A DNA stretch of 40,911 nucleotides from an uncultured Candidatus Saccharibacteria bacterium (GTDB lineage: Bacteria; Patescibacteriota; Minisyncoccia; 2-02-FULL-40-12; IGHO2-12-FULL-4): positions 1 to 40,911 of the forward strand of contig CAYZNJ010000002.1 in assembly GCA_964479745.1 (NCBI GenBank). The letters run 5' to 3'. This document shows, one piece after another, positions 1 through 40,911 of the stretch. Each line of letters opens with the position of its first letter. The stretch's first letter is position 1. Both the position numbers and the translations under genes were made by a program. The notes beneath the pieces are model-generated. The model was given only the letters and a program-made list of their open reading frames with translations. It made no database searches and was not told where the DNA came from.

Positions 1-1468
1 TTGACGAGAGGGTAGTCGTGGTGGCTGGTAGTGTTGTTGTAGGAGACAAGGTCGTGGTAGTAGTGGACGGTATAGTTGTAGTCGTGGTTGGCGGGAGAGT
101 GGTGGTGGTACTAGATTCTTTATATACAGTAACAATTTTAGTTTTAACTTCTTTTCCGACTGGATTGGTAATTTTTAGAGAATAAGCGGTATCTGATTTG
201 AGTTTGTCAGTTTCAGCAGTACCGGTGGCGTTACCACTGCCATCTAATGCAATAACTTTGTTATCAAAATTAGAGTCAACGGGAGAAGATGTAATTACGG
301 CGGAAGTTGCGGCCGTAACTGACCAAATCAAATTGGTACTTTTGTTTTTTTGGACAGAGGTGTCGGTCGAAGTTAAACTGCCGGCCATGATATTATAAGC
401 AAGCGAAATGTCCTGGGAAGAATTATCCGCGTTAATATCAGTAATACGCAAACCACAGTTTGTTAACTTGCCGGCTATCGTCGGCATGTCTACACTAATA
501 CTGACCGGCTGAACGCCTCCTGCGGGAATAATGCCGGAAGATGGCGTACCATGACACCAGGGACCAGTGCCGGTTTGACTGATAGACCATTCAGATTGGG
601 CCTGGCCAGAATTGGTGATGGTCATATTCTGACCGGAAGGCGTTACAGGATCAGCAATGCCATAAAAAGTAAAAGCGGTTTGAGAAAGGGAAATATGCGA
701 GCCAAGAACTTGGAATTGGGCGTAATCATTGGCTGACCCATCTCCATTTGTAGCTGTAGCATCGTATGTGTATATGCCTGGCTTATGAAAAACTACGGTT
801 TGAACTTGAGAGCCAGCCGTTGAGGGTAGGTATGCGGGTGCAAGATATCCACCCGCCAACTGAACATCCAAATTTTGATATTCACATGAAGGAAAGTTTG
901 GTTGCGGAGTTGGCAGTTCGGGCCAGGAGTTCACGGTCCAGGAGTCAACATTATTGATTCCGCATCTGATTCTCCAATTAACCTGATGTTGAGTGCCGGC
1001 TAAAACGGTTACCGGCCTGCAAGTATTAGTGGGGTAAAACCCGGAGGAGTTTTTCGAAGTAAACTCAGGATGGCAGGTAAACGCTCCGTCCAAATCAATG
1101 TACATAGCGGGAGGGGTAGGGACATAAACCATATTGGAACTGTCCACTACATATATATCGGATTCTATAAATTTTCCAGAACCTGTCTCGGGTTCATATC
1201 TTGAAAATATAACTTGGTAGGTTGTACCGGCAGTAATCGTACATCCCCCTTCTTCAAAATCGTAGTCCGCAGTATAGAAGGCATCATATGTAATGCTGGT
1301 GGGCTCAGTACGGTGCCATGTGATTGGGTAAGTATGTGGACGAGACACGCACCCTCCCCCCAAATATATCCAATACCCAGCCAAGGCCGGATTGGGAAAA
1401 ACCAAAAACAACAACGGCAATACTATCAAAAATGAAAAATGAAAGAATAGTACTCGCTTGGATGCCAT
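1..1468 (-). CDS. Secreted protein, N-terminus complete and C-terminus cut by the window edge; signal peptide plus C-terminal Thr-rich linker
   Basis: Absent from the ORF track because it has no stop in the window. Minus-strand ATG at 1468..1466 gives MASKRVLFFHFSFLIVLPLLFLVFPNPALA..., a signal-like N-terminus. I checked every minus-strand codon in this frame by hand (plus-strand triplets starting at 2,5,8...) and found no TTA/CTA/TCA down to position 2, so 489 codons are open. The last codons read ..KESSTTTTLPPTTTTTIPSTTTTTLSPTTTLPATTTTLSS. Confidence 0.8.
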   Translation of the reverse strand, partial: MASKRVLFFHFSFLIVLPLLFLVFPNPALAGYWIYLGGGCVSRPHTYPITWHRTEPTSITYDAFYTADYDFEEGGCTITAGTTYQVIFSRYEPETGSGKFIESDIYVVDSSNMVYVPTPPAMYIDLDGAFTCHPEFTSKNSSGFYPTNTCRPVTVLAGTQHQVNWRIRCGINNVDSWTVNSWPELPTPQPNFPSCEYQNLDVQLAGGYLAPAYLPSTAGSQVQTVVFHKPGIYTYDATATNGDGSANDYAQFQVLGSHISLSQTAFTFYGIADPVTPSGQNMTITNSGQAQSEWSISQTGTGPWCHGTPSSGIIPAGGVQPVSISVDMPTIAGKLTNCGLRITDINADNSSQDISLAYNIMAGSLTSTDTSVQKNKSTNLIWSVTAATSAVITSSPVDSNFDNKVIALDGSGNATGTAETDKLKSDTAYSLKITNPVGKEVKTKIVTVYKESSTTTTLPPTTTTTIPSTTTTTLSPTTTLPATTTTLSS

Positions 1469-1475
1469 AAAAATA

Positions 1476-1964
1476 TTAACGGGCAATGTCATATATCGCT
1501 AATCGCGGATAATAAGTAATAACTAAGACGCCCGCAACAACTGCTTTAGCCGGAAAAGAAAAAGATACACGTGAATAGTTCTTGACATAAGAAACCAGTT
1601 TAGAGGAACCTCTTGATGATGCCAGACTTTCCTCCTTCCAACCCATCGCGATCATGTTTTCGGCGGCTTTTTTCAAAAGCTGATCAGGAGACTGCTTGCT
1701 GGAGAAAACACGCACCAAAGCCCATCCGTCTTTTGCCGGCATAATTCCAGGTGGTAGCTCAGTTGCATTAGGATCAATCAAGGCTTCTCTCGGGAATGTT
1801 ACCATTTGTTCGTTGATAAATTGTTGCGGCAATGCAGCATCCCATAATGTGATCTTTTGACCTTTTTTGATGAGGTAAAGAGCAAAACCCAAGATAAACA
1901 CAGCACATACCAGAGCAACTACAAAAATCCTGAAAGACACTGGCAAATTTTTTATTGTTTCCAT
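1476..1964 (-). CDS. Hypothetical membrane-anchored protein (single N-terminal TM helix)
   Basis: 162-aa ORF with hydrophobic stretch FRIFVVALVCAVFILGFALYLI near the N-terminus. It ends 7 nt before the next minus-strand start. No recognisable motifs. Confidence 0.55.
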   Translation of the reverse strand: METIKNLPVSFRIFVVALVCAVFILGFALYLIKKGQKITLWDAALPQQFINEQMVTFPREALIDPNATELPPGIMPAKDGWALVRVFSSKQSPDQLLKKAAENMIAMGWKEESLASSRGSSKLVSYVKNYSRVSFSFPAKAVVAGVLVITYYPRLAIYDIAR

Positions 1965-2081
1965 TCCGTTTGACTAATATTTTTACTTATTTTAATTGCA
2001 ATATTTTAATTTTAGCACAAAAAACAACCCTCAAAAATAAGTTATAAACACAGCATTTAATCAATACAATATAGAATCCAG

Positions 2082-3395
2082 TTAGTGCAAGAAGGTTTTT
2101 GCGCTAGATTTTTTTGATAACAAAGAGGGTAGGTCGTTAATTGAAATTCTCTCTTGCTTTGTAGTATCCCGGTCTCGCACGGTAACTTTTTTATCTTCAA
2201 GAGAGTCAAAATCAAAGGTTATGCAAAAAGGCGTACCGATTTCATCTTGGCTGTAATAGCGCTTGCCGATATTTCCCCTGTCGTCCCAAGCCACGCGAAA
2301 ATCTTCTCTTAAATCATCAAAAACTTCTCTGGCTTTTTTAACCAGTTCCGGTTTATTGGCAACCAAGGGAAAAACTGCGACTTGATATGGCGCTAGTTTT
2401 GGATGCAATTTCAAAACAACTTTATCTTCGTCCTCGCAGTAAGCGTCCAAAAGGAAGAACAGGGCAGCCCTGTCAACTCCGCCTGAAGTTTCAATAACCC
2501 ACGGCGTGTACTCTGTGTTAGTTTCCGGATCTTTGTATTTCAAATTATGCCGGCTCAAGTCCCAATCGCCCCGATGATGTATGCCTTCAAATTCTTTCCA
2601 GCCGAAAGGCGAGTTATACTCTATGTCTTCCGCCATGCGAGCATAGTGGGCAAGTTCGTTATCGGCATGTTTGCGGAATCTTAAATTCTCCGGCCTAATG
2701 CCTAAACTTTTATACCAGTCTAATCTTTGATTTTTCCAATAGTCAAAAACTTTCTCCGCTTCTTTTTCATCGGGCTTAACAAAGTACTCCAATTCCATCT
2801 GTTCAAACTCCCGGCTGCGGAAAGTAAAGTTACCCGGCGTGATTTCATTGCGAAAGGCTTTGCCGATCTGGCCAATGCCAAAAGGAACTTTTACCCGGCT
2901 CGAAGAAACTACATTGGCAAAGTTTACGAAAACGCCTTGAGTAATTTCACCGCGCAAATAGGTTTTCTCTTTCGGCTCGGTAACGCCCAGATAGACTTCG
3001 GTCAAAAGATTAAAGGTTTTGGCTTCGGTCCACTCAACTTTTTCTTTATGCTCGCTTTCATGTTCTTTAAGTTTATCTTCCTGGTCTGCCCGGACTCTTT
3101 TGTGGCAGATTTTACATTCCACCAAAGGATCAACCAAACTTTTGGTGTGACCGGAAGCTTCCCAGACCTGCGGATTCATAATTATCGCGGCGTCCAGACC
3201 AACCACATCGTCTCTCCTGTAAACCATATCCCGCCACCACATTTTTTTGATATTATTTTTTAGTTCAACGCCCAACGGCCCGTAATCCCAAAAACCGGTT
3301 AAACCTCCGTAAATCTCTGATCCCGGAAAAATAAAACCCCGCCTTTTGCAAAGCGAAACAACTTTTTCCAGCAAATTGTCATTGTTTTTTGTCAT
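2082..3395 (-). CDS. glyQS: Glycine--tRNA ligase (class II, alpha2 type)
   Basis: 437 aa. The N-terminus RGFIFPGSEIYGGLTGFWDYGPLGVELKNNIKKMWW is the hallmark GlyRS opening. Class II core FRNEITPGNFTFRSREFEQMELEYF is present, as is the C-terminal anticodon-binding part QVAVFPL...GKRYYSQDEIGTPFCITFD. Confidence 0.95.
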   Translation of the reverse strand: MTKNNDNLLEKVVSLCKRRGFIFPGSEIYGGLTGFWDYGPLGVELKNNIKKMWWRDMVYRRDDVVGLDAAIIMNPQVWEASGHTKSLVDPLVECKICHKRVRADQEDKLKEHESEHKEKVEWTEAKTFNLLTEVYLGVTEPKEKTYLRGEITQGVFVNFANVVSSSRVKVPFGIGQIGKAFRNEITPGNFTFRSREFEQMELEYFVKPDEKEAEKVFDYWKNQRLDWYKSLGIRPENLRFRKHADNELAHYARMAEDIEYNSPFGWKEFEGIHHRGDWDLSRHNLKYKDPETNTEYTPWVIETSGGVDRAALFFLLDAYCEDEDKVVLKLHPKLAPYQVAVFPLVANKPELVKKAREVFDDLREDFRVAWDDRGNIGKRYYSQDEIGTPFCITFDFDSLEDKKVTVRDRDTTKQERISINDLPSLLSKKSSAKTFLH

Positions 3396-3413
3396 GACAT
3401 TTCAAAAAGCGCA

Positions 3414-3561
3414 GCAGATACAGCCCTTGAGGTCACTGTGAGCTCGCGGTTGGCTAGGTTGGAAGGAGTATAATGTTTCTTTAACTCCTTCCGCAACCCG
3501 AGCGAACAGTGAGTGAGCCTGCCGCTGGAGCAGGCGAAAGTACCGAAAGGGCTGTATCTGC
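3414..3561 (+). repeat. Structured intergenic element, copy A of a 3-member family (short version)
   Basis: 15-bp perfect closing stem GCAGATACAGCCCTT (3414-3428) / AAGGGCTGTATCTGC (3547-3561). Internal hairpins are GGAAGGAGT-loop-ACTCCTTCC (3461-3492) and CCTGC-CGCTGGA-GCAGG (3518-3534). The same loop and architecture occur in copies B and C with different stems. Confidence 0.75.
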
Positions 3562-3577
3562 GAAGCTTGAATAATGA

Positions 3578-5353
3578 CTATTCAACCACACTCCCCTGCC
3601 CGGGGAAATCAACCAAATCGTCAGTGGTAATATCTTTAACCTTAACCGAAATCGCCTGCTTGGTAAAGGTGTCTTCGCCATCCATAAAAGTGTCCTGCAT
3701 CAGCTTAATCGTCTGGCCGACATTGTTGCTTGAAGGCGTAAAAGAAATCTGGAACCATGCTTGATATTTAGGAAACTGGTTGCCGACTCCGGACGGCAAG
3801 GCTCCTAAGTCCCAAACAACCTCTCTTGAACCCGTCTTAAACGAAGGCGCAGGTAATTGACCACTGGCTCTAGCTTTGTTTTCCCAGTTTGTCCCCACCG
3901 GCAAAACACCCTTAACCCTAATTTTTGAAAACTCGCCGGAAGAGTTGCTGACCTCCCACAAAACAGTATAAAAAGTTTTTTTGTTAACTTTCGGGGGTAT
4001 GGGACCGGTATTACCAAAGGTCTCATCTTTGTAAAAAGCTGTCTGGCTTAAAACCGGCAGTGAGGCAATTTTGGTAACCAGTTCTGACTCGGCCGTCAAT
4101 TTTTCCAAATCAAAACCGGCGGGCACCGTTGCTGTTTCAGCCTTTGCGCTAACCTTAATTACAAAATCTTTTGCGCCCAGGCCGCTGCCCGCAAAATTGC
4201 TTTTTAGTTTGACTCTAAAGTTTACCGCGCCTTCTTGGCGCGCCGCTAACCTGTTTAAAAGAGGCGAGACAGAAGCGTTCCAAGTAACTGTTCTGGAAGA
4301 GCTTTCAAAAAATCCGTCGCTTAGCAAACTGGATAAGTCAAACATTGAACCATCTAGTTTAACTGAAACGGTTATGCCCAAAAGACTGACATCCGTGTTG
4401 TTGGCAAATTTAATTTCATAATTTAACTCATCTCCCGGCTGAGCGATGTAGTTACTTTTGCCGTTGACCGAAATTTTAGTTGATAACGGCGGAGTTGAAA
4501 TGACAGTGGTTGAAGAGGCTTTTTCATAGTCAATAAATATGCCGTCAACTTTTCTCTGCAAAACAACAGCGACCTGCTTGCTTTCTCTTTCGGAACCTCG
4601 CAAGGTTCCGAAAACAGAAATTCTTTTTCCTTCTCCTGATTTTATGCTCTTTATGTCCCAGATGTTTGGACTAACGGAAGGCAAAGGGTCGGTTCGAGTT
4701 TGGCTAAAACCGTCGGGATATGCAAATTTAAGTTTCAAGTCAGACAAGTCTTCCGGCGACTCGTTCCGGTAATCCAAAAGGTAAGCAACTTCTTGTCCGG
4801 AAACCGTGTTCGGCGGAGCAACCAAAGTCAAAGAAACCGCCAAAGAACTTATGTTAGTAGCCAAAGTGGCTTCTTTCTCAAAAGTTGACCGCACTTTTTC
4901 CGGAGAGTAAACCAGCAGAGAGCGGGCTTTTTTTATATCGCCCCGATCCCCCACCAGATAAGCGGAAAACTCAACTTTGTTACTTTGTCCCGAACCCAAA
5001 TCAGGCAGTTTGATGTTCTCTGTTAAAAATTGGCTGACTTGGCCGTCTTTTACTACGACCGACTCGGGTGGATAAAAAAAGGTTAACTTAAGGTCCCGAA
5101 GCATTTCTTTGTTGTTGTTTGAATACTCAACTTCGTAGCTAACTTTCTCGCCCGAGGAAGTTTCCACCGGCCCGTTAATTTTAAACTCCACACCGCCTTC
5201 GCTGAAAGAAGACCGGTAAAAGAAAAATAAAATCAAACCGCCGGCAATAAAAATCAGGGCTAAAACAAAAACCAAAACTAGCCATTTTTTACTTTTTCTG
5301 CCAGCCATTTTGGGTTGGGACTGGAAGTTAAGAGGAGTAATCTCAAAATCCAT
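3578..5353 (-). CDS. Large membrane-anchored or secreted protein with repeated beta-sandwich-like segments (hypothetical)
   Basis: 591-aa ORF with N-terminal TM WLVLVFVLALIFIAGGLILFFFY. It has recurring segments of similar style (..GEKVSYEVEYSNNN.., ..GQEVAYLLDYRNES.., ..GDELNYEIKFANNT..), which suggests tandem Ig/CARDB/DUF11-like repeats. The family assignment is not verified. Confidence 0.7.
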   Translation of the reverse strand: MDFEITPLNFQSQPKMAGRKSKKWLVLVFVLALIFIAGGLILFFFYRSSFSEGGVEFKINGPVETSSGEKVSYEVEYSNNNKEMLRDLKLTFFYPPESVVVKDGQVSQFLTENIKLPDLGSGQSNKVEFSAYLVGDRGDIKKARSLLVYSPEKVRSTFEKEATLATNISSLAVSLTLVAPPNTVSGQEVAYLLDYRNESPEDLSDLKLKFAYPDGFSQTRTDPLPSVSPNIWDIKSIKSGEGKRISVFGTLRGSERESKQVAVVLQRKVDGIFIDYEKASSTTVISTPPLSTKISVNGKSNYIAQPGDELNYEIKFANNTDVSLLGITVSVKLDGSMFDLSSLLSDGFFESSSRTVTWNASVSPLLNRLAARQEGAVNFRVKLKSNFAGSGLGAKDFVIKVSAKAETATVPAGFDLEKLTAESELVTKIASLPVLSQTAFYKDETFGNTGPIPPKVNKKTFYTVLWEVSNSSGEFSKIRVKGVLPVGTNWENKARASGQLPAPSFKTGSREVVWDLGALPSGVGNQFPKYQAWFQISFTPSSNNVGQTIKLMQDTFMDGEDTFTKQAISVKVKDITTDDLVDFPGQGSVVE

Positions 5354-5372
5354 ATTGTTGAGGTAGACGAAT

Positions 5373-5912
5373 CTATTTTACCACAGCTTCAATAAACTGT
5401 AACGAATAAAACCGGCGGGAACTCAAAGAAGCCAGAAAATCATTGACTTCCCTTTCTCCCAAACTTCCGGAATAGCCCAAAACTTTAACAAACTCTTTTT
5501 TCAGGTCAGCAAAGAAAACTTCTAGATTGCCGTTAAAAAACTGGCTCTTGTCAAGAGCGTTCAATTTTTTCAGCAAAAAATCCCAAAGCCCAGGGTCTTT
5601 ATCGTGGTCATAAACCAAGCTGTCAATCGCCTCCAAAATAAAGCTCGCCAAAGCATTTTTAGACAATGAAGACTTAATGCCGGAAAAAGTTTCAAGACTT
5701 TGGGCGCTGGTAATAATCGGATAATTTTTGCCGGCAACAAAAATAAAGTCAACCAAATTTAAAACGTCAAGATGGCCGGCTTGTTTTGAGGTATTTTTTT
5801 TAACGCTTTTGGCGATAGCAGTCAGTTTACCTAACTCCTTGGTATATAAGGTAACCAGCTGGTTATGCTCTCCGCTGTCAGTTTTTTTTATTACAATCCC
5901 TTGATATAGCAT
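5373..5912 (-). CDS. recO: DNA repair protein RecO (short form, no obvious Zn finger)
   Basis: 179 aa. The N-terminal pattern YQGIVIKKTDSGEHNQLVTLYTKELGKLTAIAKSVKKNTSKQAGHLD matches the RecO OB-fold consensus (G-I-V-L...GE...v.l.T...GK...iAKG.rk..Sk). The C-terminal part ends ..FVKVLGY, as in RecO. Confidence 0.65.
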   Translation of the reverse strand: MLYQGIVIKKTDSGEHNQLVTLYTKELGKLTAIAKSVKKNTSKQAGHLDVLNLVDFIFVAGKNYPIITSAQSLETFSGIKSSLSKNALASFILEAIDSLVYDHDKDPGLWDFLLKKLNALDKSQFFNGNLEVFFADLKKEFVKVLGYSGSLGEREVNDFLASLSSRRFYSLQFIEAVVK

Positions 5913-5938
5913 GGGGGAATAAATACGGATTAATCTTA

Positions 5939-6120
5939 GTTTAGTTATTTTCCGTCGAATATGGCCGAGCAGTGCAAATAAACAAAGGTTTTAGAAATCT
6001 CGGTCGGCAACAAAAATTAGGAGGGATGGTTTCGACCGGTCACCTAATTTTTGTCGACGAGATGAGAAAATCAAGTATTATTTGCCTGCGAGGTCCATCT
6101 CGTAAGGAAAGTAACTAGAC
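5939..6120. repeat. 182-nt nearly continuous imperfect hairpin element (element D)
   Basis: Nested arm pairs: GTTTAGTTATTTTCC (5939-5953) / GGAAAGTAACTAGAC (6106-6120); TGCAAATAA / TTATTTGC; AAATCTCGGTCGGCAACAAAAATTAGG (5995-6021) / CCTAATTTTTGTCGACGAGATGAG (6043-6066). The apex contains GGT-TTCG-ACC. Arm mismatches are mostly T/C, i.e. G-U pairs if the plus strand is the RNA. Confidence 0.7.
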
Positions 6121-6129
6121 TGAGATTTA

Positions 6130-9100
6130 TTATTTTTTGATCCCTAGCCAAATTTTCTTTTGCGGCGCCAGTTCAAACTCTTTTTGAATGTCAAAAACTT
6201 TATCGCCTTCCGCATGAGCCAAAGAAAAATCTTTCAGCAAGGCATTCTTTTTTATAAATTCTTCCCAACTCGCCACTGCATTTTTAAGCTCCCCGTCTTC
6301 AGTATGCCACTGGCAAAAAACTTTTTCGTTAAAGCGGTAACCTGCTTCTTTTCTCATATCCTGAACCTGCCGAAGCAACTCCCTGGCCCAGCCCTCTTGA
6401 AGCAGTTCTAAGGTCAACCTGTCATCAATAGTAATTTCTTCTTCCTGTTTCGGATCGTATTTTAAGTTTTTTACGTTCAGTTCGTCTTTAATCAATGTTT
6501 CAAGTTCTTCCGCCAATTTTTCGCTTCTCTTTACAACCGCGCTAGCCAAAGGCTGTCTGACTTTGATTTGTTTGTTTTTTCTGTAAGCCAAGCCGAGAGC
6601 GACAAATTTCCTGACTTCTTCCATGTCTTGGATAAGTTTATAATTTATAGTTTTTAGTTTATAGTCCTTTGAAGATGGGTAGTTGTGAAAATGAACGCTC
6701 TCGGTCACAGCCGACGCACCTTTGTGGAGGTCATGGTGAAGTTTTTCGGCAATAAAAGGCGTAAAAGGCGCAATAATTTTTGCAATTTCCAGCAACAAAA
6801 ACCTTAACAAAGCCAAAGATTCTTTAAGAGACTCTTCCGACTCCGGCCTTTGGAACTTAATTCTTGACCTTCTCAACCACCATTTGGAAAAATCCTCTGT
6901 GACAAAACTTTCAATTGCCCGCGTAGCGGTAGTCGGATCATATTCATCCATAGATTTGGCAACGACTTCGGTTGTTTGGTTCAAACGGCTAAAAATCCAC
7001 TGATCCAGCAGGCTTGCTGGTTTAGTTTTGTGGAAATTAACCGTAAAATTTTTGTTATCCAGATTATACAATTCAAAAAACCTGAATGAGTTCCATAAAA
7101 TCATAACAAAACCCCGCAAACGCAAAGCCACTTCATCTAAAGAGAAGAGTTTAGTCTCGCCCGGATTATTTACCGAGTAAAAGTACCAGCGCACCGCGTC
7201 AACGCCGAATTTATCCATCACCATCCAAGGATCAACCACATTGCCCTTGGACTTAGACATCTTTTGCCCTTTTTCGTCTAAAACATGGCTGTAAGAAAGC
7301 ACATTTTTGTAAGCCGGGCCTTCGCCAAGCAAAGTTGAGACAGCTAGCAAGGTGTAAAACCAGCCCCGGGTCTGGTCTATAGCTTCGGCAATAAAATCTG
7401 CCGGAAATGCCGACCCAATCTTATTTCTATTTTCAAACGGATAATGCCATTGGGCGTAAGGCATGGCGCCAGAATCAAACCAGACATCGGCCACTTCTTT
7501 AATTCTCTGCATCTTGCCCTTGCAACTGGGACAACTTAAAAACACTTCGTCAATATAAGGACGGTGCGGATTTGCCCGGCCGCTTTCATCCCAAGGCAAG
7601 TTTTTAAGCTCCGCTTTATAAAATTTGCCTTTTTGGGGATACAGGTCTCTTTGTTCGTTGTTAACCACCCTAAGTAATTTTTCATCCGGCCAGCCGAACA
7701 AACTGCCGCTAAGCACCGCCAGCGGATCGCCATGGCTGACAATCAAAATATTTTTGCCTTCATGCTTTTTGTCTGTCTCCAGCATGAAGTTAATCATCCT
7801 CTTTTGAACATCGCCCCAGCTTTCACCGTCGCCGAATTTGTAATCCAAACTGGTAACAGGTTTTGGATGCTGTGCCAAGCAAAAAGATTCGCTCCTGCCC
7901 TCGCAAATACTTCCATGGCTTATTTCGCGCAGTCTTTCGTCAAAGTAAATTTTTGCGCCGGTAGACTTACTCACGATTTCCGCCGTTTCTTTGGTCCTTA
8001 AGAATGGAGAGGAGTAAATAGCATCTACTCCGTCTTTTTTCAATTTCATCGCCTCCCGTTCAACTTCTTTTCTTCCTTCGTCAGCAAGAGGGTATTTGTC
8101 ATTTTCCAGCTTGGTGTTTATTATCTTGTCAGAGTTCTTGACGCTAAAGCCGTGGCGCATAAAAAAATAGTTGTTTTTCTTTCGCCAGCGGTGTTTCTCT
8201 AAGTCTTCAAAGGAACCGACAACCTGCTGATGGCCGTTGGCGCATTCCCAAATAGGCAAAGGGGTGCCCCAGTATCTCTCTCTTGAAATCGCCCAATCCT
8301 TTACTCCCCTCAACCACTCGCCAAATCTGCCCTCTTTTAAATGCTCCGGATACCAATTAACTTTCTGGTTGTTTTTTATAAGTTTCTTGTCCAGCTTTGA
8401 CATGCCGATAAACCACGAGTCAGTGGCATAGTACAAAAGAGGCGTTCCACACCGCCAGCAAAAAGGATAATCATGCTCATATTTTTCTTCTTTAAACAGC
8501 AACCCTTTTGACTTCAAATAGTCTAAGATCCTAGCTTCAGTTTCCGGGTCTTTAACAAGTCTGCCGGCTAGTTCTGAAACGTCTTGAGTAAATTTGCCAG
8601 TTTGGTCCACGGTGTGGTGGCGAGGCAATCCAATTTTCAAGCCTAGATTGTAGTCGTCCTCGCCGTACATCACCGCCGTATGCACCACGCCTGTACCGTC
8701 TTCCGTAGTCACAAAATCCGCCGGATAAATTTTGTAAGATTTTTCCGACTTTAATTTTGGTATCTCAAAAAGAGACTCGTATTCCAAGCCAATAAGGTCT
8801 TTGCCACTAACGCTATGAACCCGTTCCACCGTATGGCCCTCAAAAACTTTGTTAACTAGATCTTCTGCAACTATCAAAAGCTCTTTTATTCCGTCTACTC
8901 TCACGGCGGCATATTTTATTTTTTCCCCGACAGCCAAAGCTACATTGCCAGGCAAAGTCCAGGGGGTTGTCGTCCAAGATAAAATATAAAAATCTTGAAC
9001 CGGAGCGAGCACCTCTTTTGAAGCTGGTCGGCGACAAGTCCGACCCAAAAAAGAGGCGCTTGCGGAGGTTAATTTAAATTTTATAAATACGGAACCTTCT

Positions 9101-9693
9101 GTGACGCTTTTGTAACCTTGCGCCACTTCATGGCTGGACAAAGTCGTACCGCAACGAGTGCAAAACGGCACAACTTTGTGTCCTTTGAAAAGCATTTTTT
9201 TATCCCAAACTTTTTTCAAAATCCACCAGAGAGTTTCTATGTAATTTGGGTCGTAGGTGATATAAGGATTTTTAAGATCTAGCCAAAAACCAATGCGTTT
9301 AGTAAACCGCTCCCACTCTTCTTTGTACTTCCAGACGCTCTCTTTCGCCTGCTTGTTGAACTTAGCAATTCCGTATTCCTCAATTTCTTTTTTTGATTTT
9401 AGGCCGAGGGATTTTTCAACCTCAATTTCCACCGGCAAGCCATGGGTGTCCCAACCGGACTTTCTTTCAACATAAAAACCCCGCATTGTTTTATAGCGGC
9501 AGAACAGATCCTTAAAAACTCGGCCGATAAGATGGTGAATTGCCGGTTTAGCATTGGCCGTCGGCGGACCTTCAAAGAAAATAAAAGGTTTGGCTTTTTT
9601 CCGCCGTTCCAGACTTTTTTCAAAAACTTTATTCTTCTCCCAAAAGTCTAAAACTTCTTCTTCAATTTTTTTAAAATTAAATTCGTCTGGCAT
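6130..9693 (-). CDS. ileS: Isoleucine--tRNA ligase carrying a nested histidine-phosphatase-like domain
   Basis: 1187 aa. IleRS motifs: PPTANAKPAIHHLIG (HIGH region), WTTTPWTLPGN (CP1 editing), GTGVVHTA, WAISRERYWGTPLPIW, KMSKSKGN. About 205 extra residues (aa ~502-707) between PLPIWEC.. and ..HRPYIDEV carry RHGFSVKN, SSPFLRTKETA and ILIVSHGD. Confidence 0.95.
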   Translation of the reverse strand: MPDEFNFKKIEEEVLDFWEKNKVFEKSLERRKKAKPFIFFEGPPTANAKPAIHHLIGRVFKDLFCRYKTMRGFYVERKSGWDTHGLPVEIEVEKSLGLKSKKEIEEYGIAKFNKQAKESVWKYKEEWERFTKRIGFWLDLKNPYITYDPNYIETLWWILKKVWDKKMLFKGHKVVPFCTRCGTTLSSHEVAQGYKSVTEGSVFIKFKLTSASASFLGRTCRRPASKEVLAPVQDFYILSWTTTPWTLPGNVALAVGEKIKYAAVRVDGIKELLIVAEDLVNKVFEGHTVERVHSVSGKDLIGLEYESLFEIPKLKSEKSYKIYPADFVTTEDGTGVVHTAVMYGEDDYNLGLKIGLPRHHTVDQTGKFTQDVSELAGRLVKDPETEARILDYLKSKGLLFKEEKYEHDYPFCWRCGTPLLYYATDSWFIGMSKLDKKLIKNNQKVNWYPEHLKEGRFGEWLRGVKDWAISRERYWGTPLPIWECANGHQQVVGSFEDLEKHRWRKKNNYFFMRHGFSVKNSDKIINTKLENDKYPLADEGRKEVEREAMKLKKDGVDAIYSSPFLRTKETAEIVSKSTGAKIYFDERLREISHGSICEGRSESFCLAQHPKPVTSLDYKFGDGESWGDVQKRMINFMLETDKKHEGKNILIVSHGDPLAVLSGSLFGWPDEKLLRVVNNEQRDLYPQKGKFYKAELKNLPWDESGRANPHRPYIDEVFLSCPSCKGKMQRIKEVADVWFDSGAMPYAQWHYPFENRNKIGSAFPADFIAEAIDQTRGWFYTLLAVSTLLGEGPAYKNVLSYSHVLDEKGQKMSKSKGNVVDPWMVMDKFGVDAVRWYFYSVNNPGETKLFSLDEVALRLRGFVMILWNSFRFFELYNLDNKNFTVNFHKTKPASLLDQWIFSRLNQTTEVVAKSMDEYDPTTATRAIESFVTEDFSKWWLRRSRIKFQRPESEESLKESLALLRFLLLEIAKIIAPFTPFIAEKLHHDLHKGASAVTESVHFHNYPSSKDYKLKTINYKLIQDMEEVRKFVALGLAYRKNKQIKVRQPLASAVVKRSEKLAEELETLIKDELNVKNLKYDPKQEEEITIDDRLTLELLQEGWARELLRQVQDMRKEAGYRFNEKVFCQWHTEDGELKNAVASWEEFIKKNALLKDFSLAHAEGDKVFDIQKEFELAPQKKIWLGIKK
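7573..8190 (-). other. Histidine phosphatase (PGAM-like) superfamily domain inserted in-frame in ileS
   Basis: R513-H514-G515-x4-N520 is encoded at 8149-8157 (CGC CAC GGC on the minus strand). SSPFLRTKETA and LREISHGSICEG follow, and the second catalytic His is in IVSHGD (CAT at 7732-7734). There are no intein-like termini. Confidence 0.75.
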
Positions 9694-9727
9694 TTGAGTT
9701 TTGATAAAAAGTTGCTAAAATTGCGGG

Positions 9728-10147
9728 ATGAGGAAAAACTACGGTTTCTGGCTCTTAGTTATTGTTTTTTTAGTAAATATAACTTTCGGATTGGGACTTG
9801 ATTGGTACAAGAAGTTCTGGTTCTTTGATGTAATTCTGCATTTTTTGGGCGGCTTGGGCGTGTATATCGTTGCCCGGGAATATTTTTCTAAAGACTTCAG
9901 GGAAAATTCTTGGATAAGATATTCCTTGCTCTTGGTTGGCATTGTTATGTTTGTTGGAGTTCTTTGGGAGTTCACAGAGTACAACATTAATATCGTCTGG
10001 AGAGCAAGGCTTCAAAACATACAAGTAATAGGCGATTTAGACGACACCATGAAGGACCTTGCTATGGATATGCTTGGCGGCATTATCGGAGCAATTTCAC
10101 ATTTTTTCTGGCATAGAAAGTCCCAAAAGACTCAAACTGTTTCTTAA
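9728..10147 (+). CDS. Small integral membrane protein (about 4 TM), hypothetical
   Basis: 139-aa ORF with ATG start 34 nt from the divergent ileS start. Hydrophobic segments are FWLLVIVFLVNITFGLGL, VILHFLGGLGVYIVA, LLLVGIVMFVGVLW and MLGGIIGAISHFF. Its 3' end overlaps the convergent argS by 51 nt. Confidence 0.6.
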   Translation: MRKNYGFWLLVIVFLVNITFGLGLDWYKKFWFFDVILHFLGGLGVYIVAREYFSKDFRENSWIRYSLLLVGIVMFVGVLWEFTEYNINIVWRARLQNIQVIGDLDDTMKDLAMDMLGGIIGAISHFFWHRKSQKTQTVS

Positions 10148-11707
10148 CACGATAACCGAAGCATAAACCAGCGTCAATCTGGTTTTTTCTTTTTCTTTTT
10201 CAGCGCCGATAACTTTTTGGCTCTCATAAAAACGGTTAACCTTACCGGCTAGATCCAAAATATAAGTCGCCAAATGATGAATCTGATAGTTTTGGCCTAT
10301 TTCCAGCAAAATTTCCGGAAATTTGATCAACTCCTTAACCAACTCCGCTTCTTCTTTTTCCCATGTCGCCTTTTTGGCGATCTTTTTTTCTATTTTAATT
10401 TTCAGCTCTTTGGCTTTCCTCAATATACTTTGCATACGGACAAAAGCATACTGGATATAATAAACGGGGTTTTTGTTTGACTCTTCTTTGGCCAAGTCCA
10501 AATCAAATTCAACATGGCTGTCCATTGATTTAGCCAAAAAGAAAAATTTGACCACATCTGATGGCACTTCTTTAACAAGTTCATCCAAAGTTATAAACCG
10601 GCCGGCCCTTTTGGACATCCTCACTTGCTCCCCTTTTTCCACCAAAGTAACCAGCTGGTAAAGCAAAAAGTTAAACTTTTCTTCGGACAACTTCATGGCT
10701 CTTAGGCCAGATTTTATTCTTGCCACATCTGCGTGATGGTCGGTGCCCAAAATATATATCATCTTATCAAAGCCTCTTTTTAATTTATTTTTAGCGTAAG
10801 CGAAGTCCGATAACAGATAGGTGGTAAAGCCATTTGATTTTTTAATAACCACATCGCTGTCCAAACCGAAGTTCGAAGCCTTGAACCACAAAGCCCCGTC
10901 TTTTTCGTAAGAAAGATTGTTGACTTTCAGATAGTACAGAACATCATCAAGTTCGCCGTGATTTTCCAGCTCGTTTTCCGGAAACCAAACATCGTGTTTA
11001 ACTCCGAAGAGCGCGAGAGAGTCTTTGAGAGAAGCGGTAATTTTTTCAACGGCGTATTTTTGGGCCGATTTAATCAAACTCTCAAAATCATCCAAAGAGC
11101 CATGATAAACTCCTTCTTTTTTTAAGTCTTTGGCAATTTCTAAAATATATTCTCCTTGATACATTTCTTCCGGATAATCCGTTTGCCGTCCGTTCAGCTC
11201 TAAAAATCTCCGAGCAACAGATTCTCCAAGCAAGGCCACTTGCCGGCCGAGGTCGTTTAAAAAATATTCTTTGATAACTTTGTGGCCAAGAAAGTTAAGA
11301 AGTCTGGCCAAACTTTCGCCGTAAGCCGCAGAACGGCCGTTGCCCAGCGTCAGCGGCCCGGTGGGGTTGGCTGAAACAAATTCAAGATTTATTTTTTTGC
11401 CTTTGCCATTTTTCGCTGAACCGTACTTTTCTCCCTTTTTTAAAACTTCCTGCAGTTCCTCATTTAAAACTTCTTCGCTTAAGTGAAAGTTAATAAAACC
11501 TGGCTTAACCAGTTCAATTTTGGAAAAAAGCCGGCTGAATTTTTTATCTTTCTTCAAGTCCGACAAAATTTCCTCGCCTACATCCATGGGGCTTGCTTTT
11601 TTCTCCTTTGCCAAAACCAGAGGCAAATTGCTTGAATAATCGCCAAATCCAGCCGGCGCGAAAGACACCTCCCCGCCCAATTTCTTTTTTATTTCTTCTT
11701 TAATCAC
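10097..11707 (-). CDS. argS: Arginine--tRNA ligase
   Basis: 536 aa. Motifs: SANPTGPLTLGNGR (HIGH region, non-canonical), MSKRAGRFITLDEL (KMSKS-equivalent MSTR-like) and a DALR-type anticodon domain YYIQYAFVRMQSIL ending in ..M, as is usual for ArgRS. Confidence 0.93.
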   Translation of the reverse strand: MIKEEIKKKLGGEVSFAPAGFGDYSSNLPLVLAKEKKASPMDVGEEILSDLKKDKKFSRLFSKIELVKPGFINFHLSEEVLNEELQEVLKKGEKYGSAKNGKGKKINLEFVSANPTGPLTLGNGRSAAYGESLARLLNFLGHKVIKEYFLNDLGRQVALLGESVARRFLELNGRQTDYPEEMYQGEYILEIAKDLKKEGVYHGSLDDFESLIKSAQKYAVEKITASLKDSLALFGVKHDVWFPENELENHGELDDVLYYLKVNNLSYEKDGALWFKASNFGLDSDVVIKKSNGFTTYLLSDFAYAKNKLKRGFDKMIYILGTDHHADVARIKSGLRAMKLSEEKFNFLLYQLVTLVEKGEQVRMSKRAGRFITLDELVKEVPSDVVKFFFLAKSMDSHVEFDLDLAKEESNKNPVYYIQYAFVRMQSILRKAKELKIKIEKKIAKKATWEKEEAELVKELIKFPEILLEIGQNYQIHHLATYILDLAGKVNRFYESQKVIGAEKEKEKTRLTLVYASVIVLRNSLSLLGLSMPEKM

Positions 11708-11761
11708 TTTAAAATCATAGCATTTTGCTTTTAATTTTGGAATATTCTAAAATTGAGTATG

Positions 11762-11974
11762 GAGTTTCGTGAATATTGCTTTTGGAGGCTCTGTGAGTTG
11801 TGGATTGCTAGCCATCGAACTTACAGCCCATTCGCCGTTAGGCGGATAAGCTGTAAGTCTGATGGCGTGGTCTGGACAGCTTTCTTAAGCTGAACAGAAT
11901 CCACATCTCACAAAGAGCGAGTCCCGCCGCTGGAGCGGGACGAGCGTCCGGAAAAAGCAATGTTCAACAAACTC
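11762..11974 (+). repeat. Structured intergenic element, copy B (213 nt), 15 nt upstream of the htrA start
   Basis: Closing arms GAGTTTCGTGAATATTGCTTTT / AAAAAGCAATGTTCAACAAACTC. Nested pairs: GCTCT-GTGAG..GTGGATT with AATCCAC..CTCAC-AA-AGAGC, and CATCGAACTTACAGC with GCTGTAAGTCTGATG. Side hairpins are CAGCTT-TCTT-AAGCTG (11877-11892) and GTCCCGC-CGCTGGA-GCGGGAC (11921-11941). Confidence 0.8.
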
Positions 11975-11989
11975 TACAACTAAACAAAT

Positions 11990-13051
11990 ATGCAATCAGA
12001 CGAAAAACAAACAATAGATATAGTCAAAAAAGTTACGCCGGCGGTGGTTAGCATCAGCGTCAGCAAGAATTTGTCTCAAATCAAGGAGTCGTCTTCCAGT
12101 CAACTTGGACCGGGCTTAAGCCCCTTTCTTTTTGACCAACCTGAAACGAAAGAACTCGGCAAGCCAGAAGACCAGAAAGTAAAAATCGGCGGCGGCTCGG
12201 GTTTTGTCGCTGACTCAAACGGCATAATTTTGACCAACAAACATGTTGTCATTGACCCCGACGCGGAATATGTCGTTATTACCAGCGACGAAAAAGAATA
12301 CGCCGCCAAAGTTTTAACTCGAGATCCGGTAAACGATATTGCTATATTAAAAATAGACGCCAAAGAACTGCCTGTGGCAAAACTCTCAAACTCAAAAATA
12401 GAGCCGGGACAGACAGTCTTGGCAATCGGCAACGCTCTCGGCCTTTTTTCAAATACTGTTTCAAAGGGCATCGTCTCGGGATTAGCACGTAAAATTTCGG
12501 CCGCCATGGGCAGTGAAGGCAACGAACAGCCGGAGGTTGAAGAATTAAGAGGCGTGATCCAAACCGATGTTGCCATCAATCAAGGCAATTCCGGCGGTCC
12601 GTTAATTAACACCGACGGCGAGGTTGTCGGTATAAACACAGCTGTAATTTTCGGCGCTCAAAACATCGGTTTTGCCATTCCGGTTCAGTGGGCTAAAAAA
12701 GATTTAGAAGATTTAATTAAATTCGGCAGAATCATCAGGCCATACATAGGCTTGCGTTACATAATGCTCAATAAAGATTTTCAGAAAAAATACAAGCTAC
12801 CCGTAGATTACGGCGCTTTGATTGTCCAGTCTCATGCCCCCGGCCCGGCCGTGGTTAAAAACTCCCCCGCCGACAAAGCCGGCCTCAAAGAGAATGACAT
12901 TGTCTTGGCAGTTAACAGTGAAAAGATTGACGAAAAGAAAGACCTGGCCGACATGATTCAACTTTTCAAGGCTGGCGATGAGGTCGAACTAACTTGCCTT
13001 CGTAAAGAAAAGGAACACAAAATGAAAGTATTGTTAGAAGAAAGAAAATAA
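11990..13051 (+). CDS. htrA: HtrA/DegP-family serine protease with C-terminal PDZ domain
   Basis: 353 aa. The catalytic triad contexts are TNKHVV, NDIAILKI and GNSGGPLIN. PDZ-like segment GALIVQ...SPADKAGLKENDIVLAVN. There is no N-terminal signal or TM segment, and an in-frame TAA lies at 11981-11983 upstream of the ATG. Confidence 0.9.
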   Translation: MQSDEKQTIDIVKKVTPAVVSISVSKNLSQIKESSSSQLGPGLSPFLFDQPETKELGKPEDQKVKIGGGSGFVADSNGIILTNKHVVIDPDAEYVVITSDEKEYAAKVLTRDPVNDIAILKIDAKELPVAKLSNSKIEPGQTVLAIGNALGLFSNTVSKGIVSGLARKISAAMGSEGNEQPEVEELRGVIQTDVAINQGNSGGPLINTDGEVVGINTAVIFGAQNIGFAIPVQWAKKDLEDLIKFGRIIRPYIGLRYIMLNKDFQKKYKLPVDYGALIVQSHAPGPAVVKNSPADKAGLKENDIVLAVNSEKIDEKKDLADMIQLFKAGDEVELTCLRKEKEHKMKVLLEERK

Positions 13052-13061
13052 AACTTGCCAC

Positions 13062-13090
13062 AAAAAAATCTCGCTAGCGGCGAGATTTTT
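13062..13090. terminator. Bidirectional rho-independent terminator between the convergent htrA and HExxH genes
   Basis: AAAAAAA-TCTCGC-TAGCG-GCGAGA-TTTTT: a GC-rich stem flanked by an A-run and a T-run. Confidence 0.7.
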
Positions 13091-13487
13091 ATTTTGTTTC
13101 TCCTCTGGGCAAAAAGGTTTTTAAAAAATTTCTCTGCTCTTGAGTAAAACCCGTGGAGAGTATTAGTGTTATTTGTTCTATAAAAGACTCTCTGGTCTTA
13201 AAAAAAAGAACATGGCATACCTCGTGAATAAGAGTCTCTAGTTCCTCGTCGCGGTTTTTGTGCTTACTCTTTGCCGAGTTTATGGTAATTTCTATGAAAT
13301 GGCCCCCCGGACCAACTTCCGGTTCCATTAGACCCCAAATAGCTTTTCTGTGCCGATCCTTGGGATAACATAATCTTTTCTTTCTTTTTATTCTTAGTGT
13401 CTCTCGGCGAAGAAAAAAGACAAACTGCTTAAAAATCCAATCCAGCAACTTGTCCCCACTTAGAGGGACTTCGCGCAACGAGATCAT
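13089..13487 (-). CDS. Small hypothetical protein with HExxH motif (possible minimal metallopeptidase)
   Basis: 132-aa ORF. HEVCH sits in the context ELETLIHEVCHVLFF. No other recognisable features. Confidence 0.5.
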   Translation of the reverse strand: MISLREVPLSGDKLLDWIFKQFVFFLRRETLRIKRKKRLCYPKDRHRKAIWGLMEPEVGPGGHFIEITINSAKSKHKNRDEELETLIHEVCHVLFFKTRESFIEQITLILSTGFTQEQRNFLKTFLPRGETK

Positions 13488-13509
13488 GGCCCCTCCTTTT
13501 CAAAGAGCT

Positions 13510-13537
13510 TTGGTTAAAGATTTAAAACCTTTATAAT
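13510..13537 (+). promoter_or_regulatory. Candidate sigma70-type promoter for smpB
   Basis: TTGGTT (13510-13515), 16-nt spacer, TATAAT (13532-13537), 21 nt upstream of the smpB ATG. Confidence 0.4.
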
Positions 13538-13558
13538 ACAAAAGTAACAAAAATCAAA

Positions 13559-14005
13559 ATGACATACGCGACTAATCCCAGAGCGCAATTTGATTACAAC
13601 ATTTTGGAAAAGCTGGAAGCCGGTTTAGTTTTGTCGGGACAAGAAGTAAAGTCAATCAAAAACGGCAAGGTTTCAATCCGAGGCGCTTTTGTAAAAATTT
13701 TAAATAACGAAGCATGGCTTATCAGCGCCGTAATTTCTCCTTACCAGCCCGGCAACACACCGCCGGATTACGACCCTCAACGCACCAGAAAACTTTTGCT
13801 GAAGAAAAAAGAGGTGAATTACCTCTTTGAAAAATCGCAGGAAGCGGGACTGGCTATCGTGCCGCTTAAGCTTTACGGAAAAAAGAATCTGGTTAAACTG
13901 GAAATCGGCCTCGCCCGCGGCAAAAAGAAATACGACAAGCGGGAAACAATCAAGAAACACGAAGAAGAAAAGAAAATTAGGCAAAAATTAAAAAACTACT
14001 TGTAA
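13559..14005 (+). CDS. smpB: SsrA-binding protein SmpB
   Basis: 148 aa. NPRAQFDYNILEKLEAGLVLSGQEVKSIK.GKVSIRGAFV, ..YDPQRTRKLLLKKKE.. and a basic C-terminal tail are typical of SmpB. The tmRNA gene lies about 1.1 kb downstream. Confidence 0.93.
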   Translation: MTYATNPRAQFDYNILEKLEAGLVLSGQEVKSIKNGKVSIRGAFVKILNNEAWLISAVISPYQPGNTPPDYDPQRTRKLLLKKKEVNYLFEKSQEAGLAIVPLKLYGKKNLVKLEIGLARGKKKYDKRETIKKHEEEKKIRQKLKNYL

Positions 14006-15072
14006 ATTTTAGCCAGCGCCGCAAAATTTTCTTTGAAGGGTTCGTTTTCTACCAAAGTCGGAATTTTGTTCAGAAGATACTTGAGAACTTCCACAAAAAT
14101 CTTTTCAGCTCTTTTTGCTCTGGCCCTTCCCTCTCCACCTTTTGCATCAAAAGGGCTTCTTCTTAAAGGAATATCAACAAGCAAAGCTCCCATAACTCTT
14201 TCAAATAAAAGCAGATTAAAGCCTATAAAAAACTGGTTCCTTAGTTCTTTCGGGCAAGTCCCATAAAACGCACCTCTCCATTCTTGAATATCTTCTACCA
14301 CGCCCTCTTTCTCACTGTCATGGACATACATCAGCATATTCCAAACAAAGTAAGCCGCTCCATAAAATTGGGGCAGAGGGACAATCTCGGAGCTTGGCAG
14401 ATAAAAGTTATCGCCTTGAACAACTATGTCGGTATTGCCAAAGTTTTTGAAAAACAACCCCATTTCTAAGTCAGCAATCTCCCCAAGGTCAGTTTCATAA
14501 AACACATACCTGAAAAAATCATCAGCAACAGTTCTTAAAGTTTCCAGTTTTTGTTTACTTGCTTTGCTTTTGCAAGATTTCCCCAACTCAACCCACTTTT
14601 TTAGCCTGTCTCTAAAAAAATCTTCAAAGTTAGCTTTGGATTCCGCTTGCTCTATGCGGGAGAAAACATCAACTGTGTTCCAATACAAGTTAGCAATATT
14701 AAACTTTTCAAGACCGTCAAAAAACGGAAAGTCTCTCAACAATCTTGTTCCATCAACTCTTTCTTTGGTAAACCAGCAACAATCCTCCTCTGTCTTTATC
14801 TCTAAAATACAGGGAAGAAGAATGTGGGGTTTTGGAGCCTTGCTCTGGGCAACTTTGTAACTGCCGTCTAGCAATAAGAAATCTGGATCAATAAAATCCT
14901 TCGGACCAGCAAAAAGAGTTACCGACCCACTTTTGGTAAACCCGTGAATAATTTTACACTTATAATCGTTGGGTCCGAGTTTAGGCATCCAGCCTTTTTG
15001 AGTTGGATCTTCCTTAAAACCAATCTCTTTTGCCACTCGTCTATAAAGTTTCTCCAGTTCTGATTTTTTCAT
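13996..15072 (-). CDS. Hypothetical protein (358 aa); weak resemblance to the kinase/APH-like fold, unverified
   Basis: Long ORF with ATG start. It overlaps the convergent smpB by 10 nt. The segment FFKNFGNTDIVVQGDNFYLP vaguely recalls the HxDxxxxN region of APH-type kinases, but the catalytic residues are not conserved. Confidence 0.55.
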   Translation of the reverse strand: MKKSELEKLYRRVAKEIGFKEDPTQKGWMPKLGPNDYKCKIIHGFTKSGSVTLFAGPKDFIDPDFLLLDGSYKVAQSKAPKPHILLPCILEIKTEEDCCWFTKERVDGTRLLRDFPFFDGLEKFNIANLYWNTVDVFSRIEQAESKANFEDFFRDRLKKWVELGKSCKSKASKQKLETLRTVADDFFRYVFYETDLGEIADLEMGLFFKNFGNTDIVVQGDNFYLPSSEIVPLPQFYGAAYFVWNMLMYVHDSEKEGVVEDIQEWRGAFYGTCPKELRNQFFIGFNLLLFERVMGALLVDIPLRRSPFDAKGGEGRARAKRAEKIFVEVLKYLLNKIPTLVENEPFKENFAALAKIYK

Positions 15073-15108
15073 GCTTAAATAATACCTCTTCTAATTTTCA
15101 AAAAAACA

Positions 15109-15137
15109 TTGACATTAGGTTAACATAGAAGTATAAT
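15109..15137 (+). promoter_or_regulatory. Consensus sigma70 promoter of ssrA
   Basis: Perfect TTGACA (15109-15114), 17-nt spacer, perfect TATAAT (15132-15137), 18 nt before the mature tmRNA 5' end. Confidence 0.8.
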
Positions 15138-15155
15138 TAAATCAAATTTTTTGTC

Positions 15156-15503
15156 GGGCTCGAAAGGCTTCGATAGAGATAAAGTTCATTTAGAGGCAAG
15201 GGAAGGATGGCTATCACCTTCTAAAACTTTAGCCAAAACAAGAAGTGCCAATCAAAATTACGCACTCGCTTACGCTTAATATAGCTTAGGCCGTTTTGCC
15301 CTCAATTCTCACTAGAGGGACAAGGCGTCATCAGTGAGATATATTGTCGGCCCTCGGCTTCGCGGACCGCCAAAGAAACTAACCGAAGCGATCGTTTGGT
15401 TATTTTGCCTGTTCTTACCCAAATGATTAAAAAAATGGGATAACCTTGTAGTCTCTGACTGGCTTAATTTCTAGACGGGATTTCAATATCCCCGAGTCCA
15501 CCA
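15156..15503 (+). ncRNA. ssrA: tmRNA (transfer-messenger RNA), 348 nt, CCA encoded
   Basis: 5' GGGCTCG pairs with 3' CGAGTCC, including the G3-U pair used as the Ala identity element, followed by A-CCA (ends at 15503). GGCTTCGA lies near the 5' end and a T-arm-like GGGAT-TTCAAT-ATCCC before the acceptor 3' strand. The internal tag reading frame is GCC AAT CAA AAT TAC GCA CTC GCT TAC GCT TAA (15247-15279), giving ANQNYALAYA. Confidence 0.9.
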
Positions 15504-15514
15504 TTAACTAAAGC

Positions 15515-15538
15515 AAAAACCGAGCTGACTCGGTTTTT
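15515..15538. terminator. Rho-independent terminator after ssrA, also facing the convergent 777-aa gene
   Basis: AAAAA-CCGAG-CTGA-CTCGG-TTTTT. Confidence 0.75.
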
Positions 15539-15563
15539 GTAATTTATAAACCCTCAATAATTT

Positions 15564-17897
15564 TTATTGGACCACCAGGTTGAATCTTACTGAGTTACCA
15601 CTGTCGTCTTCAAGAATAAGATATTGAAGGCCCCGATCGGCAGACGGAGAAACAGAAAGCCCGAACTTGATTTTGACTTTGTCACCCGAAAAAGGAGTAG
15701 TGGAAATAGTATCGGCGTTAATATCCAAGTCGCCAGATTCGGAAGTAACGCTTAAAACATCGCTTAAATTAGTCCCGTAAACTGTAACCGTGTAATTTTT
15801 ACCGGGTCTTAATACCAAAGGCACAGCGTAGTAAATAGTCGGATCGGAAGCAGAATTTACAATGCTTAGCAAGCGGGAAGAGTAACCGGAAACTCTGCCG
15901 GCGCGGGTAACACAACCGCCGCTAACCACCTGCAAGTAATAAGAACCGTTTTCAATATTCGGAGCTTCAAATCGCAAAGTCTTGGCAGAAAAGTCGCTTG
16001 TTGTGACTGTTTCTCCGCCAATCAATACTTCGGCACTCCGTATAGACGCGCCCATGCCGGACCCGCAGTTGCCGGCGCTGAAGTTAGAACCCTTAACAGT
16101 TACTGTGTCGCCCGGAGCGGCAACAAGCGGAGAAAAGGAAGAAATTTTGGGAGTGGGAATGTTGACAGGAGGCAAAGTGGTGGTGGTAACGGGCGGCAAG
16201 GTGGTGGTCGTGGTGGCGGGAGTAGTGCCGGCGATATTTAAAGAAGCGGAAAGATCAACAAAGCTGCCGGAAAGAGAAAAAGTTTTGGTGGTTTTGTAAG
16301 CGCCTTTTTCATAGCGTACAACCAAGTTAGAGAAATAACGGCCCAGGTTATCGGGAAAGACCAGCGTTCGATTGCCGTTGGTGGCGCTGACGGCACCGGA
16401 CGGAGACAGACCATTCAGATAATTGATGAATTCGCCGTCAAAAACAATTTCCCCGTTGCTGGCCGAAGTGCCGATCTTAAGATTGCCCTTACCGGGACGA
16501 TATATGTAATCCGTGATTGCCGCCAACGCGTTACTAATGAAGTTAAAACCTGATCGAGTGTCCGGCGATTTAAAGCTATTCGGCAAAGGCGGTAGATGTT
16601 CACTGTCAATCTGGCAGTTTTGCGCTCCATCGGGACATTCGCAACGGTTATTGTAACCGAGACGCGGATCTAAAAAAGTATTTTCAGTCCCATTCCAAGA
16701 GCAAGCGTAACTAGCCGCGCCTTCCAAACCAAAAAAGAAAAATTCGCTGGTTTGGCTGCCCCAAGTTGTATAGCCAACATCGGAGACAGCGGTAGGCGGA
16801 GCCGCCATGTCAATAAAGAAAACTTGGGCGCTAGGATCATATTGCACCGCGTAAGAACCGGCGCTGCCAAGATAAACTATCATTGCCGTACACCAGCCGC
16901 TATTGGCGCCCCCCAAAACCACCCGGCCATTGCGCGGCAAAGGAGAAGACCAAGGACCAGTACCAGGCCAAGCTTGGCAAGCGCCGGCATTGCCTCCGGT
17001 GGTATTGGCAGTCGTCGGACGCGTTACGCTATCGTTATATAACTGTACGCCGTTGATAGGATTGCCGTTGCGGTCGGTTACCCGACCGGAAAGGGTGGTG
17101 CCACTGGTATAAGTCGGACGGCCGACATTGTCGCTTACAGTAACAATTATCGTCCGCTCGCCCCTCCAAACTATCTGATTGCGTGTGTCATAATTTACAA
17201 GTAAAGATTTAATAGTATATTTTCCCGGCTGTTGGGTGGTAAGCTGATGAGTATGTTCAGCTCCGCGCTGCCAGTTAGCCACCACGATATCCGAACCGTC
17301 GTTAAAAGTGTAAACAGCCCCAAAAGTAGCCGCGTCTAAATTACCTGTACCAGTGATGGCAGAATGGAAACTGCCGCCCTGTGGCACTGTGGCAGGATCA
17401 AAAGTAATGTCCGAAACAGTAATCGGCTCTGGCGTGATGGCGTTTAAACTATAATCAGAACCGTTGGAAATGTTGCCGCCGGGCAGAAAAGGGATTGACC
17501 CGCCAGCCGCTCCTCCACCCTGCCGCAGACAGACTGCGTATTGCTGTTGAGTGGGGGCGTCCGGATCACCGGCATAGGGTTCTCGGCAGTAACGCCCGTC
17601 GCTTGTACGCGTGTAGCCGGCTGTCGGACCGTTTTGACCCGTCACGCCTAAACTCCAACATTGCAAGAAATGCCGGCAACGGTCCTGTTGGGAAGACAAG
17701 TTGGTGTTGCAATCTTGTCCGGCTGGCCGCCAGTTAGACGGCAGGTCGCTGCAAATGGGAGAAGGATCAGAAACCGGTTCGACTGCCAAGCTAAGATTAA
17801 AACCGCTTTGGCTCAAATCTACTTTCACATACTGCAATGTTACTATGCTAGCCGCAACCACGACCAAAAAGACGAACAATGGCAAAAGTTTTGACAT
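15564..17897 (-). CDS. Large secreted or cell-surface protein: Cys-rich N-terminal region, Thr/Pro linker, C-terminal IPT/TIG-like repeats
   Basis: 777 aa. Signal/anchor LLPLFVFLVVVAASIVTL. Linker TTPATTTTTLPPVTTTTLPPVNIPTP. It is followed by PKISSFSPLVAAPGDTVTVKGSNFS and DPTIYYAVPLVLRPGKNYTVTVYGTNLS, both IPT/TIG-like strands. GC is visibly higher than in neighbouring genes (hand count 33/60 at 16741-16800). Confidence 0.8.
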   Translation of the reverse strand: MSKLLPLFVFLVVVAASIVTLQYVKVDLSQSGFNLSLAVEPVSDPSPICSDLPSNWRPAGQDCNTNLSSQQDRCRHFLQCWSLGVTGQNGPTAGYTRTSDGRYCREPYAGDPDAPTQQQYAVCLRQGGGAAGGSIPFLPGGNISNGSDYSLNAITPEPITVSDITFDPATVPQGGSFHSAITGTGNLDAATFGAVYTFNDGSDIVVANWQRGAEHTHQLTTQQPGKYTIKSLLVNYDTRNQIVWRGERTIIVTVSDNVGRPTYTSGTTLSGRVTDRNGNPINGVQLYNDSVTRPTTANTTGGNAGACQAWPGTGPWSSPLPRNGRVVLGGANSGWCTAMIVYLGSAGSYAVQYDPSAQVFFIDMAAPPTAVSDVGYTTWGSQTSEFFFFGLEGAASYACSWNGTENTFLDPRLGYNNRCECPDGAQNCQIDSEHLPPLPNSFKSPDTRSGFNFISNALAAITDYIYRPGKGNLKIGTSASNGEIVFDGEFINYLNGLSPSGAVSATNGNRTLVFPDNLGRYFSNLVVRYEKGAYKTTKTFSLSGSFVDLSASLNIAGTTPATTTTTLPPVTTTTLPPVNIPTPKISSFSPLVAAPGDTVTVKGSNFSAGNCGSGMGASIRSAEVLIGGETVTTSDFSAKTLRFEAPNIENGSYYLQVVSGGCVTRAGRVSGYSSRLLSIVNSASDPTIYYAVPLVLRPGKNYTVTVYGTNLSDVLSVTSESGDLDINADTISTTPFSGDKVKIKFGLSVSPSADRGLQYLILEDDSGNSVRFNLVVQ

Positions 17898-17905
17898 AAG
17901 AAAAA

Positions 17906-17958
17906 TTATTTAGTAATAATTTTCATTTTAAAATAAAATAAGAATTATTACTAAATAA
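17906..17958. promoter_or_regulatory. Perfect 16-bp inverted repeat in a divergent promoter region
   Basis: TTATTTAGTAATAATT (17906-17921) and AATTATTACTAAATAA (17943-17958) are exact reverse complements, separated by 21 nt. The left arm starts 9 nt upstream of the 777-aa gene ATG (17897). Confidence 0.6.
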
Positions 17959-18022
17959 GGTTATCAACACTTGGAGATTGATTTTAGTTTTCTGTCAGTC
18001 TCCGCTGTGTGATACAATTAAG

Positions 18023-18868
18023 ATGATGTTTAGACAACTAAACAAAAAGTTAAATCTGCTTCCGCTTTCCTTTGCACTTATTACAATTCCCTGCACCGAC
18101 AGCGCCGGCATTGGTGAATGCGTTTCCGGGTTATACAACTGGAGCCTCGCGATTGTGGGGATAGTTGCTTTTGTCCAGATAATTTATGCCGGCTGGCTGT
18201 ATTTGAGTGCGGCGGGCAACACTAGCAAAACCGGCGACGCAATGAAAAAAATATCCAATGCTGTTTTGGGCATTGTTTTGCTTTTCTCTTCTTACTTAAT
18301 TCTGAATACCATCAATCCTGATTTGGTGGGAGAAAGCTTCGGCCTACCTGACCTTAAAAAAGATAAGATTGAGGACATAGATTACAGCGGCACAAGCACG
18401 ACGTCAAATACCACCACGACAATCCTGCAATCAAGCACAACTACGCTAGCGAGTGGAACAACAACGACAATAAACCCCAACACTCCAGACTGGTCTAGCA
18501 TAACCCCTGCCACGCCATTGGCTGTTAGCTTCCGCGATTATATCCAGCTTGACGACATACTAGGTCATATTGGTCCCGGCACTGATGCTGAAGTTTGTTT
18601 GGTCGGTTCCGGATTTGCACCAGGAATGGGTTTGTATGTATCGGGCTTAGGTACTTTTCTCATTACTCCTCACACCACCACTAAAGCCACACTACATCTC
18701 AACGCTTCCGATAACAGATTCGCTCCAGGTTGGCAAAATATAACGCACAGCGGGGGTGAAGTGGCCTACTTTCAAAGGGGAGAATACACAACAGACTTTA
18801 TACTTATCTATCTAGATCTAGAAAACGGCCTAGGCACAGTACGTCCGCAAAAACCCTGCAATAATTGA
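18023..18868 (+). CDS. Pilin-module protein: N-terminal VirB2/TrbC-like two-helix module, Thr-rich linker, C-terminal domain
   Basis: The ORF track starts at TTG 17978. ATG-ATG at 18023 gives a better signal-like N-terminus, MMFRQLNKKLNLLPLSFALITIPC. Module: ECVSGLYNWSLAIVGIVAFVQIIYAGWLYLSAAGNTSKTGDAMKKISNAVLGIVLLFSSYLILNTINP. Linker: GTSTTSNTTTTILQSSTTTLASGTTTT. Confidence 0.7.
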   Translation: MMFRQLNKKLNLLPLSFALITIPCTDSAGIGECVSGLYNWSLAIVGIVAFVQIIYAGWLYLSAAGNTSKTGDAMKKISNAVLGIVLLFSSYLILNTINPDLVGESFGLPDLKKDKIEDIDYSGTSTTSNTTTTILQSSTTTLASGTTTTINPNTPDWSSITPATPLAVSFRDYIQLDDILGHIGPGTDAEVCLVGSGFAPGMGLYVSGLGTFLITPHTTTKATLHLNASDNRFAPGWQNITHSGGEVAYFQRGEYTTDFILIYLDLENGLGTVRPQKPCNN

Positions 18869-18906
18869 ATTTAAACGGAAAGTATGTCAACATTCTAAAA
18901 TCAATA

Positions 18907-19452
18907 ATGCATAAAGGTTTCTGGACCAAAAGACCCCAACAAGAAAAAAAACCGAAAGCCAACCTGCAAATCAGAGCTCCTCAAGTGAGAGTTATAGACG
19001 AAGCAAGCGGCCAGCTTGGCATAATGGACACCTCGTCCGCCTTAAAGTTAGCCCAAGAAAAAGGGCTTGATTTGATTGAAATCAACCCAAACAGCAGCCC
19101 CCCTATTGCCAAAATCATGGATTATGGTAAATATATGTATCGCAAAGAGAAGGGCAATAAAGGCAAAGAACAAAAGAAAGTCGGTTCCCAGGAGACAAAA
19201 ACAGTAAGAATAGGCCTAAAAACAGGAGAACACGACCTACAGGTCAAATCAGCTTTAGCTGACAAATTTCTGGAAAAAAAGAACAAAGTAAAAGTTGAGA
19301 TCTTTTTAAGAGGCCGAGAAAAAGCCTTCAGAAATATGGCCAGAGAAAAAATTACTCAATTTTTAACTTACATCACCCAGCCCTATATTACCGAAGACAC
19401 TCTAAAGTCTACACCAACCGGTTTTTCAGTAGTGCTGAGACCGGAAAAGTAA
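18907..19452 (+). CDS. infC: Translation initiation factor IF-3
   Basis: IRAPQVRVIDEASGQLGIM...LDLIEINPNSSPPIAKIMDYGKYMYRKEK aligns with IF-3 N-domain and linker; the C-domain is ..VKVEIFLRGRE... ATG at 18907 gives an N-terminal length like that of E. coli IF-3. The track start is TTG 18865, so the start is uncertain; IF-3 genes often use unusual starts. Confidence 0.88.
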   Translation: MHKGFWTKRPQQEKKPKANLQIRAPQVRVIDEASGQLGIMDTSSALKLAQEKGLDLIEINPNSSPPIAKIMDYGKYMYRKEKGNKGKEQKKVGSQETKTVRIGLKTGEHDLQVKSALADKFLEKKNKVKVEIFLRGREKAFRNMAREKITQFLTYITQPYITEDTLKSTPTGFSVVLRPEK

Positions 19453-19470
19453 GCGCGCGAAAAAAATTCT

Positions 19471-19662
19471 ATGAAACTAAAAACAAACAAATCGGCTTCA
19501 AAGAGATTTAAGATCGGCAAGAAAAAAATAATGCACCGAACAGGCCACCAGAATCACTTTAACGCCAAAGAGTCCGGCGAAGAAACTCGGAGCAAACGAG
19601 GCTACAGAACTCTTAGTTCGGCTGAAGATAAAAACATAAGAAAGATACTGCCCTATGCCTAG
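19471..19662 (+). CDS. rpmI: 50S ribosomal protein L35
   Basis: 63 aa. MKLKTNKSASKRFKIGKKKIMHRTGHQNH is the typical L35 pattern, and the gene has the conserved infC-rpmI-rplT order. Confidence 0.92.
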   Translation: MKLKTNKSASKRFKIGKKKIMHRTGHQNHFNAKESGEETRSKRGYRTLSSAEDKNIRKILPYA

Positions 19663-19999
19663 AGTAAAAAGAGGAAAAACTGCAAACAAAAGAAGGAAAA
19701 ATTTGCTGAAGCACGCAAAGGGTTTTATGTGGACCCGAAGCACCAAATATCGCCAAGCCAAGGAAGCTCTTTTGCACGCCTGGTCTTTCCAGTTTGCCGA
19801 CCGCAAAAAAAAGAAAAGCAATTTCCGCCGCTTGTGGCAAATAAAAATAAACGCCGGCGCCAGAGAAAACGGTTTATCTTACAGCCAGCTTATTAACAAG
19901 CTCAAAAAAGCTAACATAGAACTGGATAGAAAAATCCTTTCCGACCTCGCCCATCACGAACCGGAAGTATTTAAAAAAATAGTTGAGTCACTAAGATGA
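19655..19999 (+). CDS. rplT: 50S ribosomal protein L20
   Basis: 114 aa. MPRVKRGKTANKRRKNLLKHAKGF...RRLWQIKINAGARENGLSYSQLINKLKKANIELDRKILSDLA is typical L20. It overlaps rpmI by 8 nt. Confidence 0.95.
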   Translation: MPRVKRGKTANKRRKNLLKHAKGFMWTRSTKYRQAKEALLHAWSFQFADRKKKKSNFRRLWQIKINAGARENGLSYSQLINKLKKANIELDRKILSDLAHHEPEVFKKIVESLR

Positions 20000-20028
20000 C
20001 GAAATACTGAGCACAGTAGTGCGAATGT
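20000..20028 (+). repeat. 29-nt hairpin motif, copy E1 (directly after the rplT stop codon)
   Basis: CGAAATACTGA-GCAC-AGTA-GTGC-GAATGT. Copies E2 and E3 lie in the opposite orientation. Confidence 0.7.
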
Positions 20029-20054
20029 GTAGTCTGAACGTATTGAAACAGCTC

Positions 20055-20089
20055 AAAAATAAAATCCTCTTTCAAGAGGATTTTATTTT
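20055..20089 (+). terminator. Rho-independent terminator of the infC-rpmI-rplT operon
   Basis: AAAATAAAATCCTCT-TTCA-AGAGGATTTTATTTT. Confidence 0.8.
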
Positions 20090-20308
20090 AGCAGAGTATT
20101 TTTGAAATAGTTCGAACCCATTTTGGCCAGAAATCTGAAAAATCTGTCTGAAAATCTGAACCGCAATTCTGAATCAGACAATTTCAAGTTTTTCTTTGGC
20201 GGAGTTCGGATTATTGAAATTCTAACGAATTTCAGTCTTGGCGGCAAATTCTTTGAAAAATAAAAGCGGCTTGATATTATCGCACCGCTGATGATCAACT
20301 GTATCAGG

Positions 20309-20758
20309 TTAAACCTGACTTCGTAGGCAATCGACAATCCTTATAAGACGCCTGCTATACGGAAAGCAAAGGCCAATGATCCTTGGTTCAAGACTCTCAA
20401 ACCAAAGCAGGGTAAAACTGTTTTCTGGCATGATCCGGAGATACCACTCATACATAAGGATACGCCAGGAAAAACCATCTTTGTTCTGAATGCTGATTTC
20501 AAATGAATCAGCAAAGAAACCGCCAGCAGGATGATAGTCAAGAAGCTGATAATCTCGTGCGGAAACTTTTGCCATCAACATGTCGAGAACTTCTCTCTGC
20601 TGCCTCCGAGGCATTCTTATGGATCGCCGCTTTGATGCTTCTTTCTGCCACTCCAAATAGGAAGCGGCCCATTCAGCTGATCCACCAAGTGCTGATATCG
20701 CCTGACTTGCGGTGACTCCTATCGGTCCGACCGGTTCAACAAAAGCATTGTTATTCAT
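20309..20758 (-). CDS. Hypothetical protein (149 aa) inside a GC-richer island
   Basis: Longest ORF in the rplT/tRNA-Glu interval. It has an ATG start and no recognisable motifs. Local GC is higher than in neighbours (hand count 32/60 at 20581-20640). Confidence 0.45.
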   Translation of the reverse strand: MNNNAFVEPVGPIGVTASQAISALGGSAEWAASYLEWQKEASKRRSIRMPRRQQREVLDMLMAKVSARDYQLLDYHPAGGFFADSFEISIQNKDGFSWRILMYEWYLRIMPENSFTLLWFESLEPRIIGLCFPYSRRLIRIVDCLRSQV

Positions 20759-20882
20759 CTGACCCCCATCCTTTTCAAGGAAACTGATGTGGCCAGCATT
20801 TGAGCTGACTCCACATCTCTTGGTAGATGATAATAAGTCTTCATTGATATGTCAAGGGAGCGTAACAAAAAACCAGCATTTT

Positions 20883-20911
20883 ACATTCGCAGTACTCTGC
20901 TCAGTATTTCG
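20883..20911 (-). repeat. 29-nt hairpin motif, copy E2
   Basis: The minus strand reads CGAAATACTGA-GCAG-AGTA-CTGC-GAATGT, i.e. E1 with a compensatory C:G to G:C swap in the stem. It sits inside a larger stem AAAAACCAGC (20868-20877) / GCTGGTTTTT (20931-20940). Confidence 0.7.
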
Positions 20912-21043
20912 GAATCTAAGTTCCTCAACTGCTGGTTTTTGAGGTAAAGTTTTCCCCGCCCCTTGCCGTGCTCCGCCGTAGCCTTGGCGTAGGCGAGGTC
21001 CCTCCAAAAAAGATGTTTTAGGAAAACTTGAAAAAACGAAGAG

Positions 21044-21071
21044 CACTTCGCACTGGTGTGCTCAGTACTCG
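21044..21071 (-). repeat. Hairpin motif, copy E3 (19 nt downstream of the tRNA-Glu 3' end)
   Basis: The minus strand reads CGAGTACTGA-GCAC-ACCA-GTGC-GAAGTG. The flanks and stem are conserved and the loop differs. Confidence 0.6.
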
Positions 21072-21090
21072 TTTGCCTTCGCAAACTTCG

Positions 21091-21162
21091 CAGCGCCAGA
21101 GGGAGTCGAACCCTCCTTGCAAGATTGAAAATCTTGAGTCCTAACCGATAGACGATGGCGCC
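21091..21162 (-). tRNA. tRNA-Glu(UUC): tRNA-Glu, anticodon UUC
   Basis: Hand-folded cloverleaf: acceptor GGCGCCA/TGGCGCT (G1-U72 wobble), D-arm GTCT..GGAC, anticodon stem CAAGA/TCTTG with loop TT-TTC-AA, 4-nt variable loop, T-arm GAGGG-TTCGACT-CCCTC. CCA is not encoded. Confidence 0.85.
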
Positions 21163-21223
21163 ATAACTTTAAAATTCTAAACCAAAAATTGAAGAAAATC
21201 AATAAAAATGATATTTTCTCTTA

Positions 21224-22330
21224 ATGCTTATTCTTGGCATTGAAACATCTTGCGATGATACCGCGGTAGCGGTGCTACAAGTTAAAAGTGGGAAGTTTAA
21301 GGTTAAAAGTAGTGTAGTTTCTTCTCAAGTCAAACTCCATGCAAAATATGGAGGTGTTTTTCCTGCCTTGGCGGCGCGGGAACATGAGAAAAATCTCCCC
21401 AAAGTTCTCAAACTTGCTCTCAAAGAGGCAAAGGTAGAAGTTGCGGATATTGACTTGGTTGCTGTTACCAAAGGACCTGGTTTAGAACCGTCTTTGTGGC
21501 GCGGAGTAAATTTTGCCAACGACCTGGCAAAAAAATTTAAAAAACCGATTCTCGGAGTAAACCATCTGGAGGGACATACCTACTCCAATTGGTTAAAACC
21601 AGTTGGGAAATTTTCAATTTTCAATTTTGAGAAAAATATTTTTCCAGCATTAAACTTAATTGTGGCGGGGGGTCATACGGAACTGGTTTTGATGAAAGAT
21701 TACGGCAAATACAAAATTATTGGTGAAACTCTGGACGATGCCGTCGGCGAGGCTTTTGACAAAGTCGCCCGCATGCTGAAGATCGGCTTCCCCGGCGGAC
21801 CGGCTGTTGCGCTACGCGCATCTAAATTCAAAGTTGAAAGTTCACCTGCCCGCCAATCGCCTGACGGCTCAAGACGTCTGGCAGGCGGGAAGTTAAAAGT
21901 CAAATTTCCCAGGCCGATGGCAAATTCAAAAGATTTTAACTTCAGCTATTCTGGTTTGAAGACAGCCGTTTTATACAAAATCAGAGAATTTAAAAACTTA
22001 AGCCCGGGAATAATAAACCAAATTTGTTATGAATTTCAGGAAGCGGCAATAGATGTTTTAACCTCAAAAACAATTAAGGCCGCGGAAAAACACAAAGTAA
22101 AATCGGTAATGCTTTCCGGCGGAGTCTCGGCAAACAAGTTGCTAAGAGAGAAACTTGAGAAAACAGTAAGCACAAAACTTGATAACATTAAGTTTTTCAA
22201 ACCAGATATATCTTACACTTCGGACAACGCCGCCATGATAGCGCTGGCTGGATATTTTAACCGGCAAAAAATAAAAACCGACCCCCTTTCCTGGAAATCG
22301 GTCAAACCTAACGCTAACTTAAACTTTTAA
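21224..22330 (+). CDS. tsaD: tRNA N6-adenosine threonylcarbamoyltransferase TsaD (Kae1/Gcp)
   Basis: 368 aa. Motifs: ILGIETSCDDTAVAV, GVFPALAAREH, GPGLEPSLWRG, VNHLEGH, GETLDDAVGEAFDKVARML, FSYSGLKTAV, GGVSAN. Confidence 0.93.
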   Translation: MLILGIETSCDDTAVAVLQVKSGKFKVKSSVVSSQVKLHAKYGGVFPALAAREHEKNLPKVLKLALKEAKVEVADIDLVAVTKGPGLEPSLWRGVNFANDLAKKFKKPILGVNHLEGHTYSNWLKPVGKFSIFNFEKNIFPALNLIVAGGHTELVLMKDYGKYKIIGETLDDAVGEAFDKVARMLKIGFPGGPAVALRASKFKVESSPARQSPDGSRRLAGGKLKVKFPRPMANSKDFNFSYSGLKTAVLYKIREFKNLSPGIINQICYEFQEAAIDVLTSKTIKAAEKHKVKSVMLSGGVSANKLLREKLEKTVSTKLDNIKFFKPDISYTSDNAAMIALAGYFNRQKIKTDPLSWKSVKPNANLNF

Positions 22331-22731
22331 TTCCCCTCCTTAAGTCTCTTTCTTAGATTCCACGTTTGTTTGATTAACCCCCAAAAACCTGGCGGGGTTG
22401 GCATCCCCGATGCCTCGTAAATTTTTTTTTCATAAAGAGGATTTGTTGATCCGCACCTTGGACAAGAAAAATAAAGCAAGCCGTTTCTTACTCCGTCACT
22501 GGTGTAACCGTGGGGATAATCAACAGAAACATCTCTGCAAACCAAACAGCGAAACAGATAAAAATGAAGATGGCTAGTCCAGTTCGGCAAAGTAAAAAGA
22601 CCCACTAATTTAGGCTTCCTGCCGGCTTTGATTTTGCTTGCCCAGCCAGTAAAAATGCTCTCTTCGTTTGCGACAAAAGTACAGTAGGGACATTCATGCG
22701 CCATTTCTAAAACCTCTTTTTTAAGATACAA
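22327..22731 (-). CDS. Hypothetical zinc-ribbon protein (CxxC x3)
   Basis: 134 aa with CPYC, CLVC and CPRC pairs. It overlaps the convergent tsaD by 4 nt. Confidence 0.5.
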   Translation of the reverse strand: MYLKKEVLEMAHECPYCTFVANEESIFTGWASKIKAGRKPKLVGLFTLPNWTSHLHFYLFRCLVCRDVSVDYPHGYTSDGVRNGLLYFSCPRCGSTNPLYEKKIYEASGMPTPPGFWGLIKQTWNLRKRLKEGN

Positions 22732-22766
22732 TAAAAACTAAGTCAAACTATCACTAAAACACGGAA

Positions 22767-24836
22767 ATGTCAATAGAACTTACCAAAGCTTACAATCCTA
22801 AAGAAGTTGAAGATAAAATTTACAAAACTTGGTTAGAGTCTGGTTTTTTCAGTCCAGAAGGACTGCCTGGAAATAGAAAAGAAAAGTTTACTACTTGCAT
22901 TGCCCCGCCGAATATTACCGGCGAACTGCACATGGGCCATGCCTTAGAACTTACCTTGCAAGATATTTTAGTGAGAATGAAAAGAATGCAGGGCTACAAA
23001 ACTCTTTGGCTGCCGGGGACAGACCACGCCAGCATCGCCGTTCACGTATTGCTTGAAAAACAATTGGCTAAAGAGGGGCTAACCAGATTTAAAATAGGAA
23101 AAGAGGAATTTCTAAAACGAGCCTGGGCTTGGCGGGAAAAATACGGCAACGCAATTTTGGAACAGCTTAAAAAATTAGGTCTTTCTTTAGACTGGAGCCG
23201 GATTAGATTCACCATGGACCCGGACTATCAAGAAGCCGTTAAAACAGCATTCCTCCACTACTACGAAAAAGGTTTGATCTACAAAGGCGAAAGAGTTATA
23301 AACTGGTGCACCCGATGCGCTTCTTCCATTTCAGACCTGGAAGTAAATTATATCTCCGAAAAAGGCAAACTTTATTTTATAAAGTACGGGCCTTTCACTT
23401 TGGCTACCACCAGACCGGAAACAAAGCTGGGCGATACCGCGCTGGCCGTACACCCCGGCGACCCACGCTATAAAAGTTACGTCGGCAAAGAGCTTGAAAT
23501 TGAATCCGTTGATAACGGTGTGTCAGCCGACCAGCCACCGAAAATTAAAAAAATTAAAATTAAAGTAATAGCTGATGAAAGCGTAGATCCCAAATTCGGC
23601 ACCGGTATAATCAAAGTTACGCCGGCTCACGACATTACTGACTCCGAAATCGGCCAAAGACACAATCTGGAATCAATCAAAATTATAAACGAACAAGGCC
23701 GGATGAATGAAAACGCCGGCATTCGCTACCAAGATCTTAAAACCTTGCAAGCTAGAGAAAAAATAGTTGAAGACTTGCAAACTCTGGGACTGATTGAGAA
23801 AGTTGAAGACTACGAGCACAACATCGGCCGTTGCGAACGCTGTAACTCAGTCATCGAACCCCTGCCTTCAAAACAGTGGTTTTTGAAGATGAAAGATTTA
23901 GCGGAAATGGCATTGAAAGCAGTAAAAGACGGTAAAGTTAAAATACACCCTGAACGCTGGGTCGGTCCTTATGAGCACTGGCTTAAAAACATCCGCGACT
24001 GGAATATCTCCCGCCAATTGTGGTGGGGACACAAAATTCCGATTGAAGGCGAGGGAGATGTTTTGGACACATGGTTTTCTTCTGCCTTATGGCCTTTTGC
24101 CACTCTCGGTTGGCCCGACGCTGATGCTTCAGATTTTGAAGAATACTATCCCACTGATTTTATAACCTCTGACCGAGGCATACTTTTTTTGTGGCAAGTC
24201 AGGATGATTTTTTCAGGACTTGAATTTACCGGCAAAGCGCCGTTCAAAGATATCTACATTCACGCCACGGTTTTGACTAAAGACGGCAGAAGAATGTCAA
24301 AATCTCTCGGCACCGGCATTAATCCTCTTGAACTTATAGAAAAATATGGCACTGACGCTCTCCGTTTTGGCCTAGCCTCTCAAGCAACCGGCCTGCAAGA
24401 TTTAAGATTCGGAGAAGACTTGCTGGTTATGGGCAGAAAATTTGCCAACAAGATTTGGAACATTGCCCGCTATACAACAATGAAACTTGGCAATGACTAC
24501 AAATGGGATAACAAAAGTCCAAACAACGAGATTGCAGTTAGAATAGAAGAACTTGCCAAAAAAACGACCAAGAACATTGAACAATACAACTTTGCTGAAG
24601 CGGCCAACGAACTTTACAAATTTATTTGGCACGAGTTTGCCGATAAATATATTGAAGAAACAAAAGATAAAGACGACCAAGAAACCAAAGATACTCTCGC
24701 TTATCTTCTGATGACTTCGCTCAAACTGCTCCACCCGTTTATGCCTTTTGTTACCGAAGAAATCTACTCTCGCCTGCCATGGCTTGGGAACAAAAAACTA
24801 CTCATGGTTGAGGAATGGCCGACAAGTAAGCTATAA
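22767..24836 (+). CDS. valS: Valine--tRNA ligase (compact, 689 aa)
   Basis: Motifs: PPNITGELHMGHAL (HIGH), TTRPETKLGDTALAVHP and GTGIIKVTPAHD (CP1 editing), WNISRQLWWGHKIP, RMSKSLGTG (KMSKS). It ends soon after the anticodon-binding helices, with no long C-terminal coiled coil. Confidence 0.93.
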   Translation: MSIELTKAYNPKEVEDKIYKTWLESGFFSPEGLPGNRKEKFTTCIAPPNITGELHMGHALELTLQDILVRMKRMQGYKTLWLPGTDHASIAVHVLLEKQLAKEGLTRFKIGKEEFLKRAWAWREKYGNAILEQLKKLGLSLDWSRIRFTMDPDYQEAVKTAFLHYYEKGLIYKGERVINWCTRCASSISDLEVNYISEKGKLYFIKYGPFTLATTRPETKLGDTALAVHPGDPRYKSYVGKELEIESVDNGVSADQPPKIKKIKIKVIADESVDPKFGTGIIKVTPAHDITDSEIGQRHNLESIKIINEQGRMNENAGIRYQDLKTLQAREKIVEDLQTLGLIEKVEDYEHNIGRCERCNSVIEPLPSKQWFLKMKDLAEMALKAVKDGKVKIHPERWVGPYEHWLKNIRDWNISRQLWWGHKIPIEGEGDVLDTWFSSALWPFATLGWPDADASDFEEYYPTDFITSDRGILFLWQVRMIFSGLEFTGKAPFKDIYIHATVLTKDGRRMSKSLGTGINPLELIEKYGTDALRFGLASQATGLQDLRFGEDLLVMGRKFANKIWNIARYTTMKLGNDYKWDNKSPNNEIAVRIEELAKKTTKNIEQYNFAEAANELYKFIWHEFADKYIEETKDKDDQETKDTLAYLLMTSLKLLHPFMPFVTEEIYSRLPWLGNKKLLMVEEWPTSKL

Positions 24837-24843
24837 TTAGGAT

Positions 24844-25580
24844 ATGACTACCACAGACGCTATGCTTCTGACAGGACTTGGACTCTTGCCAAGCTTGGTT
24901 TGGCTTGCTTTTTTTATTAAAAAAGACGTTCATCCGGAACGAAGGCATTTGGGATTAAGGTTTTTTTAATGGGCATTATTTTGGCTCCTCTAGCGGTCGG
25001 CCTCCAGTGGATTTTTGTCGGTTTGGGAGACAAATTTTCACCCGTTATTTTCTCTTTTCAATCGACTCATTTCTTTCTTTGGGCCGCTTTTGTTGAGGAA
25101 ATAACCAAATTCCTAGCAGTTAAGTTTATTGTTTTAAATAACCCTGAATTTGACGAGCCGATTGACGCCATGATTTACATGATCGTTGCTTCGCTGGGTT
25201 TTGCGGCAATTGAGAATATTTTGATACTTTTCAAAACTATACCAGACGGCTTGCAAGGCACGCTGCAGCTTTGGGCATTAAGATCTGTCGGGGCGACTTT
25301 ACTGCATGCTCTTGCCGGAGCTTTGGTAGGCTACTTCCTGTCGCTCTCTTGGTTCTACCATGAACACCGGCAAAAGCTGGTTGCTATAGGAATAATCCTT
25401 GCCGGAATTTTTCATTTCGTTTTTAATATTTTGCTTTTCTCTTTTCAAGAAGACTTTCGCGGAGTGGTTTTCTCTCTTTTCCTGCTGGCGATTTTTGCCG
25501 GTTTAGTCCAATCCTTATTCCATAAAACCAAAGACAGAATGGCCGTTGATGGAAACACCGACATGTCCCCTATATCCTGA
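24844..25580 (+). pseudogene. PrsW-family intramembrane protease, reading frame broken near codon 33 (frameshift or assembly error)
   Basis: ATG 24844 gives MTTTDAMLLTGLGLLPSLVWLAFFIKKDVHPERRHLGLRFF* (stop at 24967-24969). The track ORF 24969-25580 carries the PrsW motifs (FVEEITKF, SLGFAAIENI, TLLHALAGALVGY). In its frame the upstream codons read ..KAFGIKVFL-MGIILAPLAV, so the two parts join as ..HPE(P)KAFGIKVFLMG if one C is added in GAAC^GAAG near 24940. Confidence 0.65.
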
Positions 25581-25590
25581 AAAAAGTTTT

Positions 25591-25599
25591 TGCTATAAT
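25591..25599 (+). promoter_or_regulatory. Extended -10 element upstream of hsp20
   Basis: TGCTATAAT (TGn + TATAAT) lies 19 nt upstream of the ATG, followed by AAAGGGG as a possible SD. Confidence 0.4.
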
Positions 25600-25618
25600 A
25601 AAGGGGTCATCTCAATAT

Positions 25619-26011
25619 ATGGATAATGAAGATTTTCGAGAATTAGACGAAACTTTAGCCGAACTGACGGCTTACAAAAAAGTCAAAGCCGAACCTTCCG
25701 GCGAGGAGGGCCAGCTTACTGTGGATGTTTTTCAGGTTGGCAATGATTTAATCGTGCAGTCCACGATCGGCGGAGTGGACAGCAAAGACATAGACATATC
25801 AATCGCCAAAGACATGGTTACCATCAAGGGCCACCGCAAAAAAATGGAGCAAATTAAACATTCAAATTATTTCCACCAGGAACTTTATTGGGGCTCATTT
25901 TCAAGGTCAATTATCTTGCCGACAGATATTGACGTTGACAAAGCAAAGGCTTCCATTAAAAACGGGCTCTTAACTATCAAATTGCCTATCTTGAAGACTG
26001 CCAGAAGGTAG
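25619..26011 (+). CDS. Small heat-shock protein (Hsp20/alpha-crystallin family)
   Basis: 130 aa. LTVDVFQVGNDLIVQSTIGGVDSKDIDISIAKDMVTIKGHR...SFSRSIILPTDIDVDKAKASIKNGLLTIKLP is the classic alpha-crystallin domain pattern. Confidence 0.88.
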   Translation: MDNEDFRELDETLAELTAYKKVKAEPSGEEGQLTVDVFQVGNDLIVQSTIGGVDSKDIDISIAKDMVTIKGHRKKMEQIKHSNYFHQELYWGSFSRSIILPTDIDVDKAKASIKNGLLTIKLPILKTARR

Positions 26012-26018
26012 TTGACGC

Positions 26019-27185
26019 ATGAAAAACAAGTTTATTATTTCAACTACCATTGTTCTCCTTCTTATTATTGAGGCGGTGGTGATTCTTACCAAGCAAATAC
26101 TTCTCGAAGAAGCGGCGGATAAAGCCGTTGATTTTTCAATATCCGCTCCGGAAAAACTGCCGGCAGTTTTGACAAAGTTGAAAACGAAAAACCTGACTTT
26201 GACATGGGAGGGCGGTGAAAAAACTTATACCAACATATCCGAGCTTACTACAAAGTACTACAGCTATTACCGGCAAAAAGACAGTTTGAGGATAGATTTT
26301 GAAAAATTAAAAAATGTGCTTGAATCTTTGGCGCCAGTCGTTAATCAAGAGCCGGTTGACGCCAAACTGGAGTTTGCGGAAAAAGAACAAAAGGTCAAAG
26401 AATTTTCTTTATCTCAAAACGGCAAAAAACTAAATATTGCCAGATCTATGTCTCAAATAGCCAGAAGCTTAGCCGAAGAGCATCTGGTTGTTCCTCTGGC
26501 AGTAGACGAGATACCGCCCGAAATTACCTTAAACTCTCTGGAAAAACTGGGTATTAAAACCTTGCTCGCTAAGGGCGAGTCTGACTTCAAGGGCTCCTCT
26601 TCAAACAGAATACACAATATCCAAGTTGGTTCAGCTAAATTTCACGGACTGCTTTTGAAACCCGGAAGCGACTTTTCCTTCAATTCCGTCTTGGGAGAAG
26701 TCAGCGATAAAACAGGCTACCGATACGAACTGGTTGTAAAAAACAAAAAACTTACTCCTGAATACGGGGGCGGCATTTGCCAAGTTTCCACCACCTTGTT
26801 TCGGGCAGCAGTTTTAGCCGGCTTACCGATTCTGGAAAGAAGAGAGCATTCGTTGCCGGTAAAATACTATAACCCTCAAGGTTTTGACGCCACGATCTAT
26901 CCTGGCGTAACTGACTTGCGTTTCACCAACGACACGCCCGCAAATATCTTAATCCAGACTAAAATCAGCGGCACAAAGTTAACTTTTGAAATTTACGGCT
27001 CAAGCGACGGCAGAAAAACGGAAGTAACCGGACCGCAAATAACAGAACAGAATCCTGACGGCTCTCTCAAAACAATACTGACCCGGAAAACAGTTACCGT
27101 AGACGGAAAAATTAAAGAAGAGTATTTTAAATCTAACTATAAATCACCGGCGTTATTTCCTCTTGAAAAAAATCCTTTGGAATAA
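26019..27185 (+). CDS. VanW-family protein with N-terminal membrane anchor
   Basis: 388 aa with TM IISTTIVLLLIIEAVVILT. VanW core: GYRYELVVKNKKLTPEYGGGICQVSTTLFRAAVLAGLPILERREHS. Confidence 0.8.
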   Translation: MKNKFIISTTIVLLLIIEAVVILTKQILLEEAADKAVDFSISAPEKLPAVLTKLKTKNLTLTWEGGEKTYTNISELTTKYYSYYRQKDSLRIDFEKLKNVLESLAPVVNQEPVDAKLEFAEKEQKVKEFSLSQNGKKLNIARSMSQIARSLAEEHLVVPLAVDEIPPEITLNSLEKLGIKTLLAKGESDFKGSSSNRIHNIQVGSAKFHGLLLKPGSDFSFNSVLGEVSDKTGYRYELVVKNKKLTPEYGGGICQVSTTLFRAAVLAGLPILERREHSLPVKYYNPQGFDATIYPGVTDLRFTNDTPANILIQTKISGTKLTFEIYGSSDGRKTEVTGPQITEQNPDGSLKTILTRKTVTVDGKIKEEYFKSNYKSPALFPLEKNPLE

Positions 27186-28368
27186 AAACTTCTGTAAAGA
27201 CTGCGGAACTTCTTCGGCTTATCACGTACAAACTTGGCTGGACGAATTCAGCGAACAGCTTAGCGGTAAGTTCTTTTTTTCAAGCAAACTTGAAGGACTT
27301 TTAAGCTTAGTTCTGGAAAAGTTTTTTACTTTTACGAGACTAGTCTCTTTGCATGAACAGTTTAGCGGTTCGGATATACCGTTGCGTTCCTATTGTTTTA
27401 TAGAAGAAGCGAGAAAGCGTGGCGTTAAGTTTAAGGCGCTCAAAGGGCCGTTTGGTTTTACGAACAATTTTATAGCAGAAATGGACGGAAAGACTGTAAG
27501 ATTTGAAAGTTTGCCGGTTGCCGAATTTGCCAGCAAGTTTGATGTTGGTCTTGTTGACAACAAAGAAAGAACCAAAAACAAACTTAAAAAAGCCGGTTTG
27601 CCGGTTGCCGAAGGCAAAGCTTTTTGGTTCTGGCAAAAAAACAGAGCAGTTGACTTCGGCACAAAAAAACTCGGCTTTCCTTTGGTAGTCAAACCCCGCA
27701 GCGGTTCGGTAAGCAGGCATGTTACTACTAACATAGAAGGTGTTGGCCAGTTAAAAGAGGCTGTCTCCAAAGTCATCGCCTATTCGCCGGCTTTTATTGT
27801 GGAAAAGTTCGTTTCTAAAACTTTTGTCCACAGAGCAACGGTTGTTGATTTTAGACTTGCCGGTTGCGCAAAACAAGTTCCGGCAAATGTAGAAGGCAAT
27901 GGTGTTTCAACAATAAAAGAATTAATAGACGATAAAAACAAAAAACAAAACAGAGATGACTTAGTTCAAAAAAATTCTCTCTTGCATAAAATAGCAGAAG
28001 ACAAAACTACGGAAAAACTTTTGGCAGAAAAAGGTTATGGCTATTACTCGGTGCCTGAAAATAATGAAATTGTTTGGCTGCAAAAAGACCCTTTTTTGAA
28101 GTTGGGCGGCGACTTAGTTGAGTTGACGCCTCAAGTTCATCCCGACAACATTAAATTATTTGAAGACACGGCAAAACTTTTTGACATTAGGGTTGTGGGT
28201 ATTGATTTTTTGTGCCGAGACATTTCCATTCCTTGGCACGACCAACCTTGCGCTATCTTAGAGTTAAACAGCCTGCCCTGCATTGAAATGCACCATTTCC
28301 CTTCTTCCGGCGCTCCGCAAAATGTCGCCAAAGCAATGACTGATCTGTTTTTCAAATATTATCCATGA
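27163..28368 (+). CDS. ATP-grasp enzyme resembling the N-terminal (G) domain of cyanophycin synthetase, no Mur-ligase domain
   Basis: 401 aa. DNKERTKNKLKKAGLPVAEG, GFPLVVKPRSGSVSRHV, VHRATVVDFRLAGCAKQVPANVEGNGVSTIKELID, KLGGDLVELTPQVHPDN, VVGIDFLCRDISIPW and ILELNSLPCIEMHHFPSSG follow the CphA ATP-grasp pattern. It has a TTG start overlapping VanW by 23 nt; the start is uncertain. Confidence 0.75.
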   Translation: MKKILWNKNFCKDCGTSSAYHVQTWLDEFSEQLSGKFFFSSKLEGLLSLVLEKFFTFTRLVSLHEQFSGSDIPLRSYCFIEEARKRGVKFKALKGPFGFTNNFIAEMDGKTVRFESLPVAEFASKFDVGLVDNKERTKNKLKKAGLPVAEGKAFWFWQKNRAVDFGTKKLGFPLVVKPRSGSVSRHVTTNIEGVGQLKEAVSKVIAYSPAFIVEKFVSKTFVHRATVVDFRLAGCAKQVPANVEGNGVSTIKELIDDKNKKQNRDDLVQKNSLLHKIAEDKTTEKLLAEKGYGYYSVPENNEIVWLQKDPFLKLGGDLVELTPQVHPDNIKLFEDTAKLFDIRVVGIDFLCRDISIPWHDQPCAILELNSLPCIEMHHFPSSGAPQNVAKAMTDLFFKYYP

Positions 28369-28484
28369 ATCCCGTACAAAGTAGCCCTTCGGGTTCGGGA
28401 CTCAAAATTTATAAAGTTAATATCGTGGTGTCAGCACCACAACTAACCATATGACTTGCTGATGCTACTTCGTTCGGGATGAAT
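28365..28484. repeat. 120-nt hairpin element F1, filling the ATP-grasp / methyltransferase intergenic gap
   Basis: Arms are ATGAATCCCGTACAAAGTAGC (28365-28385) and GCTACTTCGTTCGGGATGAAT (28464-28484). Internal mini-hairpins are GCCC-TTCG-GGT and GTGGTG-TCAG-CACCAC. The left arm contains the upstream TGA stop and the right arm the downstream ATG. Confidence 0.7.
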
Positions 28485-29051
28485 ACCCTTACTCTTTCTG
28501 TTGTAACTTTCCTTGATTTGGTATTGGTTGTTTTTTTGATTTTGTTTTTAGTTTTTTTAATAGATTCTTTGGTTAAGGGGCATGACTCGCCGACAAGCAA
28601 AAAAACAATCAAACAGCTGATAAAAATAATTTCAAAACACAAACCGGAAGCAATAAACTTCTATGACTTGGGTTGCGGCCGCGGAACAGTCGCCTTAGCG
28701 ATAAAAAAAGAACTGCCGCAACTGGAAGTGCGCGGCATAGATTATAACGCTGTCAGAATTTTCTTTGCCAAGTTAAAATCCTTTTTTTTGAGAAGAAAAG
28801 TTGACTTCAAAAAACAAGACTTATTTAAAACAGACTTGCAAAAAGCTGATATAGTCTATACCTACTTATGGTACGACTTGATGCCGCCGCTTGAGAAAAA
28901 ACTGCACAGTGAACTAAAAAGCGGCGCCATAGTAATTACCAACACCTCAAAATTTCCGAACTTACAGCCTGTTGAGATAGTCGCCACTCACAAAAAAGTC
29001 CCAAAACTGTCTGATTTTGAGACATTATTTGTCTATAAGAAAGAACAGTAA
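28479..29051 (+). CDS. Class I SAM-dependent methyltransferase with N-terminal TM helix
   Basis: 190 aa. TM FLDLVLVVFLILFLVFLI. Motif I: FYDLGCGRGTVALAI. Post-I acidic residue in VRGIDYN. Confidence 0.7.
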   Translation: MNTLTLSVVTFLDLVLVVFLILFLVFLIDSLVKGHDSPTSKKTIKQLIKIISKHKPEAINFYDLGCGRGTVALAIKKELPQLEVRGIDYNAVRIFFAKLKSFFLRRKVDFKKQDLFKTDLQKADIVYTYLWYDLMPPLEKKLHSELKSGAIVITNTSKFPNLQPVEIVATHKKVPKLSDFETLFVYKKEQ

Positions 29052-29053
29052 TG

Positions 29054-29137
29054 TGTCCTCGAGAGGATTTGAACCTCTAATCCCTTGCGGGAACAGCGTC
29101 CTAAGCGCTGCGCGTATGCCAGTTCCGCCACGAGGAC
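29054..29137 (-). tRNA. tRNA-Leu(UAG): tRNA-Leu, anticodon UAG (type II, long variable arm)
   Basis: The minus strand reads GTCCTCGTGGCGGAACTGGCATACGCGCAGCGCTTAGGACGCTGTTCCCGCAAGGGATTAGAGGTTCAAATCCTCTCGAGGACA. Acceptor GTCCTCG/CGAGGAC, anticodon stem CAGCG/CGCTG with loop CT-TAG-GA, variable arm CCCGCAAGGG, T-arm AGAGG-TTCAAAT-CCTCT. CCA is not encoded. It starts 2 nt after the convergent methyltransferase stop. Confidence 0.92.
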
Positions 29138-29186
29138 ATTTGAATATACTTATAAAAAATATAAACCAAAGCCAGCCTAAAAACAA

Positions 29187-29212
29187 CGAGCACATAACAA
29201 GTTATGTGCTCG
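29187..29212 (-). terminator. Rho-independent terminator after the pilin operon
   Basis: The 12-bp stem CGAGCACATAAC / GTTATGTGCTCG is followed on the minus strand by TTGTTTTT. Confidence 0.7.
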
Positions 29213-29236
29213 GTTTTGAAATTACTTTAAAAGTTT

Positions 29237-29611
29237 CTACCTGTATGAACCGAAGAATGATCTGGTCACTACGCCAGCCAAGGTTTGCAGAATTACACCG
29301 ACGGCTAAAACCACCAAAGCTCCAATAATTCCGTTCCAAACAATCTTTTTGGCCTTTTCAACAGCCTCATCGTTGTGTCCGGCCGCAATCCATCTGATAC
29401 CGCCGTAAACAATAAAGATAACGGCAATAACAATTGAAATGATAATCAAAAATCTGGCGGCTCCCTCAATCAAACCTTGAATTTCGGTCAAAGTAACCGG
29501 TGCGCCAGTCAAAGTAGCCGTGGGATTAGATATTGTAGCAAAGGCGATTGCCGGAAGCAAAACTGTCAAAGCCGGTATAATATACTTAACAGAAGCTTTT
29601 AACTTATTCAT
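29237..29611 (-). CDS. Stand-alone VirB2/TrbC-like pilin-module protein (candidate major subunit)
   Basis: Signal-like KYIIPALTVLLPAIAFA, then two hydrophobic helices around a polar loop: FLIIISIVIAVIFIVYGGIRWIAAGHNDEAVEKAKKIVWNGIIGALVVLAVGVIL. The track start is GTG 29617; ATG 29611 is preceded by GAGAGGAGG with 5-nt spacing, a strong SD. Confidence 0.8.
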   Translation of the reverse strand: MNKLKASVKYIIPALTVLLPAIAFATISNPTATLTGAPVTLTEIQGLIEGAARFLIIISIVIAVIFIVYGGIRWIAAGHNDEAVEKAKKIVWNGIIGALVVLAVGVILQTLAGVVTRSFFGSYR

Positions 29612-29630
29612 AGACACCTCCTCTCATAGT

Positions 29631-29706
29631 TAGTTGCTAGTTTCTAGTGTCTAGTTGCTAGTTTAAATTCTTAAAACTAGAAGCTAGAAACTGAAAACTA
29701 GAAGCT
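29631..29706. promoter_or_regulatory. CTAG-rich imperfect palindrome between two pilin-operon genes
   Basis: The left half has 4 x CTAGTT-type units (CTAG at 29637, 29644, 29651, 29658). The right half has 3 x AACTAG units (CTAG at 29677, 29684, 29698) plus a degenerate CTGA. The inner arms CTAGTTGCTAGTTT / AAACTAGAAGCTAG match 12 of 14 around the loop AAATTCTTA. Confidence 0.6.
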
Positions 29707-29709
29707 GGT

Positions 29710-30405
29710 TTAGCACACCAGCGGAATAAATGAAAAATCAGTTATTCCGACTGCGTTGGCTACAGTGGCAATTATAACATAGACGCTAAAAATAACCAAA
29801 ATACCCCAAATAACCGTTTTAAAGTTAGCCTTGGCCTCATCGTGTTTTTTAGGGTTATCGCCGGCGGCCATAAATCTAAATCCGGCCAAAACAAGAAAAA
29901 TGAAGGGTAAAAGCATGGCAATTCGGATCAGCCAGCAGGCAAAACCGATGACAATTCCGGTAACATCCTGCGCGCTAAAATTCTCCCCCGGAAAGTTGCC
30001 TAGTGGATTCTCGCCGCCGCCAGCCGGTTTGGTTGTAGTGGTAGTTGTTCTTGAACCCCCGCCTTGAGCGGGTTTACAGATATTGTCCGCGCAGTTGTCA
30101 GAAACACAGTCGTTTGCGTAAACGCATAACGCGCCGTCCAAGTTGCCTTCCGGAGCCACACAAACGCCGTCAAGACAACTTTCATTTTTGTTTGCGCTTT
30201 TGTTGCAGTCAATGGCTTCTTTGTCCGTTCTGCATTGAACACAAGTATTGCCTGAACACAAAAGACCGGAGACGCAGTCGCTGGCTTTAGAACAAGACTC
30301 ACCGAACTTAGATACCGCTAAACTTTGTCTGCCGGTAAAAATAAAAACACTAAAGAAAGCGACTAAGAATATAATTAAAAACAGTATTTTTTTATTTCCT
30401 GCCAT
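29710..30405 (-). CDS. Cys-rich secreted domain, poly-Thr linker, C-terminal pilin module
   Basis: 231 aa with signal ILFLIIFLVAFFSVFIF. Repeated C..DC.SG.C..N.C units are present (SCSKASDCVSGLLCSGNTCVQC; ALCVYANDCVSDNCADNICKP). Linker GGGSRTTTTTTKPAGGG. Module LPFIFLVLAGFRFMAAGDNPKKHDEAKANFKTVIWGILVIFSVYVII. Confidence 0.75.
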   Translation of the reverse strand: MAGNKKILFLIIFLVAFFSVFIFTGRQSLAVSKFGESCSKASDCVSGLLCSGNTCVQCRTDKEAIDCNKSANKNESCLDGVCVAPEGNLDGALCVYANDCVSDNCADNICKPAQGGGSRTTTTTTKPAGGGENPLGNFPGENFSAQDVTGIVIGFACWLIRIAMLLPFIFLVLAGFRFMAAGDNPKKHDEAKANFKTVIWGILVIFSVYVIIATVANAVGITDFSFIPLVC

Positions 30406-30436
30406 TATGGTTGACTCTAATTATAACCTACCGTTC

Positions 30437-31549
30437 TTATTTTCCAAGATTAAGGATGCTCTCAATTAGAGCGATAAATCCCTCGCCGATAAAAATAACC
30501 GCCAAACCAATTACCGCCCAAAGAAGTATTTTTCTGCCTTGACCGAATTTTTCCGGATCTCCTTGAGAACCCATCATAGTAATACCGGCAAAAAGAATCA
30601 TAATCACGGCAATCGGAATAGCCAGCCAGAAAATCCAGTTTAACAAAGCATCAATCAATTCCCTAAAGTCTTTCGCCGATAATGGATTTTTGAATTCCAA
30701 GGAAACTATTTTAGTGCTAGTTGAGGCAACTGCTCCGCCAACAGTTAGATCGCTTGACCATAAACACAAGCCGCCAGTTGTTCGGGCGCAATTATCCGGT
30801 CCGCCATTCGGCAAACGAATCTTGAAAGCGTATTTCTGGCTGCCGGCAACTTTCCAATCAACCGTAGCTGTCAAAGGCGGACTGCCGGCGGTTGGAAAAG
30901 AAGAGTTTATCGTCGTTTCCAGCCTGTTGCCCAAGTCTTTGCCGCCCCGCCAAATTTCAAAACCGAAACTCGTACCATTGCATCCCGGATTATTGCCTTT
31001 GACTTTCAGAGATACTGTGTCGCCGACACTGGCGCTGGATTTGTTCCATTCCGCGTTGGAAAAACTGCAAGATCCGCCAACCGTAGTCATGTCGAACCTG
31101 TTGGCAACAGTCCACTGTTTGGTCGTGCGCGTTTCCCTGCTGCCCAAAGCGACTTCGGGAACGCTGCTGCTCCAGCAATAAAACACCGGCCAGTAGATAT
31201 TTTTCTGGCCCGGCGAGCCGGAGTTAAATTCAAATTCAATGTCCGGTCCTTCTCCTTTTGCCAAGTACTCAAGATTTGTTGCGTCTCCACTCTTTGCATG
31301 AGTCATTGTGTGGAAGAGGCTATAACCGGAACTCCCTCCGCAAGATTCGTCCGAACCGGAAAAACCGGCGACCAGAGCAACATTTGCCTGCGGCTCCAGT
31401 CCGCCGGAAGGTTCTTGGCCGGCAAAAGGCCCGTCTAAGTAGCGCGCTTCAAAAATTATGTTTTCTTGGGCGTAAGCAAAACCGCCCAACAAAAAAGCAA
31501 AAAATACGATGAAAAAAAACTTATTAAATTTGGGGCGGCAGTGCAACAT
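30437..31549 (-). CDS. Secreted beta-rich domain with C-terminal pilin module
   Basis: The track start is TTG 31594. ATG 31549 gives the signal peptide MLHCRPKFNKFFFIVFFAFLLGGFAYAQ. C-terminal module: LLNWIFWLAIPIAVIMILFAGITMMGSQGDPEKFGQGRKILLWAVIGLAVIFIGEGFI. It overlaps the upstream gene end by 26 nt (71 nt if the TTG start is used). Confidence 0.75.
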   Translation of the reverse strand: MLHCRPKFNKFFFIVFFAFLLGGFAYAQENIIFEARYLDGPFAGQEPSGGLEPQANVALVAGFSGSDESCGGSSGYSLFHTMTHAKSGDATNLEYLAKGEGPDIEFEFNSGSPGQKNIYWPVFYCWSSSVPEVALGSRETRTTKQWTVANRFDMTTVGGSCSFSNAEWNKSSASVGDTVSLKVKGNNPGCNGTSFGFEIWRGGKDLGNRLETTINSSFPTAGSPPLTATVDWKVAGSQKYAFKIRLPNGGPDNCARTTGGLCLWSSDLTVGGAVASTSTKIVSLEFKNPLSAKDFRELIDALLNWIFWLAIPIAVIMILFAGITMMGSQGDPEKFGQGRKILLWAVIGLAVIFIGEGFIALIESILNLGK

Positions 31550-32168
31550 TTTGTTTTTTATTTTTAAGCCAGCGAAATAGAAAAACCAATGCAACTACAA
31601 TCAATAAACCCAGCAAGTTAGTAAGTGAAAATATTCTGCTAAGTAAGGTTGGCGGGGTTGGCTTAGGAGTTATAGTTGTAGTCGGCGCAACTTTGCAGTC
31701 GTTGGGACAATTCTGGTTGTTTTCTCCTGTGTCTGAATTACAAATTCCATCTTCGTTGCAAACCGGTCCGCCGGGAGCCAGATCTATCTCCAAAAGTTTG
31801 ACATTGTCCGGGTTGTAGAAATTTGCTGTTTTGGCATTGGCAAAATATGGAGCTTCAACAGTTACCTTGCCAGTCTTGGGATAGAATTCAAAGTCCGCCA
31901 AAACCGCGCCCCGCACCGACAAAATTTCTCCTTTATAAACCGGGGTTCCCGACTCCGGTTTATCGTACTCTTTGGCTATTAAGTCAAAGGGGAATGAAAA
32001 ATCACGGTCTTTAATTAACTTACTCTGCTGGTCAAGGTAAAGATGAAAAGAATAAGTAAAGCCGGCATCCTGAAATCCAACACTGTCTGACAAAGAGTTG
32101 CCAACCAAACCGAAAACTCCCAGAAAAATTATAAAAAAAGCCGAGATTACATTTTTTTTGAAAGTCAT
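31524..32168 (-). CDS. Secreted protein with small Cys-knot-like motif, Thr/Pro linker and C-terminal TM anchor
   Basis: 214 aa with signal AFFIIFLGVFGLVGNSLS. Motif GGPVCNEDGICNSDTGENNQNCPNDC. Linker APTTTITPKPTPPT. Anchor LLGLLIVVALVFLF followed by basic RWLKNKKQ. The ATG lies 1 nt after the upstream stop. Confidence 0.7.
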   Translation of the reverse strand: MTFKKNVISAFFIIFLGVFGLVGNSLSDSVGFQDAGFTYSFHLYLDQQSKLIKDRDFSFPFDLIAKEYDKPESGTPVYKGEILSVRGAVLADFEFYPKTGKVTVEAPYFANAKTANFYNPDNVKLLEIDLAPGGPVCNEDGICNSDTGENNQNCPNDCKVAPTTTITPKPTPPTLLSRIFSLTNLLGLLIVVALVFLFRWLKNKKQNVALPPQI

Positions 32169-32169
32169 A

Positions 32170-33510
32170 TTAAAATCCCAGGTTATTCAAACAATAATTT
32201 ATATAGGTCGCTCCTTGTTTGGTTTCATACATTCCAGTGTTACAAACTGTGTGTTGGGGGTTGTCGTAAGGACATTCCCATCTCTTTTTCGTTCCGCCAC
32301 CGCAGCTTTGCTCACTTGCACAGTCACTGCTAGCCGCACAGTTGCCCGGACCAGCATTATATCCGGCGTAAATATTGCGCGGTTCCGATCCGCAAGTACC
32401 AGCCGCCAGTGATCTGATAAACGCGGCTCCGATACAGATGCTTTTATCGGCATTTGCAGGATTAGTAAGCCAAGAAGAAGTAATATTCTCTGTTACGCCG
32501 CAAGCCGACTTAAACATATTAGCAGTTTCCGGACGAAGCTGCATCAGCCCGTAAGAAGAAGATGTGCCCGCTCTGATATTACAGTCCGATTCAATAACCA
32601 TAAAAGCCTTGAGAACCGTCGCTGAAGCGGCGCCTCCGGCGTAACGATTTATTGAAGCTGAATATTGTGAACAAGAGGAGTTGCCACAGCCACCAGGTCT
32701 TCTTTGTCCGTTGCAAAGATTAAAAGTGCTGTAATTAGTTCCCTGAAACATACAAGCCAAAGTTCCAAGCGTAGTAGTCGTGGTGGGTCTTACAGTTGTT
32801 GTGGTTGTTGAGGGTTTTGTAGTCGTGGTAGTAGTTGGCGGCTTGGTTGTGGTCGTAGAAGCTGGAGACAAAGTCGTGGTAGTAGAACCCGGCCGGGCAG
32901 TCGTTGTGGTCGTACCGGGTCTGACGGTAGTTGTGGTTGAACCGCCACGAACGGTTGTTGTAGTAGAACTGGGTTGAGTAGTTGTCGTAGAAGAAGTAGT
33001 TGTGGAACCTGATGCCATGGTGGTTGAGGTAGTTGTTTCGCTTGTCTCCGTCGTTGTTGTCGTAGTTTCAGTTGTTGTGGTGGTGGCCACCGAAACAACT
33101 TCTTTACATTCAAGTTTCCACCAATCTTCGGCAACGTTCTGGTCGCCGGCGATGGTGCGCAAAGTTGTGTTGACTATCAGCCAAGCCAGAAAAATTATCA
33201 TCAGACCGTAAGCGGTCGTCCGAAAAATATTCTGCCCGGCTTGAACTCGCGAAGGTATTCCCCCGCCCAGCAAAATAGAAAATCCGGCGTAAATGAAAAA
33301 CAAAGCCGCCAGCGCCGGCACCAGATAAAACAAAACAAAATCGCTGATATTTTTCCCCAAAACCAAAAGGTCGCAAGTGGTGCAAGCCGGCTGTCCGGTC
33401 CTGCCGCAAGGCACGAGAGGATCAAGAGCCAAGGCGTTAGTAGCCCAAACGGAAAAAAGGGTTAGAGTCAGAAGAAAAACTAAAAATAATTTGTTGCGTA
33501 TTATATGCAT
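32170..33510 (-). CDS. Pilin module, ~110-aa poly-Thr linker, C-terminal GH23/SLT-type lytic transglycosylase domain
   Basis: 446 aa with signal LFLVFLLTLTLFSVWATNALA. Module: LVPCGRTGQPACTTCDLL...LVPALAALFFIYAGFSILLGGGIPSRVQAGQNIFRTTAYGLMIIFLAWLIV. Linker: ATTTTTETTTTTTE...TTTTTKPSTTTTTVRPTTTT. SLT motifs: VIESDCN (Glu-Ser), YGLMQL, AGYNAGPG. Confidence 0.8.
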   Translation of the reverse strand: MHIIRNKLFLVFLLTLTLFSVWATNALALDPLVPCGRTGQPACTTCDLLVLGKNISDFVLFYLVPALAALFFIYAGFSILLGGGIPSRVQAGQNIFRTTAYGLMIIFLAWLIVNTTLRTIAGDQNVAEDWWKLECKEVVSVATTTTTETTTTTTETSETTTSTTMASGSTTTSSTTTTQPSSTTTTVRGGSTTTTVRPGTTTTTARPGSTTTTLSPASTTTTKPPTTTTTTKPSTTTTTVRPTTTTTLGTLACMFQGTNYSTFNLCNGQRRPGGCGNSSCSQYSASINRYAGGAASATVLKAFMVIESDCNIRAGTSSSYGLMQLRPETANMFKSACGVTENITSSWLTNPANADKSICIGAAFIRSLAAGTCGSEPRNIYAGYNAGPGNCAASSDCASEQSCGGGTKKRWECPYDNPQHTVCNTGMYETKQGATYINYCLNNLGF

Positions 33511-33536
33511 TTTAAAAAATTTCTACGCATCAACTT

Positions 33537-33751
33537 AAGCTTCGCCAACACTGCTTTTTACGGACGCTCGCTTTTTTCCAGCGAAAAAGCTCGCTCTTTG
33601 CGGTCTGTGGATTTGGAAAGAGTAAGAAAATTATACTCTTTCCAACCAGCTCGTCTTGTTTTTATCTTATTCGCAGACGAATGGGCTAAAAACAAGACTC
33701 GCGAGCAATCCACAGCCCGCAGAGCCTTCAAAAGCAGTGTCGGCTATGCTT
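33537..33751 (-). repeat. Structured intergenic element, copy C (215 nt), sense-oriented 26 nt upstream of the pilin-operon start
   Basis: Read on the minus strand it aligns with copy B. TGCTTTTGAAGGCTCTGCGGGCTGTGGATTGCT matches 29 of 33 positions. AGCCCATTCG and AATCCACAGACCGCAAAGAGCGAG are shared, as are the hairpin GCTTTTT-CGCTGGA-AAAAAGC (33570-33590) and GAGCGTCCGTAAAAAGCAGTG. The hairpin GGAAAGAGTA-loop-TACTCTTTCC (33615-33643) matches copy A. Confidence 0.8.
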
Positions 33752-33776
33752 GATTTGGAATGTTGGTAATAATTTA

Positions 33777-35099
33777 TTACCGCCGCTGCATCAAAAGCGT
33801 AATTTTATTTTCGGCTGTCCGCAGAGCTTCAGGAATTGACTCGCGCGCAAAATTAACATCTTCAATCATATCCGCCAAAATATTTTCAATAACTAAACTG
33901 TCAACTTGATACCAAGACTTCGCGCTAAGCGCCTGCTTTGCAAAAACTCCCAAATCCAGATCATCTTTCTGCTGGTCTATGAGATCGCGCCTAGCTGTCG
34001 GCCTGTTGGCAGAGTTAAGATAAGGTATTACTCCCTCAACAGAACTAAGGTAAACCAAAAACTCCCAAGCTTGCTGACTGACCGGAGAAAATTTAGAAAC
34101 TGTCGGCGCCCAGTAGTTGGCATAGCTTGTTGACTGCCCCGGCTCCAGTTGCGGCATAGGAGCAACGGCAAAATTAAGTCTCGGAGCTTTTGACCGCAAT
34201 AAAGCCGTCTGATGAGAATAGTTAAACATCATGGCCGTAGCGCCTTCTTGAAAAGCGTCTATTGAATAGTGCAAGCCGTCGTTCCATGTGTAAACTCTCT
34301 TACTTGGATTGGCAAAGTCGGTATAATATTGCAGGGCTACTTGGCCTAGATCTTTGCCGTCAACAATTTTAGAAAAATCAGCGCCGGTGTGGACATCGTC
34401 AACCATCGGTACGCCGCTTTGCATCATCAAAAGAGACAAGATATCGGTTGAGCGGTTGATGTTTCTGGCTGTGCCGATAGCCGCACCGGAGCGGGATATG
34501 TTGCTATTTGAATCAGCGATAGTAATTTTCTCCACATCTTCATTAAATTCTTGCCAAGTTTGCGGCGGACGGGTAATGCCCAAATTGTTGAAAATATCTT
34601 TGTTATAATAGAGAGCCAGAGAATCAACATAAATCGGCAAAGCGTAAATATCGTTGCCAACCACTAAATCTTTTTCAGCCACATCCACAAACTGGTCACG
34701 GAAATCTTTAAGAGTAAAGAGAGGTATTTTTTGGTCGGGAATCTGCTGGGGCAAAGGAGCGATTTTGTCCTGATACTTCGCCAGCCAGTTATTTTGAATC
34801 ATAAAAATATCCGGTCCTTTGCCGGAGGCGAAAGCGTTGATTAAAGCTTTCTCGTAGTCCTCGTAACTGAACTGACGGTAAGTAATACTTACTTGGGGAT
34901 TTTTTGCCTGATAACCGCTGATGCTTTGCCGAAAAGTGTCGGTACCGTCAAAAACACCCCAAAACTGGAGTTGGGCCGGTTGTCCGCCGCCACCGCTCGG
35001 ACCAAAACCGCGGCTTAAAAAAATTATTGTTACCAAAACCAAAGTAGCAATAACTAAGCCCCCGGCAATTAGAACAAGTTTATTTTGAGATAAGTCCAT
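33777..35099 (-). CDS. Extracellular solute-binding protein (ABC-type, family 1, sugar-type), orphan
   Basis: 440 aa with N-terminal anchor LVLIAGGLVIATLVLVTIIFL. LQFWGVFDGTD...YRQFSYEDYEKALINAFASGKGPDIFMIQNNWLAKY is the typical SBP_bac_1 opening. No permease or ATPase gene is adjacent. Confidence 0.75.
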   Translation of the reverse strand: MDLSQNKLVLIAGGLVIATLVLVTIIFLSRGFGPSGGGGQPAQLQFWGVFDGTDTFRQSISGYQAKNPQVSITYRQFSYEDYEKALINAFASGKGPDIFMIQNNWLAKYQDKIAPLPQQIPDQKIPLFTLKDFRDQFVDVAEKDLVVGNDIYALPIYVDSLALYYNKDIFNNLGITRPPQTWQEFNEDVEKITIADSNSNISRSGAAIGTARNINRSTDILSLLMMQSGVPMVDDVHTGADFSKIVDGKDLGQVALQYYTDFANPSKRVYTWNDGLHYSIDAFQEGATAMMFNYSHQTALLRSKAPRLNFAVAPMPQLEPGQSTSYANYWAPTVSKFSPVSQQAWEFLVYLSSVEGVIPYLNSANRPTARRDLIDQQKDDLDLGVFAKQALSAKSWYQVDSLVIENILADMIEDVNFARESIPEALRTAENKITLLMQRR

Positions 35100-35105
35100 G
35101 AAGCG

Positions 35106-35696
35106 TTATTTCCTATAGATAAGTCCGAAATGAAAAGCGCCCGCGTCTATTTCTCTGACAAAAGACAGTCCCTGACTTTCAAAAACTGATTTTATTTCTT
35201 GAGCATCAACTCTGTTGGCGTCGGGCGGACCAACTCCGCCGCCGCCTTTTTTCCAATCAATAAAAATCAGAAGCCCGTTGGAAGTTAAAACTCTTTTCGC
35301 CTCCTGAACTATTTCTGATCTTTTGTTCGATTGAAATAATATATTTGCCAGTAAAACAATGTCTTGAGAATCATCAGCTAAGCCGGAACCACCCAAAACT
35401 TCCAGATCGGCTCTGACTGTCTGTAAGTTCTTGAAACCGCCGACTGCGGCTTTCGCTCTAACAGTTTCTAAAGCACTTTCTAAAATATCTACTGCGGTAA
35501 CTACCCCGCTTTCACCGATTTTTTGAGCTATCAGAATCGTAAAGTAGCCGGCGCCGGAGCCAAAATCAGCCACTTTCATGCCCGGCTGTAAACCAAAAGA
35601 TTCCACAATAATATCTGGACTCATAAAACCGCCACTGCCGGTGGGCAATGCAGGCATAACAAAATTTTCTGCTGTCAGCACTGCAAGACTAGGCAT
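35106..35696 (-). CDS. Class I SAM-dependent methyltransferase
   Basis: 196 aa. Motif I: KVADFGSGAGYFTILIA. Post-I: VTAVDI. Motif ..DIVLLANILFQ. Confidence 0.75.
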   Translation of the reverse strand: MPSLAVLTAENFVMPALPTGSGGFMSPDIIVESFGLQPGMKVADFGSGAGYFTILIAQKIGESGVVTAVDILESALETVRAKAAVGGFKNLQTVRADLEVLGGSGLADDSQDIVLLANILFQSNKRSEIVQEAKRVLTSNGLLIFIDWKKGGGGVGPPDANRVDAQEIKSVFESQGLSFVREIDAGAFHFGLIYRK

Positions 35697-35754
35697 GCTA
35701 CTATTTTAGCACACATATCTGACTACAAACAGAAAATAATCAACAATTGTTGTT

Positions 35755-38700
35755 TTAGACCACCACAACCGAAGCTACCGAGTCGCCGGGAGCGAGTTTC
35801 ATAATGCGAACGCCTTGAGTCGCCCGACCCAAAACAGAGATGCTATCCAATGAAGTTTTTATCACTTGGCCTTTTTGAGAAACCGCGATTATTTCTTTGC
35901 CTTCCGGATTTACAATATGCGCCGAGATAATCTGGCCGGTTTTGGCAGTAATTTTTGCCGTCATAATTCCCCTGCCGCCGCGATGCTGGACCTTGTAAAA
36001 TCTCAACTCGGTTCTTTTGCCGTAGCCTTTGTCCATAACCACCAATAACTTTAAGTCTTTTTCCGGAATTTCTGCCGAAACGGCTTCCATGCCGACAACT
36101 TTGGCTTCCTTTTCCAACCGAACGCCGATTACTCCAGAAGCCGCCCGCCCCATCGGCCTGACATCGCTTTCTTTAAATCTGATTGAGTTGCCGTCGGAAG
36201 TAGCTAAAACAATTTCGTCTTTACCCGAAGTGCTTCTGACCCATTTTAATTCGTCGTCTTTTTTAAGTTTGATGGCAATCAAGCCGTTGGTTCTGACTTT
36301 TTCAAAGTCAGACATGGCAACTTTTTTAACAACCCCGTTTTTGGTCGCCATGAAAAGATACATGCCTTTGCTTTGCTTGGGAATCGGCACAACTCCGGTA
36401 ACCAACTCAGTCGGTGAAATATTTAAAAAGTTGACGATTGCTTTGCCCTTTGACTGCCGGCTTGATTCCGGCACTTCGTAGCCTTTTGTCTGAAAAGCCC
36501 GTCCGGAATTGGTGAAAAATAAAATGTTGTCATGGGTATTAGCCATAAAAAATTGGCTAACAATGTCTTCCTCTTTTGTCTCCATGCCAATCAATCCTTT
36601 GCCGCCTCTTTTCTGGATTTTTAAATTCTCCGGCGCCATGCGCTTGATATAGCCGCTTTGGGTAACCATAAACAAACTGTCTTCTTCCGGCATCAGCTCT
36701 TCTTCGCCAACTTCCCTCAAAGCCGATTTCACAACTTTGGTTTTCCTCTCATCGCCGTATTTGGCTTTGAGTTGGATAAACTCTTCTTTGATAACGCCTA
36801 AAATCTTTTTGGGATGGGCCAGCAGATCCTCAAGATAAGCAATCAGGGTCTTTTTTTCTTTCAGCTCATCTTCCACTTTTTTTCTTTCCAAACCGGCCAA
36901 AGCCCGCAGTTTCATTTCCAAAATTGCCGTCGCCTGCCTTTCAGTAAAGCTGAATTTTTTCATCAGGTTTTTTAGAGCTTCCTCTTGCGAAGCTGACGCT
37001 CTGATGAGTTTGATAATGGCATCAATATGGTCAAGGGCCTCCTTTAAGCCCTCCAAGATGTGCGCTCTGTCTTTGGCTTTGCCAAGCTCAAATTGAGTGC
37101 GCCTGATAACCACATTTCGGCGATGTTCAAGAAACTTTTCCAGCGCCATTTTCAAACTTAAAGTCTGTGGCTGAATGCCGTCAACCAAAGCCAGCATGTT
37201 AACATGAAAGGTTTTCTGCAATTCGGTGTATTTAAAAAGCTGGTTAAGTATTTTTTTAGGAAAAGCATCTTGTTTTAAGTCAACCACAACCCTGATGCCG
37301 TCCTTGTCGGATTCATCACGCACGTCTTTGATGCCGTCGATTTTTTTCTCCTTGCCCGTCGCCAATTCAGCAATTTTTTGTATCAGCTCTGCTTTGTTCA
37401 CCTGATAAGGAATTTCGGTAACCACAATTTGGAAACCTTTCTTACCTTCTACTATCTCGGCTTTGGCGCGCATAATTATCGGCCCCTTGCCGCTGGCGTA
37501 GGTGTTAATAATATCTCTTTCATTGTAAATCGTGCCACCAGTGGGAAAGTCGGGACCTTTGATGAATTGCGACAACTCGGCAACATCGGCATCGGGACGG
37601 TCTATCATATAAACAAGGCCGTCTAAAACTTCGGACAAGTTATGCGGGGGGATGTTGGTTGCCATACCGACGGCAATCCCCATTGAGCCGTTGATCAAAA
37701 GATTGGGCACAACCGAAGGCAGAACCACCGGCTCTTTCCTACTGCCGTCATAATTATCAACAAAGTCAACCGTCTCTTTGTCTAAGTCGGCCAGTAAGCC
37801 CTCGGCTACACTAGATAAACGGGCTTCCGTATATCTCTGCGCGGCAGCCGGGTCGGAATCTAAACTTCCAAAATTCCCTTGTCCGTCTATCAACGGATAG
37901 CGAAGTGAAAAATCTTGGGCCATTCTGACCATAGAGTCGTAAATCGCCGCATCTCCATGCGGATGATATTTACCCATGCAATTGTGTGCAACAATACCGT
38001 TAGCCAAGAACTCATGGTCACCCTCAACTTCAATGTCGTATGTTGTTTCCGGTTTAGCATTTTCTATTTTTTCCACGTAAAGAAATCTTATATCGTTATT
38101 CGTCAGTTCATCTATAAGTCCGGAAAGAGGAGAATTAATTTTTTTTAGCTTCTCGGCAATATAAAGTTCGGTTATTTGACGAAGTCGCAAAGGTTTTTCT
38201 TGCAAATCAGATGAGTACCTTAACTTTGCGCCAGTATGATACTTGATTCCCATTCTAAATTTGCTGCCGTCCATTCCTGAATACCAACCGCCGCCAAGAT
38301 GCTGTTTTGAAAGCTCTGAAAAGATAAGTTGCCCTCCGTAAGGCAAAATGCCCCAACTAGACCAATGCCTGTAAATATTCTCTGCCTTTATCCTTTCCAG
38401 CCGATTTTGTTTATAAGTTGAAAAAAGTTTTAGTTCTTTGGCTAATTTTTGGACCTCATCTCCTCTTATCTCAAGCACTTTCCCAAAAGTATTGGCTTTA
38501 ACCGTACGTCCATTAACCATAGAAGGAGTCGTTTTTTTGTAAGTATATTTTTTGCTAAAAATACCGAGGTATTGGAGAAGTACTTGCAACTGGTTGATGA
38601 GTTTCTCCGACGAAGAAGCGTAGTTGATCACTGCTCTGTTTTTAGCCACACTTCCATCCCCGTCCAATAAACCGGAAATAAAAGCGAAGATAACACTTCG

Positions 38701-39606
38701 CGGAGCTTGAAAAATTTTGTCAGGTATAAATTTGCTGAAAGCTTTAAAACTAAGCGGTATAGAAAACTCGTTAATAAGATAATCACAAATTTCTTTTCTG
38801 TTAATTCTCAAAACATACACAATACTTAGAGACTTTCTGCCGTCTTTTAATCTTATCTCGGAACTTCTAGTTTCTATTGTTGGCACATAACCAAACTCGT
38901 GCTTAAAACATTGTTGGACTTTTGCGACTATGGGCTGCTCGCTGGACACAAAGCCAAGCCTCCTGCTTTTTCTTGAACCATAGTCAGCAGTAATCCAGCC
39001 GTCGGAAATGAGCATACCGAGAATATAGCCCAGTTCTTCGCTAAATTTTTTCTTCTTTCCTTTATAAAACGAGAGTTGAACACCGACTCTGTCAGGATAT
39101 TTAGATCTGATAGTCAGCCAGTCGCCCGCATTTAAATTTTTTGCTTCTTTCCACTGAAACTCTCCTTTGTTTGTAAAAACTTTAAATTTTTGTGAAGAAG
39201 TGGCCGTAACTGACAGGCCATTTGAAAGAGTGATTTTATTTAAAGGCTTGGGTGGCATAACAAATAGGTTTGCGACCCTTCTTATTTTATTTTGAGTATA
39301 AACTCTATCGCCTTTTTTTATATCCTTTATACGCTTAATGCCTTTCGAAGTAAGAACAAGGGTATTTTCCTCAAAACATTCGCCGACGATTCTGGCAGAC
39401 TTTACAAATTTTACGTTATGCCGAAGCCCCATTTCGTTCATCGCATACAAAATCCTCCGGTGAACCGGTTTGAGACCGTCTCTGACATCGGGCAAAGCGC
39501 GAGAAACGATAACGCTCATCGCATAAGCTAAATAAGAATCGCGCATCTCCTCGGTAATTTCCCGAGACTCAATATTGCTTTGTTTTGGTTTATTTTTTTC
39601 TTCCAC
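35755..39606 (-). CDS. gyrA: DNA gyrase subunit A, interrupted by an intein (817-aa extein plus 466-aa intein)
   Basis: Extein motifs: [34 protein letters not shown], (C)[50 protein letters not shown] (catalytic Tyr), [14 protein letters not shown], plus C-terminal beta-pinwheel repeats. Confidence 0.95.
37981..39378 (-). mobile_element. Full-length intein with LAGLIDADG homing-endonuclease domain in gyrA
   Basis: It starts with Cys77 (TGT, 39378-39376) after ..ARIVGE and ends ..GIVAHN (AAT, 37983-37981), followed by the +1 Cys of [10 protein letters not shown]. 1398 nt = 466 codons, in frame. Endonuclease motifs are [14 protein letters not shown] and [12 protein letters not shown]. Block F/G: [21 protein letters not shown]. 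Confidence 0.9.
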
Positions 39607-39655
39607 GGTAACAGAAAATTAAGTATTAATTTTAATTTAACTTTTAAAGCGAGAG

Positions 39656-40066
39656 TTACTTGAATTCCGACAATGGTAATCCCTTATTGTTCGACTGGTT
39701 AAATATCCCTTTAGCAGAGTCTCTTTTCTTTTCCAAATCAAATTCCGTTTTGCTGCTGCCCATTAAATCAATAATGCTCGCTTTGAGCAAAGAAAAGGCG
39801 TTGCCAATAGAAGCAAAGGGAGATTCCGGTTCCTTAGCGTTTTTTACGGCTAACTCGGTCAGTTTTTTGACATCCCTGTCGGCAAAGCGCGTCGGGTCAA
39901 TTTCCTGCCTTACTTCTTCGGAATGCAACATGGCCACAAACTTCGCTTGCGTTGATTTAAACCAAACAAAACCAACCAAAGAAAAAGTTATCACTACGCA
40001 AAGCCACATCATTATGTGTCTTATATGCTCCGGCTGCTGACGGATTTCTTGTAATAATTTGCTCAT
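39656..40066 (-). CDS. Hypothetical membrane-anchored protein
   Basis: 136 aa with TM IMMWLCVVITFSLVGFVWF. Its ATG shares one base with the upstream TAA (TAATG), which suggests translational coupling. Confidence 0.55.
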   Translation of the reverse strand: MSKLLQEIRQQPEHIRHIMMWLCVVITFSLVGFVWFKSTQAKFVAMLHSEEVRQEIDPTRFADRDVKKLTELAVKNAKEPESPFASIGNAFSLLKASIIDLMGSSKTEFDLEKKRDSAKGIFNQSNNKGLPLSEFK

Positions 40067-40701
40067 TAGTAATTTAGTAAAACTAATTTCATTTCTTCCT
40101 GCGGCAAAGTCTTGGCGCTAACTTTTAGCTTGTCTAATTTTTCCTGAGCCAACCCGACTTCCTTTAAAAACTTGTCAGCCGGCTCTATATCCACATTCAA
40201 ACCCGGAACTTTATAATGCATCGGAATGACTATTTTAGGCTCAATCTGGCCGATGATTTTGACCGCCTCTTTGGCGCCGATGGTATATTTGCCGCCAACC
40301 GGAATAAGCAGAACGTCAACATTGTCTAAAAGGTCAAGTTGTTTTTCGTCCAGACTTTCCTGACCCAGATCTCCTAAATGGCAAATAACAACATCCTCAA
40401 ACTTAATGGAGTAAATCGTGTTCGGTCCCCGTTCAGCGCCGCCGGCGTTATCGTGAAAAGAAGGTATGCCCTGAATGTAAACTCCTTTGACTTCATACTC
40501 GCCCGGATTTTTAATTATCATTGTCTCCGCTTCCGCCCCCTCTATGTTAGCATGGTCGTAGTGGTCATGAGTTACCAAAACAATCTGGTCTTTGATTCTG
40601 GGCGGCTTTAGTCCGATTTCCTTGGAAAATGGGTCAACAAGCAAAGAGACTTCTTTGCCCTCAAGACGAAAACAACTATGCCCCAGCCAGCTTAATGTCA
40701 T
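40066..40701 (-). CDS. Metallo-beta-lactamase-fold hydrolase (UPF0173-like)
   Basis: 211 aa. LSWLGHSCFRLEGKEVSLLVDPF, VLVTHDHYDHAN (HxHxDH) and ICHLGDLG are typical of the UPF0173 MBL-fold family. Confidence 0.8.
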   Translation of the reverse strand: MTLSWLGHSCFRLEGKEVSLLVDPFSKEIGLKPPRIKDQIVLVTHDHYDHANIEGAEAETMIIKNPGEYEVKGVYIQGIPSFHDNAGGAERGPNTIYSIKFEDVVICHLGDLGQESLDEKQLDLLDNVDVLLIPVGGKYTIGAKEAVKIIGQIEPKIVIPMHYKVPGLNVDIEPADKFLKEVGLAQEKLDKLKVSAKTLPQEEMKLVLLNY

Positions 40702-40853
40702 ATGCAGTCATTATACCAAATAATATGGAGCGGTTCAACATCAAAAATTAGCCGGCTTGCCCTTATTTGGAAAATAATGTAGGATACTTGAACATTATGG
40801 AAATAGCTCAAACAAGCGTCCTGCCGGCTCAAGATCCGATTGACCTAAGCACG

Positions 40854-40911
40854 ATGAATCCCGTACGAAGTCTCGCTCGCGACAAGGTCGCGAGTCCGAA
40901 GGACCTCGGCG
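40854..40911 (+). repeat. Start of a second F-type element (F2), cut by the window end
   Basis: ATGAATCCCGTACGAAGT (40854-40871) matches the F1 left arm ATGAATCCCGTACAAAGT at 17 of 18 positions. It is followed by a different hairpin, CTCGCGAC-AAG-GTCGCGAG. Confidence 0.5.

Follow-up and report, generated by a model that had tools for sequence, protein, structure and literature searches.

The isoleucyl-tRNA synthetase (IleRS) encoded by the window, as we call the whole 40,911-nucleotide stretch of DNA analysed here, carries within its catalytic core an entire histidine-phosphatase domain (branch 1, about 190 aa) of the short, cap-bearing PhoE/PspA type. The source organism is a member of the Patescibacteria (Parcubacteria/Yanofskybacteria-like), and we are very nearly certain that the domain is real, intact and spread across the clade. 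Few enzymes are as strongly conserved as the aminoacyl-tRNA synthetases (aaRSs), for which CP1, the editing domain, is the textbook example of a nested catalytic domain; to our knowledge, new catalytic domains within synthetase cores are very rare. In the present case, hundreds of species of a major uncultivated radiation have retained another, unrelated hydrolase, its active site intact, in the core of an essential synthetase. No description of an IleRS phosphatase domain was found in the literature searched, which fits the original prediction, in which a phosphatase inside a class I synthetase core was called unfamiliar, and the word phosphatase is absent from a 2026 preprint presenting a domain-annotated database of 96,219 IleRS sequences.

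The host synthetase and the site of insertion

The sole IleRS gene in the window is complete and comprises the following parts.

6130..9693, minus strand: ileS, complete gene, 1187 aa plus stop (ORF list, TIGR00392)
8188..9693, minus strand: N-terminal part of IleRS, aa 1-502, with the first half of the Rossmann fold, the CP1 editing domain, CP2 and the beginning of CP3 (Pfam tRNA-synt_1 at aa 14-507; 8C8W residues 13-478)
9523-9537, minus strand: HIGH-type motif HHLIG, aa 53-57
8266..8304, minus strand: CP2-CP3 linker, aa 464-476, VKDWAISRERYWG
7570..8187, minus strand: inserted segment, aa 503-708, made up of a short linker, a complete histidine-phosphatase domain and a C-terminal linker KNLPWDESGRAN (from the gap in the 8C8W alignment and comparison with insert-less relatives)
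6133..7569, minus strand: C-terminal part of IleRS, aa 709-1187, with the remainder of CP3, the anticodon-binding domain and DUF5915 (8C8W residues 488-878; Pfam Anticodon_1 at 897-1050, DUF5915 at 1087-1171)
7516-7533, minus strand: CPSC zinc-knuckle half, in the rest of CP3
7468-7488, minus strand: DVWFDSG
7249-7263, minus strand: KMSKS, aa 811-815

The 1187-aa product scored 865 bits against the IleRS equivalog model TIGR00392 (cut-off 621), and its best solved relatives are IleRS2 of Priestia megaterium (8C8W) and the Thermus thermophilus enzyme (1ILE). Together with the class I motifs, the anticodon-binding domain and the CP1 editing motifs WTTTPWTLPGN and GTGVVH, this score identifies it as a predicted type-2 (eukaryote-like) IleRS into which a phosphatase has been inserted. 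The enzyme presumably still charges tRNA-Ile, as it retains an intact HIGH-type motif, KMSKS, editing motifs and anticodon domain. Type-2, mupirocin-resistant-type enzymes (P. megaterium 8C8U-8C8W, T. thermophilus 1ILE) align collinearly with it both before and after the insert (811 bits) and share the order CP1, CP2, CP3, anticodon-binding domain and DUF5915, but they have about 9 residues where the window IleRS has about 206. The first half of the CP3 zinc knuckle also differs, reading C-A-N-G-H in the window IleRS and C-x-x-C in the type-2 enzymes.

The alignment with 8C8W stops at query residue 502 (residue 478 of 8C8W) and restarts at query residue 709 (residue 488). About 197-206 residues thus stand in the window IleRS against 9 in P. 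megaterium IleRS2, in agreement with the roughly 205 extra residues originally placed at 7573-8190 (aa 502-707), and insert-less Parcubacteria IleRS have just LSGKKIK at this point. The insert lies in frame in a surface loop, where it interrupts the CP3 subdomain as defined in PMC7191050. It begins 27 residues downstream of the CP2-CP3 linker, the counterpart, by sequence equivalence only, of residues 453-465 of yeast IleRS that line the tRNA CCA-end/reveromycin pocket (PMC7955072).

We considered and rejected the possibility that the insert is an intein. It begins at R503 (WRKKNN...) and finishes ...ESGRAN-P, and its ends have neither the Cys/Ser/Thr start nor the terminal His-Asn of an intein, as had been pointed out before; moreover, no Hint or intein domain was found by Pfam in the whole IleRS. 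Recent horizontal acquisition found no support either, as the GC and GC3 contents of the insert match those of its flanks. Its codon usage is only slightly different, as expected from its different amino-acid composition.

A complete branch-1 histidine phosphatase

The domain and its predicted catalytic residues map as follows.

7666..8166, minus strand: Pfam His_Phos_1 (PF00300) core match, aa 510-676 (E = 3.6e-32, 112 bits)
8149..8157, minus strand: RHG motif, R513-H514-G515; R513 and H514 invariant, H514 the predicted phospho-accepting nucleophile
7996..7998, minus strand: R566, second phosphate-binding arginine, in SSPFLRTKETA (561-571), invariant
7924..7926, minus strand: E590, predicted proton donor, in LREISHG, invariant among inserted copies
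7732..7734, minus strand: H654, second catalytic histidine, in VSHGDP, invariant

At 112.1 bits against a gathering cut-off of 21.7, the His_Phos_1 match is far beyond chance, thereby bearing out the claim that an intact domain of the histidine-phosphatase (phosphoglycerate-mutase-like) superfamily resides in this IleRS. The four catalytic motifs quoted in support of that claim all lie where they had been placed (RHGFSVKN at 513-520, SSPFLRTKETA, LREISHGSICEG at 588-599 and ILIVSHGD at 649-656). R513, H514, R566, E590 and H654 are 100% conserved in 120/120 full-length homologues, and, within the clade, the GDP that follows H654 reaches a conservation of at least 90%. The proposed signature RHGxxxxN stood in part: its arginine and histidine never vary, but N520 is conserved in only 50% of the homologues. 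In a mixed alignment of inserted and free-standing copies (see below), R513, H514, R566 and H654 are also invariant, and position 590 is E or D in the free-standing ones. By analogy with the established mechanism of the superfamily, H514 would act as the nucleophile, R513, R566 and H654 would hold the phosphate and E590 would donate the proton.

An AlphaFold (AF2) model of the domain reached a pLDDT of 93.1 and a pTM of 0.91; the full-length IleRS was modelled with a pLDDT of 82, and of 85-93 in the insert region. Searched with Foldseek, the domain model superposed on solved histidine phosphatases with a probability of 1.00 and TM scores of 0.71-0.77 (4IJ6, 1H2E, 6S2Q, 4PZ9; about 0.71-0.75 for PspA, PhoE and GpgP), and with a TM of 0.71, an rmsd of 2.3 Å and 25-30% identity on PspA 4IJ6 and PhoE 1H2E. 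The RHG, the second arginine, the acidic donor and the second histidine in canonical order, as well as the fold, all assign the insert to branch 1.

The top solved matches are PhoE/YhfR of Geobacillus stearothermophilus (1H2E, 1EBB) and PspA of Hydrogenobacter thermophilus (4IJ5/4IJ6), a metal-independent phosphoserine phosphatase, with E values of about 1e-12. Like the insert, both are short (about 200 aa), bear a cap and have the R-H-R-E-H set of residues. In contrast, they are free-standing soluble enzymes, the window domain sits within another enzyme, and the insert has conserved motifs of its own, GESW and SHGDPLW. The insert scored below the cut-off of every characterised subfamily in NCBIfam, its best scores being generic ones to dPGM_arch (96 bits, cut-off 225), PspA (70, cut-off 350), CobC (64, cut-off 163) and GpmB; SixA reached 32.5 bits (cut-off 74.5).

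Going beyond the original prediction, the fold is that of the short phosphatases and not of a mutase. We rejected a dPGM, mutase or moonlighting-glycolysis reading, as the domain has about 190 aa and a mutase about 250 aa, and the dPGM scores are sub-threshold. dPGM structures aligned with the domain model only with long gaps and an rmsd of 4.5-8 Å. The mutase-specific C-terminal tail has no counterpart, the free-standing orthologues stopping directly past the last strand.

Distribution of the insert

PF00300 is present in all of the top 120 full-length homologues. The N-terminal part, the phosphatase and the C-terminal part occur in one ORF at about 66 of 80 GTDB species loci and at about 38 metagenome loci, with the insert at the identical site in these species-representative genomes and contigs of Parcubacteria lineages. 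A scan with a narrower alignment found at least 525 GTDB stretches that encode a relative. Among the best 150 of 1.84 billion cluster representatives, 84 are IleRS-embedded and 66 are phosphatase-only. Comparison of these sequences indicates that the insert is conserved across a large clade and that it is ancient. The same in-frame architecture in more than 100 independent genomes and contigs rules out mis-assembly, a concern raised with the original prediction, and agrees with its claim that the insert is a permanent domain of the enzyme. Mean identity over the 120 homologues is 46% for the insert and 61% for the remaining protein.

Several short IleRS-phosphatase fragments on contigs of 120-270 kb (P0010, P0045) were considered as naturally split ileS intermediates. 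They were set aside as frameshift errors, since ileS lies in three or four pieces on long-read contigs.

Alternation with a free-standing gene

ileS of the window is flanked by the following genes.

10097..11707, minus strand: argS, directly upstream of ileS (Pfam ArgRS domains)
5373..5912, minus strand: recO, downstream of ileS (Pfam RecO_N, RecO_C)

The gene order argS-(phosphatase)-ileS-recO is conserved, with recO 3' of ileS at many related loci. In sister lineages, a separate phosphatase gene of 190 aa lies exactly between argS and an insert-less ileS, which makes the insert a covalent version of an operon partner of IleRS. This free-standing orthologue is 40-46% identical to the insert and stands directly 5' of insert-less ileS in 3/3 contigs examined and at 10-12 GTDB loci; its start and stop codons and those of ileS abut or overlap. 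This alternation of a clade-wide insert with a gene directly 5' of ileS had not been part of the original prediction. Crude neighbour-joining trees (30 bootstraps) intermingle the inserted and free-standing states; the IleRS core tree requires 4-6 state changes and the phosphatase tree 2-8, numbers that would fit repeated events, transfer of ileS alleles or tree error alike. In one lineage, ileS is followed by genes for a histidine kinase and two response regulators.

Rarer architectures also occur. Some IleRS have two phosphatase domains and one ValRS fragment has four, every copy being catalytically intact; one IleRS combines the phosphatase with a NUDIX domain at another loop. In some cases the domain is inserted elsewhere, in the loop that follows WHYPF or at the junction that precedes the anticodon-binding domain. 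The ValRS carriers are two low-coverage fragments, one of which then runs into an in-frame TAA, and a metagenome scan seeded with the ValRS-phosphatase junction returned no more ValRS examples, only further IleRS-embedded copies. Only one cluster shows a fusion to ArgRS, which may reflect read-through of the gene next to it. A phosphatase-TsaC fusion was also seen. Most Parcubacteria TsaC proteins carry an unrelated domain of the MGMT DNA-binding type, and others MscL, ceramidase or 2H, a promiscuity that makes the TsaC link weak. The 2H domain, present on one TsaC, is a cyclic phosphodiesterase.

Possible roles of the phosphatase

On balance, we think that the phosphatase is functionally tied to aminoacylation and is no passenger. 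There is perhaps a little less than an even chance that it constitutes a third catalytic site in the charging cycle of Parcubacteria IleRS, and occasionally ValRS, acting either in by-product hydrolysis or in the removal of a blocking phosphate from the CCA end. The best explanation as a whole, which we put forward tentatively, is a two-enzyme IleRS whose phosphatase clears by-products of adenylation. Held beside the synthetic site, and working by the usual phospho-histidine mechanism, the phosphatase would break down a small phosphorylated compound that adenylation yields or is inhibited by, such as pyrophosphate, AMP or another nucleotide, for instance an ApnA-derived species. Such removal would pull the formation of Ile-AMP forward. 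The choice of these particular compounds is a guess and rather unlikely to be right in detail.

A small-molecule substrate is favoured by the nearest structures, which are cap-bearing small-molecule phosphatases, by the SixA score below its cut-off and by the IleRS with an additional NUDIX domain. Two to four intact copies of the domain would suit a bulk activity. By-product clearance is further favoured by the other hosts, since ValRS, ArgRS and TsaC likewise make an adenylate and release pyrophosphate. Histidine phosphatases are able to cleave phosphoanhydrides, as exemplified by the phosphatase domain of PPIP5K (PMC11836120). A tblastn search with an E. coli Ppa sequence found no match in about 1 Mb of loci, which represent one neighbourhood repeated throughout, a sample too uniform to bear on whether Parcubacteria lack inorganic pyrophosphatase. 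Against by-product clearance, it is not obvious why a product that diffuses freely should require a tethered enzyme, and we know of no dedicated pyrophosphatase among histidine phosphatases. A phosphatase acting in the charging cycle would make this the first aminoacyl-tRNA synthetase with one built in, performing a step of translation housekeeping or repair that other bacteria leave to separate enzymes or skip. It would also define a new synthetase-associated activity and offer a handle on translation upkeep in ultra-small, metabolically poor cells.

The phosphatase could instead be an active housekeeping enzyme of a reduced genome, for example a broad sugar-phosphate or phosphoserine phosphatase, that came from the argS-ileS cluster and lodged in a permissive surface loop, the linkage providing co-expression only and its chemistry being unrelated to aminoacylation. 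Parcubacteria fusions are promiscuous, as the partners of TsaC illustrate, IleRS accepts a NUDIX insert at another loop and NCBIfam holds an IleRS with a GNAT domain, all of which are consistent with such a passenger, as are the several sites and copy numbers of the phosphatase and its generic family scores. Interleaved states with 4-6 changes would be expected if the arrangement were nearly neutral. However, the adjacency to ileS is kept in lineages whose IleRS cores are just about 45-60% identical, with the free-standing gene abutting or overlapping ileS, 84 of the 150 closest cluster representatives lie within IleRS, and the few other hosts are ValRS, ArgRS and TsaC. It is also unlikely that hundreds of species would have kept an insertion in the catalytic core of an enzyme they depend on had it been of no benefit, and we regard a mere passenger as unlikely. 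Even a passenger would indicate that the CP3 loop tolerates a 200-residue enzyme, which is relevant to synthetase engineering, would account for the pipeline label 'class I tRNA ligase family protein' given to phosphatase-bearing IleRS, and would let one study, as a natural experiment, how a separate gene and an inserted domain turn into each other.

Healing of tRNA ends, which we consider improbable, would give the phosphatase a place of its own in charging. A class I synthetase needs a free 2'-OH; if A76 were blocked by a phosphate at its 2' or 3' position (or by what is left of a pyrophosphate or cyclic phosphate), the phosphatase would take it off before charging, as a third site for the flexible CCA end beside the synthetic and editing sites. 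Damage and repair of this sort have precedents in the pyrophosphorylation of tRNA 3' ends by toxSAS toxins and in end repair by the CCA-adding enzyme through its HD domain. The aaRS hosts IleRS, ValRS and ArgRS are all class I enzymes and all bind the CCA end, the main insertion lies in CP3 right after the CP2-3 linker, which belongs to the CCA pocket in yeast IleRS, and the other insertion points are, by sequence position, on the tRNA-facing body. A terminal nucleotide phosphate would be an ordinary phosphomonoester for a histidine phosphatase, and the 2H cyclic phosphodiesterase on one TsaC is another RNA-end enzyme. Yet a PhoE/PspA-like cap is typical of small-molecule enzymes, unlike the open fold of the SixA/Sts phosphatases of macromolecules, TsaC is not a tRNA-binding protein, and two to four domains in tandem are difficult to reconcile with a positioned site. 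In addition, there is no reason why tRNA-Ile alone should need repair, and the inserted copies, with a mean pI near 7, are not obviously RNA-binding.

A regulatory protein phosphatase acting on IleRS, on another translation factor or on a phospho-histidine carrier, for instance opposing a kinase that turns aaRSs off, is very improbable. HipA-family kinases phosphorylate and thereby inactivate class I aaRSs, which would supply such an opponent. Phospho-histidine proteins are substrates of SixA and of the C-terminal domain of MutT1 from mycobacteria (PMC12407098, PMC12934123), and the histidine kinase and response regulators after ileS could point the same way; they are, however, absent from the window and most loci, being confined to one lineage, the SixA score is less than half its cut-off and the fold keeps its cap. 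Finally, the faster evolution of the inserted copies and the fragmentary split genes might suggest a chimeric assembly, a remnant of an intein or mobile element, or an inactive structural spacer, but this reading is already refuted by the 120 homologues with invariant catalytic residues and more than 100 independent loci with the same in-frame architecture, consistent with the lack of a Hint/intein signature, the matching GC content and the frameshift origin of the split genes.

Comparison with other nested and fused domains

The CP1 editing domain of IleRS, ValRS and LeuRS likewise places a second hydrolytic site in the core, after which the chain returns to the Rossmann fold. Unlike the window phosphatase, which is restricted to a clade, interrupts CP3 and comes from a phosphoryl-transfer superfamily, CP1 is universal and of ancient origin, folds differently and acts on aminoacyl esters, which it hydrolyses. 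An earlier, curated case of IleRS with an unrelated enzyme domain inside is NF040702 (isoleucine--tRNA ligase, N-acetyltransferase domain-containing), in which a GNAT domain is inserted in the N-terminal third, judging by the offset of the model alignment, and not in CP3. The window IleRS is not a member of this family (332 bits, cut-off 1999).

Branch-1 domains also occur in the multidomain proteins MutT1 of mycobacteria (NUDIX plus phosphatase) and Rv2228c-type RNase H/acid phosphatase (NF005567), indicating that the branch-1 phosphatase is a recurrent fusion partner of enzymes acting on nucleic acids or nucleotides. In MutT1, the phosphatase domain serves to dephosphorylate proteins (PMC12407098). 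These proteins are end-to-end fusions, in contrast to the insertion described here, and scores against them were far below their cut-offs. The best NCBIfam match of a free-standing Parcubacteria phosphatase (P0016) was NF005567, at 91 bits.

A histidine-phosphatase domain is nested within isoleucyl-tRNA synthetase

The product of ileS scores above the cut-off of the NCBI equivalog profile TIGR00392 (865 bits versus 621), and among solved structures it is closest to the type-2 enzymes of Priestia megaterium (8C8W) and Thermus thermophilus (1ILE); the host protein is a bona fide type-2 IleRS. The Pfam match to the synthetase falls into two halves, between which lies a His_Phos_1 domain:

6130-9693, minus strand: ileS, a single long ORF of 1187 aa
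aa 510-676 of IleRS, minus strand: His_Phos_1 (Pfam), E = 3.6e-32, score 112 bits (cut-off 21.7)

The original prediction had placed a nested phosphatase domain at 7573-8190, which corresponds to aa 502-707. The profile search that it proposed returned this His_Phos_1 match, confirming the observation, and each catalytic motif that it quoted is found at the position it gave. The alignment with 8C8W breaks at query residue 502 (residue 478 of 8C8W) and restarts at 709 (residue 488), so that about 197 residues stand in place of a 9-residue loop. The synthetase part of the protein is intact. Pfam analysis and inspection of the ends of the insert revealed neither a Hint or intein signature nor intein-type termini, in agreement with the earlier view that the insert is not an intein.

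The insert lies in the CP3 subdomain

Published domain maps, which assign CP3 to residues 473-534 in Candida albicans IleRS (PMC7191050) and 459-526 in yeast IleRS (PMC7955072), place the insert in CP3 by sequence correspondence. CP3 is directly preceded by the CP2-3 linker, which in yeast (453-ARDWNVSRNRYWG-465) lines the pocket of reveromycin and the tRNA CCA end (PMC7955072). Its counterpart by sequence equivalence is:

aa 464-VKDWAISRERYWG-476, minus strand: CP2-3 linker

The insert is flanked by a short helix, SFEDLEKH, and by PHRPYIDEV...CPSC. Insert-less Parcubacteria IleRS read '...ELEKLSGKKIKDLHRPYID...' at the same point, and the phosphatase, together with about 12 residues of C-terminal linker (KNLPWDESGRAN), takes the place of about 7 of their residues.

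A zinc motif is present in CP3 of T. thermophilus IleRS (PMC7191050). The first half of the CP3 zinc knuckle (8230-8247, minus strand; aa 483-488) reads E-C-A-N-G-H in the window IleRS and its closest relative, the clade consensus being C-x-x-C, and the second half, CPSC (aa 721-724), is retained; zinc may be bound via His488, or its binding may have been lost.

Fold and active site of the phosphatase are intact

An alignment of the 120 full-length homologues that match best, at 52-100% identity, shows R513, H514, R566, E590 and H654 to be invariant and G515 and G594 to be conserved at 90% or more. In the RHGxxxxN signature of the original prediction, Arg and His are thus fixed, and the Asn (N520) is only 50% conserved in these homologues. 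Mean identity is 46% in the insert versus 61% in the rest of the protein; judging from this alignment, the insert is clearly under constraint though more divergent than the rest of IleRS.

The AlphaFold2 model of the insert (pLDDT 93.1, pTM 0.91) folds as a histidine phosphatase, as the original prediction would have it. Its best PDB matches are PspA (4IJ6), PhoE (1H2E), Rv2419c GpgP (4PZ9), the mycobacterial hydrolase 6S2Q and the riboflavin-pathway phosphatase 9MMH (TM 0.70-0.77, rmsd about 2.3-5.6 Å, with 2.3 Å for PspA and PhoE); 250-aa mutases superpose only with long gaps. Both parts are folded in the full-length model (pLDDT 82.4, pTM 0.71; insert pLDDT 85-93). Fold and active site are thus intact and under constraint, and we infer that the insert works through the phospho-histidine mechanism of the superfamily. 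All membership tests run for branch 1 of the superfamily place the insert there, and those for dPGM, PspA, CobC and SixA leave it outside: it scores below the cut-offs of dPGM_arch (96 against 225 bits), PspA (70/350), CobC (64/163) and SixA (32/74), making it a short, cap-bearing member of the phosphatase type without assigned specificity.

The insert is clade-wide

PF00300 is present in 120/120 top full-length homologues, including those of Yanofskybacteria genomes (GW2011 and RIFCSP assemblies). The motif K[KNT][IF][LA]IVSHG, run against GTDB with each species represented by a single genome, matched at least 599 stretches, at least 525 of which encode a relative. About 66 of the best 80 of these loci encode IleRS-N, phosphatase and IleRS-C in one ORF of about 1130-1260 aa, and an independent metagenome scan added about 38 loci of this layout, so that the survey of CPR IleRS suggested with the original prediction found the insert across the clade. 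GC and GC3 of the insert are those of its flanks. The insert is not an assembly artefact.

Going by record titles, many Parcubacteria lineages are represented: Yanofsky-, Azam-, Uhr-, Nealson-, Sungii-, Terry-, Morani- and Campbellbacteria, Spechtbacterales, Minisyncoccota and Paceibacterota. In a few cases the title (Saccharibacteria, Gammaproteobacteria, Binatia, Pacearchaeota) is apparently an automatic mislabel. One locus titled Pacearchaeota archaeon (L075) shows, immediately upstream of the IleRS-phosphatase gene, another gene that resembles class-I synthetases:

L075, 1305-3713: class-I synthetase-like gene
L075, 4426-8112: IleRS-phosphatase gene

Its archaeal label, like the Gammaproteobacteria, Binatia and Saccharibacteria labels elsewhere, is probably a binning or naming error. 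On two long-read contigs (L008, L009), the ileS-phosphatase gene appears as three or four separate ORFs, which we rejected as real genes in favour of frameshifted assemblies; assemblies of this type put artificial "phosphatase plus tRNA-ligase fragment" entries into public protein databases.

A free-standing phosphatase gene abuts ileS in relatives

With the insert as query against 1.84 billion cluster representatives, the best 150 hits comprised 84 IleRS-embedded and 66 phosphatase-only proteins. The latter have about 190 aa and share 40-46% identity with the insert; they start with M-K-L-K-N-x-Y-F-x-L-R-H-G and end with ...G-E-L-R-K-L-N, indicating that the insert is essentially the whole protein plus a linker. 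In all three relatives looked up (P0016, P0041, P0035), the gene has argS on one side and, on the other, an insert-less ileS (about 975 aa) whose start it abuts or overlaps. Synteny at free-standing loci (rplT-rpmI-infC / smpB / argS / phosphatase / ileS / recO) is matched by the window, where smpB, infC and rplT are close by and ileS lies between:

10097-11707: argS
5373-5912: recO

The free-standing arrangement accounts for 10-12 of the best 80 GTDB loci (of at least 525). The phosphatase gene is obligately tied to ileS, as insert or as abutting neighbour. On the IleRS core tree (crude neighbour-joining, 30 bootstraps), inserted and free-standing states are intermixed, with 4-6 changes that may reflect repeated events, allele transfer or tree error, which cannot be told apart.

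In the window, a small DUF2238-like membrane-protein ORF (9728-10147, plus strand) is encoded opposite to ileS and argS in the stretch between them and shares about 50 nt with the 3' end of argS; it holds the slot of the free-standing gene in relatives.

Other phosphatase architectures among relatives

Some IleRS of relatives carry a second phosphatase copy: as a tandem with the first one at CP3 in P0268, behind the WHYPF loop in P0252, and at the junction that precedes the anticodon-binding domain in P0262, P0263, P0270 and P0336. All extra copies have RH[G/A], and most also the second-Arg and second-His motifs, by simple pattern search. These two-domain proteins reach 1468 aa with both domains catalytically intact, and the second copies look like another subtype (HGG[VM][IL], LRERxxG versus H[GA]DP[LM] in the CP3 copy).

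In the IleRS P0337, the phosphatase is accompanied by a MutT-like NUDIX domain close to where CP1 begins. The corresponding region of the window IleRS is a poorly conserved loop (9026-9075, minus strand; aa 207-236, SASASFLGRTCRRPASKEVLAPVQ) with predicted pLDDT < 50 at aa 223-231; going by the offset of the alignment, NF040702 may have its GNAT domain there too, and this loop may be a second insertion hot spot.

Two N-terminal ValRS fragments are followed by one phosphatase domain (P0329) or four (P0274), on contigs of 2-3x coverage; the metagenome scan gave no further example:

L090, 199-3048: ValRS N-part with one phosphatase domain
L091, 366-3851: ValRS N-part with four phosphatase domains

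The phosphatase of L090 is followed by a TAA stop, and the C-terminal part of ValRS resumes in frame at an ATG 21 nt on; this ValRS is either truly split or an error on a 3x-coverage contig. The ArgRS P0273, from the one such cluster seen, has a C-terminal phosphatase joined just after "...PEHM", which matches the argS-phosphatase gene order and points to a read-through fusion or a sequencing error. Fusions to TsaC/Sua5 (threonylcarbamoyl-AMP synthase; P0300 and P0386-P0391 among them) form a small clade of seven clusters with one GTDB representative (L086:1958-3292, plus strand). Most Parcubacteria TsaC instead have an MGMT-type DNA-binding domain (PF01035) as fusion partner, and in single or few cases the partner is a 2H phosphoesterase, MscL or ceramidase domain; fusions in Parcubacteria are thus promiscuous, which calls for caution with fusion evidence.

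Possible function of the phosphatase

We lean slightly towards a function tied to aminoacylation. The favoured specific job, though with low confidence, is by-product removal at the adenylation step, where the phosphatase would remove pyrophosphate or a phosphorylated nucleotide. This job is suggested by the capped, small-molecule type of fold, by the several active copies, which suit bulk turnover, by the release of pyrophosphate by all recorded hosts (IleRS, ValRS, ArgRS and TsaC), and by the ability of histidine-phosphatase domains to cleave phosphoanhydrides, as in PPIP5K (PMC11836120).

Alternatively, the phosphatase could be a passenger housekeeping enzyme, which would fit both the promiscuity of Parcubacteria fusions and the interleaving of inserted and free-standing states, a possible if doubtful reading. 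Removal of phosphate from the tRNA 3' end would suit class I synthetase hosts and insertion points adjoining the CCA pocket, but the cap, the link with TsaC and the tandem arrays speak against it, and we consider it unlikely. Action on a protein, by analogy with SixA and MutT1, seems highly improbable, and an artefact or dead domain has next to no probability for an insert so widespread and conserved.

Near conceptual precedents are the CP1 editing domain, a catalytic domain nested in a synthetase, the NCBI "IleRS with GNAT domain" model, and MutT1 and Rv2228c, multidomain proteins with this phosphatase domain. In full-text literature search, no aminoacyl-tRNA synthetase turned up that is described as containing a phosphatase, and the word "phosphatase" is absent from a 2026 preprint on a domain-annotated database of 96,219 IleRS sequences. 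Insert-bearing sequences have been publicly available for a long time, complete with precomputed Pfam labels, and PGAP annotates the proteins just as "class I tRNA ligase family protein". The protein is a synthetase with an extra inserted catalytic domain. The phosphatase-bearing IleRS is here well documented at the genomic level, and its function is testable.

Other genes in the window

The window ValRS (22767-24836, plus strand) has 689 aa only (valS equivalog, 881 bits versus 704); its match stops inside the anticodon-binding domain, and the coiled-coil extension of about 170 aa that ValRS usually has at its C terminus appears to be missing. An unannotated 358-aa ORF without a Pfam match (13996-15072, minus strand) separates smpB from the tmRNA gene, which lie about 1.1 kb apart:

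13559-14005, plus strand: smpB
15156-15503, plus strand: tmRNA gene (Rfam, 123 bits)

Follow-up and report, generated by a model that had tools for sequence, protein, structure and literature searches.

An intergenic element upstream of htrA in an uncultured Candidatus Saccharibacteria bacterium belongs to a family of dispersed structured sequences whose branched fold is maintained by compensatory substitutions and whose copies differ among related genomes through gain, loss, replacement and inversion. The element (copy B) lies in a 40,911-nt stretch of contig CAYZNJ010000002.1 (GenBank assembly GCA_964479745.1), hereafter the window, and about 90 further copies were found beyond it, all of them in Patescibacteria MAGs or in groundwater metagenome contigs. 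The family is previously undescribed, both in Rfam 15 and in the full-text literature that we searched. We favor, with somewhat better than even confidence, its interpretation as a non-autonomous and possibly domesticated dispersed repeat comparable to REPINs and RPEs, the folded single strand of which would be recognized by a putative trans-acting factor.

Copies in the window and their architecture

An initial annotation, made from the letters of the window, had proposed that three intergenic elements (A, B and C) are homologous, and both direct reading and alignment confirm that they are (Table 1). The boundaries it assigned hold for B and C, with C ending at 33752, but not for A, where the stems reach wider than 3414-3561. 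The differences among the copies on which the annotation had based its claim can be read directly in the sequence. The loop CGCTGGA of a side hairpin is carried by unrelated stems, GTCCCGC/GCGGGAC in B, GCTTTTT/AAAAAGC in C and CCTGC/GCAGG in A, and the stem beside GTGGATT/AATCCAC reads GTGAG/CTCAC in B and GCGG/CCGC in C. A hairpin with a TATAAT-containing loop is formed by GGAAGGAGT/ACTCCTTCC in A and by GGAAAGAGTA/TACTCTTTCC in C (G:C to A:T), its place being taken in B by the unrelated CAGCTT-TCTT-AAGCTG, and the outer stems differ in sequence in all three copies and pair in all three. The four blocks described as conserved are likewise present, and 15 nt do separate the end of B from the htrA start codon at 11990.

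Table 1. Positions of the repeat copies, the structural parts of copy B and its neighboring features in the window. R1 is the covariance model described in the text.
Feature	Position	Strand	Basis
Copy A, short form, without P4 arm	3407-3568	+	model R1, 134.7 bits
Mini copy, P1 stem and UUUUG.AG / AAAAAG junction around short hairpin GGTCGGCGACAAGTCCGACC	8998-9071	+	model R1
argS, divergent upstream neighbor of B	10097-11707	-	
Sigma-70-like promoter TTGCTT-17 nt-TAAAAT, upstream of B	11725-11753	+	read in sequence; conserved in L064
Copy B, long form, B subtype	11762-11974	+	model R1, 201.5 bits
Copy B, P1 closing stem	11762-11783 / 11953-11974	+	
Copy B, junction GGAGG	11784-11788	+	
Copy B, P2	11789-11797 / 11907-11917	+	
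Copy B, P3 (TGTGGATT / AATCCACA)	11799-11806 / 11898-11905	+	
Copy B, P4 arm with AGCCCATTCG..ATAAG	~11810-11869	+	
Copy B, P5 hairpin	11871-11897	+	
Copy B, junction CAAAGAGCGAG	11911-11921	+	
Copy B, P6 hairpin (loop CGCTGGA, 11928-11934)	11921-11941	+	
Copy B, 3′ junction GAGCGTCCGGA	11942-11952	+	
htrA (Trypsin_2 + PDZ), downstream neighbor of B	11990-13051	+	
Copy C, long form, P5 loop containing TATAAT	33537-33752	-	model R1, 233.5 bits

A 60-nt arm present in B and C is missing from A. Folded as RNA, the copies attain z-scores against dinucleotide shuffles of -11.5 (B), -11.2 (C) and -9.1 (A), and RNAalifold applied to the three together yields 71 pairs, 28 of them with a compensatory change. 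The neighbors of copy A, to which it is antisense, are a class II aaRS gene (2082-3395, - strand) and the gene of a DUF11 protein (3578-5353, - strand), and copy C lies in sense orientation between genes for a solute-binding protein (33777-35099, - strand) and an SLT/T4SS-pilin protein (32170-33510, - strand). With the mini copy discussed below, the window holds four copies of the family, amounting to ~1.6% of this housekeeping region; a second repeat family occurs in another spacer of the window.

Further members were collected with two pattern scans. The first, with a pattern taken from the 3′ part of the element, covered one genome per GTDB species and returned 58 loci, the real matches among which were sorted out with nhmmer; these fall exclusively in Patescibacteria MAGs (two Candidatus Yanofskybacteria, one Paceibacterota, one Nealsonbacteria, one unclassified 'bacterium' and one Saccharibacteria by submitter's label). 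The covariance model R1, the E-values of which are rough, was built from 27 copies and detects two to three copies in many of the 8-kb loci, diverged subtypes included. The second scan, with a pattern derived solely from the 5′ part, covered JGI/ENA metagenomes and returned 50 loci with ~60 additional copies. Both scans fixed part of the motif and sequence was sampled around pattern matches (up to 14 kb); genes were called crudely as longest ORFs, and the loci do not represent independent samples, several contigs from metagenomes being duplicates of MAG contigs.

The family spans ~75-280 nt, comprising a long form (~215-280 nt) with a P4 arm bearing AGCCCAUUCG..AUAAG, a short form of the A type (~160 nt), an X type and a mini form (~75 nt), and a more diverged subtype belongs to the same superfamily and not to a separate family. 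Subtypes hold 89-94% identity across species. Copy B shows 94.5% identity with a copy that neighbors ndk in another species and ~90% with copies from two Yanofskybacteria; for copy A, the identity is 92% with a copy that occupies an unrelated site of a Yanofskybacteria MAG (L037). The flanks match in none of these cases. Copy C found no BLAST match in GenBank phages or PLSDB plasmids, and the two patterns gave a single chance match in IMG/VR, which the model rejected. In Rfam 15, the whole window matched tmRNA and two tRNAs only at the gathering threshold, searches with B at E up to 10 returned noise only, and four loci with variant copies matched tmRNA only at E up to 0.1, so the statement that the fold corresponds to no named RNA family holds. 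A full-text literature search on such elements in CPR returned nothing relevant.

Every copy forms a one-strand rod closed by P1, a stem of ~20 bp and free sequence. Beyond P1 follow a G.A-rich junction, which is conserved, then P2/P3, the P4 arm in those forms that have it, P5 and finally P6, a side hairpin whose CGCUGG loop is invariant. The junction is 5′-GNA/5′-GNA in the long forms and a tandem G.A in the short and X forms. A sarcin-ricin-like GUA/GAA loop in P1 was rejected as a family feature, being found in a minority of copies only, with mostly Watson-Crick pairing at that place.

In a MAFFT alignment of 27 copies (A3), which is free of model bias, 95.6% of cells are paired, versus 75.0% in shuffled and 38-51% in slid controls, and both sides have changed in 42 of 52 pairs. 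The covariation score of A3 is 0.603, versus 0.208 (shuffled) and 0.08-0.13 (slid), and none of 500 shuffles equals it, a significance that is indicative only, as the copies are kin to one another and some loci are duplicates. For 42 metagenome copies, chosen by the 5′ pattern only and aligned by fitting to the model, which flatters the structure, 96.3% of cells are paired, both sides have changed in 43 of the 52 pairs and the score is 0.588, versus 0.205 shuffled; over both sets, the slid-partner control leaves 36-52% paired. The 3′ half of the metagenome copies, on which no selection was made, keeps GAAUCCAcAg, CAAnGAGcgag, CGCuGG and cGAgCGUcCGgAAAAAG at 70-90% or more, the blocks retained there being the CGCUGG P6 loop, GAAUCCACAG, CAAnGAGCGAG and CGAGCGUCCGGAAAAAG, and the X-type and diverged copies that only the model found retain the CGCUGG loop on differing stems. 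The conservation is therefore not a product of the search patterns, and the original proposal that stems covarying around conserved loops and junctions denote a selected fold stands in two differently chosen sets of copies.

The fold favors one strand, in a manner compatible with either RNA or single-stranded DNA. G.U and U.G pairs relate to A.C and C.A pairs as ~41:4 in A3 and as 64:29 in A14, and of 64 distinct copies, 53 fold more stably as the sense strand than as the complement (median 5.6 kcal/mol). The termini, formed by the P1 arms, are complementary yet constitute the least conserved part of the element, the internal loops and junctions being the most conserved. P1 pairing continues at least 3 bp past the modelled ends in 17 of the 64 copies, and up to 11 bp; either the length of P1 is free or copies lie inside pre-existing palindromes.

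Genomic context, turnover and conservation in place

The genes adjoining the copies have no common function and include argS, htrA, other aaRS genes, ndk, recA and obg, together with genes for epimerases, glycosyltransferases, peptidases and PolX. Among 83 distinct copies, 37 are antisense to both neighbors and 21 sense, a moderate bias, with 11 located in divergent and 4 in convergent spacers; the remaining 10 have a neighbor on one side alone, the locus ending there. At the 3′ end, the median distance is 6 nt where a convergent stop codon follows (n = 38) and 15 nt where a start codon lies downstream (n = 26; biased low by the longest-ORF calls); at the 5′ end, the median distance to the nearest gene is 50-66 nt. 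Upstream of P1, -10-like hexamers show no enrichment at any fixed distance in a test that assumes a sigma-70-like consensus in CPR, no T-run terminator was found in the 3′ flanks, and several copies stand directly behind the terminator of the upstream gene. GC skew in the window follows gene strand and is uninformative on replication strand.

Three possible roles for parts or neighbors of the element were considered and rejected. The TATAAT of the P5 loop does not behave as an outward promoter, as it is uncorrelated with a downstream start codon and missing from the B subtype. The antisense ORFs of 70-100 aa form a pseudo-family, their frame varying with respect to the motif and half of the copies being stopped in all frames, which speaks against protein coding. 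Finally, clustering the neighbors for a recurrent mobilizing partner returned epimerases, glycosyltransferases, aaRS, Obg, NDK, RecA, PolX and similar proteins; no transposase was present among 56 scanned neighboring ORFs, and no mobilizing enzyme was found in the ~0.6 Mb of sampled neighborhoods.

Turnover was assessed at orthologous sites of genomes with flanks 75-90% identical. The element is missing from one spacer (L012 versus L006), with ~22 nt of non-homologous sequence at that place in the L006 spacer, and a second site holds a full copy in L058 and a remnant of the 3′ arm only in L020. Different subtypes occupy one site in opposite orientations (L024 versus L054), and another site carries a long copy (L004), a short inverted copy (L029) or an X copy together with another repeat (L078). 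No clean pair of filled and empty sites with exact junctions was recovered among these genomes, which are ~80% identical and whose spacers are not alignable.

The argS-htrA spacer itself illustrates these changes. A metagenome contig (L064) that is syntenic with positions 9344-15493 of the window, at ~80% identity, carries two head-to-head copies in this spacer versus one in the window. The copy in the place of B is flanked, as B is, by the conserved promoter (TTGCTT-17-TAAAAT) and the htrA start, and is itself only ~65-70% identical to B, with both P1 arms rewritten and still complementary. The same htrA junction, of AAACT with CTACAA..ATG, is abutted in L092 by a copy of the B type in the opposite orientation, with 88% identity over the 5′ part that was aligned; this reflects either re-insertion or an inversion across the P1 arms. 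A transcript from the promoter upstream of B is predicted to start at ~11760-11762, and B would then be the htrA 5′ leader, probably co-transcribed and highly structured. We take any effect on htrA as incidental, since relatives carry the inverted subtype or another subfamily at this position.

Copies that remain in place are conserved beyond their surroundings. At four orthologous sites, same-subtype copies are 98.5, 98.7, 90.7 and 88.2% identical, versus mostly 68-87% in the flanking 60-400 nt, and the changes in copies at orthologous sites are mostly compensatory, as in 5 of the 6 changed pairs of the L024/L054 comparison. This excess of conservation over the flanks points to purifying selection, or to uniformity kept in some other way, and not to neutral decay.

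The fourth copy in the window is a mini form located antisense and in frame within the IleRS ORF (6130-9693, - strand). It is a 74-nt hairpin (fold z = -4.65), and its match to model R1 spans 8985-9081 (32.6 bits; E 5e-8, on the rough scale of R1). The copy encodes approximately residues 209-232 of IleRS, TSASASFLGRTCRRPASKEVLAPV, in a variable, probably surface-exposed loop preceding the WTTTPWTLP motif; this 24-aa segment is missing from the Thermus thermophilus IleRS 1ILE and from 8C8W, and the loop exceeds in length that of 12 of 13 CPR homologues. Column identity with intergenic mini copies in two MAGs (L009, L013) is 77%. These features suggest an in-frame insertion into a tolerated loop of a coding gene, in a single case with a modest model score and with closest IleRS homologues ~60% identical. 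Taken together, context, orientation, turnover and the IleRS copy identify the family as a dispersed and at least occasionally mobile repeat.

Candidate explanations and relation to known systems

In the interpretation that we favor, B would be a resident member of a superfamily of dispersed repeats, small and non-coding, that would populate the short spacers between genes in Paceibacteria-type Patescibacteria (CPR) and, at least once, a tolerant coding loop. The single-stranded form, either RNA or DNA exposed in replication, would be the substrate of a putative trans-acting protein reading the invariant P6 loop and the G.A-rich junction. P1 would serve only to join both ends and would need pairing alone, which would account for the variable termini and for the missing target-site duplication. 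A purely selfish element would not be expected to show purifying selection, a moderate antisense bias or 3′ ends set closely against neighboring genes, and a host function or an RNA gene family would fit these three observations about equally well.

REPINs and REP-BIMEs with RAYT in Pseudomonas and enterobacteria are extragenic, high-copy hairpin repeats without target-site duplications, whose arms undergo compensating changes that keep the stem, which persist at their sites for long periods under family-level selection and for which a folded single strand is the presumed substrate (see also PMC3116915). The family described here is similarly extragenic, its arms co-evolve and it lacks target-site duplications. 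It differs in that REPINs are simple hairpins of two REPs of 20-40 nt, whereas its members have a multi-branched fold of 160-280 nt with asymmetric side hairpins (P4-P6), optional arms, invariant loops, conserved unpaired blocks and free termini, and in that the sampled DNA (up to 14 kb around matches) contains no RAYT or Y1 gene. IS200/IS605-type and REPIN/RAYT systems recognize structure and leave no target-site duplication, and the same logic is proposed here. RPEs (Rickettsia palindromic elements), palindromic repeats 100-150 bp long, inhabit a reduced genome, where they occur in intergenic regions and in frame within essential genes, at positions corresponding to surface loops; to our knowledge, no transposase is known for them. 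The mini copy in the IleRS loop recalls this behavior, but the present family shows one coding insertion only, carries conserved side hairpins, is conserved in resident copies above the level of the flanks and has no visible sequence relation to RPEs, none being expected. The family thus shares its lifestyle with REPINs and RPEs, and its architecture resembles that of a structured RNA gene.

This last resemblance underlies the main rival explanation, which we regard as unlikely, if still a serious contender, and according to which the copies are multi-copy, trans-acting structured RNAs that bind protein and are dispersed in the manner of tRNA genes or Y RNAs, each being transcribed alone. The loops and junctions would then be binding sites for protein or RNA, and P1 would shield the ends. 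Strong covariation around invariant loops, strand-specific tolerance of G.U pairs, the stability advantage of the sense strand, the conservation of resident copies far above their flanks and the identity retained within subtypes across species are all expected of such RNAs, and a 5′ spacer of at least 50 nt with a 3′ end abutting the next gene is the arrangement of a unit with an upstream promoter. The copies nonetheless lack a position-locked -10 element and a T-run terminator, several of them lie behind an upstream terminator or within a leader, orthologous sites present remnants, empty spacers, inversions, subfamily swaps and head-to-head pairs, and one copy resides within the IleRS coding sequence.

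A wider proposal, which we put forward as doubtful, casts the family not as junk but as the nucleic-acid half of a previously undescribed CPR-wide system of dispersed, protein-binding structured RNAs or folded single-stranded DNA sites. A dedicated host factor would bind at the invariant CGCUGG loop and the G.A junction, and copies at gene boundaries would be kept by selection, for instance for transcript-end formation, processing or insulation where genomes have very short spacers.

The notion of an ordinary MITE, that is, an internally deleted DDE-type IS mobilized in trans with its terminal inverted repeats forming the hairpin, strikes us as improbable. The elements are small, AT-flanked, intergenic and multi-copy, they have long complementary ends and vary in presence at orthologous sites, and they are akin to MITEs such as Correia/NEMIS, ERIC, RUP and BOX in size, copy number, intergenic location, co-transcription and the possible formation of structures in leaders or 3′-UTRs. 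MITEs, however, have conserved terminal inverted repeats, target-site duplications and kinship with an IS, whereas here the termini vary most and the internal loops and junctions least, the covarying side hairpins exceed what terminal inverted repeats explain, and strand asymmetry is evident. Direct-repeat lengths at 64 junction pairs equal those of a re-paired flank control, revealing no target-site duplication, and ~110 loci yielded no IS with such ends. A MITE-like origin had been named in the initial annotation as the outcome that would speak against a selected fold; the copies are indeed scattered like those of a mobile repeat, but they come without target-site duplications and with strand and position preferences.

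We assign a very low probability to the idea that the copies are orphan scaffolds of RNA-guided systems, either OMEGA-type RNAs (IscB/TnpB omega-RNA) or PATE-like elements of IS200/IS605, that lack their nuclease gene. Structured, multi-copy RNAs of mobile elements without target-site duplications have precedent, and the family resembles HEARO and the OMEGA RNAs of IscB and TnpB in being large, strongly covarying, structured, multi-copy and carried on mobile DNA, with a strand-specific fold and no target-site duplication. In contrast to those systems, it matches neither HEARO, IS605-orfB nor any other Rfam family (at E up to 10 for B and up to 0.1 for the four loci), no TnpB, IscB or TnpA gene or other associated nuclease ORF adjoins any sampled copy, and its variable part, P1, is self-paired and offers no free guide segment.

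Least probable of all is a cis-regulatory leader or riboswitch for htrA and other downstream genes, for although B is placed downstream of a conserved promoter and ahead of the htrA start, and the ends of 26 copies fall 3-30 nt upstream of a start codon, antisense abutment to stop codons (38 copies) is more frequent, the downstream genes share no function, orientation varies (37/21/11/4) and the htrA site of relatives holds an inverted element or another subfamily. The locus-specific RNA implied at the outset, whether an htrA leader or a discrete sRNA, is likewise not supported, given some 90 dispersed copies with unrelated neighbors in both orientations, the lack of a position-locked promoter, turnover at orthologous sites and the IleRS insertion.

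Patescibacteria genomes are tiny, tightly packed and usually called poor in repeats and mobile DNA. The repeat family described here reaches an essential aminoacyl-tRNA synthetase gene, displays covariation of the grade seen in RNA genes and is conserved beyond its neighboring genes. Its covariance model is ready for masking and annotating regions of CPR MAGs in which copies yield spurious ORF calls. HEARO was an earlier orphan multi-copy structured RNA that later proved to be a guide RNA, and the family merits follow-up because orphan RNAs of this kind have turned out to be guide RNAs. It constitutes a tractable case for the spread of structured repeats without transposase or target-site duplication, and its invariant loop and junction provide a candidate handle for finding a nucleic-acid-binding factor in an uncultivated phylum.

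A second structured repeat and the adjacent IleRS gene

The spacer between RecO and IleRS holds a rod-like element of about 200 nt that is distinct from the main family of dispersed folded repeats, lacks the CGCUGG loop and has a z of -8.6 for RNA fold. Relatives were found at numbered loci around pattern matches in Patescibacteria MAGs and metagenome contigs (L078 2134-2276, 74% identical; also L090 and L105), so that these genomes carry, besides the main family, another family of structured repeats. In the neighboring IleRS (1187 aa), the match to the synthetase catalytic domain falls into two stretches, and a histidine-phosphatase domain (His_Phos_1, aa 510-676) lies between them. Among the closest IleRS entries from CPR, many are gene calls marked 'partial', with lengths of 300-430 aa.

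Other elements and genes of the window

Starting inside the 3′ end of rplT, with a tRNA-Glu nearby, is a unit in which 48-nt inverted repeats, 85% complementary, enclose about 850 nt. Neither of its two ORFs has a Pfam match, and the unit is possibly a small IS-like insertion. The tmRNA gene, which adjoins smpB, was detected with Rfam and was not called by ARAGORN.

Features of the window outside the main repeat family
Feature	Position	Strand	Remark
RecO-IleRS spacer element	5925-6130
IleRS	6130-9693	-
smpB	13559-14005
tmRNA	15156-15503	+	Rfam, 123 bits
Inverted-repeat unit	19981-20930
ORF in unit	20083-20337	-
ORF in unit	20309-20758	-
GyrA	35755-39606	-	contains intein with LAGLIDADG homing endonuclease (Intein_splicing, LAGLIDADG_3)
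T4SS_pilin ORFs (four)	17978-18868; 29237-29617; 29710-30405; 30437-31594
T4SS_pilin ORF (fifth)	32170-33510		also SLT domain
GTNGTNGT-type DNA repeat	1-114; 16177; 32770-33090		last within fifth T4SS_pilin ORF

Head-to-head copies and antisense reading frames

Copies of the main family occur as head-to-head pairs, with their 5′ ends facing, in four instances (L048 13-482, L051 1862-2254, L009 2895-3310 and L064 2406-2886). Three of the four combine an X-type copy with a canonical long copy and leave a gap of 14-23 nt between the 5′ ends. Such pairs could mark a site favored for nested or adjacent insertion, or each could be a composite unit.

Stop codons are scarce on the antisense strand of the main-family element, both in the window (33505-33753, +) and in its equivalents in 19 loci, and this strand gives rise to spurious ORFs of 70-100 aa that group into a fake protein family. 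These antisense ORFs are likely a source of false hypothetical proteins in the annotation of CPR MAGs.

Follow-up and report, generated by a model that had tools for sequence, protein, structure and literature searches.

The window analysed here is a 40,911-nt chromosomal contig from a genome of Candidatus Yanofskybacteria (Paceibacteria, CPR/Patescibacteria). Between positions 33510 and 29237 of its minus strand, which carries all features described below except g6, an ORF check recovered the five tightly packed genes described in an earlier sequence-only reading: g1 (446 aa; 32170..33510), g2 (214 aa; 31524..32168), g3 (370 aa from its ATG or 385 aa from a TTG at 31594; 30437..31549), g4 (231 aa; 29710..30405) and g5 (124 aa, or 126 aa from a GTG at 29617; 29237..29611). 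The public products of g3 (P0165) and g5 (P0045) have 370 and 124 aa; the 371 aa originally given for g3 was one off. The spacing had been described correctly: g1 and g2 are separated by 1 nt, g3 overlaps g2 by 26 nt, g4 follows g3 after 31 nt, and the g4-g5 spacer measures 92 nt counted to the GTG (98 nt to the ATG). A sixth gene, g6, lies alone on the plus strand (18020..18868) and overlaps the start of infC by 4 nt. Spacing and synteny suggest that the five genes are co-transcribed; however, there is a promoter-like site ahead of g4 and a small terminator-like hairpin at its stop, so the five may not share a single transcript.

A pilin module fused to different cargo domains

Four operon genes and g6 were said to have one module in common. 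Indeed, g1, g3, g4, g5 and g6 score 29.4, 43.0, 27.1, 37.0 and 32.0 bits against the Pfam T4SS pilin model (PF18895, T4SS_pilin), for which the gathering score is 26.6 bits. PF18895 is very common in CPR and matches 88,748 cluster representatives. A local module HMM run against all window ORFs of at least 60 aa on both strands matched only the same five proteins, and the five loop strings quoted in the earlier reading each occur verbatim in the translations. By hydropathy, every module protein has a Sec-type, signal-peptide-like N-terminus and a pair of hydrophobic helices with a short loop of mildly basic character between them. It could be argued that unrelated hydrophobic ORFs look alike here by chance or through an annotation artefact, since similarity between hydrophobic segments of low complexity may be spurious and the paralogous modules are only 21–35% identical to one another. 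The chance of this is negligible: five independent Pfam matches lie above the curated cut-off, the local HMM matches no other window ORF, and orthologues in more than 20 species are under purifying selection. The Pfam scores, the specificity of the local HMM and the identities to the closest relative (locus L002) given below refute it.

In g1, a signal peptide (aa 1–28) and a short Cys-containing outer segment precede the module (aa 37–126, Pfam core aa 60–114; 33133..33402; local HMM E = 8.8e-25), which is followed by a poly-Thr/Pro stalk of ~135 aa visible in the translation (aa 127–262; 32725..33132) and a lytic transglycosylase. The proposed identity of this last domain stands, as its SLT catalytic core (aa 297–392; 32335..32622) matches PF01464 at E = 5.4e-8 and 32.9 bits against a cut-off of 21.3, with readable ES, GLMQL and YNAG motifs. 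The same pilin plus SLT architecture occurs in ~30 homologues, and of 14 orthologues or paralogues of the first gene, 8 have an SLT match. In relatives of g1, the position of the stalk is taken by Ig-like He_PIG or fn3 domains.

The second gene encodes a conserved non-pilin type I membrane protein; in 16 related loci, an orthologue sits between the counterparts of g1 and g3. g2 consists of a signal peptide, a beta-rich outer domain of ~110 aa, a CNxDGxC...CPxDC knot, a Pro/Thr linker and one TM helix with a basic, Pro-rich tail after it. No match to g2 was found in Pfam, NCBIfam or PDB.

Following its signal peptide, g3 has two Ig-like beta-sandwich domains (aa 31–270; 30740..31459), a 17-aa disordered linker and a C-terminal pilin module (aa 289–370; 30440..30685) recognised by Pfam, the local HMM, AlphaFold and identity to L002. 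The cargo had been called a beta-rich domain, and the AlphaFold model (pLDDT 75.7), for which Foldseek gave tandem Ig/Fn3 matches, makes this more precise. Similarly, g4 has a signal peptide, Cys-rich repeats (14 Cys), a short Thr linker and a C-terminal module (aa 136–226; 29728-30000; PF18895). The repeats had been likened to Dickkopf, a match which is not significant (E = 0.13), and we describe them as a Cys-rich repeat without significant family. A Cys-rich unit like that of g4 lies C-terminal of the module in a protein of the related locus L020, and the proteins of L011 and L012 have the same layout. Lastly, translation of g6 gives an N-terminal module (nt 18101–18340), a Thr-rich stalk and a C-terminal domain of ~120 aa, with 31% identity to g1 across module and stalk.

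Thus cargo is N-terminal in g3 and g4, C-terminal in g1 and g6, and at both ends of a single module in L011, L012 and L020, which fits a topology with both module ends on the same side of the membrane. All cargo is attached to module ends with a predicted location outside the cell. An SLT peptidoglycan lyase, like disulfide-rich knobs and Ig-like domains, is moreover a kind of cargo that must act beyond the membrane. As claimed, the fusion to differing cargo is real, and it is also conserved in relatives.

The terminal gene encodes a stand-alone pilin module

In the AlphaFold model, g5 is a helical hairpin. Its GGAGG SD, 5 nt before the ATG, is the strongest of the operon, as had been noted; the other four genes have a weak SD or none. 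The g4-g5 spacer holds an imperfect long hairpin with CTAG-rich 7-nt repeats (29637..29701; folding and TRF, period 7) which matches no Rfam family, and the 121-nt stretch containing it folds with −33.7 kcal/mol (z = −2.6). In ~10 related loci (about half), hairpins analogous in structure and unrelated in sequence are found upstream of the terminal pilin gene. Downstream of g5 lies an intrinsic terminator with an 11-bp stem and then a T-run (29187..29212). Wherever a related locus extended far enough downstream for folding, its terminal pilin gene was likewise followed by a strong terminator. Likely orthologues of g5 in other Yanofskybacteria are ~50–89% identical to it. The last gene had been proposed to encode the major subunit, and the expected features were found: because g5 combines the highest conservation with a strong SD and a terminator of its own, we regard it as the putative, abundant major subunit.

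The array is conserved at a fixed chromosomal site

The array is a lineage-conserved cassette that occupies one chromosomal site in more than 20 related species, flanked by gyrA-methyltransferase-SBP at one end and by VanW-hsp20-prsW at the other. L001, L004, L027 and L028, together with 22 species-representative loci, share these flanks and a fixed gene order: pilin plus stalk plus SLT, non-pilin membrane protein, Ig-like plus pilin, small or Cys-rich pilins, and stand-alone pilin. Directly upstream of the array is the gene for a membrane-anchored solute-binding protein (SBP; PF01547; 33777..35099). Its stop abuts or overlaps the start of the g1-like gene in the four named loci, and a 266-nt spacer separates the two in the window; in relatives the SBP gene may belong to the same transcription unit as the array.

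The module itself proved to be conserved in relatives, with orthologues in more than 20 species. To the closest relative, L002, the modules of g1, g3 and g4 are 91%, 88% and 85% identical and the mature part of g5 93%. The corresponding values are 58% for the Ig-like cargo of g3, 67% for the Cys-rich cargo of g4 and 50% for the Thr stalk of g1; the SLT-containing C-terminal region of g1 (aa 263–446) reaches 90%. These identities bear on an alternative explanation, namely that the two-helix module is a plain membrane anchor which merely tethers the SLT, Ig-like and Cys-rich domains, forms no polymer and carries a misleading T4SS_pilin name. The long Thr stalk of g1, an Ig domain in relatives, would suit the need of a membrane-tethered wall enzyme. 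However, anchors are usually less conserved than the domains they hold, and modules at 85–91% against cargo at 58–67% show the reverse pattern, suggesting that the module is more than passive. Additionally, g5, a module without cargo, is the best conserved and shows the strongest predicted expression signals; across more than 20 species the paralogues remain recognisable as separate orthologous groups, each in its own place in the operon; and the PF18895 family includes proteins of 2–17 tandem modules with nothing to anchor. The linkers of g3 and g4 also appear too short for an adhesin to reach beyond the wall. We therefore consider plain anchoring rather unlikely, although some of the results below are in its favour.

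Relation to VirB2-type pilins and T4SS machinery

The module had been said to resemble VirB2/TrbC conjugative pilins. It is Pfam's T4SS_pilin, but sequence similarity to true VirB2/TrbC is weak, and a fold search found none. Window proteins fall under the TrbC/VirB2 Pfam cut-off (PF04956; 20.1 and 17.7 bits against 27.9), with g3 matching TrbC at E = 7.6e-4, and hhalign against Agrobacterium VirB2 gave a weak match (P = 0.0045, probability 7.7%) with the profiles aligned in the correct helix-loop-helix register. No solved pilin was found when the module profile was searched by sequence. Foldseek with the g5 model retrieved only non-significant, generic helical hairpins, with ATP synthase subunit c as the best and neither VirB2 nor TraA among them. 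Both results are what an anchor would give. In contrast, members of PF18895 elsewhere exceed the TrbC/VirB2 cut-off (P0178, 51 bits; P0181, 84 bits), and many g5 orthologues have precomputed PF04956 matches.

As stated in the sequence-only reading, the window contains no VirB4, VirB6 or VirD4, and no T4SS machinery gene was found in the window or, in relatives, up to 10 kb from the array. VirB4 is listed elsewhere in the genome for four of five related genomes carrying the array. Its absence nearby would agree with an anchor, and also with a T4SS-independent membrane oligomer in which hairpins form a ring, sheet or channel like the c-subunits of rotary ATPases and act as a conduit or platform at contact sites, perhaps with a tie to uptake via the neighbouring SBP. 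The non-significant c-subunit fold matches and the orphan SBP gene coupled to the array in relatives point the same way, as do the poly-module proteins of up to 17 hairpins, which are reminiscent of the c/K subunits of A/V-type ATPases, themselves multi-hairpin proteins. However, no c-subunit sequence similarity was found (hhalign control P = 0.39), and a conserved membrane-embedded acidic residue was not noted. Moreover, in the two array publications, which date from 2023 and 2025 (PMC10633639, PMC12102498), family members lie next to virB4 in 1,135 of the 1,948 assemblies holding both (PMC12102498) and PF18895 members are essential within a T4SS cluster (PMC10633639). We judge such an oligomer to be quite improbable.

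The same publications describe such arrays as common in Patescibacteria, with 2–11 pilin genes and sometimes one non-pilin gene inside (PMC12102498; PMC10633639), and count 441 arrays in 383 assemblies, the array being essential in Ca. Southlakia epibionticum, whose T4SS locus is SEML1_0006-0019 (PMC10633639, PMC12102498). In related Paceibacteria, PF18895 proteins rank among the most highly expressed secreted proteins (PMC10936435).

Discussion

On balance, we think it somewhat probable that the locus represents an array of VirB2-like pilin genes on the chromosome, in which cargo-bearing minor paralogues join the major subunit g5 in a filament-type assembly, likely driven by a T4SS. The modules would insert with both ends outside, as in VirB2/TraA pilins, and then associate through module-module contacts. 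g5 would be the abundant major subunit, and g1, g3 and g4 (and g6 elsewhere) low-copy paralogues bringing functions to the assembly. g1 would probably sit at the base, where its 135-aa Thr stalk would let the SLT reach and open the cell's own wall, the job of VirB1. The linkers of g3 and g4 are too short to span the wall from the membrane side, so these proteins would more likely be borne outward by a filament or stalk, and their fast-evolving Ig-like (g3) and Cys-rich (g4) domains could there bind a host surface. g2 would be a conserved accessory or anchor protein, and assembly would most likely be driven by VirB4 and its partners, encoded in another part of the genome. Further considerations count against a filament. 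To our knowledge, no pilus of the VirB2-like type has been seen in monoderms; likewise, we know of no large covalently fused domains in VirB2-type pilins, and of no pili of that type with bulky fusions of 25–30 kDa. The tandem poly-module proteins might be explained equally well by an oligomer within the membrane.

The array resembles published Patescibacteria arrays in its PF18895 membership, CPR host, chromosomal location, possible interruption by one non-pilin gene and divergent tandem paralogues (21–35% identity here, ~25% in that literature). It differs in not adjoining virB4, in keeping g2, a conserved non-pilin partner, within a fixed gene order, and in that three of its four module genes are cargo fusions (SLT, Ig-like, Cys-rich). 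It is also from Paceibacteria, whereas published arrays were described as most abundant in Microgenomatia and Saccharimonadia. With VirB2/TrbC/TraA (PF04956; T-pilus structures 8cue and 8exh), the window proteins share a long signal peptide, two hydrophobic helices flanking a short, basic loop, a predicted topology with both ends outside and weak profile similarity, and some family members pass PF04956. In contrast, the window proteins stay below that cut-off and are not retrieved by fold search, and their loop is ~8 residues longer than in VirB2. Those pilins belong to diderm T4SS, whereas the host here is a monoderm, and neither cyclisation nor a lipid-bound filament is indicated for the window proteins.

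Other systems offer partial parallels. The g1 SLT has catalytic ES, GLMQ and AYNxG-type motifs like VirB1 (Agrobacterium), PrgK (pCF10) and TraG (pIP501), and g1 is membrane-tethered at its N-terminus like Gram-positive T4SS hydrolases. Unlike these enzymes, g1 is tethered through a pilin module from which a poly-Thr or Ig stalk leads to the enzyme, it has no CHAP or LytM domain, and its gene lies outside a virB4 cluster. VirB1* was reportedly found by Zupan et al. in 2007 to promote T-pilus formation. The modular type IV pilins PilB and PilC of Streptococcus sanguinis (PMC8179133, PMC9934059) likewise graft a functional module on a pilin module, as minor subunits with adhesion-type cargo beside a major pilin in a monoderm host. 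Their pilin fold and assembly machine are unrelated, and the window proteins have SPase I-type signals without the class III (prepilin peptidase) motif. Additionally, g4, g5 and g6 weakly match NCBIfam models of pilin-like conjugal transfer proteins of Mycoplasma ICEs (E = 3.5e-6 to 1.5e-3, all below curated cut-offs). These too pair a small pilin-like protein (Mbov_0395 family, ~80 aa) with longer proteins carrying the same module near the N-terminus (Mbov_0396 and MMCAP2_0566 families, ~306–322 aa); they are likewise uncharacterised but reside in mobile elements with VirB4 and VirD4 homologues.

Arrays of VirB2-like pilin genes were already known; the cargo fusions appear not to have been described before. 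We found no discussion of them, including pilin-SLT, in the searchable literature, and no mention of fusions or poly-module proteins in the accessible portions of PMC10633639 or PMC12102498. According to the latter, most VirB2-bearing Patescibacteria genomes are without a recognisable VirB1 (PMC12102498). The pilin-SLT fusion could be one route by which the VirB1 role is filled in Patescibacteria.

Four array genes and g6 share a pilin module

Five tightly packed open reading frames lie on the minus strand of the window, and all were found in translation where the sequence-only reading had placed them: g1 (33510-32170, 446 aa), g2 (32168-31524, 214 aa), g3 (31549-30437, 370 aa from its ATG start or 385 aa from an upstream TTG), g4 (30405-29710, 231 aa) and g5 (29611-29237, 124 aa). 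Their spacing was also as described, with a 1-nt gap, a 26-nt overlap and spacers of 31 and 92 nt (the g5 ATG lies at 98 nt). Public gene calls give 370 aa for g3 (P0165) and 124 aa for g5 (P0045), so the 371 aa originally reported for g3 is one residue too many. A solitary sixth pilin-module fusion, g6, lies on the plus strand at 18020-18868 (the region is also listed as 17978-18868).

Four of the five genes and g6 had been said to share one module. Indeed, g1 (29.4 bits), g3 (43.0), g4 (27.1), g5 (37.0) and g6 (32.0) all score above the gathering cut-off of the Pfam T4SS_pilin model PF18895 (26.6 bits), and the five loop peptides quoted for the module occur verbatim in the translations. The Pfam scan gave no PF18895 match for g2, and a locally built module HMM found no further match among window ORFs of at least 60 aa on either strand. 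The paralogous modules share 21-35% identity, and a hydropathy scan of every module protein showed an N-terminus resembling a signal peptide and, after it, two hydrophobic helices. AlphaFold modeled these as helical hairpins in g5 (41-77 and 81-121, after a signal helix; pLDDT 74.7) and in g3 (295-326 and 332-369). Judged from these comparisons, the shared module is real homology and chance resemblance is excluded.

A type IV pilin system was rejected because the class III signal is absent. The N-termini lack a prepilin-peptidase motif and any G/FTLIE-like motif, carry SPase I-type A-x-A sites (AFA↓T, AYA↓Q, ALA↓L), and are followed by two hydrophobic helices.

The module family comprises 88,748 cluster representatives. 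Proteins with tandem modules head the PF18895 match list (17 copies in 1775 aa, 11 in 1147 aa and 8 in 820 aa, among public proteins P0178-P0326), and two- and three-copy proteins also occur within Yanofskybacteria arrays (L009:9023-9877 and L024:9307-9936). We found no mention of such 'polypilins' in the searchable literature.

Relationship to VirB2/TrbC and to T4SS genes

The proposed resemblance of the module to VirB2/TrbC stood in part: the T4SS_pilin model is passed, and the window proteins fall under the cut-off of the TrbC/VirB2 model PF04956 (27.9 bits), g3 reaching 20.1 bits (E = 7.6e-4) and g5 17.7 bits (E = 4.3e-3). Two distant family members, P0178 and P0181, pass PF04956 with 51 and 84 bits, and many g5 orthologues carry precomputed PF04956 matches. 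Using hhalign, a profile of g5 orthologues aligned with Agrobacterium VirB2 (sequence from PDB 8cue) at P = 0.0045 and a probability of 7.7%, with the helix-loop-helix in register and a loop 8 residues longer; the control, ATP synthase subunit c, gave P = 0.39. No pilin was found when the module profile was compared with PDB sequences. Foldseek with the g5 model also returned no pilin; its matches were generic, non-significant hairpins, none with an E value under 0.6, and this search is non-discriminating on a two-helix hairpin. The window proteins are only weakly VirB2-like, whereas the PF18895 family as a whole does link to TrbC/VirB2.

The window had been described as free of VirB4, VirB6 and VirD4 genes, and we found none of these, nor VirB3 or a relaxase, in its 40.9 kb. 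In relatives, no VirB4, VirB6, VirB3 or VirD4 gene lies within 10 kb of the array. Of five genomes carrying the window-type array, four are listed with VirB4 in Table S1 of PMC12102498, and in none of these five is it within 10 kb of the array. The same study reported pilin genes near virB4 in 1,135 of 1,948 assemblies, as well as 441 arrays of 2-11 pilin genes, some interrupted by one non-pilin gene (PMC12102498). The window array is a Patescibacterial VirB2 array by that definition (pilin genes in tandem or with one non-pilin gene between), having four module genes with g2 between g1 and g3, as do more than 20 relatives. It differs from the Patescibacterial T4SS locus, in which pilins lie near virB4 and MPF-FATA components. 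A pilin array is essential in Ca. Southlakia (PMC10633639), and a 2025 review singles out these systems as the sole Gram-positive-type T4SS that may have pili (PMC12857230). The published link between pilins and T4SS rests on gene neighbourhood and genetics. Beside these data stands the alternative that the modules form an oligomer within the membrane independently of any T4SS, which we regard as unlikely.

Conservation of the operon and its modules

A scan of one genome per species with g5 as query yielded 22 more loci with the operon, mostly labelled Yanofskybacteria. Groundwater metagenomes and MAGs named Candidatus Yanofskybacteria supplied the nearest homologues of g1, g3 and g5 (75-93% identity), and these place the window in class Paceibacteria of the CPR/Patescibacteria. 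The same neighbourhood recurs in four long relative contigs, L001 (226 kb), L004 (283 kb), L027 (733 kb) and L028. One flank of the array holds gyrA and genes for a SAM-methyltransferase and a solute-binding protein (SBP); in L001, L004 and L027 the other holds VanW, hsp20, prsW, aaRS and tsaD, a side that is not covered in L028, where the stored sequence stops inside the array. A horizontally acquired island was rejected on account of this synteny, which is kept across species.

Gene order within the array, derived from ORF calling and the module HMM on the scanned loci, is fixed. The first gene encodes a protein of 300-530 aa with the module close to the N-terminus; it is followed by the non-pilin gene and by a gene for a 340-725-aa protein with a central or C-terminal module. 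Next come between one and three small pilins of 105-170 aa, or instead a Cys-rich pilin of ~225-230 aa, and a pilin of 106-130 aa closes the array. This same order in more than 20 related loci confirms that the module is conserved in relatives. The module-bearing ORFs of these loci comprise 64 short ones and 44 of at least 200 aa, counted without the palindromic L002 and its duplicate L003. L002 (ENA contig k127_2067209, 8882 bp) carries the five-gene operon as a perfect inverted duplication, which is an assembly artefact.

We compared each part of the operon with L002, the closest relative of the window. Identity is 91% for the g1 module, 88% for the g3 module, 85% for the g4 module and 93% for the mature part of g5; it is 90% for the SLT region of g1, 67% for the Cys-rich cargo of g4, 58% for the Ig-like cargo of g3 and 50% for the Thr stalk of g1. 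These values show a stronger constraint on the modules than on the cargo. Such constraint bears on a plain-anchoring explanation, in which the module merely tethers its cargo and which we consider rather unlikely: the modules are among the best-conserved parts whereas the Ig-like and Cys-rich cargo evolves fast, and every paralogue retains its own identity and operon position across species. Because a passive anchor would not be the best-conserved part, the module appears to be more than that.

Cargo domains, stalks and topology

The cargo of g1, previously called a lytic transglycosylase, scores 32.9 bits against the SLT model PF01464 (cut-off 21.3). The g1 translation shows the catalytic SLT motifs VIES, GLMQL and YAGYNAGPG, which are conserved in A2, our alignment of g1-like proteins, and g1 is a predicted enzyme with an SLT lytic transglycosylase domain. 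PF18895 was found in 14 of the 14 g1-like proteins scanned and SLT in 8, while He_PIG Ig domains replace the Thr stalk in 3. The PF18895 and SLT architecture recurs in ~30 database homologues of g1, sometimes with He_PIG or fn3 between. Additionally, A2 contains three nearly invariant cysteines ahead of the first module helix (g1 aa 35, 43 and 46) and a W...C motif after the second (g1 aa 135). Disulfides could staple both outer ends of the g1-like hairpin, which recalls the head-to-tail cyclisation of VirB2/TrbC.

The 'beta-rich domain' assigned to g3 was upheld and made more specific. The g3 model (13-sequence alignment, mean pLDDT 75.7) consists of a signal helix, beta-sandwiches at 31-147 and 152-270, a disordered linker at 272-288 and the module hairpin, and the cargo matched only tandem Ig or fibronectin-III pairs in Foldseek. 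The g4 cargo, with 14 cysteines and three C-x-C-x-C-x-C-type repeats, had been called Dickkopf-like; this name is dropped, as the Dickkopf match (E = 0.13) and an EB match are both non-significant. In L011, L012 and L020 a single module carries Ig-like domains N-terminally and Cys-rich repeats C-terminally, the latter resembling the N-terminal cargo of g4.

In the membrane, VirB2 and TraA have both ends outside and the loop inside. Cargo here is found at either or both ends of the module and every type acts outside the cytoplasm, which fits the same topology. The operon is conserved, and its module genes encode hairpins exported by Sec, which either stand by themselves or carry domains that act outside.

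The non-pilin partner g2

Orthologues of g2 were found in 16 related loci, and identity to L002 is 69%. The protein has a signal peptide, ~110 conserved beta-rich residues and a CNxDGxC...CPxDC knot that is invariant among the orthologues; a Pro/Thr linker then leads to a single TM helix and a tail that is basic and Pro-rich. This layout is that of a type I membrane protein. Searches of Pfam, NCBIfam and PDB sequences gave no match for g2, and a concatenated query of g2 and the g3 cargo retrieved only g3 homologues.

Signals around the terminal pilin gene

As first noted, g5 has the strongest SD of the operon (GGAGG, 5 bases upstream of the ATG), the SD being weak or absent in the other four genes. 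A strong SD precedes the terminal pilin gene in almost every related locus, and a strong intrinsic terminator lies 3' of it in every related locus whose downstream sequence was long enough for folding. Just upstream of the gene, about ten loci contain a long imperfect hairpin with species-specific short tandem repeats (29637-29701, minus strand, in the window, and the spacers of L004, L005, L009, L015, L016, L017, L019, L020 and L023). The 121-nt stretch surrounding the window hairpin folds at -33.7 kcal/mol; across loci the structure is conserved but the sequence is not. The g4-g5 spacer matched no Rfam family, and all its miRNA-hairpin matches were sub-threshold. These hairpins may serve to process or stabilise the mRNA, or may act as attenuators. 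We infer that terminator, SD and hairpin together fit g5 as a highly expressed major subunit. Promoter and terminator consensus matches occur at chance frequency (8 versus 7.3 and 9 versus 7.0 expected) and were used as hints only. Immediately downstream of the g5 terminator is tRNA-Leu(TAG) (29053-29137, minus strand), overlapped by a 103-aa plus-strand ORF (29017-29328) that is probably spurious.

Neighbouring genes

Directly upstream of the array are genes for a membrane-anchored family-1 SBP (33777-35099, minus strand), with no permease gene nearby, and for the SAM methyltransferase (35106-35696, minus strand). All long related loci have both genes in this position. In L001, L004 and L028 the SBP gene runs up to or into the first pilin gene, and in L027 it stops 8 nt short of it; the spacer to g1 in the window is 266 nt. 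Elsewhere, g6 overlaps the start of infC (18865-19452, plus strand) by 4 nt, so that it might share a transcript with the housekeeping genes infC-rplT. The gene upstream of g6, on the other strand, encodes a 777-aa IPT/TIG-domain surface protein.

Otherwise the window consists of housekeeping genes, encoding IleRS, ArgRS, one further class I and one class II aaRS, RecO, HtrA, SmpB, IF3, L20, TsaD, PrsW, Hsp20, VanW and an intein-containing GyrA, together with two tRNA genes. In the 1187-aa isoleucyl-type class I tRNA synthetase (6130-9693, minus strand), the two halves of the catalytic domain are separated by an inserted histidine-phosphatase domain (PF00300, E = 3.6e-32, aa 510-676). The intein of GyrA (35755-39606, minus strand) spans aa about 77-542 and contains a LAGLIDADG homing endonuclease; the relative L022 has a GyrA intein as well, and L001, L008 and L027 have none.

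A model for the array

With moderate confidence, we prefer a reading in which the pilin modules co-assemble in a T4SS-dependent manner, g5 as the major subunit and the cargo-bearing proteins as minor ones. The modules would insert with both ends outside and then assemble, driven by a T4SS encoded elsewhere. g1 would remain at the base and, by means of a Thr stalk of 135 aa (replaced by Ig domains in relatives), could position its SLT domain within the wall of its own cell, taking the role of VirB1. Such a role would be of note because a recognisable VirB1 is absent from most genomes with VirB2 (PMC12102498). The linkers of g3 and g4 are only ~17-30 residues long, too short to cross the wall from the membrane, and their fast-evolving, binder-like domains would make sense only with modules that leave the membrane in a filament or stalk.

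More tentatively, the CPR VirB2-type hairpin may serve quite generally as a self-assembling display scaffold. A monoderm T4SS would then build a heteropolymeric filament or stalk from it, with fused enzymes and adhesins borne by the minor subunits, among them a wall-cutting pilin-SLT protein in place of VirB1, and the hairpin would also be strung into polypilins of up to 17 copies. If true, these proteins would be modular conjugative-type pilins. To our knowledge, type IV pili are so far the sole case of modular pilin design, and the nearest conceptual precedent comes from those of Streptococcus sanguinis, with their modular pilins (PMC8179133, PMC9934059). In the searchable literature we found no mention of covalent cargo on the present pilins, of a pilin-SLT fusion or of the fixed gene order with g2.

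A substantial part of bacterial diversity belongs to the Patescibacteria, which live attached to host cells. Both the T4SS and the pilin array are essential in the one species tested (PMC10633639). The operon offers concrete handles on what their pilins build or do. Since the array can sit far from virB4, virB4-centred surveys miss part of the system. The operon predicts which subunit is major and which would open the wall, which could explain the apparent absence of VirB1 from most of these genomes, and it predicts which subunits contact the host, namely the fast-evolving parts.

Follow-up and report, generated by a model that had tools for sequence, protein, structure and literature searches.

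The window examined here, the whole 40,911 nt stretch of DNA, contains in one of its gene spacers a strongly structured element, designated copy C below, at 33537-33751 on the minus strand. The initial annotation placed it between the stop codon of a solute-binding protein gene (33777) and the start of a pilin gene (33510), which is correct as to coordinates, strand and position, and proposed that it acts as a cis-acting leader of the pilin module. Is C a control element dedicated to the gene that follows it, or one member of a more widely scattered family whose location has some other explanation? By their best matches, the proteins encoded in the window place it near Yanofskybacteria; an exact sequence lookup for the solute-binding protein (SBP) returned no record.

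Copy C and its neighbors

The features of the locus are as follows, with helices numbered P1 to P6.

33777..35099, minus strand: gene upstream of C, extracellular solute-binding protein (Pfam SBP_bac_1, E = 4e-33)
33537..33751, minus strand: copy C, whole element (covariance model hit 33530-33760, 268.8 bits; fold z = -8.8)
33730..33751, minus strand: P1 closing stem, 5' arm AAGCATAGCCGACACTGCTTTT, pairing with 33537-33558
33537..33558, minus strand: P1 closing stem, 3' arm AAAAGCAGTGTTGGCGAAGCTT, pairing with 33730-33751
33717..33725, minus strand: P2, 5' strand GCTCTGCGG, with its partner CCGCAAAGAGC at 33593-33603
33606..33714, minus strand: P3, TGTGGATT / AATCCACA, enclosing P4 and P5
33653-33698, minus strand: P4, optional long hairpin inside P3, with conserved apical AGCCCATTCG...CGAATAAG
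33615-33643, minus strand: P5, hairpin inside P3
33562..33596, minus strand: P6, core hairpin with conserved feet and loop, GAGCGAG-CTTTTT-CGCTGGA-AAAAAG-CGAGCGTCC
32170..33510, minus strand: gene downstream of C, with a T4SS-type pilin domain and an SLT lytic transglycosylase domain (Pfam PF18895, PF01464)

The two ends given in the initial annotation coincide exactly with the first and last bases of the closing stem. The minus strand of the spacer folds with a minimum free energy of -105.7 kcal/mol (z = -8.8), which none of 200 shuffled sequences equaled; the opposite strand folds comparably, because C is nearly palindromic. From the end of the closing stem to the ATG at 33510 is 26 nt. C is in sense orientation within what in the relative L105 is an operon spacer, with 7 nt between the same two genes. 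A scan of the stretch between the SBP and pilin genes found neither a terminator-like site nor any promoter-like site better than chance, and C is therefore likely to be co-transcribed with its neighbors.

The pairing quoted in the initial annotation, GAGTCTTGTTTTTAGC with ATAAAAACAAGACGAG, holds for the central 12 nt (GTCTTGTTTTTA / TAAAAACAAGAC), which pair in register, but not for the remainder of these 16-mers. Nor is C the longest-stemmed copy, as had been thought: the equivalent arm counts 7+9+7 pairs in copy B (below) but 2+12+5 in C itself, and the fold of B is the more stable of the two (-120.4 vs. -105.7 kcal/mol).

Other copies in the window

Within its 41 kb the window holds three full copies (A, B, and C) and a mini derivative:

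11760..11976, plus strand: copy B, between ArgRS and htrA (covariance model 248 bits; fold z = -12.2)
10097-11707, minus strand: ArgRS, neighbor of B
11990-13051, plus strand: htrA, neighbor of B
11727..11755, plus strand: promoter-like TTGCTT-17 nt-TAAAAT directly upstream of B (read manually; absent from the output of the scanning tool)
3407..3568, plus strand: copy A, without P4 (covariance model hit 3400-3575, 80.9 bits, E = 7.9e-22; fold z = -10.2)
2082-3395, minus strand: class II tRNA synthetase (Pfam), neighbor of A
3578-5353, minus strand: DUF11 protein (Pfam), neighbor of A
8989..9077, plus strand: mini hairpin, a closing-stem-like palindrome without the core (covariance model 26.6 bits; fold z = -5.8)

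Repeat finding pairs the C spacer with 11777-11964 on the plus strand. B and C are 79% identical, with 17 pairs in which both sides have changed in compensation; a covariance model built from these two detected A, which is antisense to both of its neighbors and takes up the entire 182-nt spacer between them. The closing stem of B stops 13 nt short of the htrA ATG at 11990. The orientation of C relative to its downstream gene is thus that of B before htrA, as first described, and both do stand just upstream of start codons of envelope-related genes, at a measured 13 nt (B) and 26 nt (C). The TTGCTT-17-TAAAAT motif is kept at the corresponding site in the element-free relative L109, and also in L111. 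Given this conserved putative promoter directly upstream, the htrA mRNA plausibly starts with B. The mini hairpin, which judged by eye shares about 85% similarity with an intergenic copy elsewhere (L016:1592-1678), is in frame inside a class I tRNA-synthetase ORF (6130-9693), whose translation it leaves unbroken.

Fold anatomy and covariation

Members of the family share a core of the form GAGCGAG-stem-CGCUGGA-stem-CGAGCGUCC, an almost invariant short hairpin (P6) whose feet are able to form tandem G-A pairs. Around it, the closing stem P1 (~22 bp) is followed by a GG...CC clamp; P2 begins with a conserved GCUCU/AGAGC; and P3 (GUGGAUU/AAUCCAC) contains the optional long hairpin P4, with a conserved internal loop (AGCCCAUUCG...CGAAUAAG), and the hairpin P5. 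The helices are joined at a multi-helix junction.

In an alignment of 87 sequences, 93.7% of pair cells hold standard pairs, against 40–45% when partners are slid; double changes are found in 49 of 62 pairs, and none of 500 shuffles reached the observed values. P6, with double changes in seven of its eight stem pairs, is the most conserved module of the family, an appearance inflated by a scan pattern that was itself drawn from P6. P1 is homologous across copies but evolves fast, with double changes in all 18 of its scored pairs. In both phyla the nucleotides of the junction and loop are invariant, a result partly ascertained by the same scan pattern. Covariation of this kind is compatible with a fold of RNA or of single-stranded DNA alike. 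Template switching during replication of palindromes can be another source of paired changes, but it would not produce the G-U over A-C bias described below.

Distribution and types of copies

The P6 pattern was scanned against one genome per species and gave 22 loci, with 34 matches to the model among them. The hosts are Candidatus Yanofskybacteria, Paceibacterota, Nealsonbacteria, one MAG labeled Saccharibacteria, and three Omnitrophota MAGs, the taxon labels being those of the MAG records. A pattern match in Ktedonobacter was not confirmed by the covariance model and is put down to chance; viral carriage was suggested by one pattern match, which the model likewise failed to confirm. A metagenome scan yielded 81 further loci with 87 model matches. 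The family as now known comprises more than 100 copies of 130–240 nt in genomes of Patescibacteria and Omnitrophota, and may be dense locally: single 8-kb loci hold two or three copies, and one Yanofskybacteria MAG has at least eight matches.

Two length classes can be distinguished. Long copies (215–240 nt) are on AT-richer Patescibacteria contigs; in these, C among them, the two arms of any one copy are complementary, and compensatory changes set the arms of different copies apart. Short copies (130–170 nt), without P4 and often without P5, are on GC-richer Omnitrophota-type contigs, and have conserved terminal inverted repeats (AAAATTTTTCG...GGAATGTGATGTGGCGA and its complement) that reach ~25–30 nt past the model. 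There is also a diverged subfamily, II, with the loop CGYUGGG. Three copies on one 830-kb contig (Ga0082335_1000010) are ~94% alike and have sharp common ends. At the other extreme are core-less or minimal derivatives (L048, L012:243, L074:10436), and in one locus (L064) the apical loop of a subfamily-II element houses a nested copy. Contig ends fall within a copy in at least 10 cases, as expected of a repeat that breaks assemblies. Full-length copies were found only between ORFs.

Orientation and placement relative to genes

If C were one of a set of leaders, copies should as a rule precede genes on their own strand. Orientation could be scored for 75 copies with ORFs on both sides, with the elements masked and identical copies counted once; ORFs were called, crudely, with a simple script of our own, and the copies are not phylogenetically independent.

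Antisense to both neighbors (like A): 41 of 75 copies
Sense to both neighbors (like C): 19 of 75 copies
Between divergent genes (like B): 11 of 75 copies
Between convergent genes: 4 of 75 copies

Antisense copies thus outnumber sense copies 41 to 19 (binomial p = 0.006). The downstream gene is on the modeled strand in 30 of the 75, and on the other strand in 45. The preference for leader positions, whose absence the initial annotation had named as refuting its proposal, was not borne out, and neither was a preference for envelope genes. The 30 genes downstream of sense copies are unrelated and show no envelope bias; they include tRNA synthetases, alanine racemase, KsgA, thymidylate kinase, a DNA polymerase III subunit (DnaX), YchF, BioY, and MotA/ExbB. 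The 79 neighbors of antisense copies contain 137 Pfam families, none of them in more than three proteins. Neighbors overall are unrelated housekeeping genes, NDK and sugar-nucleotide enzymes among them, and by Pfam there is no bias toward envelope genes in either set. An enrichment of tRNA synthetases, hinted at by the window and by the genes downstream of sense copies, was considered and dropped: they make up only two of the 79 antisense-copy neighbors. The leader proposal is accurate as to the positions of C and B, and fails as a dedicated envelope leader, with 41 of 75 copies antisense to both of their diverse neighbors.

Placement within the spacers has a fixed polarity. Whatever the orientation, 62 of 75 copies have the wider gap to the neighboring ORF on their 5' side (p ~1e-7), and the median distance from the element's 3' end is 1 nt to a stop codon (antisense copies) or 18 nt to a start codon (sense copies). 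No positional -10/-35 peak was found upstream of copies in either orientation, and what the 5' gaps have in common is explained by orthology or by ordinary terminators. Scans for promoters and terminators in the surroundings of C and B gave no more than chance, and there is no consistent T-run after the closing stem in either orientation, as an intrinsic terminator would require.

Strand asymmetry and conservation in place

On the modeled strand, G-U pairs exceed A-C mismatches by ~3:1 (99:38 and 55:10 in two alignments; 27:7 in an ungapped, alignment-free count of closing stems), and this strand is the better folder in 68 of 78 copies. The excess is found in every orientation class: 44:15 for copies antisense to both neighbors, 29:9 for sense copies, and 15:3 for those between divergent genes. 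One strand has thus kept its fold even in copies where it is not part of a local mRNA, and for copies antisense to both neighbors, selection on a single-stranded intermediate fits the G-U bias better than selection on the local mRNA.

Some copies are better conserved than the DNA on either side. L004 and L017 differ at four positions over ~205 nt (~98% identical), with both flanks ~80–85% identical; L012 and L039 have copies 87% identical in flanks of 78–80%, with compensatory changes in a closing stem specific to this copy. Others are not: B and the copy in L112 are similar where alignable, with P5 swapped, and B is only 54% identical to the plus-strand copy in L111, below htrA itself (71.5%). 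Three features, the G-U excess on a single strand, the better-than-flank conservation of some copies, and the placement of the 3' end against ORFs, suit simple junk DNA poorly.

Orthologous junctions

A leader on which its gene depends should be retained with that gene. The block GyrA-methyltransferase-SBP-pilin module is syntenic in relatives; in L105, where the SBP is 75% identical, the 7 nt from its stop codon to the next start codon leave no element, and in L104 and L107 the SBP-pilin junction has a subfamily-II copy whose modeled strand is opposite to the genes. The ArgRS-htrA junction is as variable:

Window, HtrA 100% identical: gap 282 nt, B, sense to htrA
L112, HtrA 88%: contig begins within the copy; orthologous copy, sense to htrA
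L109 and L110, HtrA 85%: gap 139 nt, no element
L111, HtrA 78%: gap 494 nt, two back-to-back copies, each ending 4–19 nt before a start codon
L113 and L114, HtrA 70%: gap 62 nt, no element

Relatives' htrA loci thus exist without B (L109, L110, L113, and L114). At two other sites, a copy present in L003 is absent from the same position in L002, and only a right arm remains in L006 where L022 has a full copy. The closest occupied and empty sites are 10–25% diverged, too far apart for element ends to be fixed to the nucleotide, or for an insertion or excision event to be followed at nucleotide resolution.

Known families and hallmarks of mobile elements

At the gathering threshold, Rfam 15 models matched only the tmRNA and two tRNAs in the whole window. 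Permissive scans of C and B gave only chance matches to miRNA and snoRNA models (12–20 bits) and none to riboswitch or leader families; a scan of ten related loci gave no match. No repeat or RNA of this kind in Patescibacteria or Omnitrophota turned up in the literature searched. To our knowledge, the core does not appear to fit any consensus among hammerhead, twister, group II domain 5, SRP domain IV, RNase P CR-I, T-box, and K-turn motifs. SRP RNA was considered, since three short-type copies are located just upstream of dnaX, and was rejected on account of copy number, one inverted case (L024), and the lack of an Rfam match.

What defines a dispersed repeat is present: many non-coding copies, polymorphic for presence and absence at orthologous sites. 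What would define a cis-leader is not, orientation being inconsistent, downstream genes unrelated, and the element not kept at orthologous positions. Hallmarks of a particular transposition mechanism are harder to find. Clustering of ~650 ORFs and Pfam annotation of 109 neighbors revealed no recurrent or transposase-like linked gene, and no transposase, reverse transcriptase, RAYT, or TnpA gene was seen in the 687 kb of loci. Direct repeats in the flanks do not exceed in length those of a control in which flanks were paired between copies, with ends set by folding alone, so that a duplication of 2–3 bp could escape the comparison. That closing stems derive from the target was rejected because stems of different copies are homologous to each other. 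The lack of target duplication above control, the compensatory arms of long-type copies, and the lack of a linked transposase argue against membership in the classical MITEs.

Possible origins and functions

For a family with a covarying structure, many copies in two phyla, no link to any class of genes, presence or absence at orthologous junctions and a strand asymmetry in its wobble pairs, we lean toward a non-autonomous interspersed repeat whose spread or persistence requires the fold of one strand, with bcr1, ERIC/Correia, and REPIN elements as the closest parallels. C is not a dedicated regulator of envelope genes. In the case of C the strand concerned would be the minus strand, and the family presumably spreads via a single-stranded intermediate of the modeled strand, DNA or RNA, with a helper factor encoded elsewhere. 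From one related genome to another, copies would appear, disappear, be cut short, or give way to others, whichever way they face and whatever genes they adjoin, and C would be a lineage-specific insertion into the few-nucleotide spacer (7 nt in L105) of an SBP-to-pilin operon. If transcribed, as we infer, its ~215-nt intercistronic hairpin could, as a by-product, change how the pilin cistron is processed or translated, or how stable it is. Several observations sit uneasily with an interspersed repeat: the loci show no linked transposase or reverse transcriptase and no target duplication above control, long-type closing stems vary by compensation, junction and loop nucleotides are the same in both phyla (in part through the scan pattern), orthologous copies that were neutral junk should not be better conserved than their flanks, and the abutment of the 3' end on an ORF boundary in 62 of 75 copies is not predicted.

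A more speculative and less probable reading is that this is a new class of structured nucleic acid acting as a single strand of fixed polarity in ultra-small Patescibacteria and in Omnitrophota, either a multi-copy non-coding RNA or ribonucleoprotein or a new kind of mobile element. In the latter variant, it would copy itself by means of its fold (invariant three-way junction, tandem G-A feet, and CGCUGGA loop), with no terminal repeats, target duplication, or linked transposase.

Each copy might instead be the gene of a structured non-coding RNA of a new class, acting in trans or within an RNA-protein particle and transcribed from the modeled strand, whose invariant junction and CGCUGGA loop would bind a conserved partner. 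A multi-helix architecture with invariant single-stranded and junction nucleotides in both Patescibacteria and Omnitrophota would suit such a gene, as would the very strong covariation, the G-U excess and better folding (68/78) of one strand whatever the orientation of the neighbors, and the ~98% identity of the L004 and L017 copies between ~80–85% flanks; the excess of free DNA on the 5' side (62/75) is as expected with an upstream promoter. However, in 13 of the 41 copies antisense to both neighbors the 5' end is at most 5 nt from the neighbor's start codon, which leaves no room for a promoter, and no positional -10/-35 signal is found upstream in either orientation. The many copies within very small genomes, the frequently empty orthologous sites, and the truncated and nested copies are also unlike an RNA gene, and part of the apparent conservation is enforced by the scan pattern. 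We consider this explanation unlikely.

A second alternative, which appears quite unlikely, is a domesticated generic intergenic module, as has been proposed for REP, BIME, and ERIC: a large hairpin set against an ORF boundary that protects mRNA ends or insulates transcription units; C would then set the ratio of SBP to pilin expression. The tight placement of 3' ends, at the median distances of 1 and 18 nt from stop and start codons given above, could be understood in this way, as could the position of B, beginning at the predicted htrA transcription start, the back-to-back copies of L111, each 4–19 nt before a start codon, and the conservation in place of some orthologous copies; for ERIC and Correia, co-transcription and effects on mRNA stability are on record (PMC3184786). 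A hairpin would protect RNA ends in either orientation, however, so that the fixed polarity is left unaccounted for, and the G-U over A-C bias is on the non-mRNA strand in most copies. No U-tract follows the stem, terminator scans are at chance level, and the same junctions function in relatives without the element.

The dedicated 5' leader first proposed, a cis-acting control of envelope-related genes (the pilin module and htrA), is very improbable: B and C do precede such genes in sense orientation, ending 13 and 26 nt before the start codons, and co-transcription is plausible, but in 45 of 75 copies the downstream gene is on the opposite strand (41, including A, being antisense to both neighbors), genes downstream of sense copies show no envelope bias, orthologous SBP-pilin and ArgRS-htrA junctions are empty or (SBP-pilin) have an inverted copy, and no match to a riboswitch or leader family was obtained.

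Members of the candidate phyla radiation have tiny genomes, generally regarded as poor in repeats and regulatory RNA. Here an element shared with Omnitrophota makes up a sizeable part of the intergenic DNA (three copies in 41 kb in this window), breaks the assemblies of these genomes, and marks horizontal exchange among ultra-small bacteria of shared habitats; its position against start or stop codons could affect how housekeeping genes are expressed. In annotation work, a single genome window is an insufficient basis for calling such elements leaders or riboswitches. With its wobble bias regardless of orientation, its conservation in place, and its fixed polarity at ORF boundaries, the family is a good candidate for a search for partner proteins.

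Comparison with known systems

The interspersed-repeat reading finds a close counterpart in bcr1 of the Bacillus cereus group, an interspersed, non-coding, non-autonomous element of ~155 bp whose genomic distribution is not conserved between relatives, which is transcribed with its neighbors, and in which compensatory changes maintain a cruciform-like RNA structure (PMC3184786). The family described here is likewise multi-copy, present or absent at orthologous sites, and heavily covarying. It differs in spanning two phyla, where bcr1 is confined to one species group; in having no duplication above control, where bcr1 has 5-bp direct-repeat flanks; and in being larger (up to 240 nt), with a multi-helix junction that includes invariant nucleotides.

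ERIC and Correia elements have been reported to be co-transcribed, to have orientation-dependent effects on mRNA stability, and sometimes to supply promoters (PMC3184786). ERIC and Correia/NEMIS are intergenic hairpin repeats of 100–160 bp, and the short Omnitrophota-type copies share with them conserved terminal inverted repeats. Theirs is a simple hairpin with conserved terminal repeats and TA duplications, whereas long-type copies, including C, vary the closing stem freely with compensation, and neither a duplication nor a cognate transposase was seen.

REP and REPIN sequences are mobilized by RAYT (Y1 HUH) transposases; in these and in the palindromes derived from IS200/IS605, structure rather than terminal repeats is recognized, no target duplication is made, and the single-stranded form of one strand is active. 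P6 with its fixed feet resembles a recognition hairpin of this kind, and its 3' foot contains CGTC. REPs, however, are GC-rich units of 20–40 nt and REPINs are simple doublets, while the unit here is 130–240 nt long and multi-helix, and its mostly antisense orientation is not a simple prediction of a lagging-strand-template model. The short palindromes with a GTAG or CGTC head, paired as inverted doublets, of REP/REPIN-RAYT systems were not found in the family, whose only tag-like feature is the CGTC in the 3' foot of P6. The feet of such hairpins bear short conserved tags; REP tags are described in PMC3733652.

The Rickettsia palindromic elements (RPE) are another case from reduced genomes, and are inserted in frame into protein-coding genes (PMC3184786). 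The family has no sequence similarity to them and its full-length copies are found only between ORFs, but the mini derivative at 8989-9077, in frame inside a tRNA-synthetase ORF, is a likeness to the RPEs within this window.

Placement of the element

Across 75 copies family-wide, the 3′ end of the structured interspersed repeat (ends and sense being relative to the strand whose fold defines it) almost always adjoins an ORF boundary, for example in the three copies of the window:

3400-3575, plus strand: copy A
11753-11981, plus strand: copy B
33530-33760, minus strand: copy C

For antisense copies this boundary is a stop codon, and for sense copies a start codon. The gap to the ORF is larger on the 5′ side of the element in 62 of the 75 copies (p about 1e-7); a search of these 5′ gaps revealed neither a conserved promoter nor a conserved sequence. 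At one related locus (L111:2025-2497), two copies lie back-to-back in the divergent ArgRS|htrA spacer, their 5′ ends separated by 37 nt and the end of each 4-19 nt ahead of a start codon; within the 37 nt is the shared promoter-like TTGCTT-17-TAAAAT.

Ahead of dnaX, the element is itself preceded by a non-coding stretch in three loci (L065, L075, and L050; conservation 83-95% across them), located about 220 nt upstream of a short-type copy (130-170 nt, without P4) and of dnaX. In L075 it has no Rfam match. The SRP RNA gene of other bacteria is often located upstream of dnaX, as this stretch is.

A diverged subfamily

Some related loci carry a diverged subfamily of the element, with the loop CGYUGGG and the motif GGTCGTTGACAAACC:

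L104:4815-5000
L107:4821-4995
L053:~4800-4990
L049:2521-2720
L064, flanks of 1100-1331

In two relatives, such a copy occupies the junction between the SBP and pilin/SLT genes, the site of copy C in the window, in the orientation opposite to C. In L064, a family-1 copy (1100-1331) is nested within the apical loop of a diverged-subfamily element.

Other features of the window

9-109, 16177-16211, 31651-31685, and 32771-33081: degenerate direct repeat whose period is three bases (GTN), e.g., GTCGTGGTAGTAGTGG
13559-14005 and 15156-15503: smpB and, 1.1 kb away, the tmRNA gene
19981-20930: 48-nt inverted repeats, 85% complementary, enclosing a segment of ~850 bp
35755-39606: GyrA gene with an intein containing a LAGLIDADG homing-endonuclease domain
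8989-9077: core-less mini palindrome (~89 nt) inside a class I tRNA-synthetase ORF (6130-9693, minus strand)

Because 9 of the 13 copies of the GTN-period repeat are within the pilin/SLT gene adjoining C, the repeat suggests a low-complexity region common to several surface proteins. With rplT (19655-19999) on one side and a tRNA gene (21091-21162) on the other, the ~850-bp segment contains ORFs of 149 and 84 aa that are without Pfam match; it is possibly a small mobile insertion. The GyrA of L107 also carries an intein, while in the L105 GyrA (821 aa) no intein domains are seen. The tmRNA matches Rfam over its full length (123 bits).

The mini palindrome resembles the closing stem of the element, without the core, and keeps the reading frame of the synthetase gene. 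It yields a peptide of roughly ...LTSASASFLGRTCRRPASKEVLAPVQ..., directly ahead of the conserved WTTTPWTLPGN motif, and has an intergenic counterpart at L016:1592-1678 (~85% similarity, judged by eye). Its position within the synthetase gene is reminiscent of the in-frame palindromic insertions of Rickettsia.
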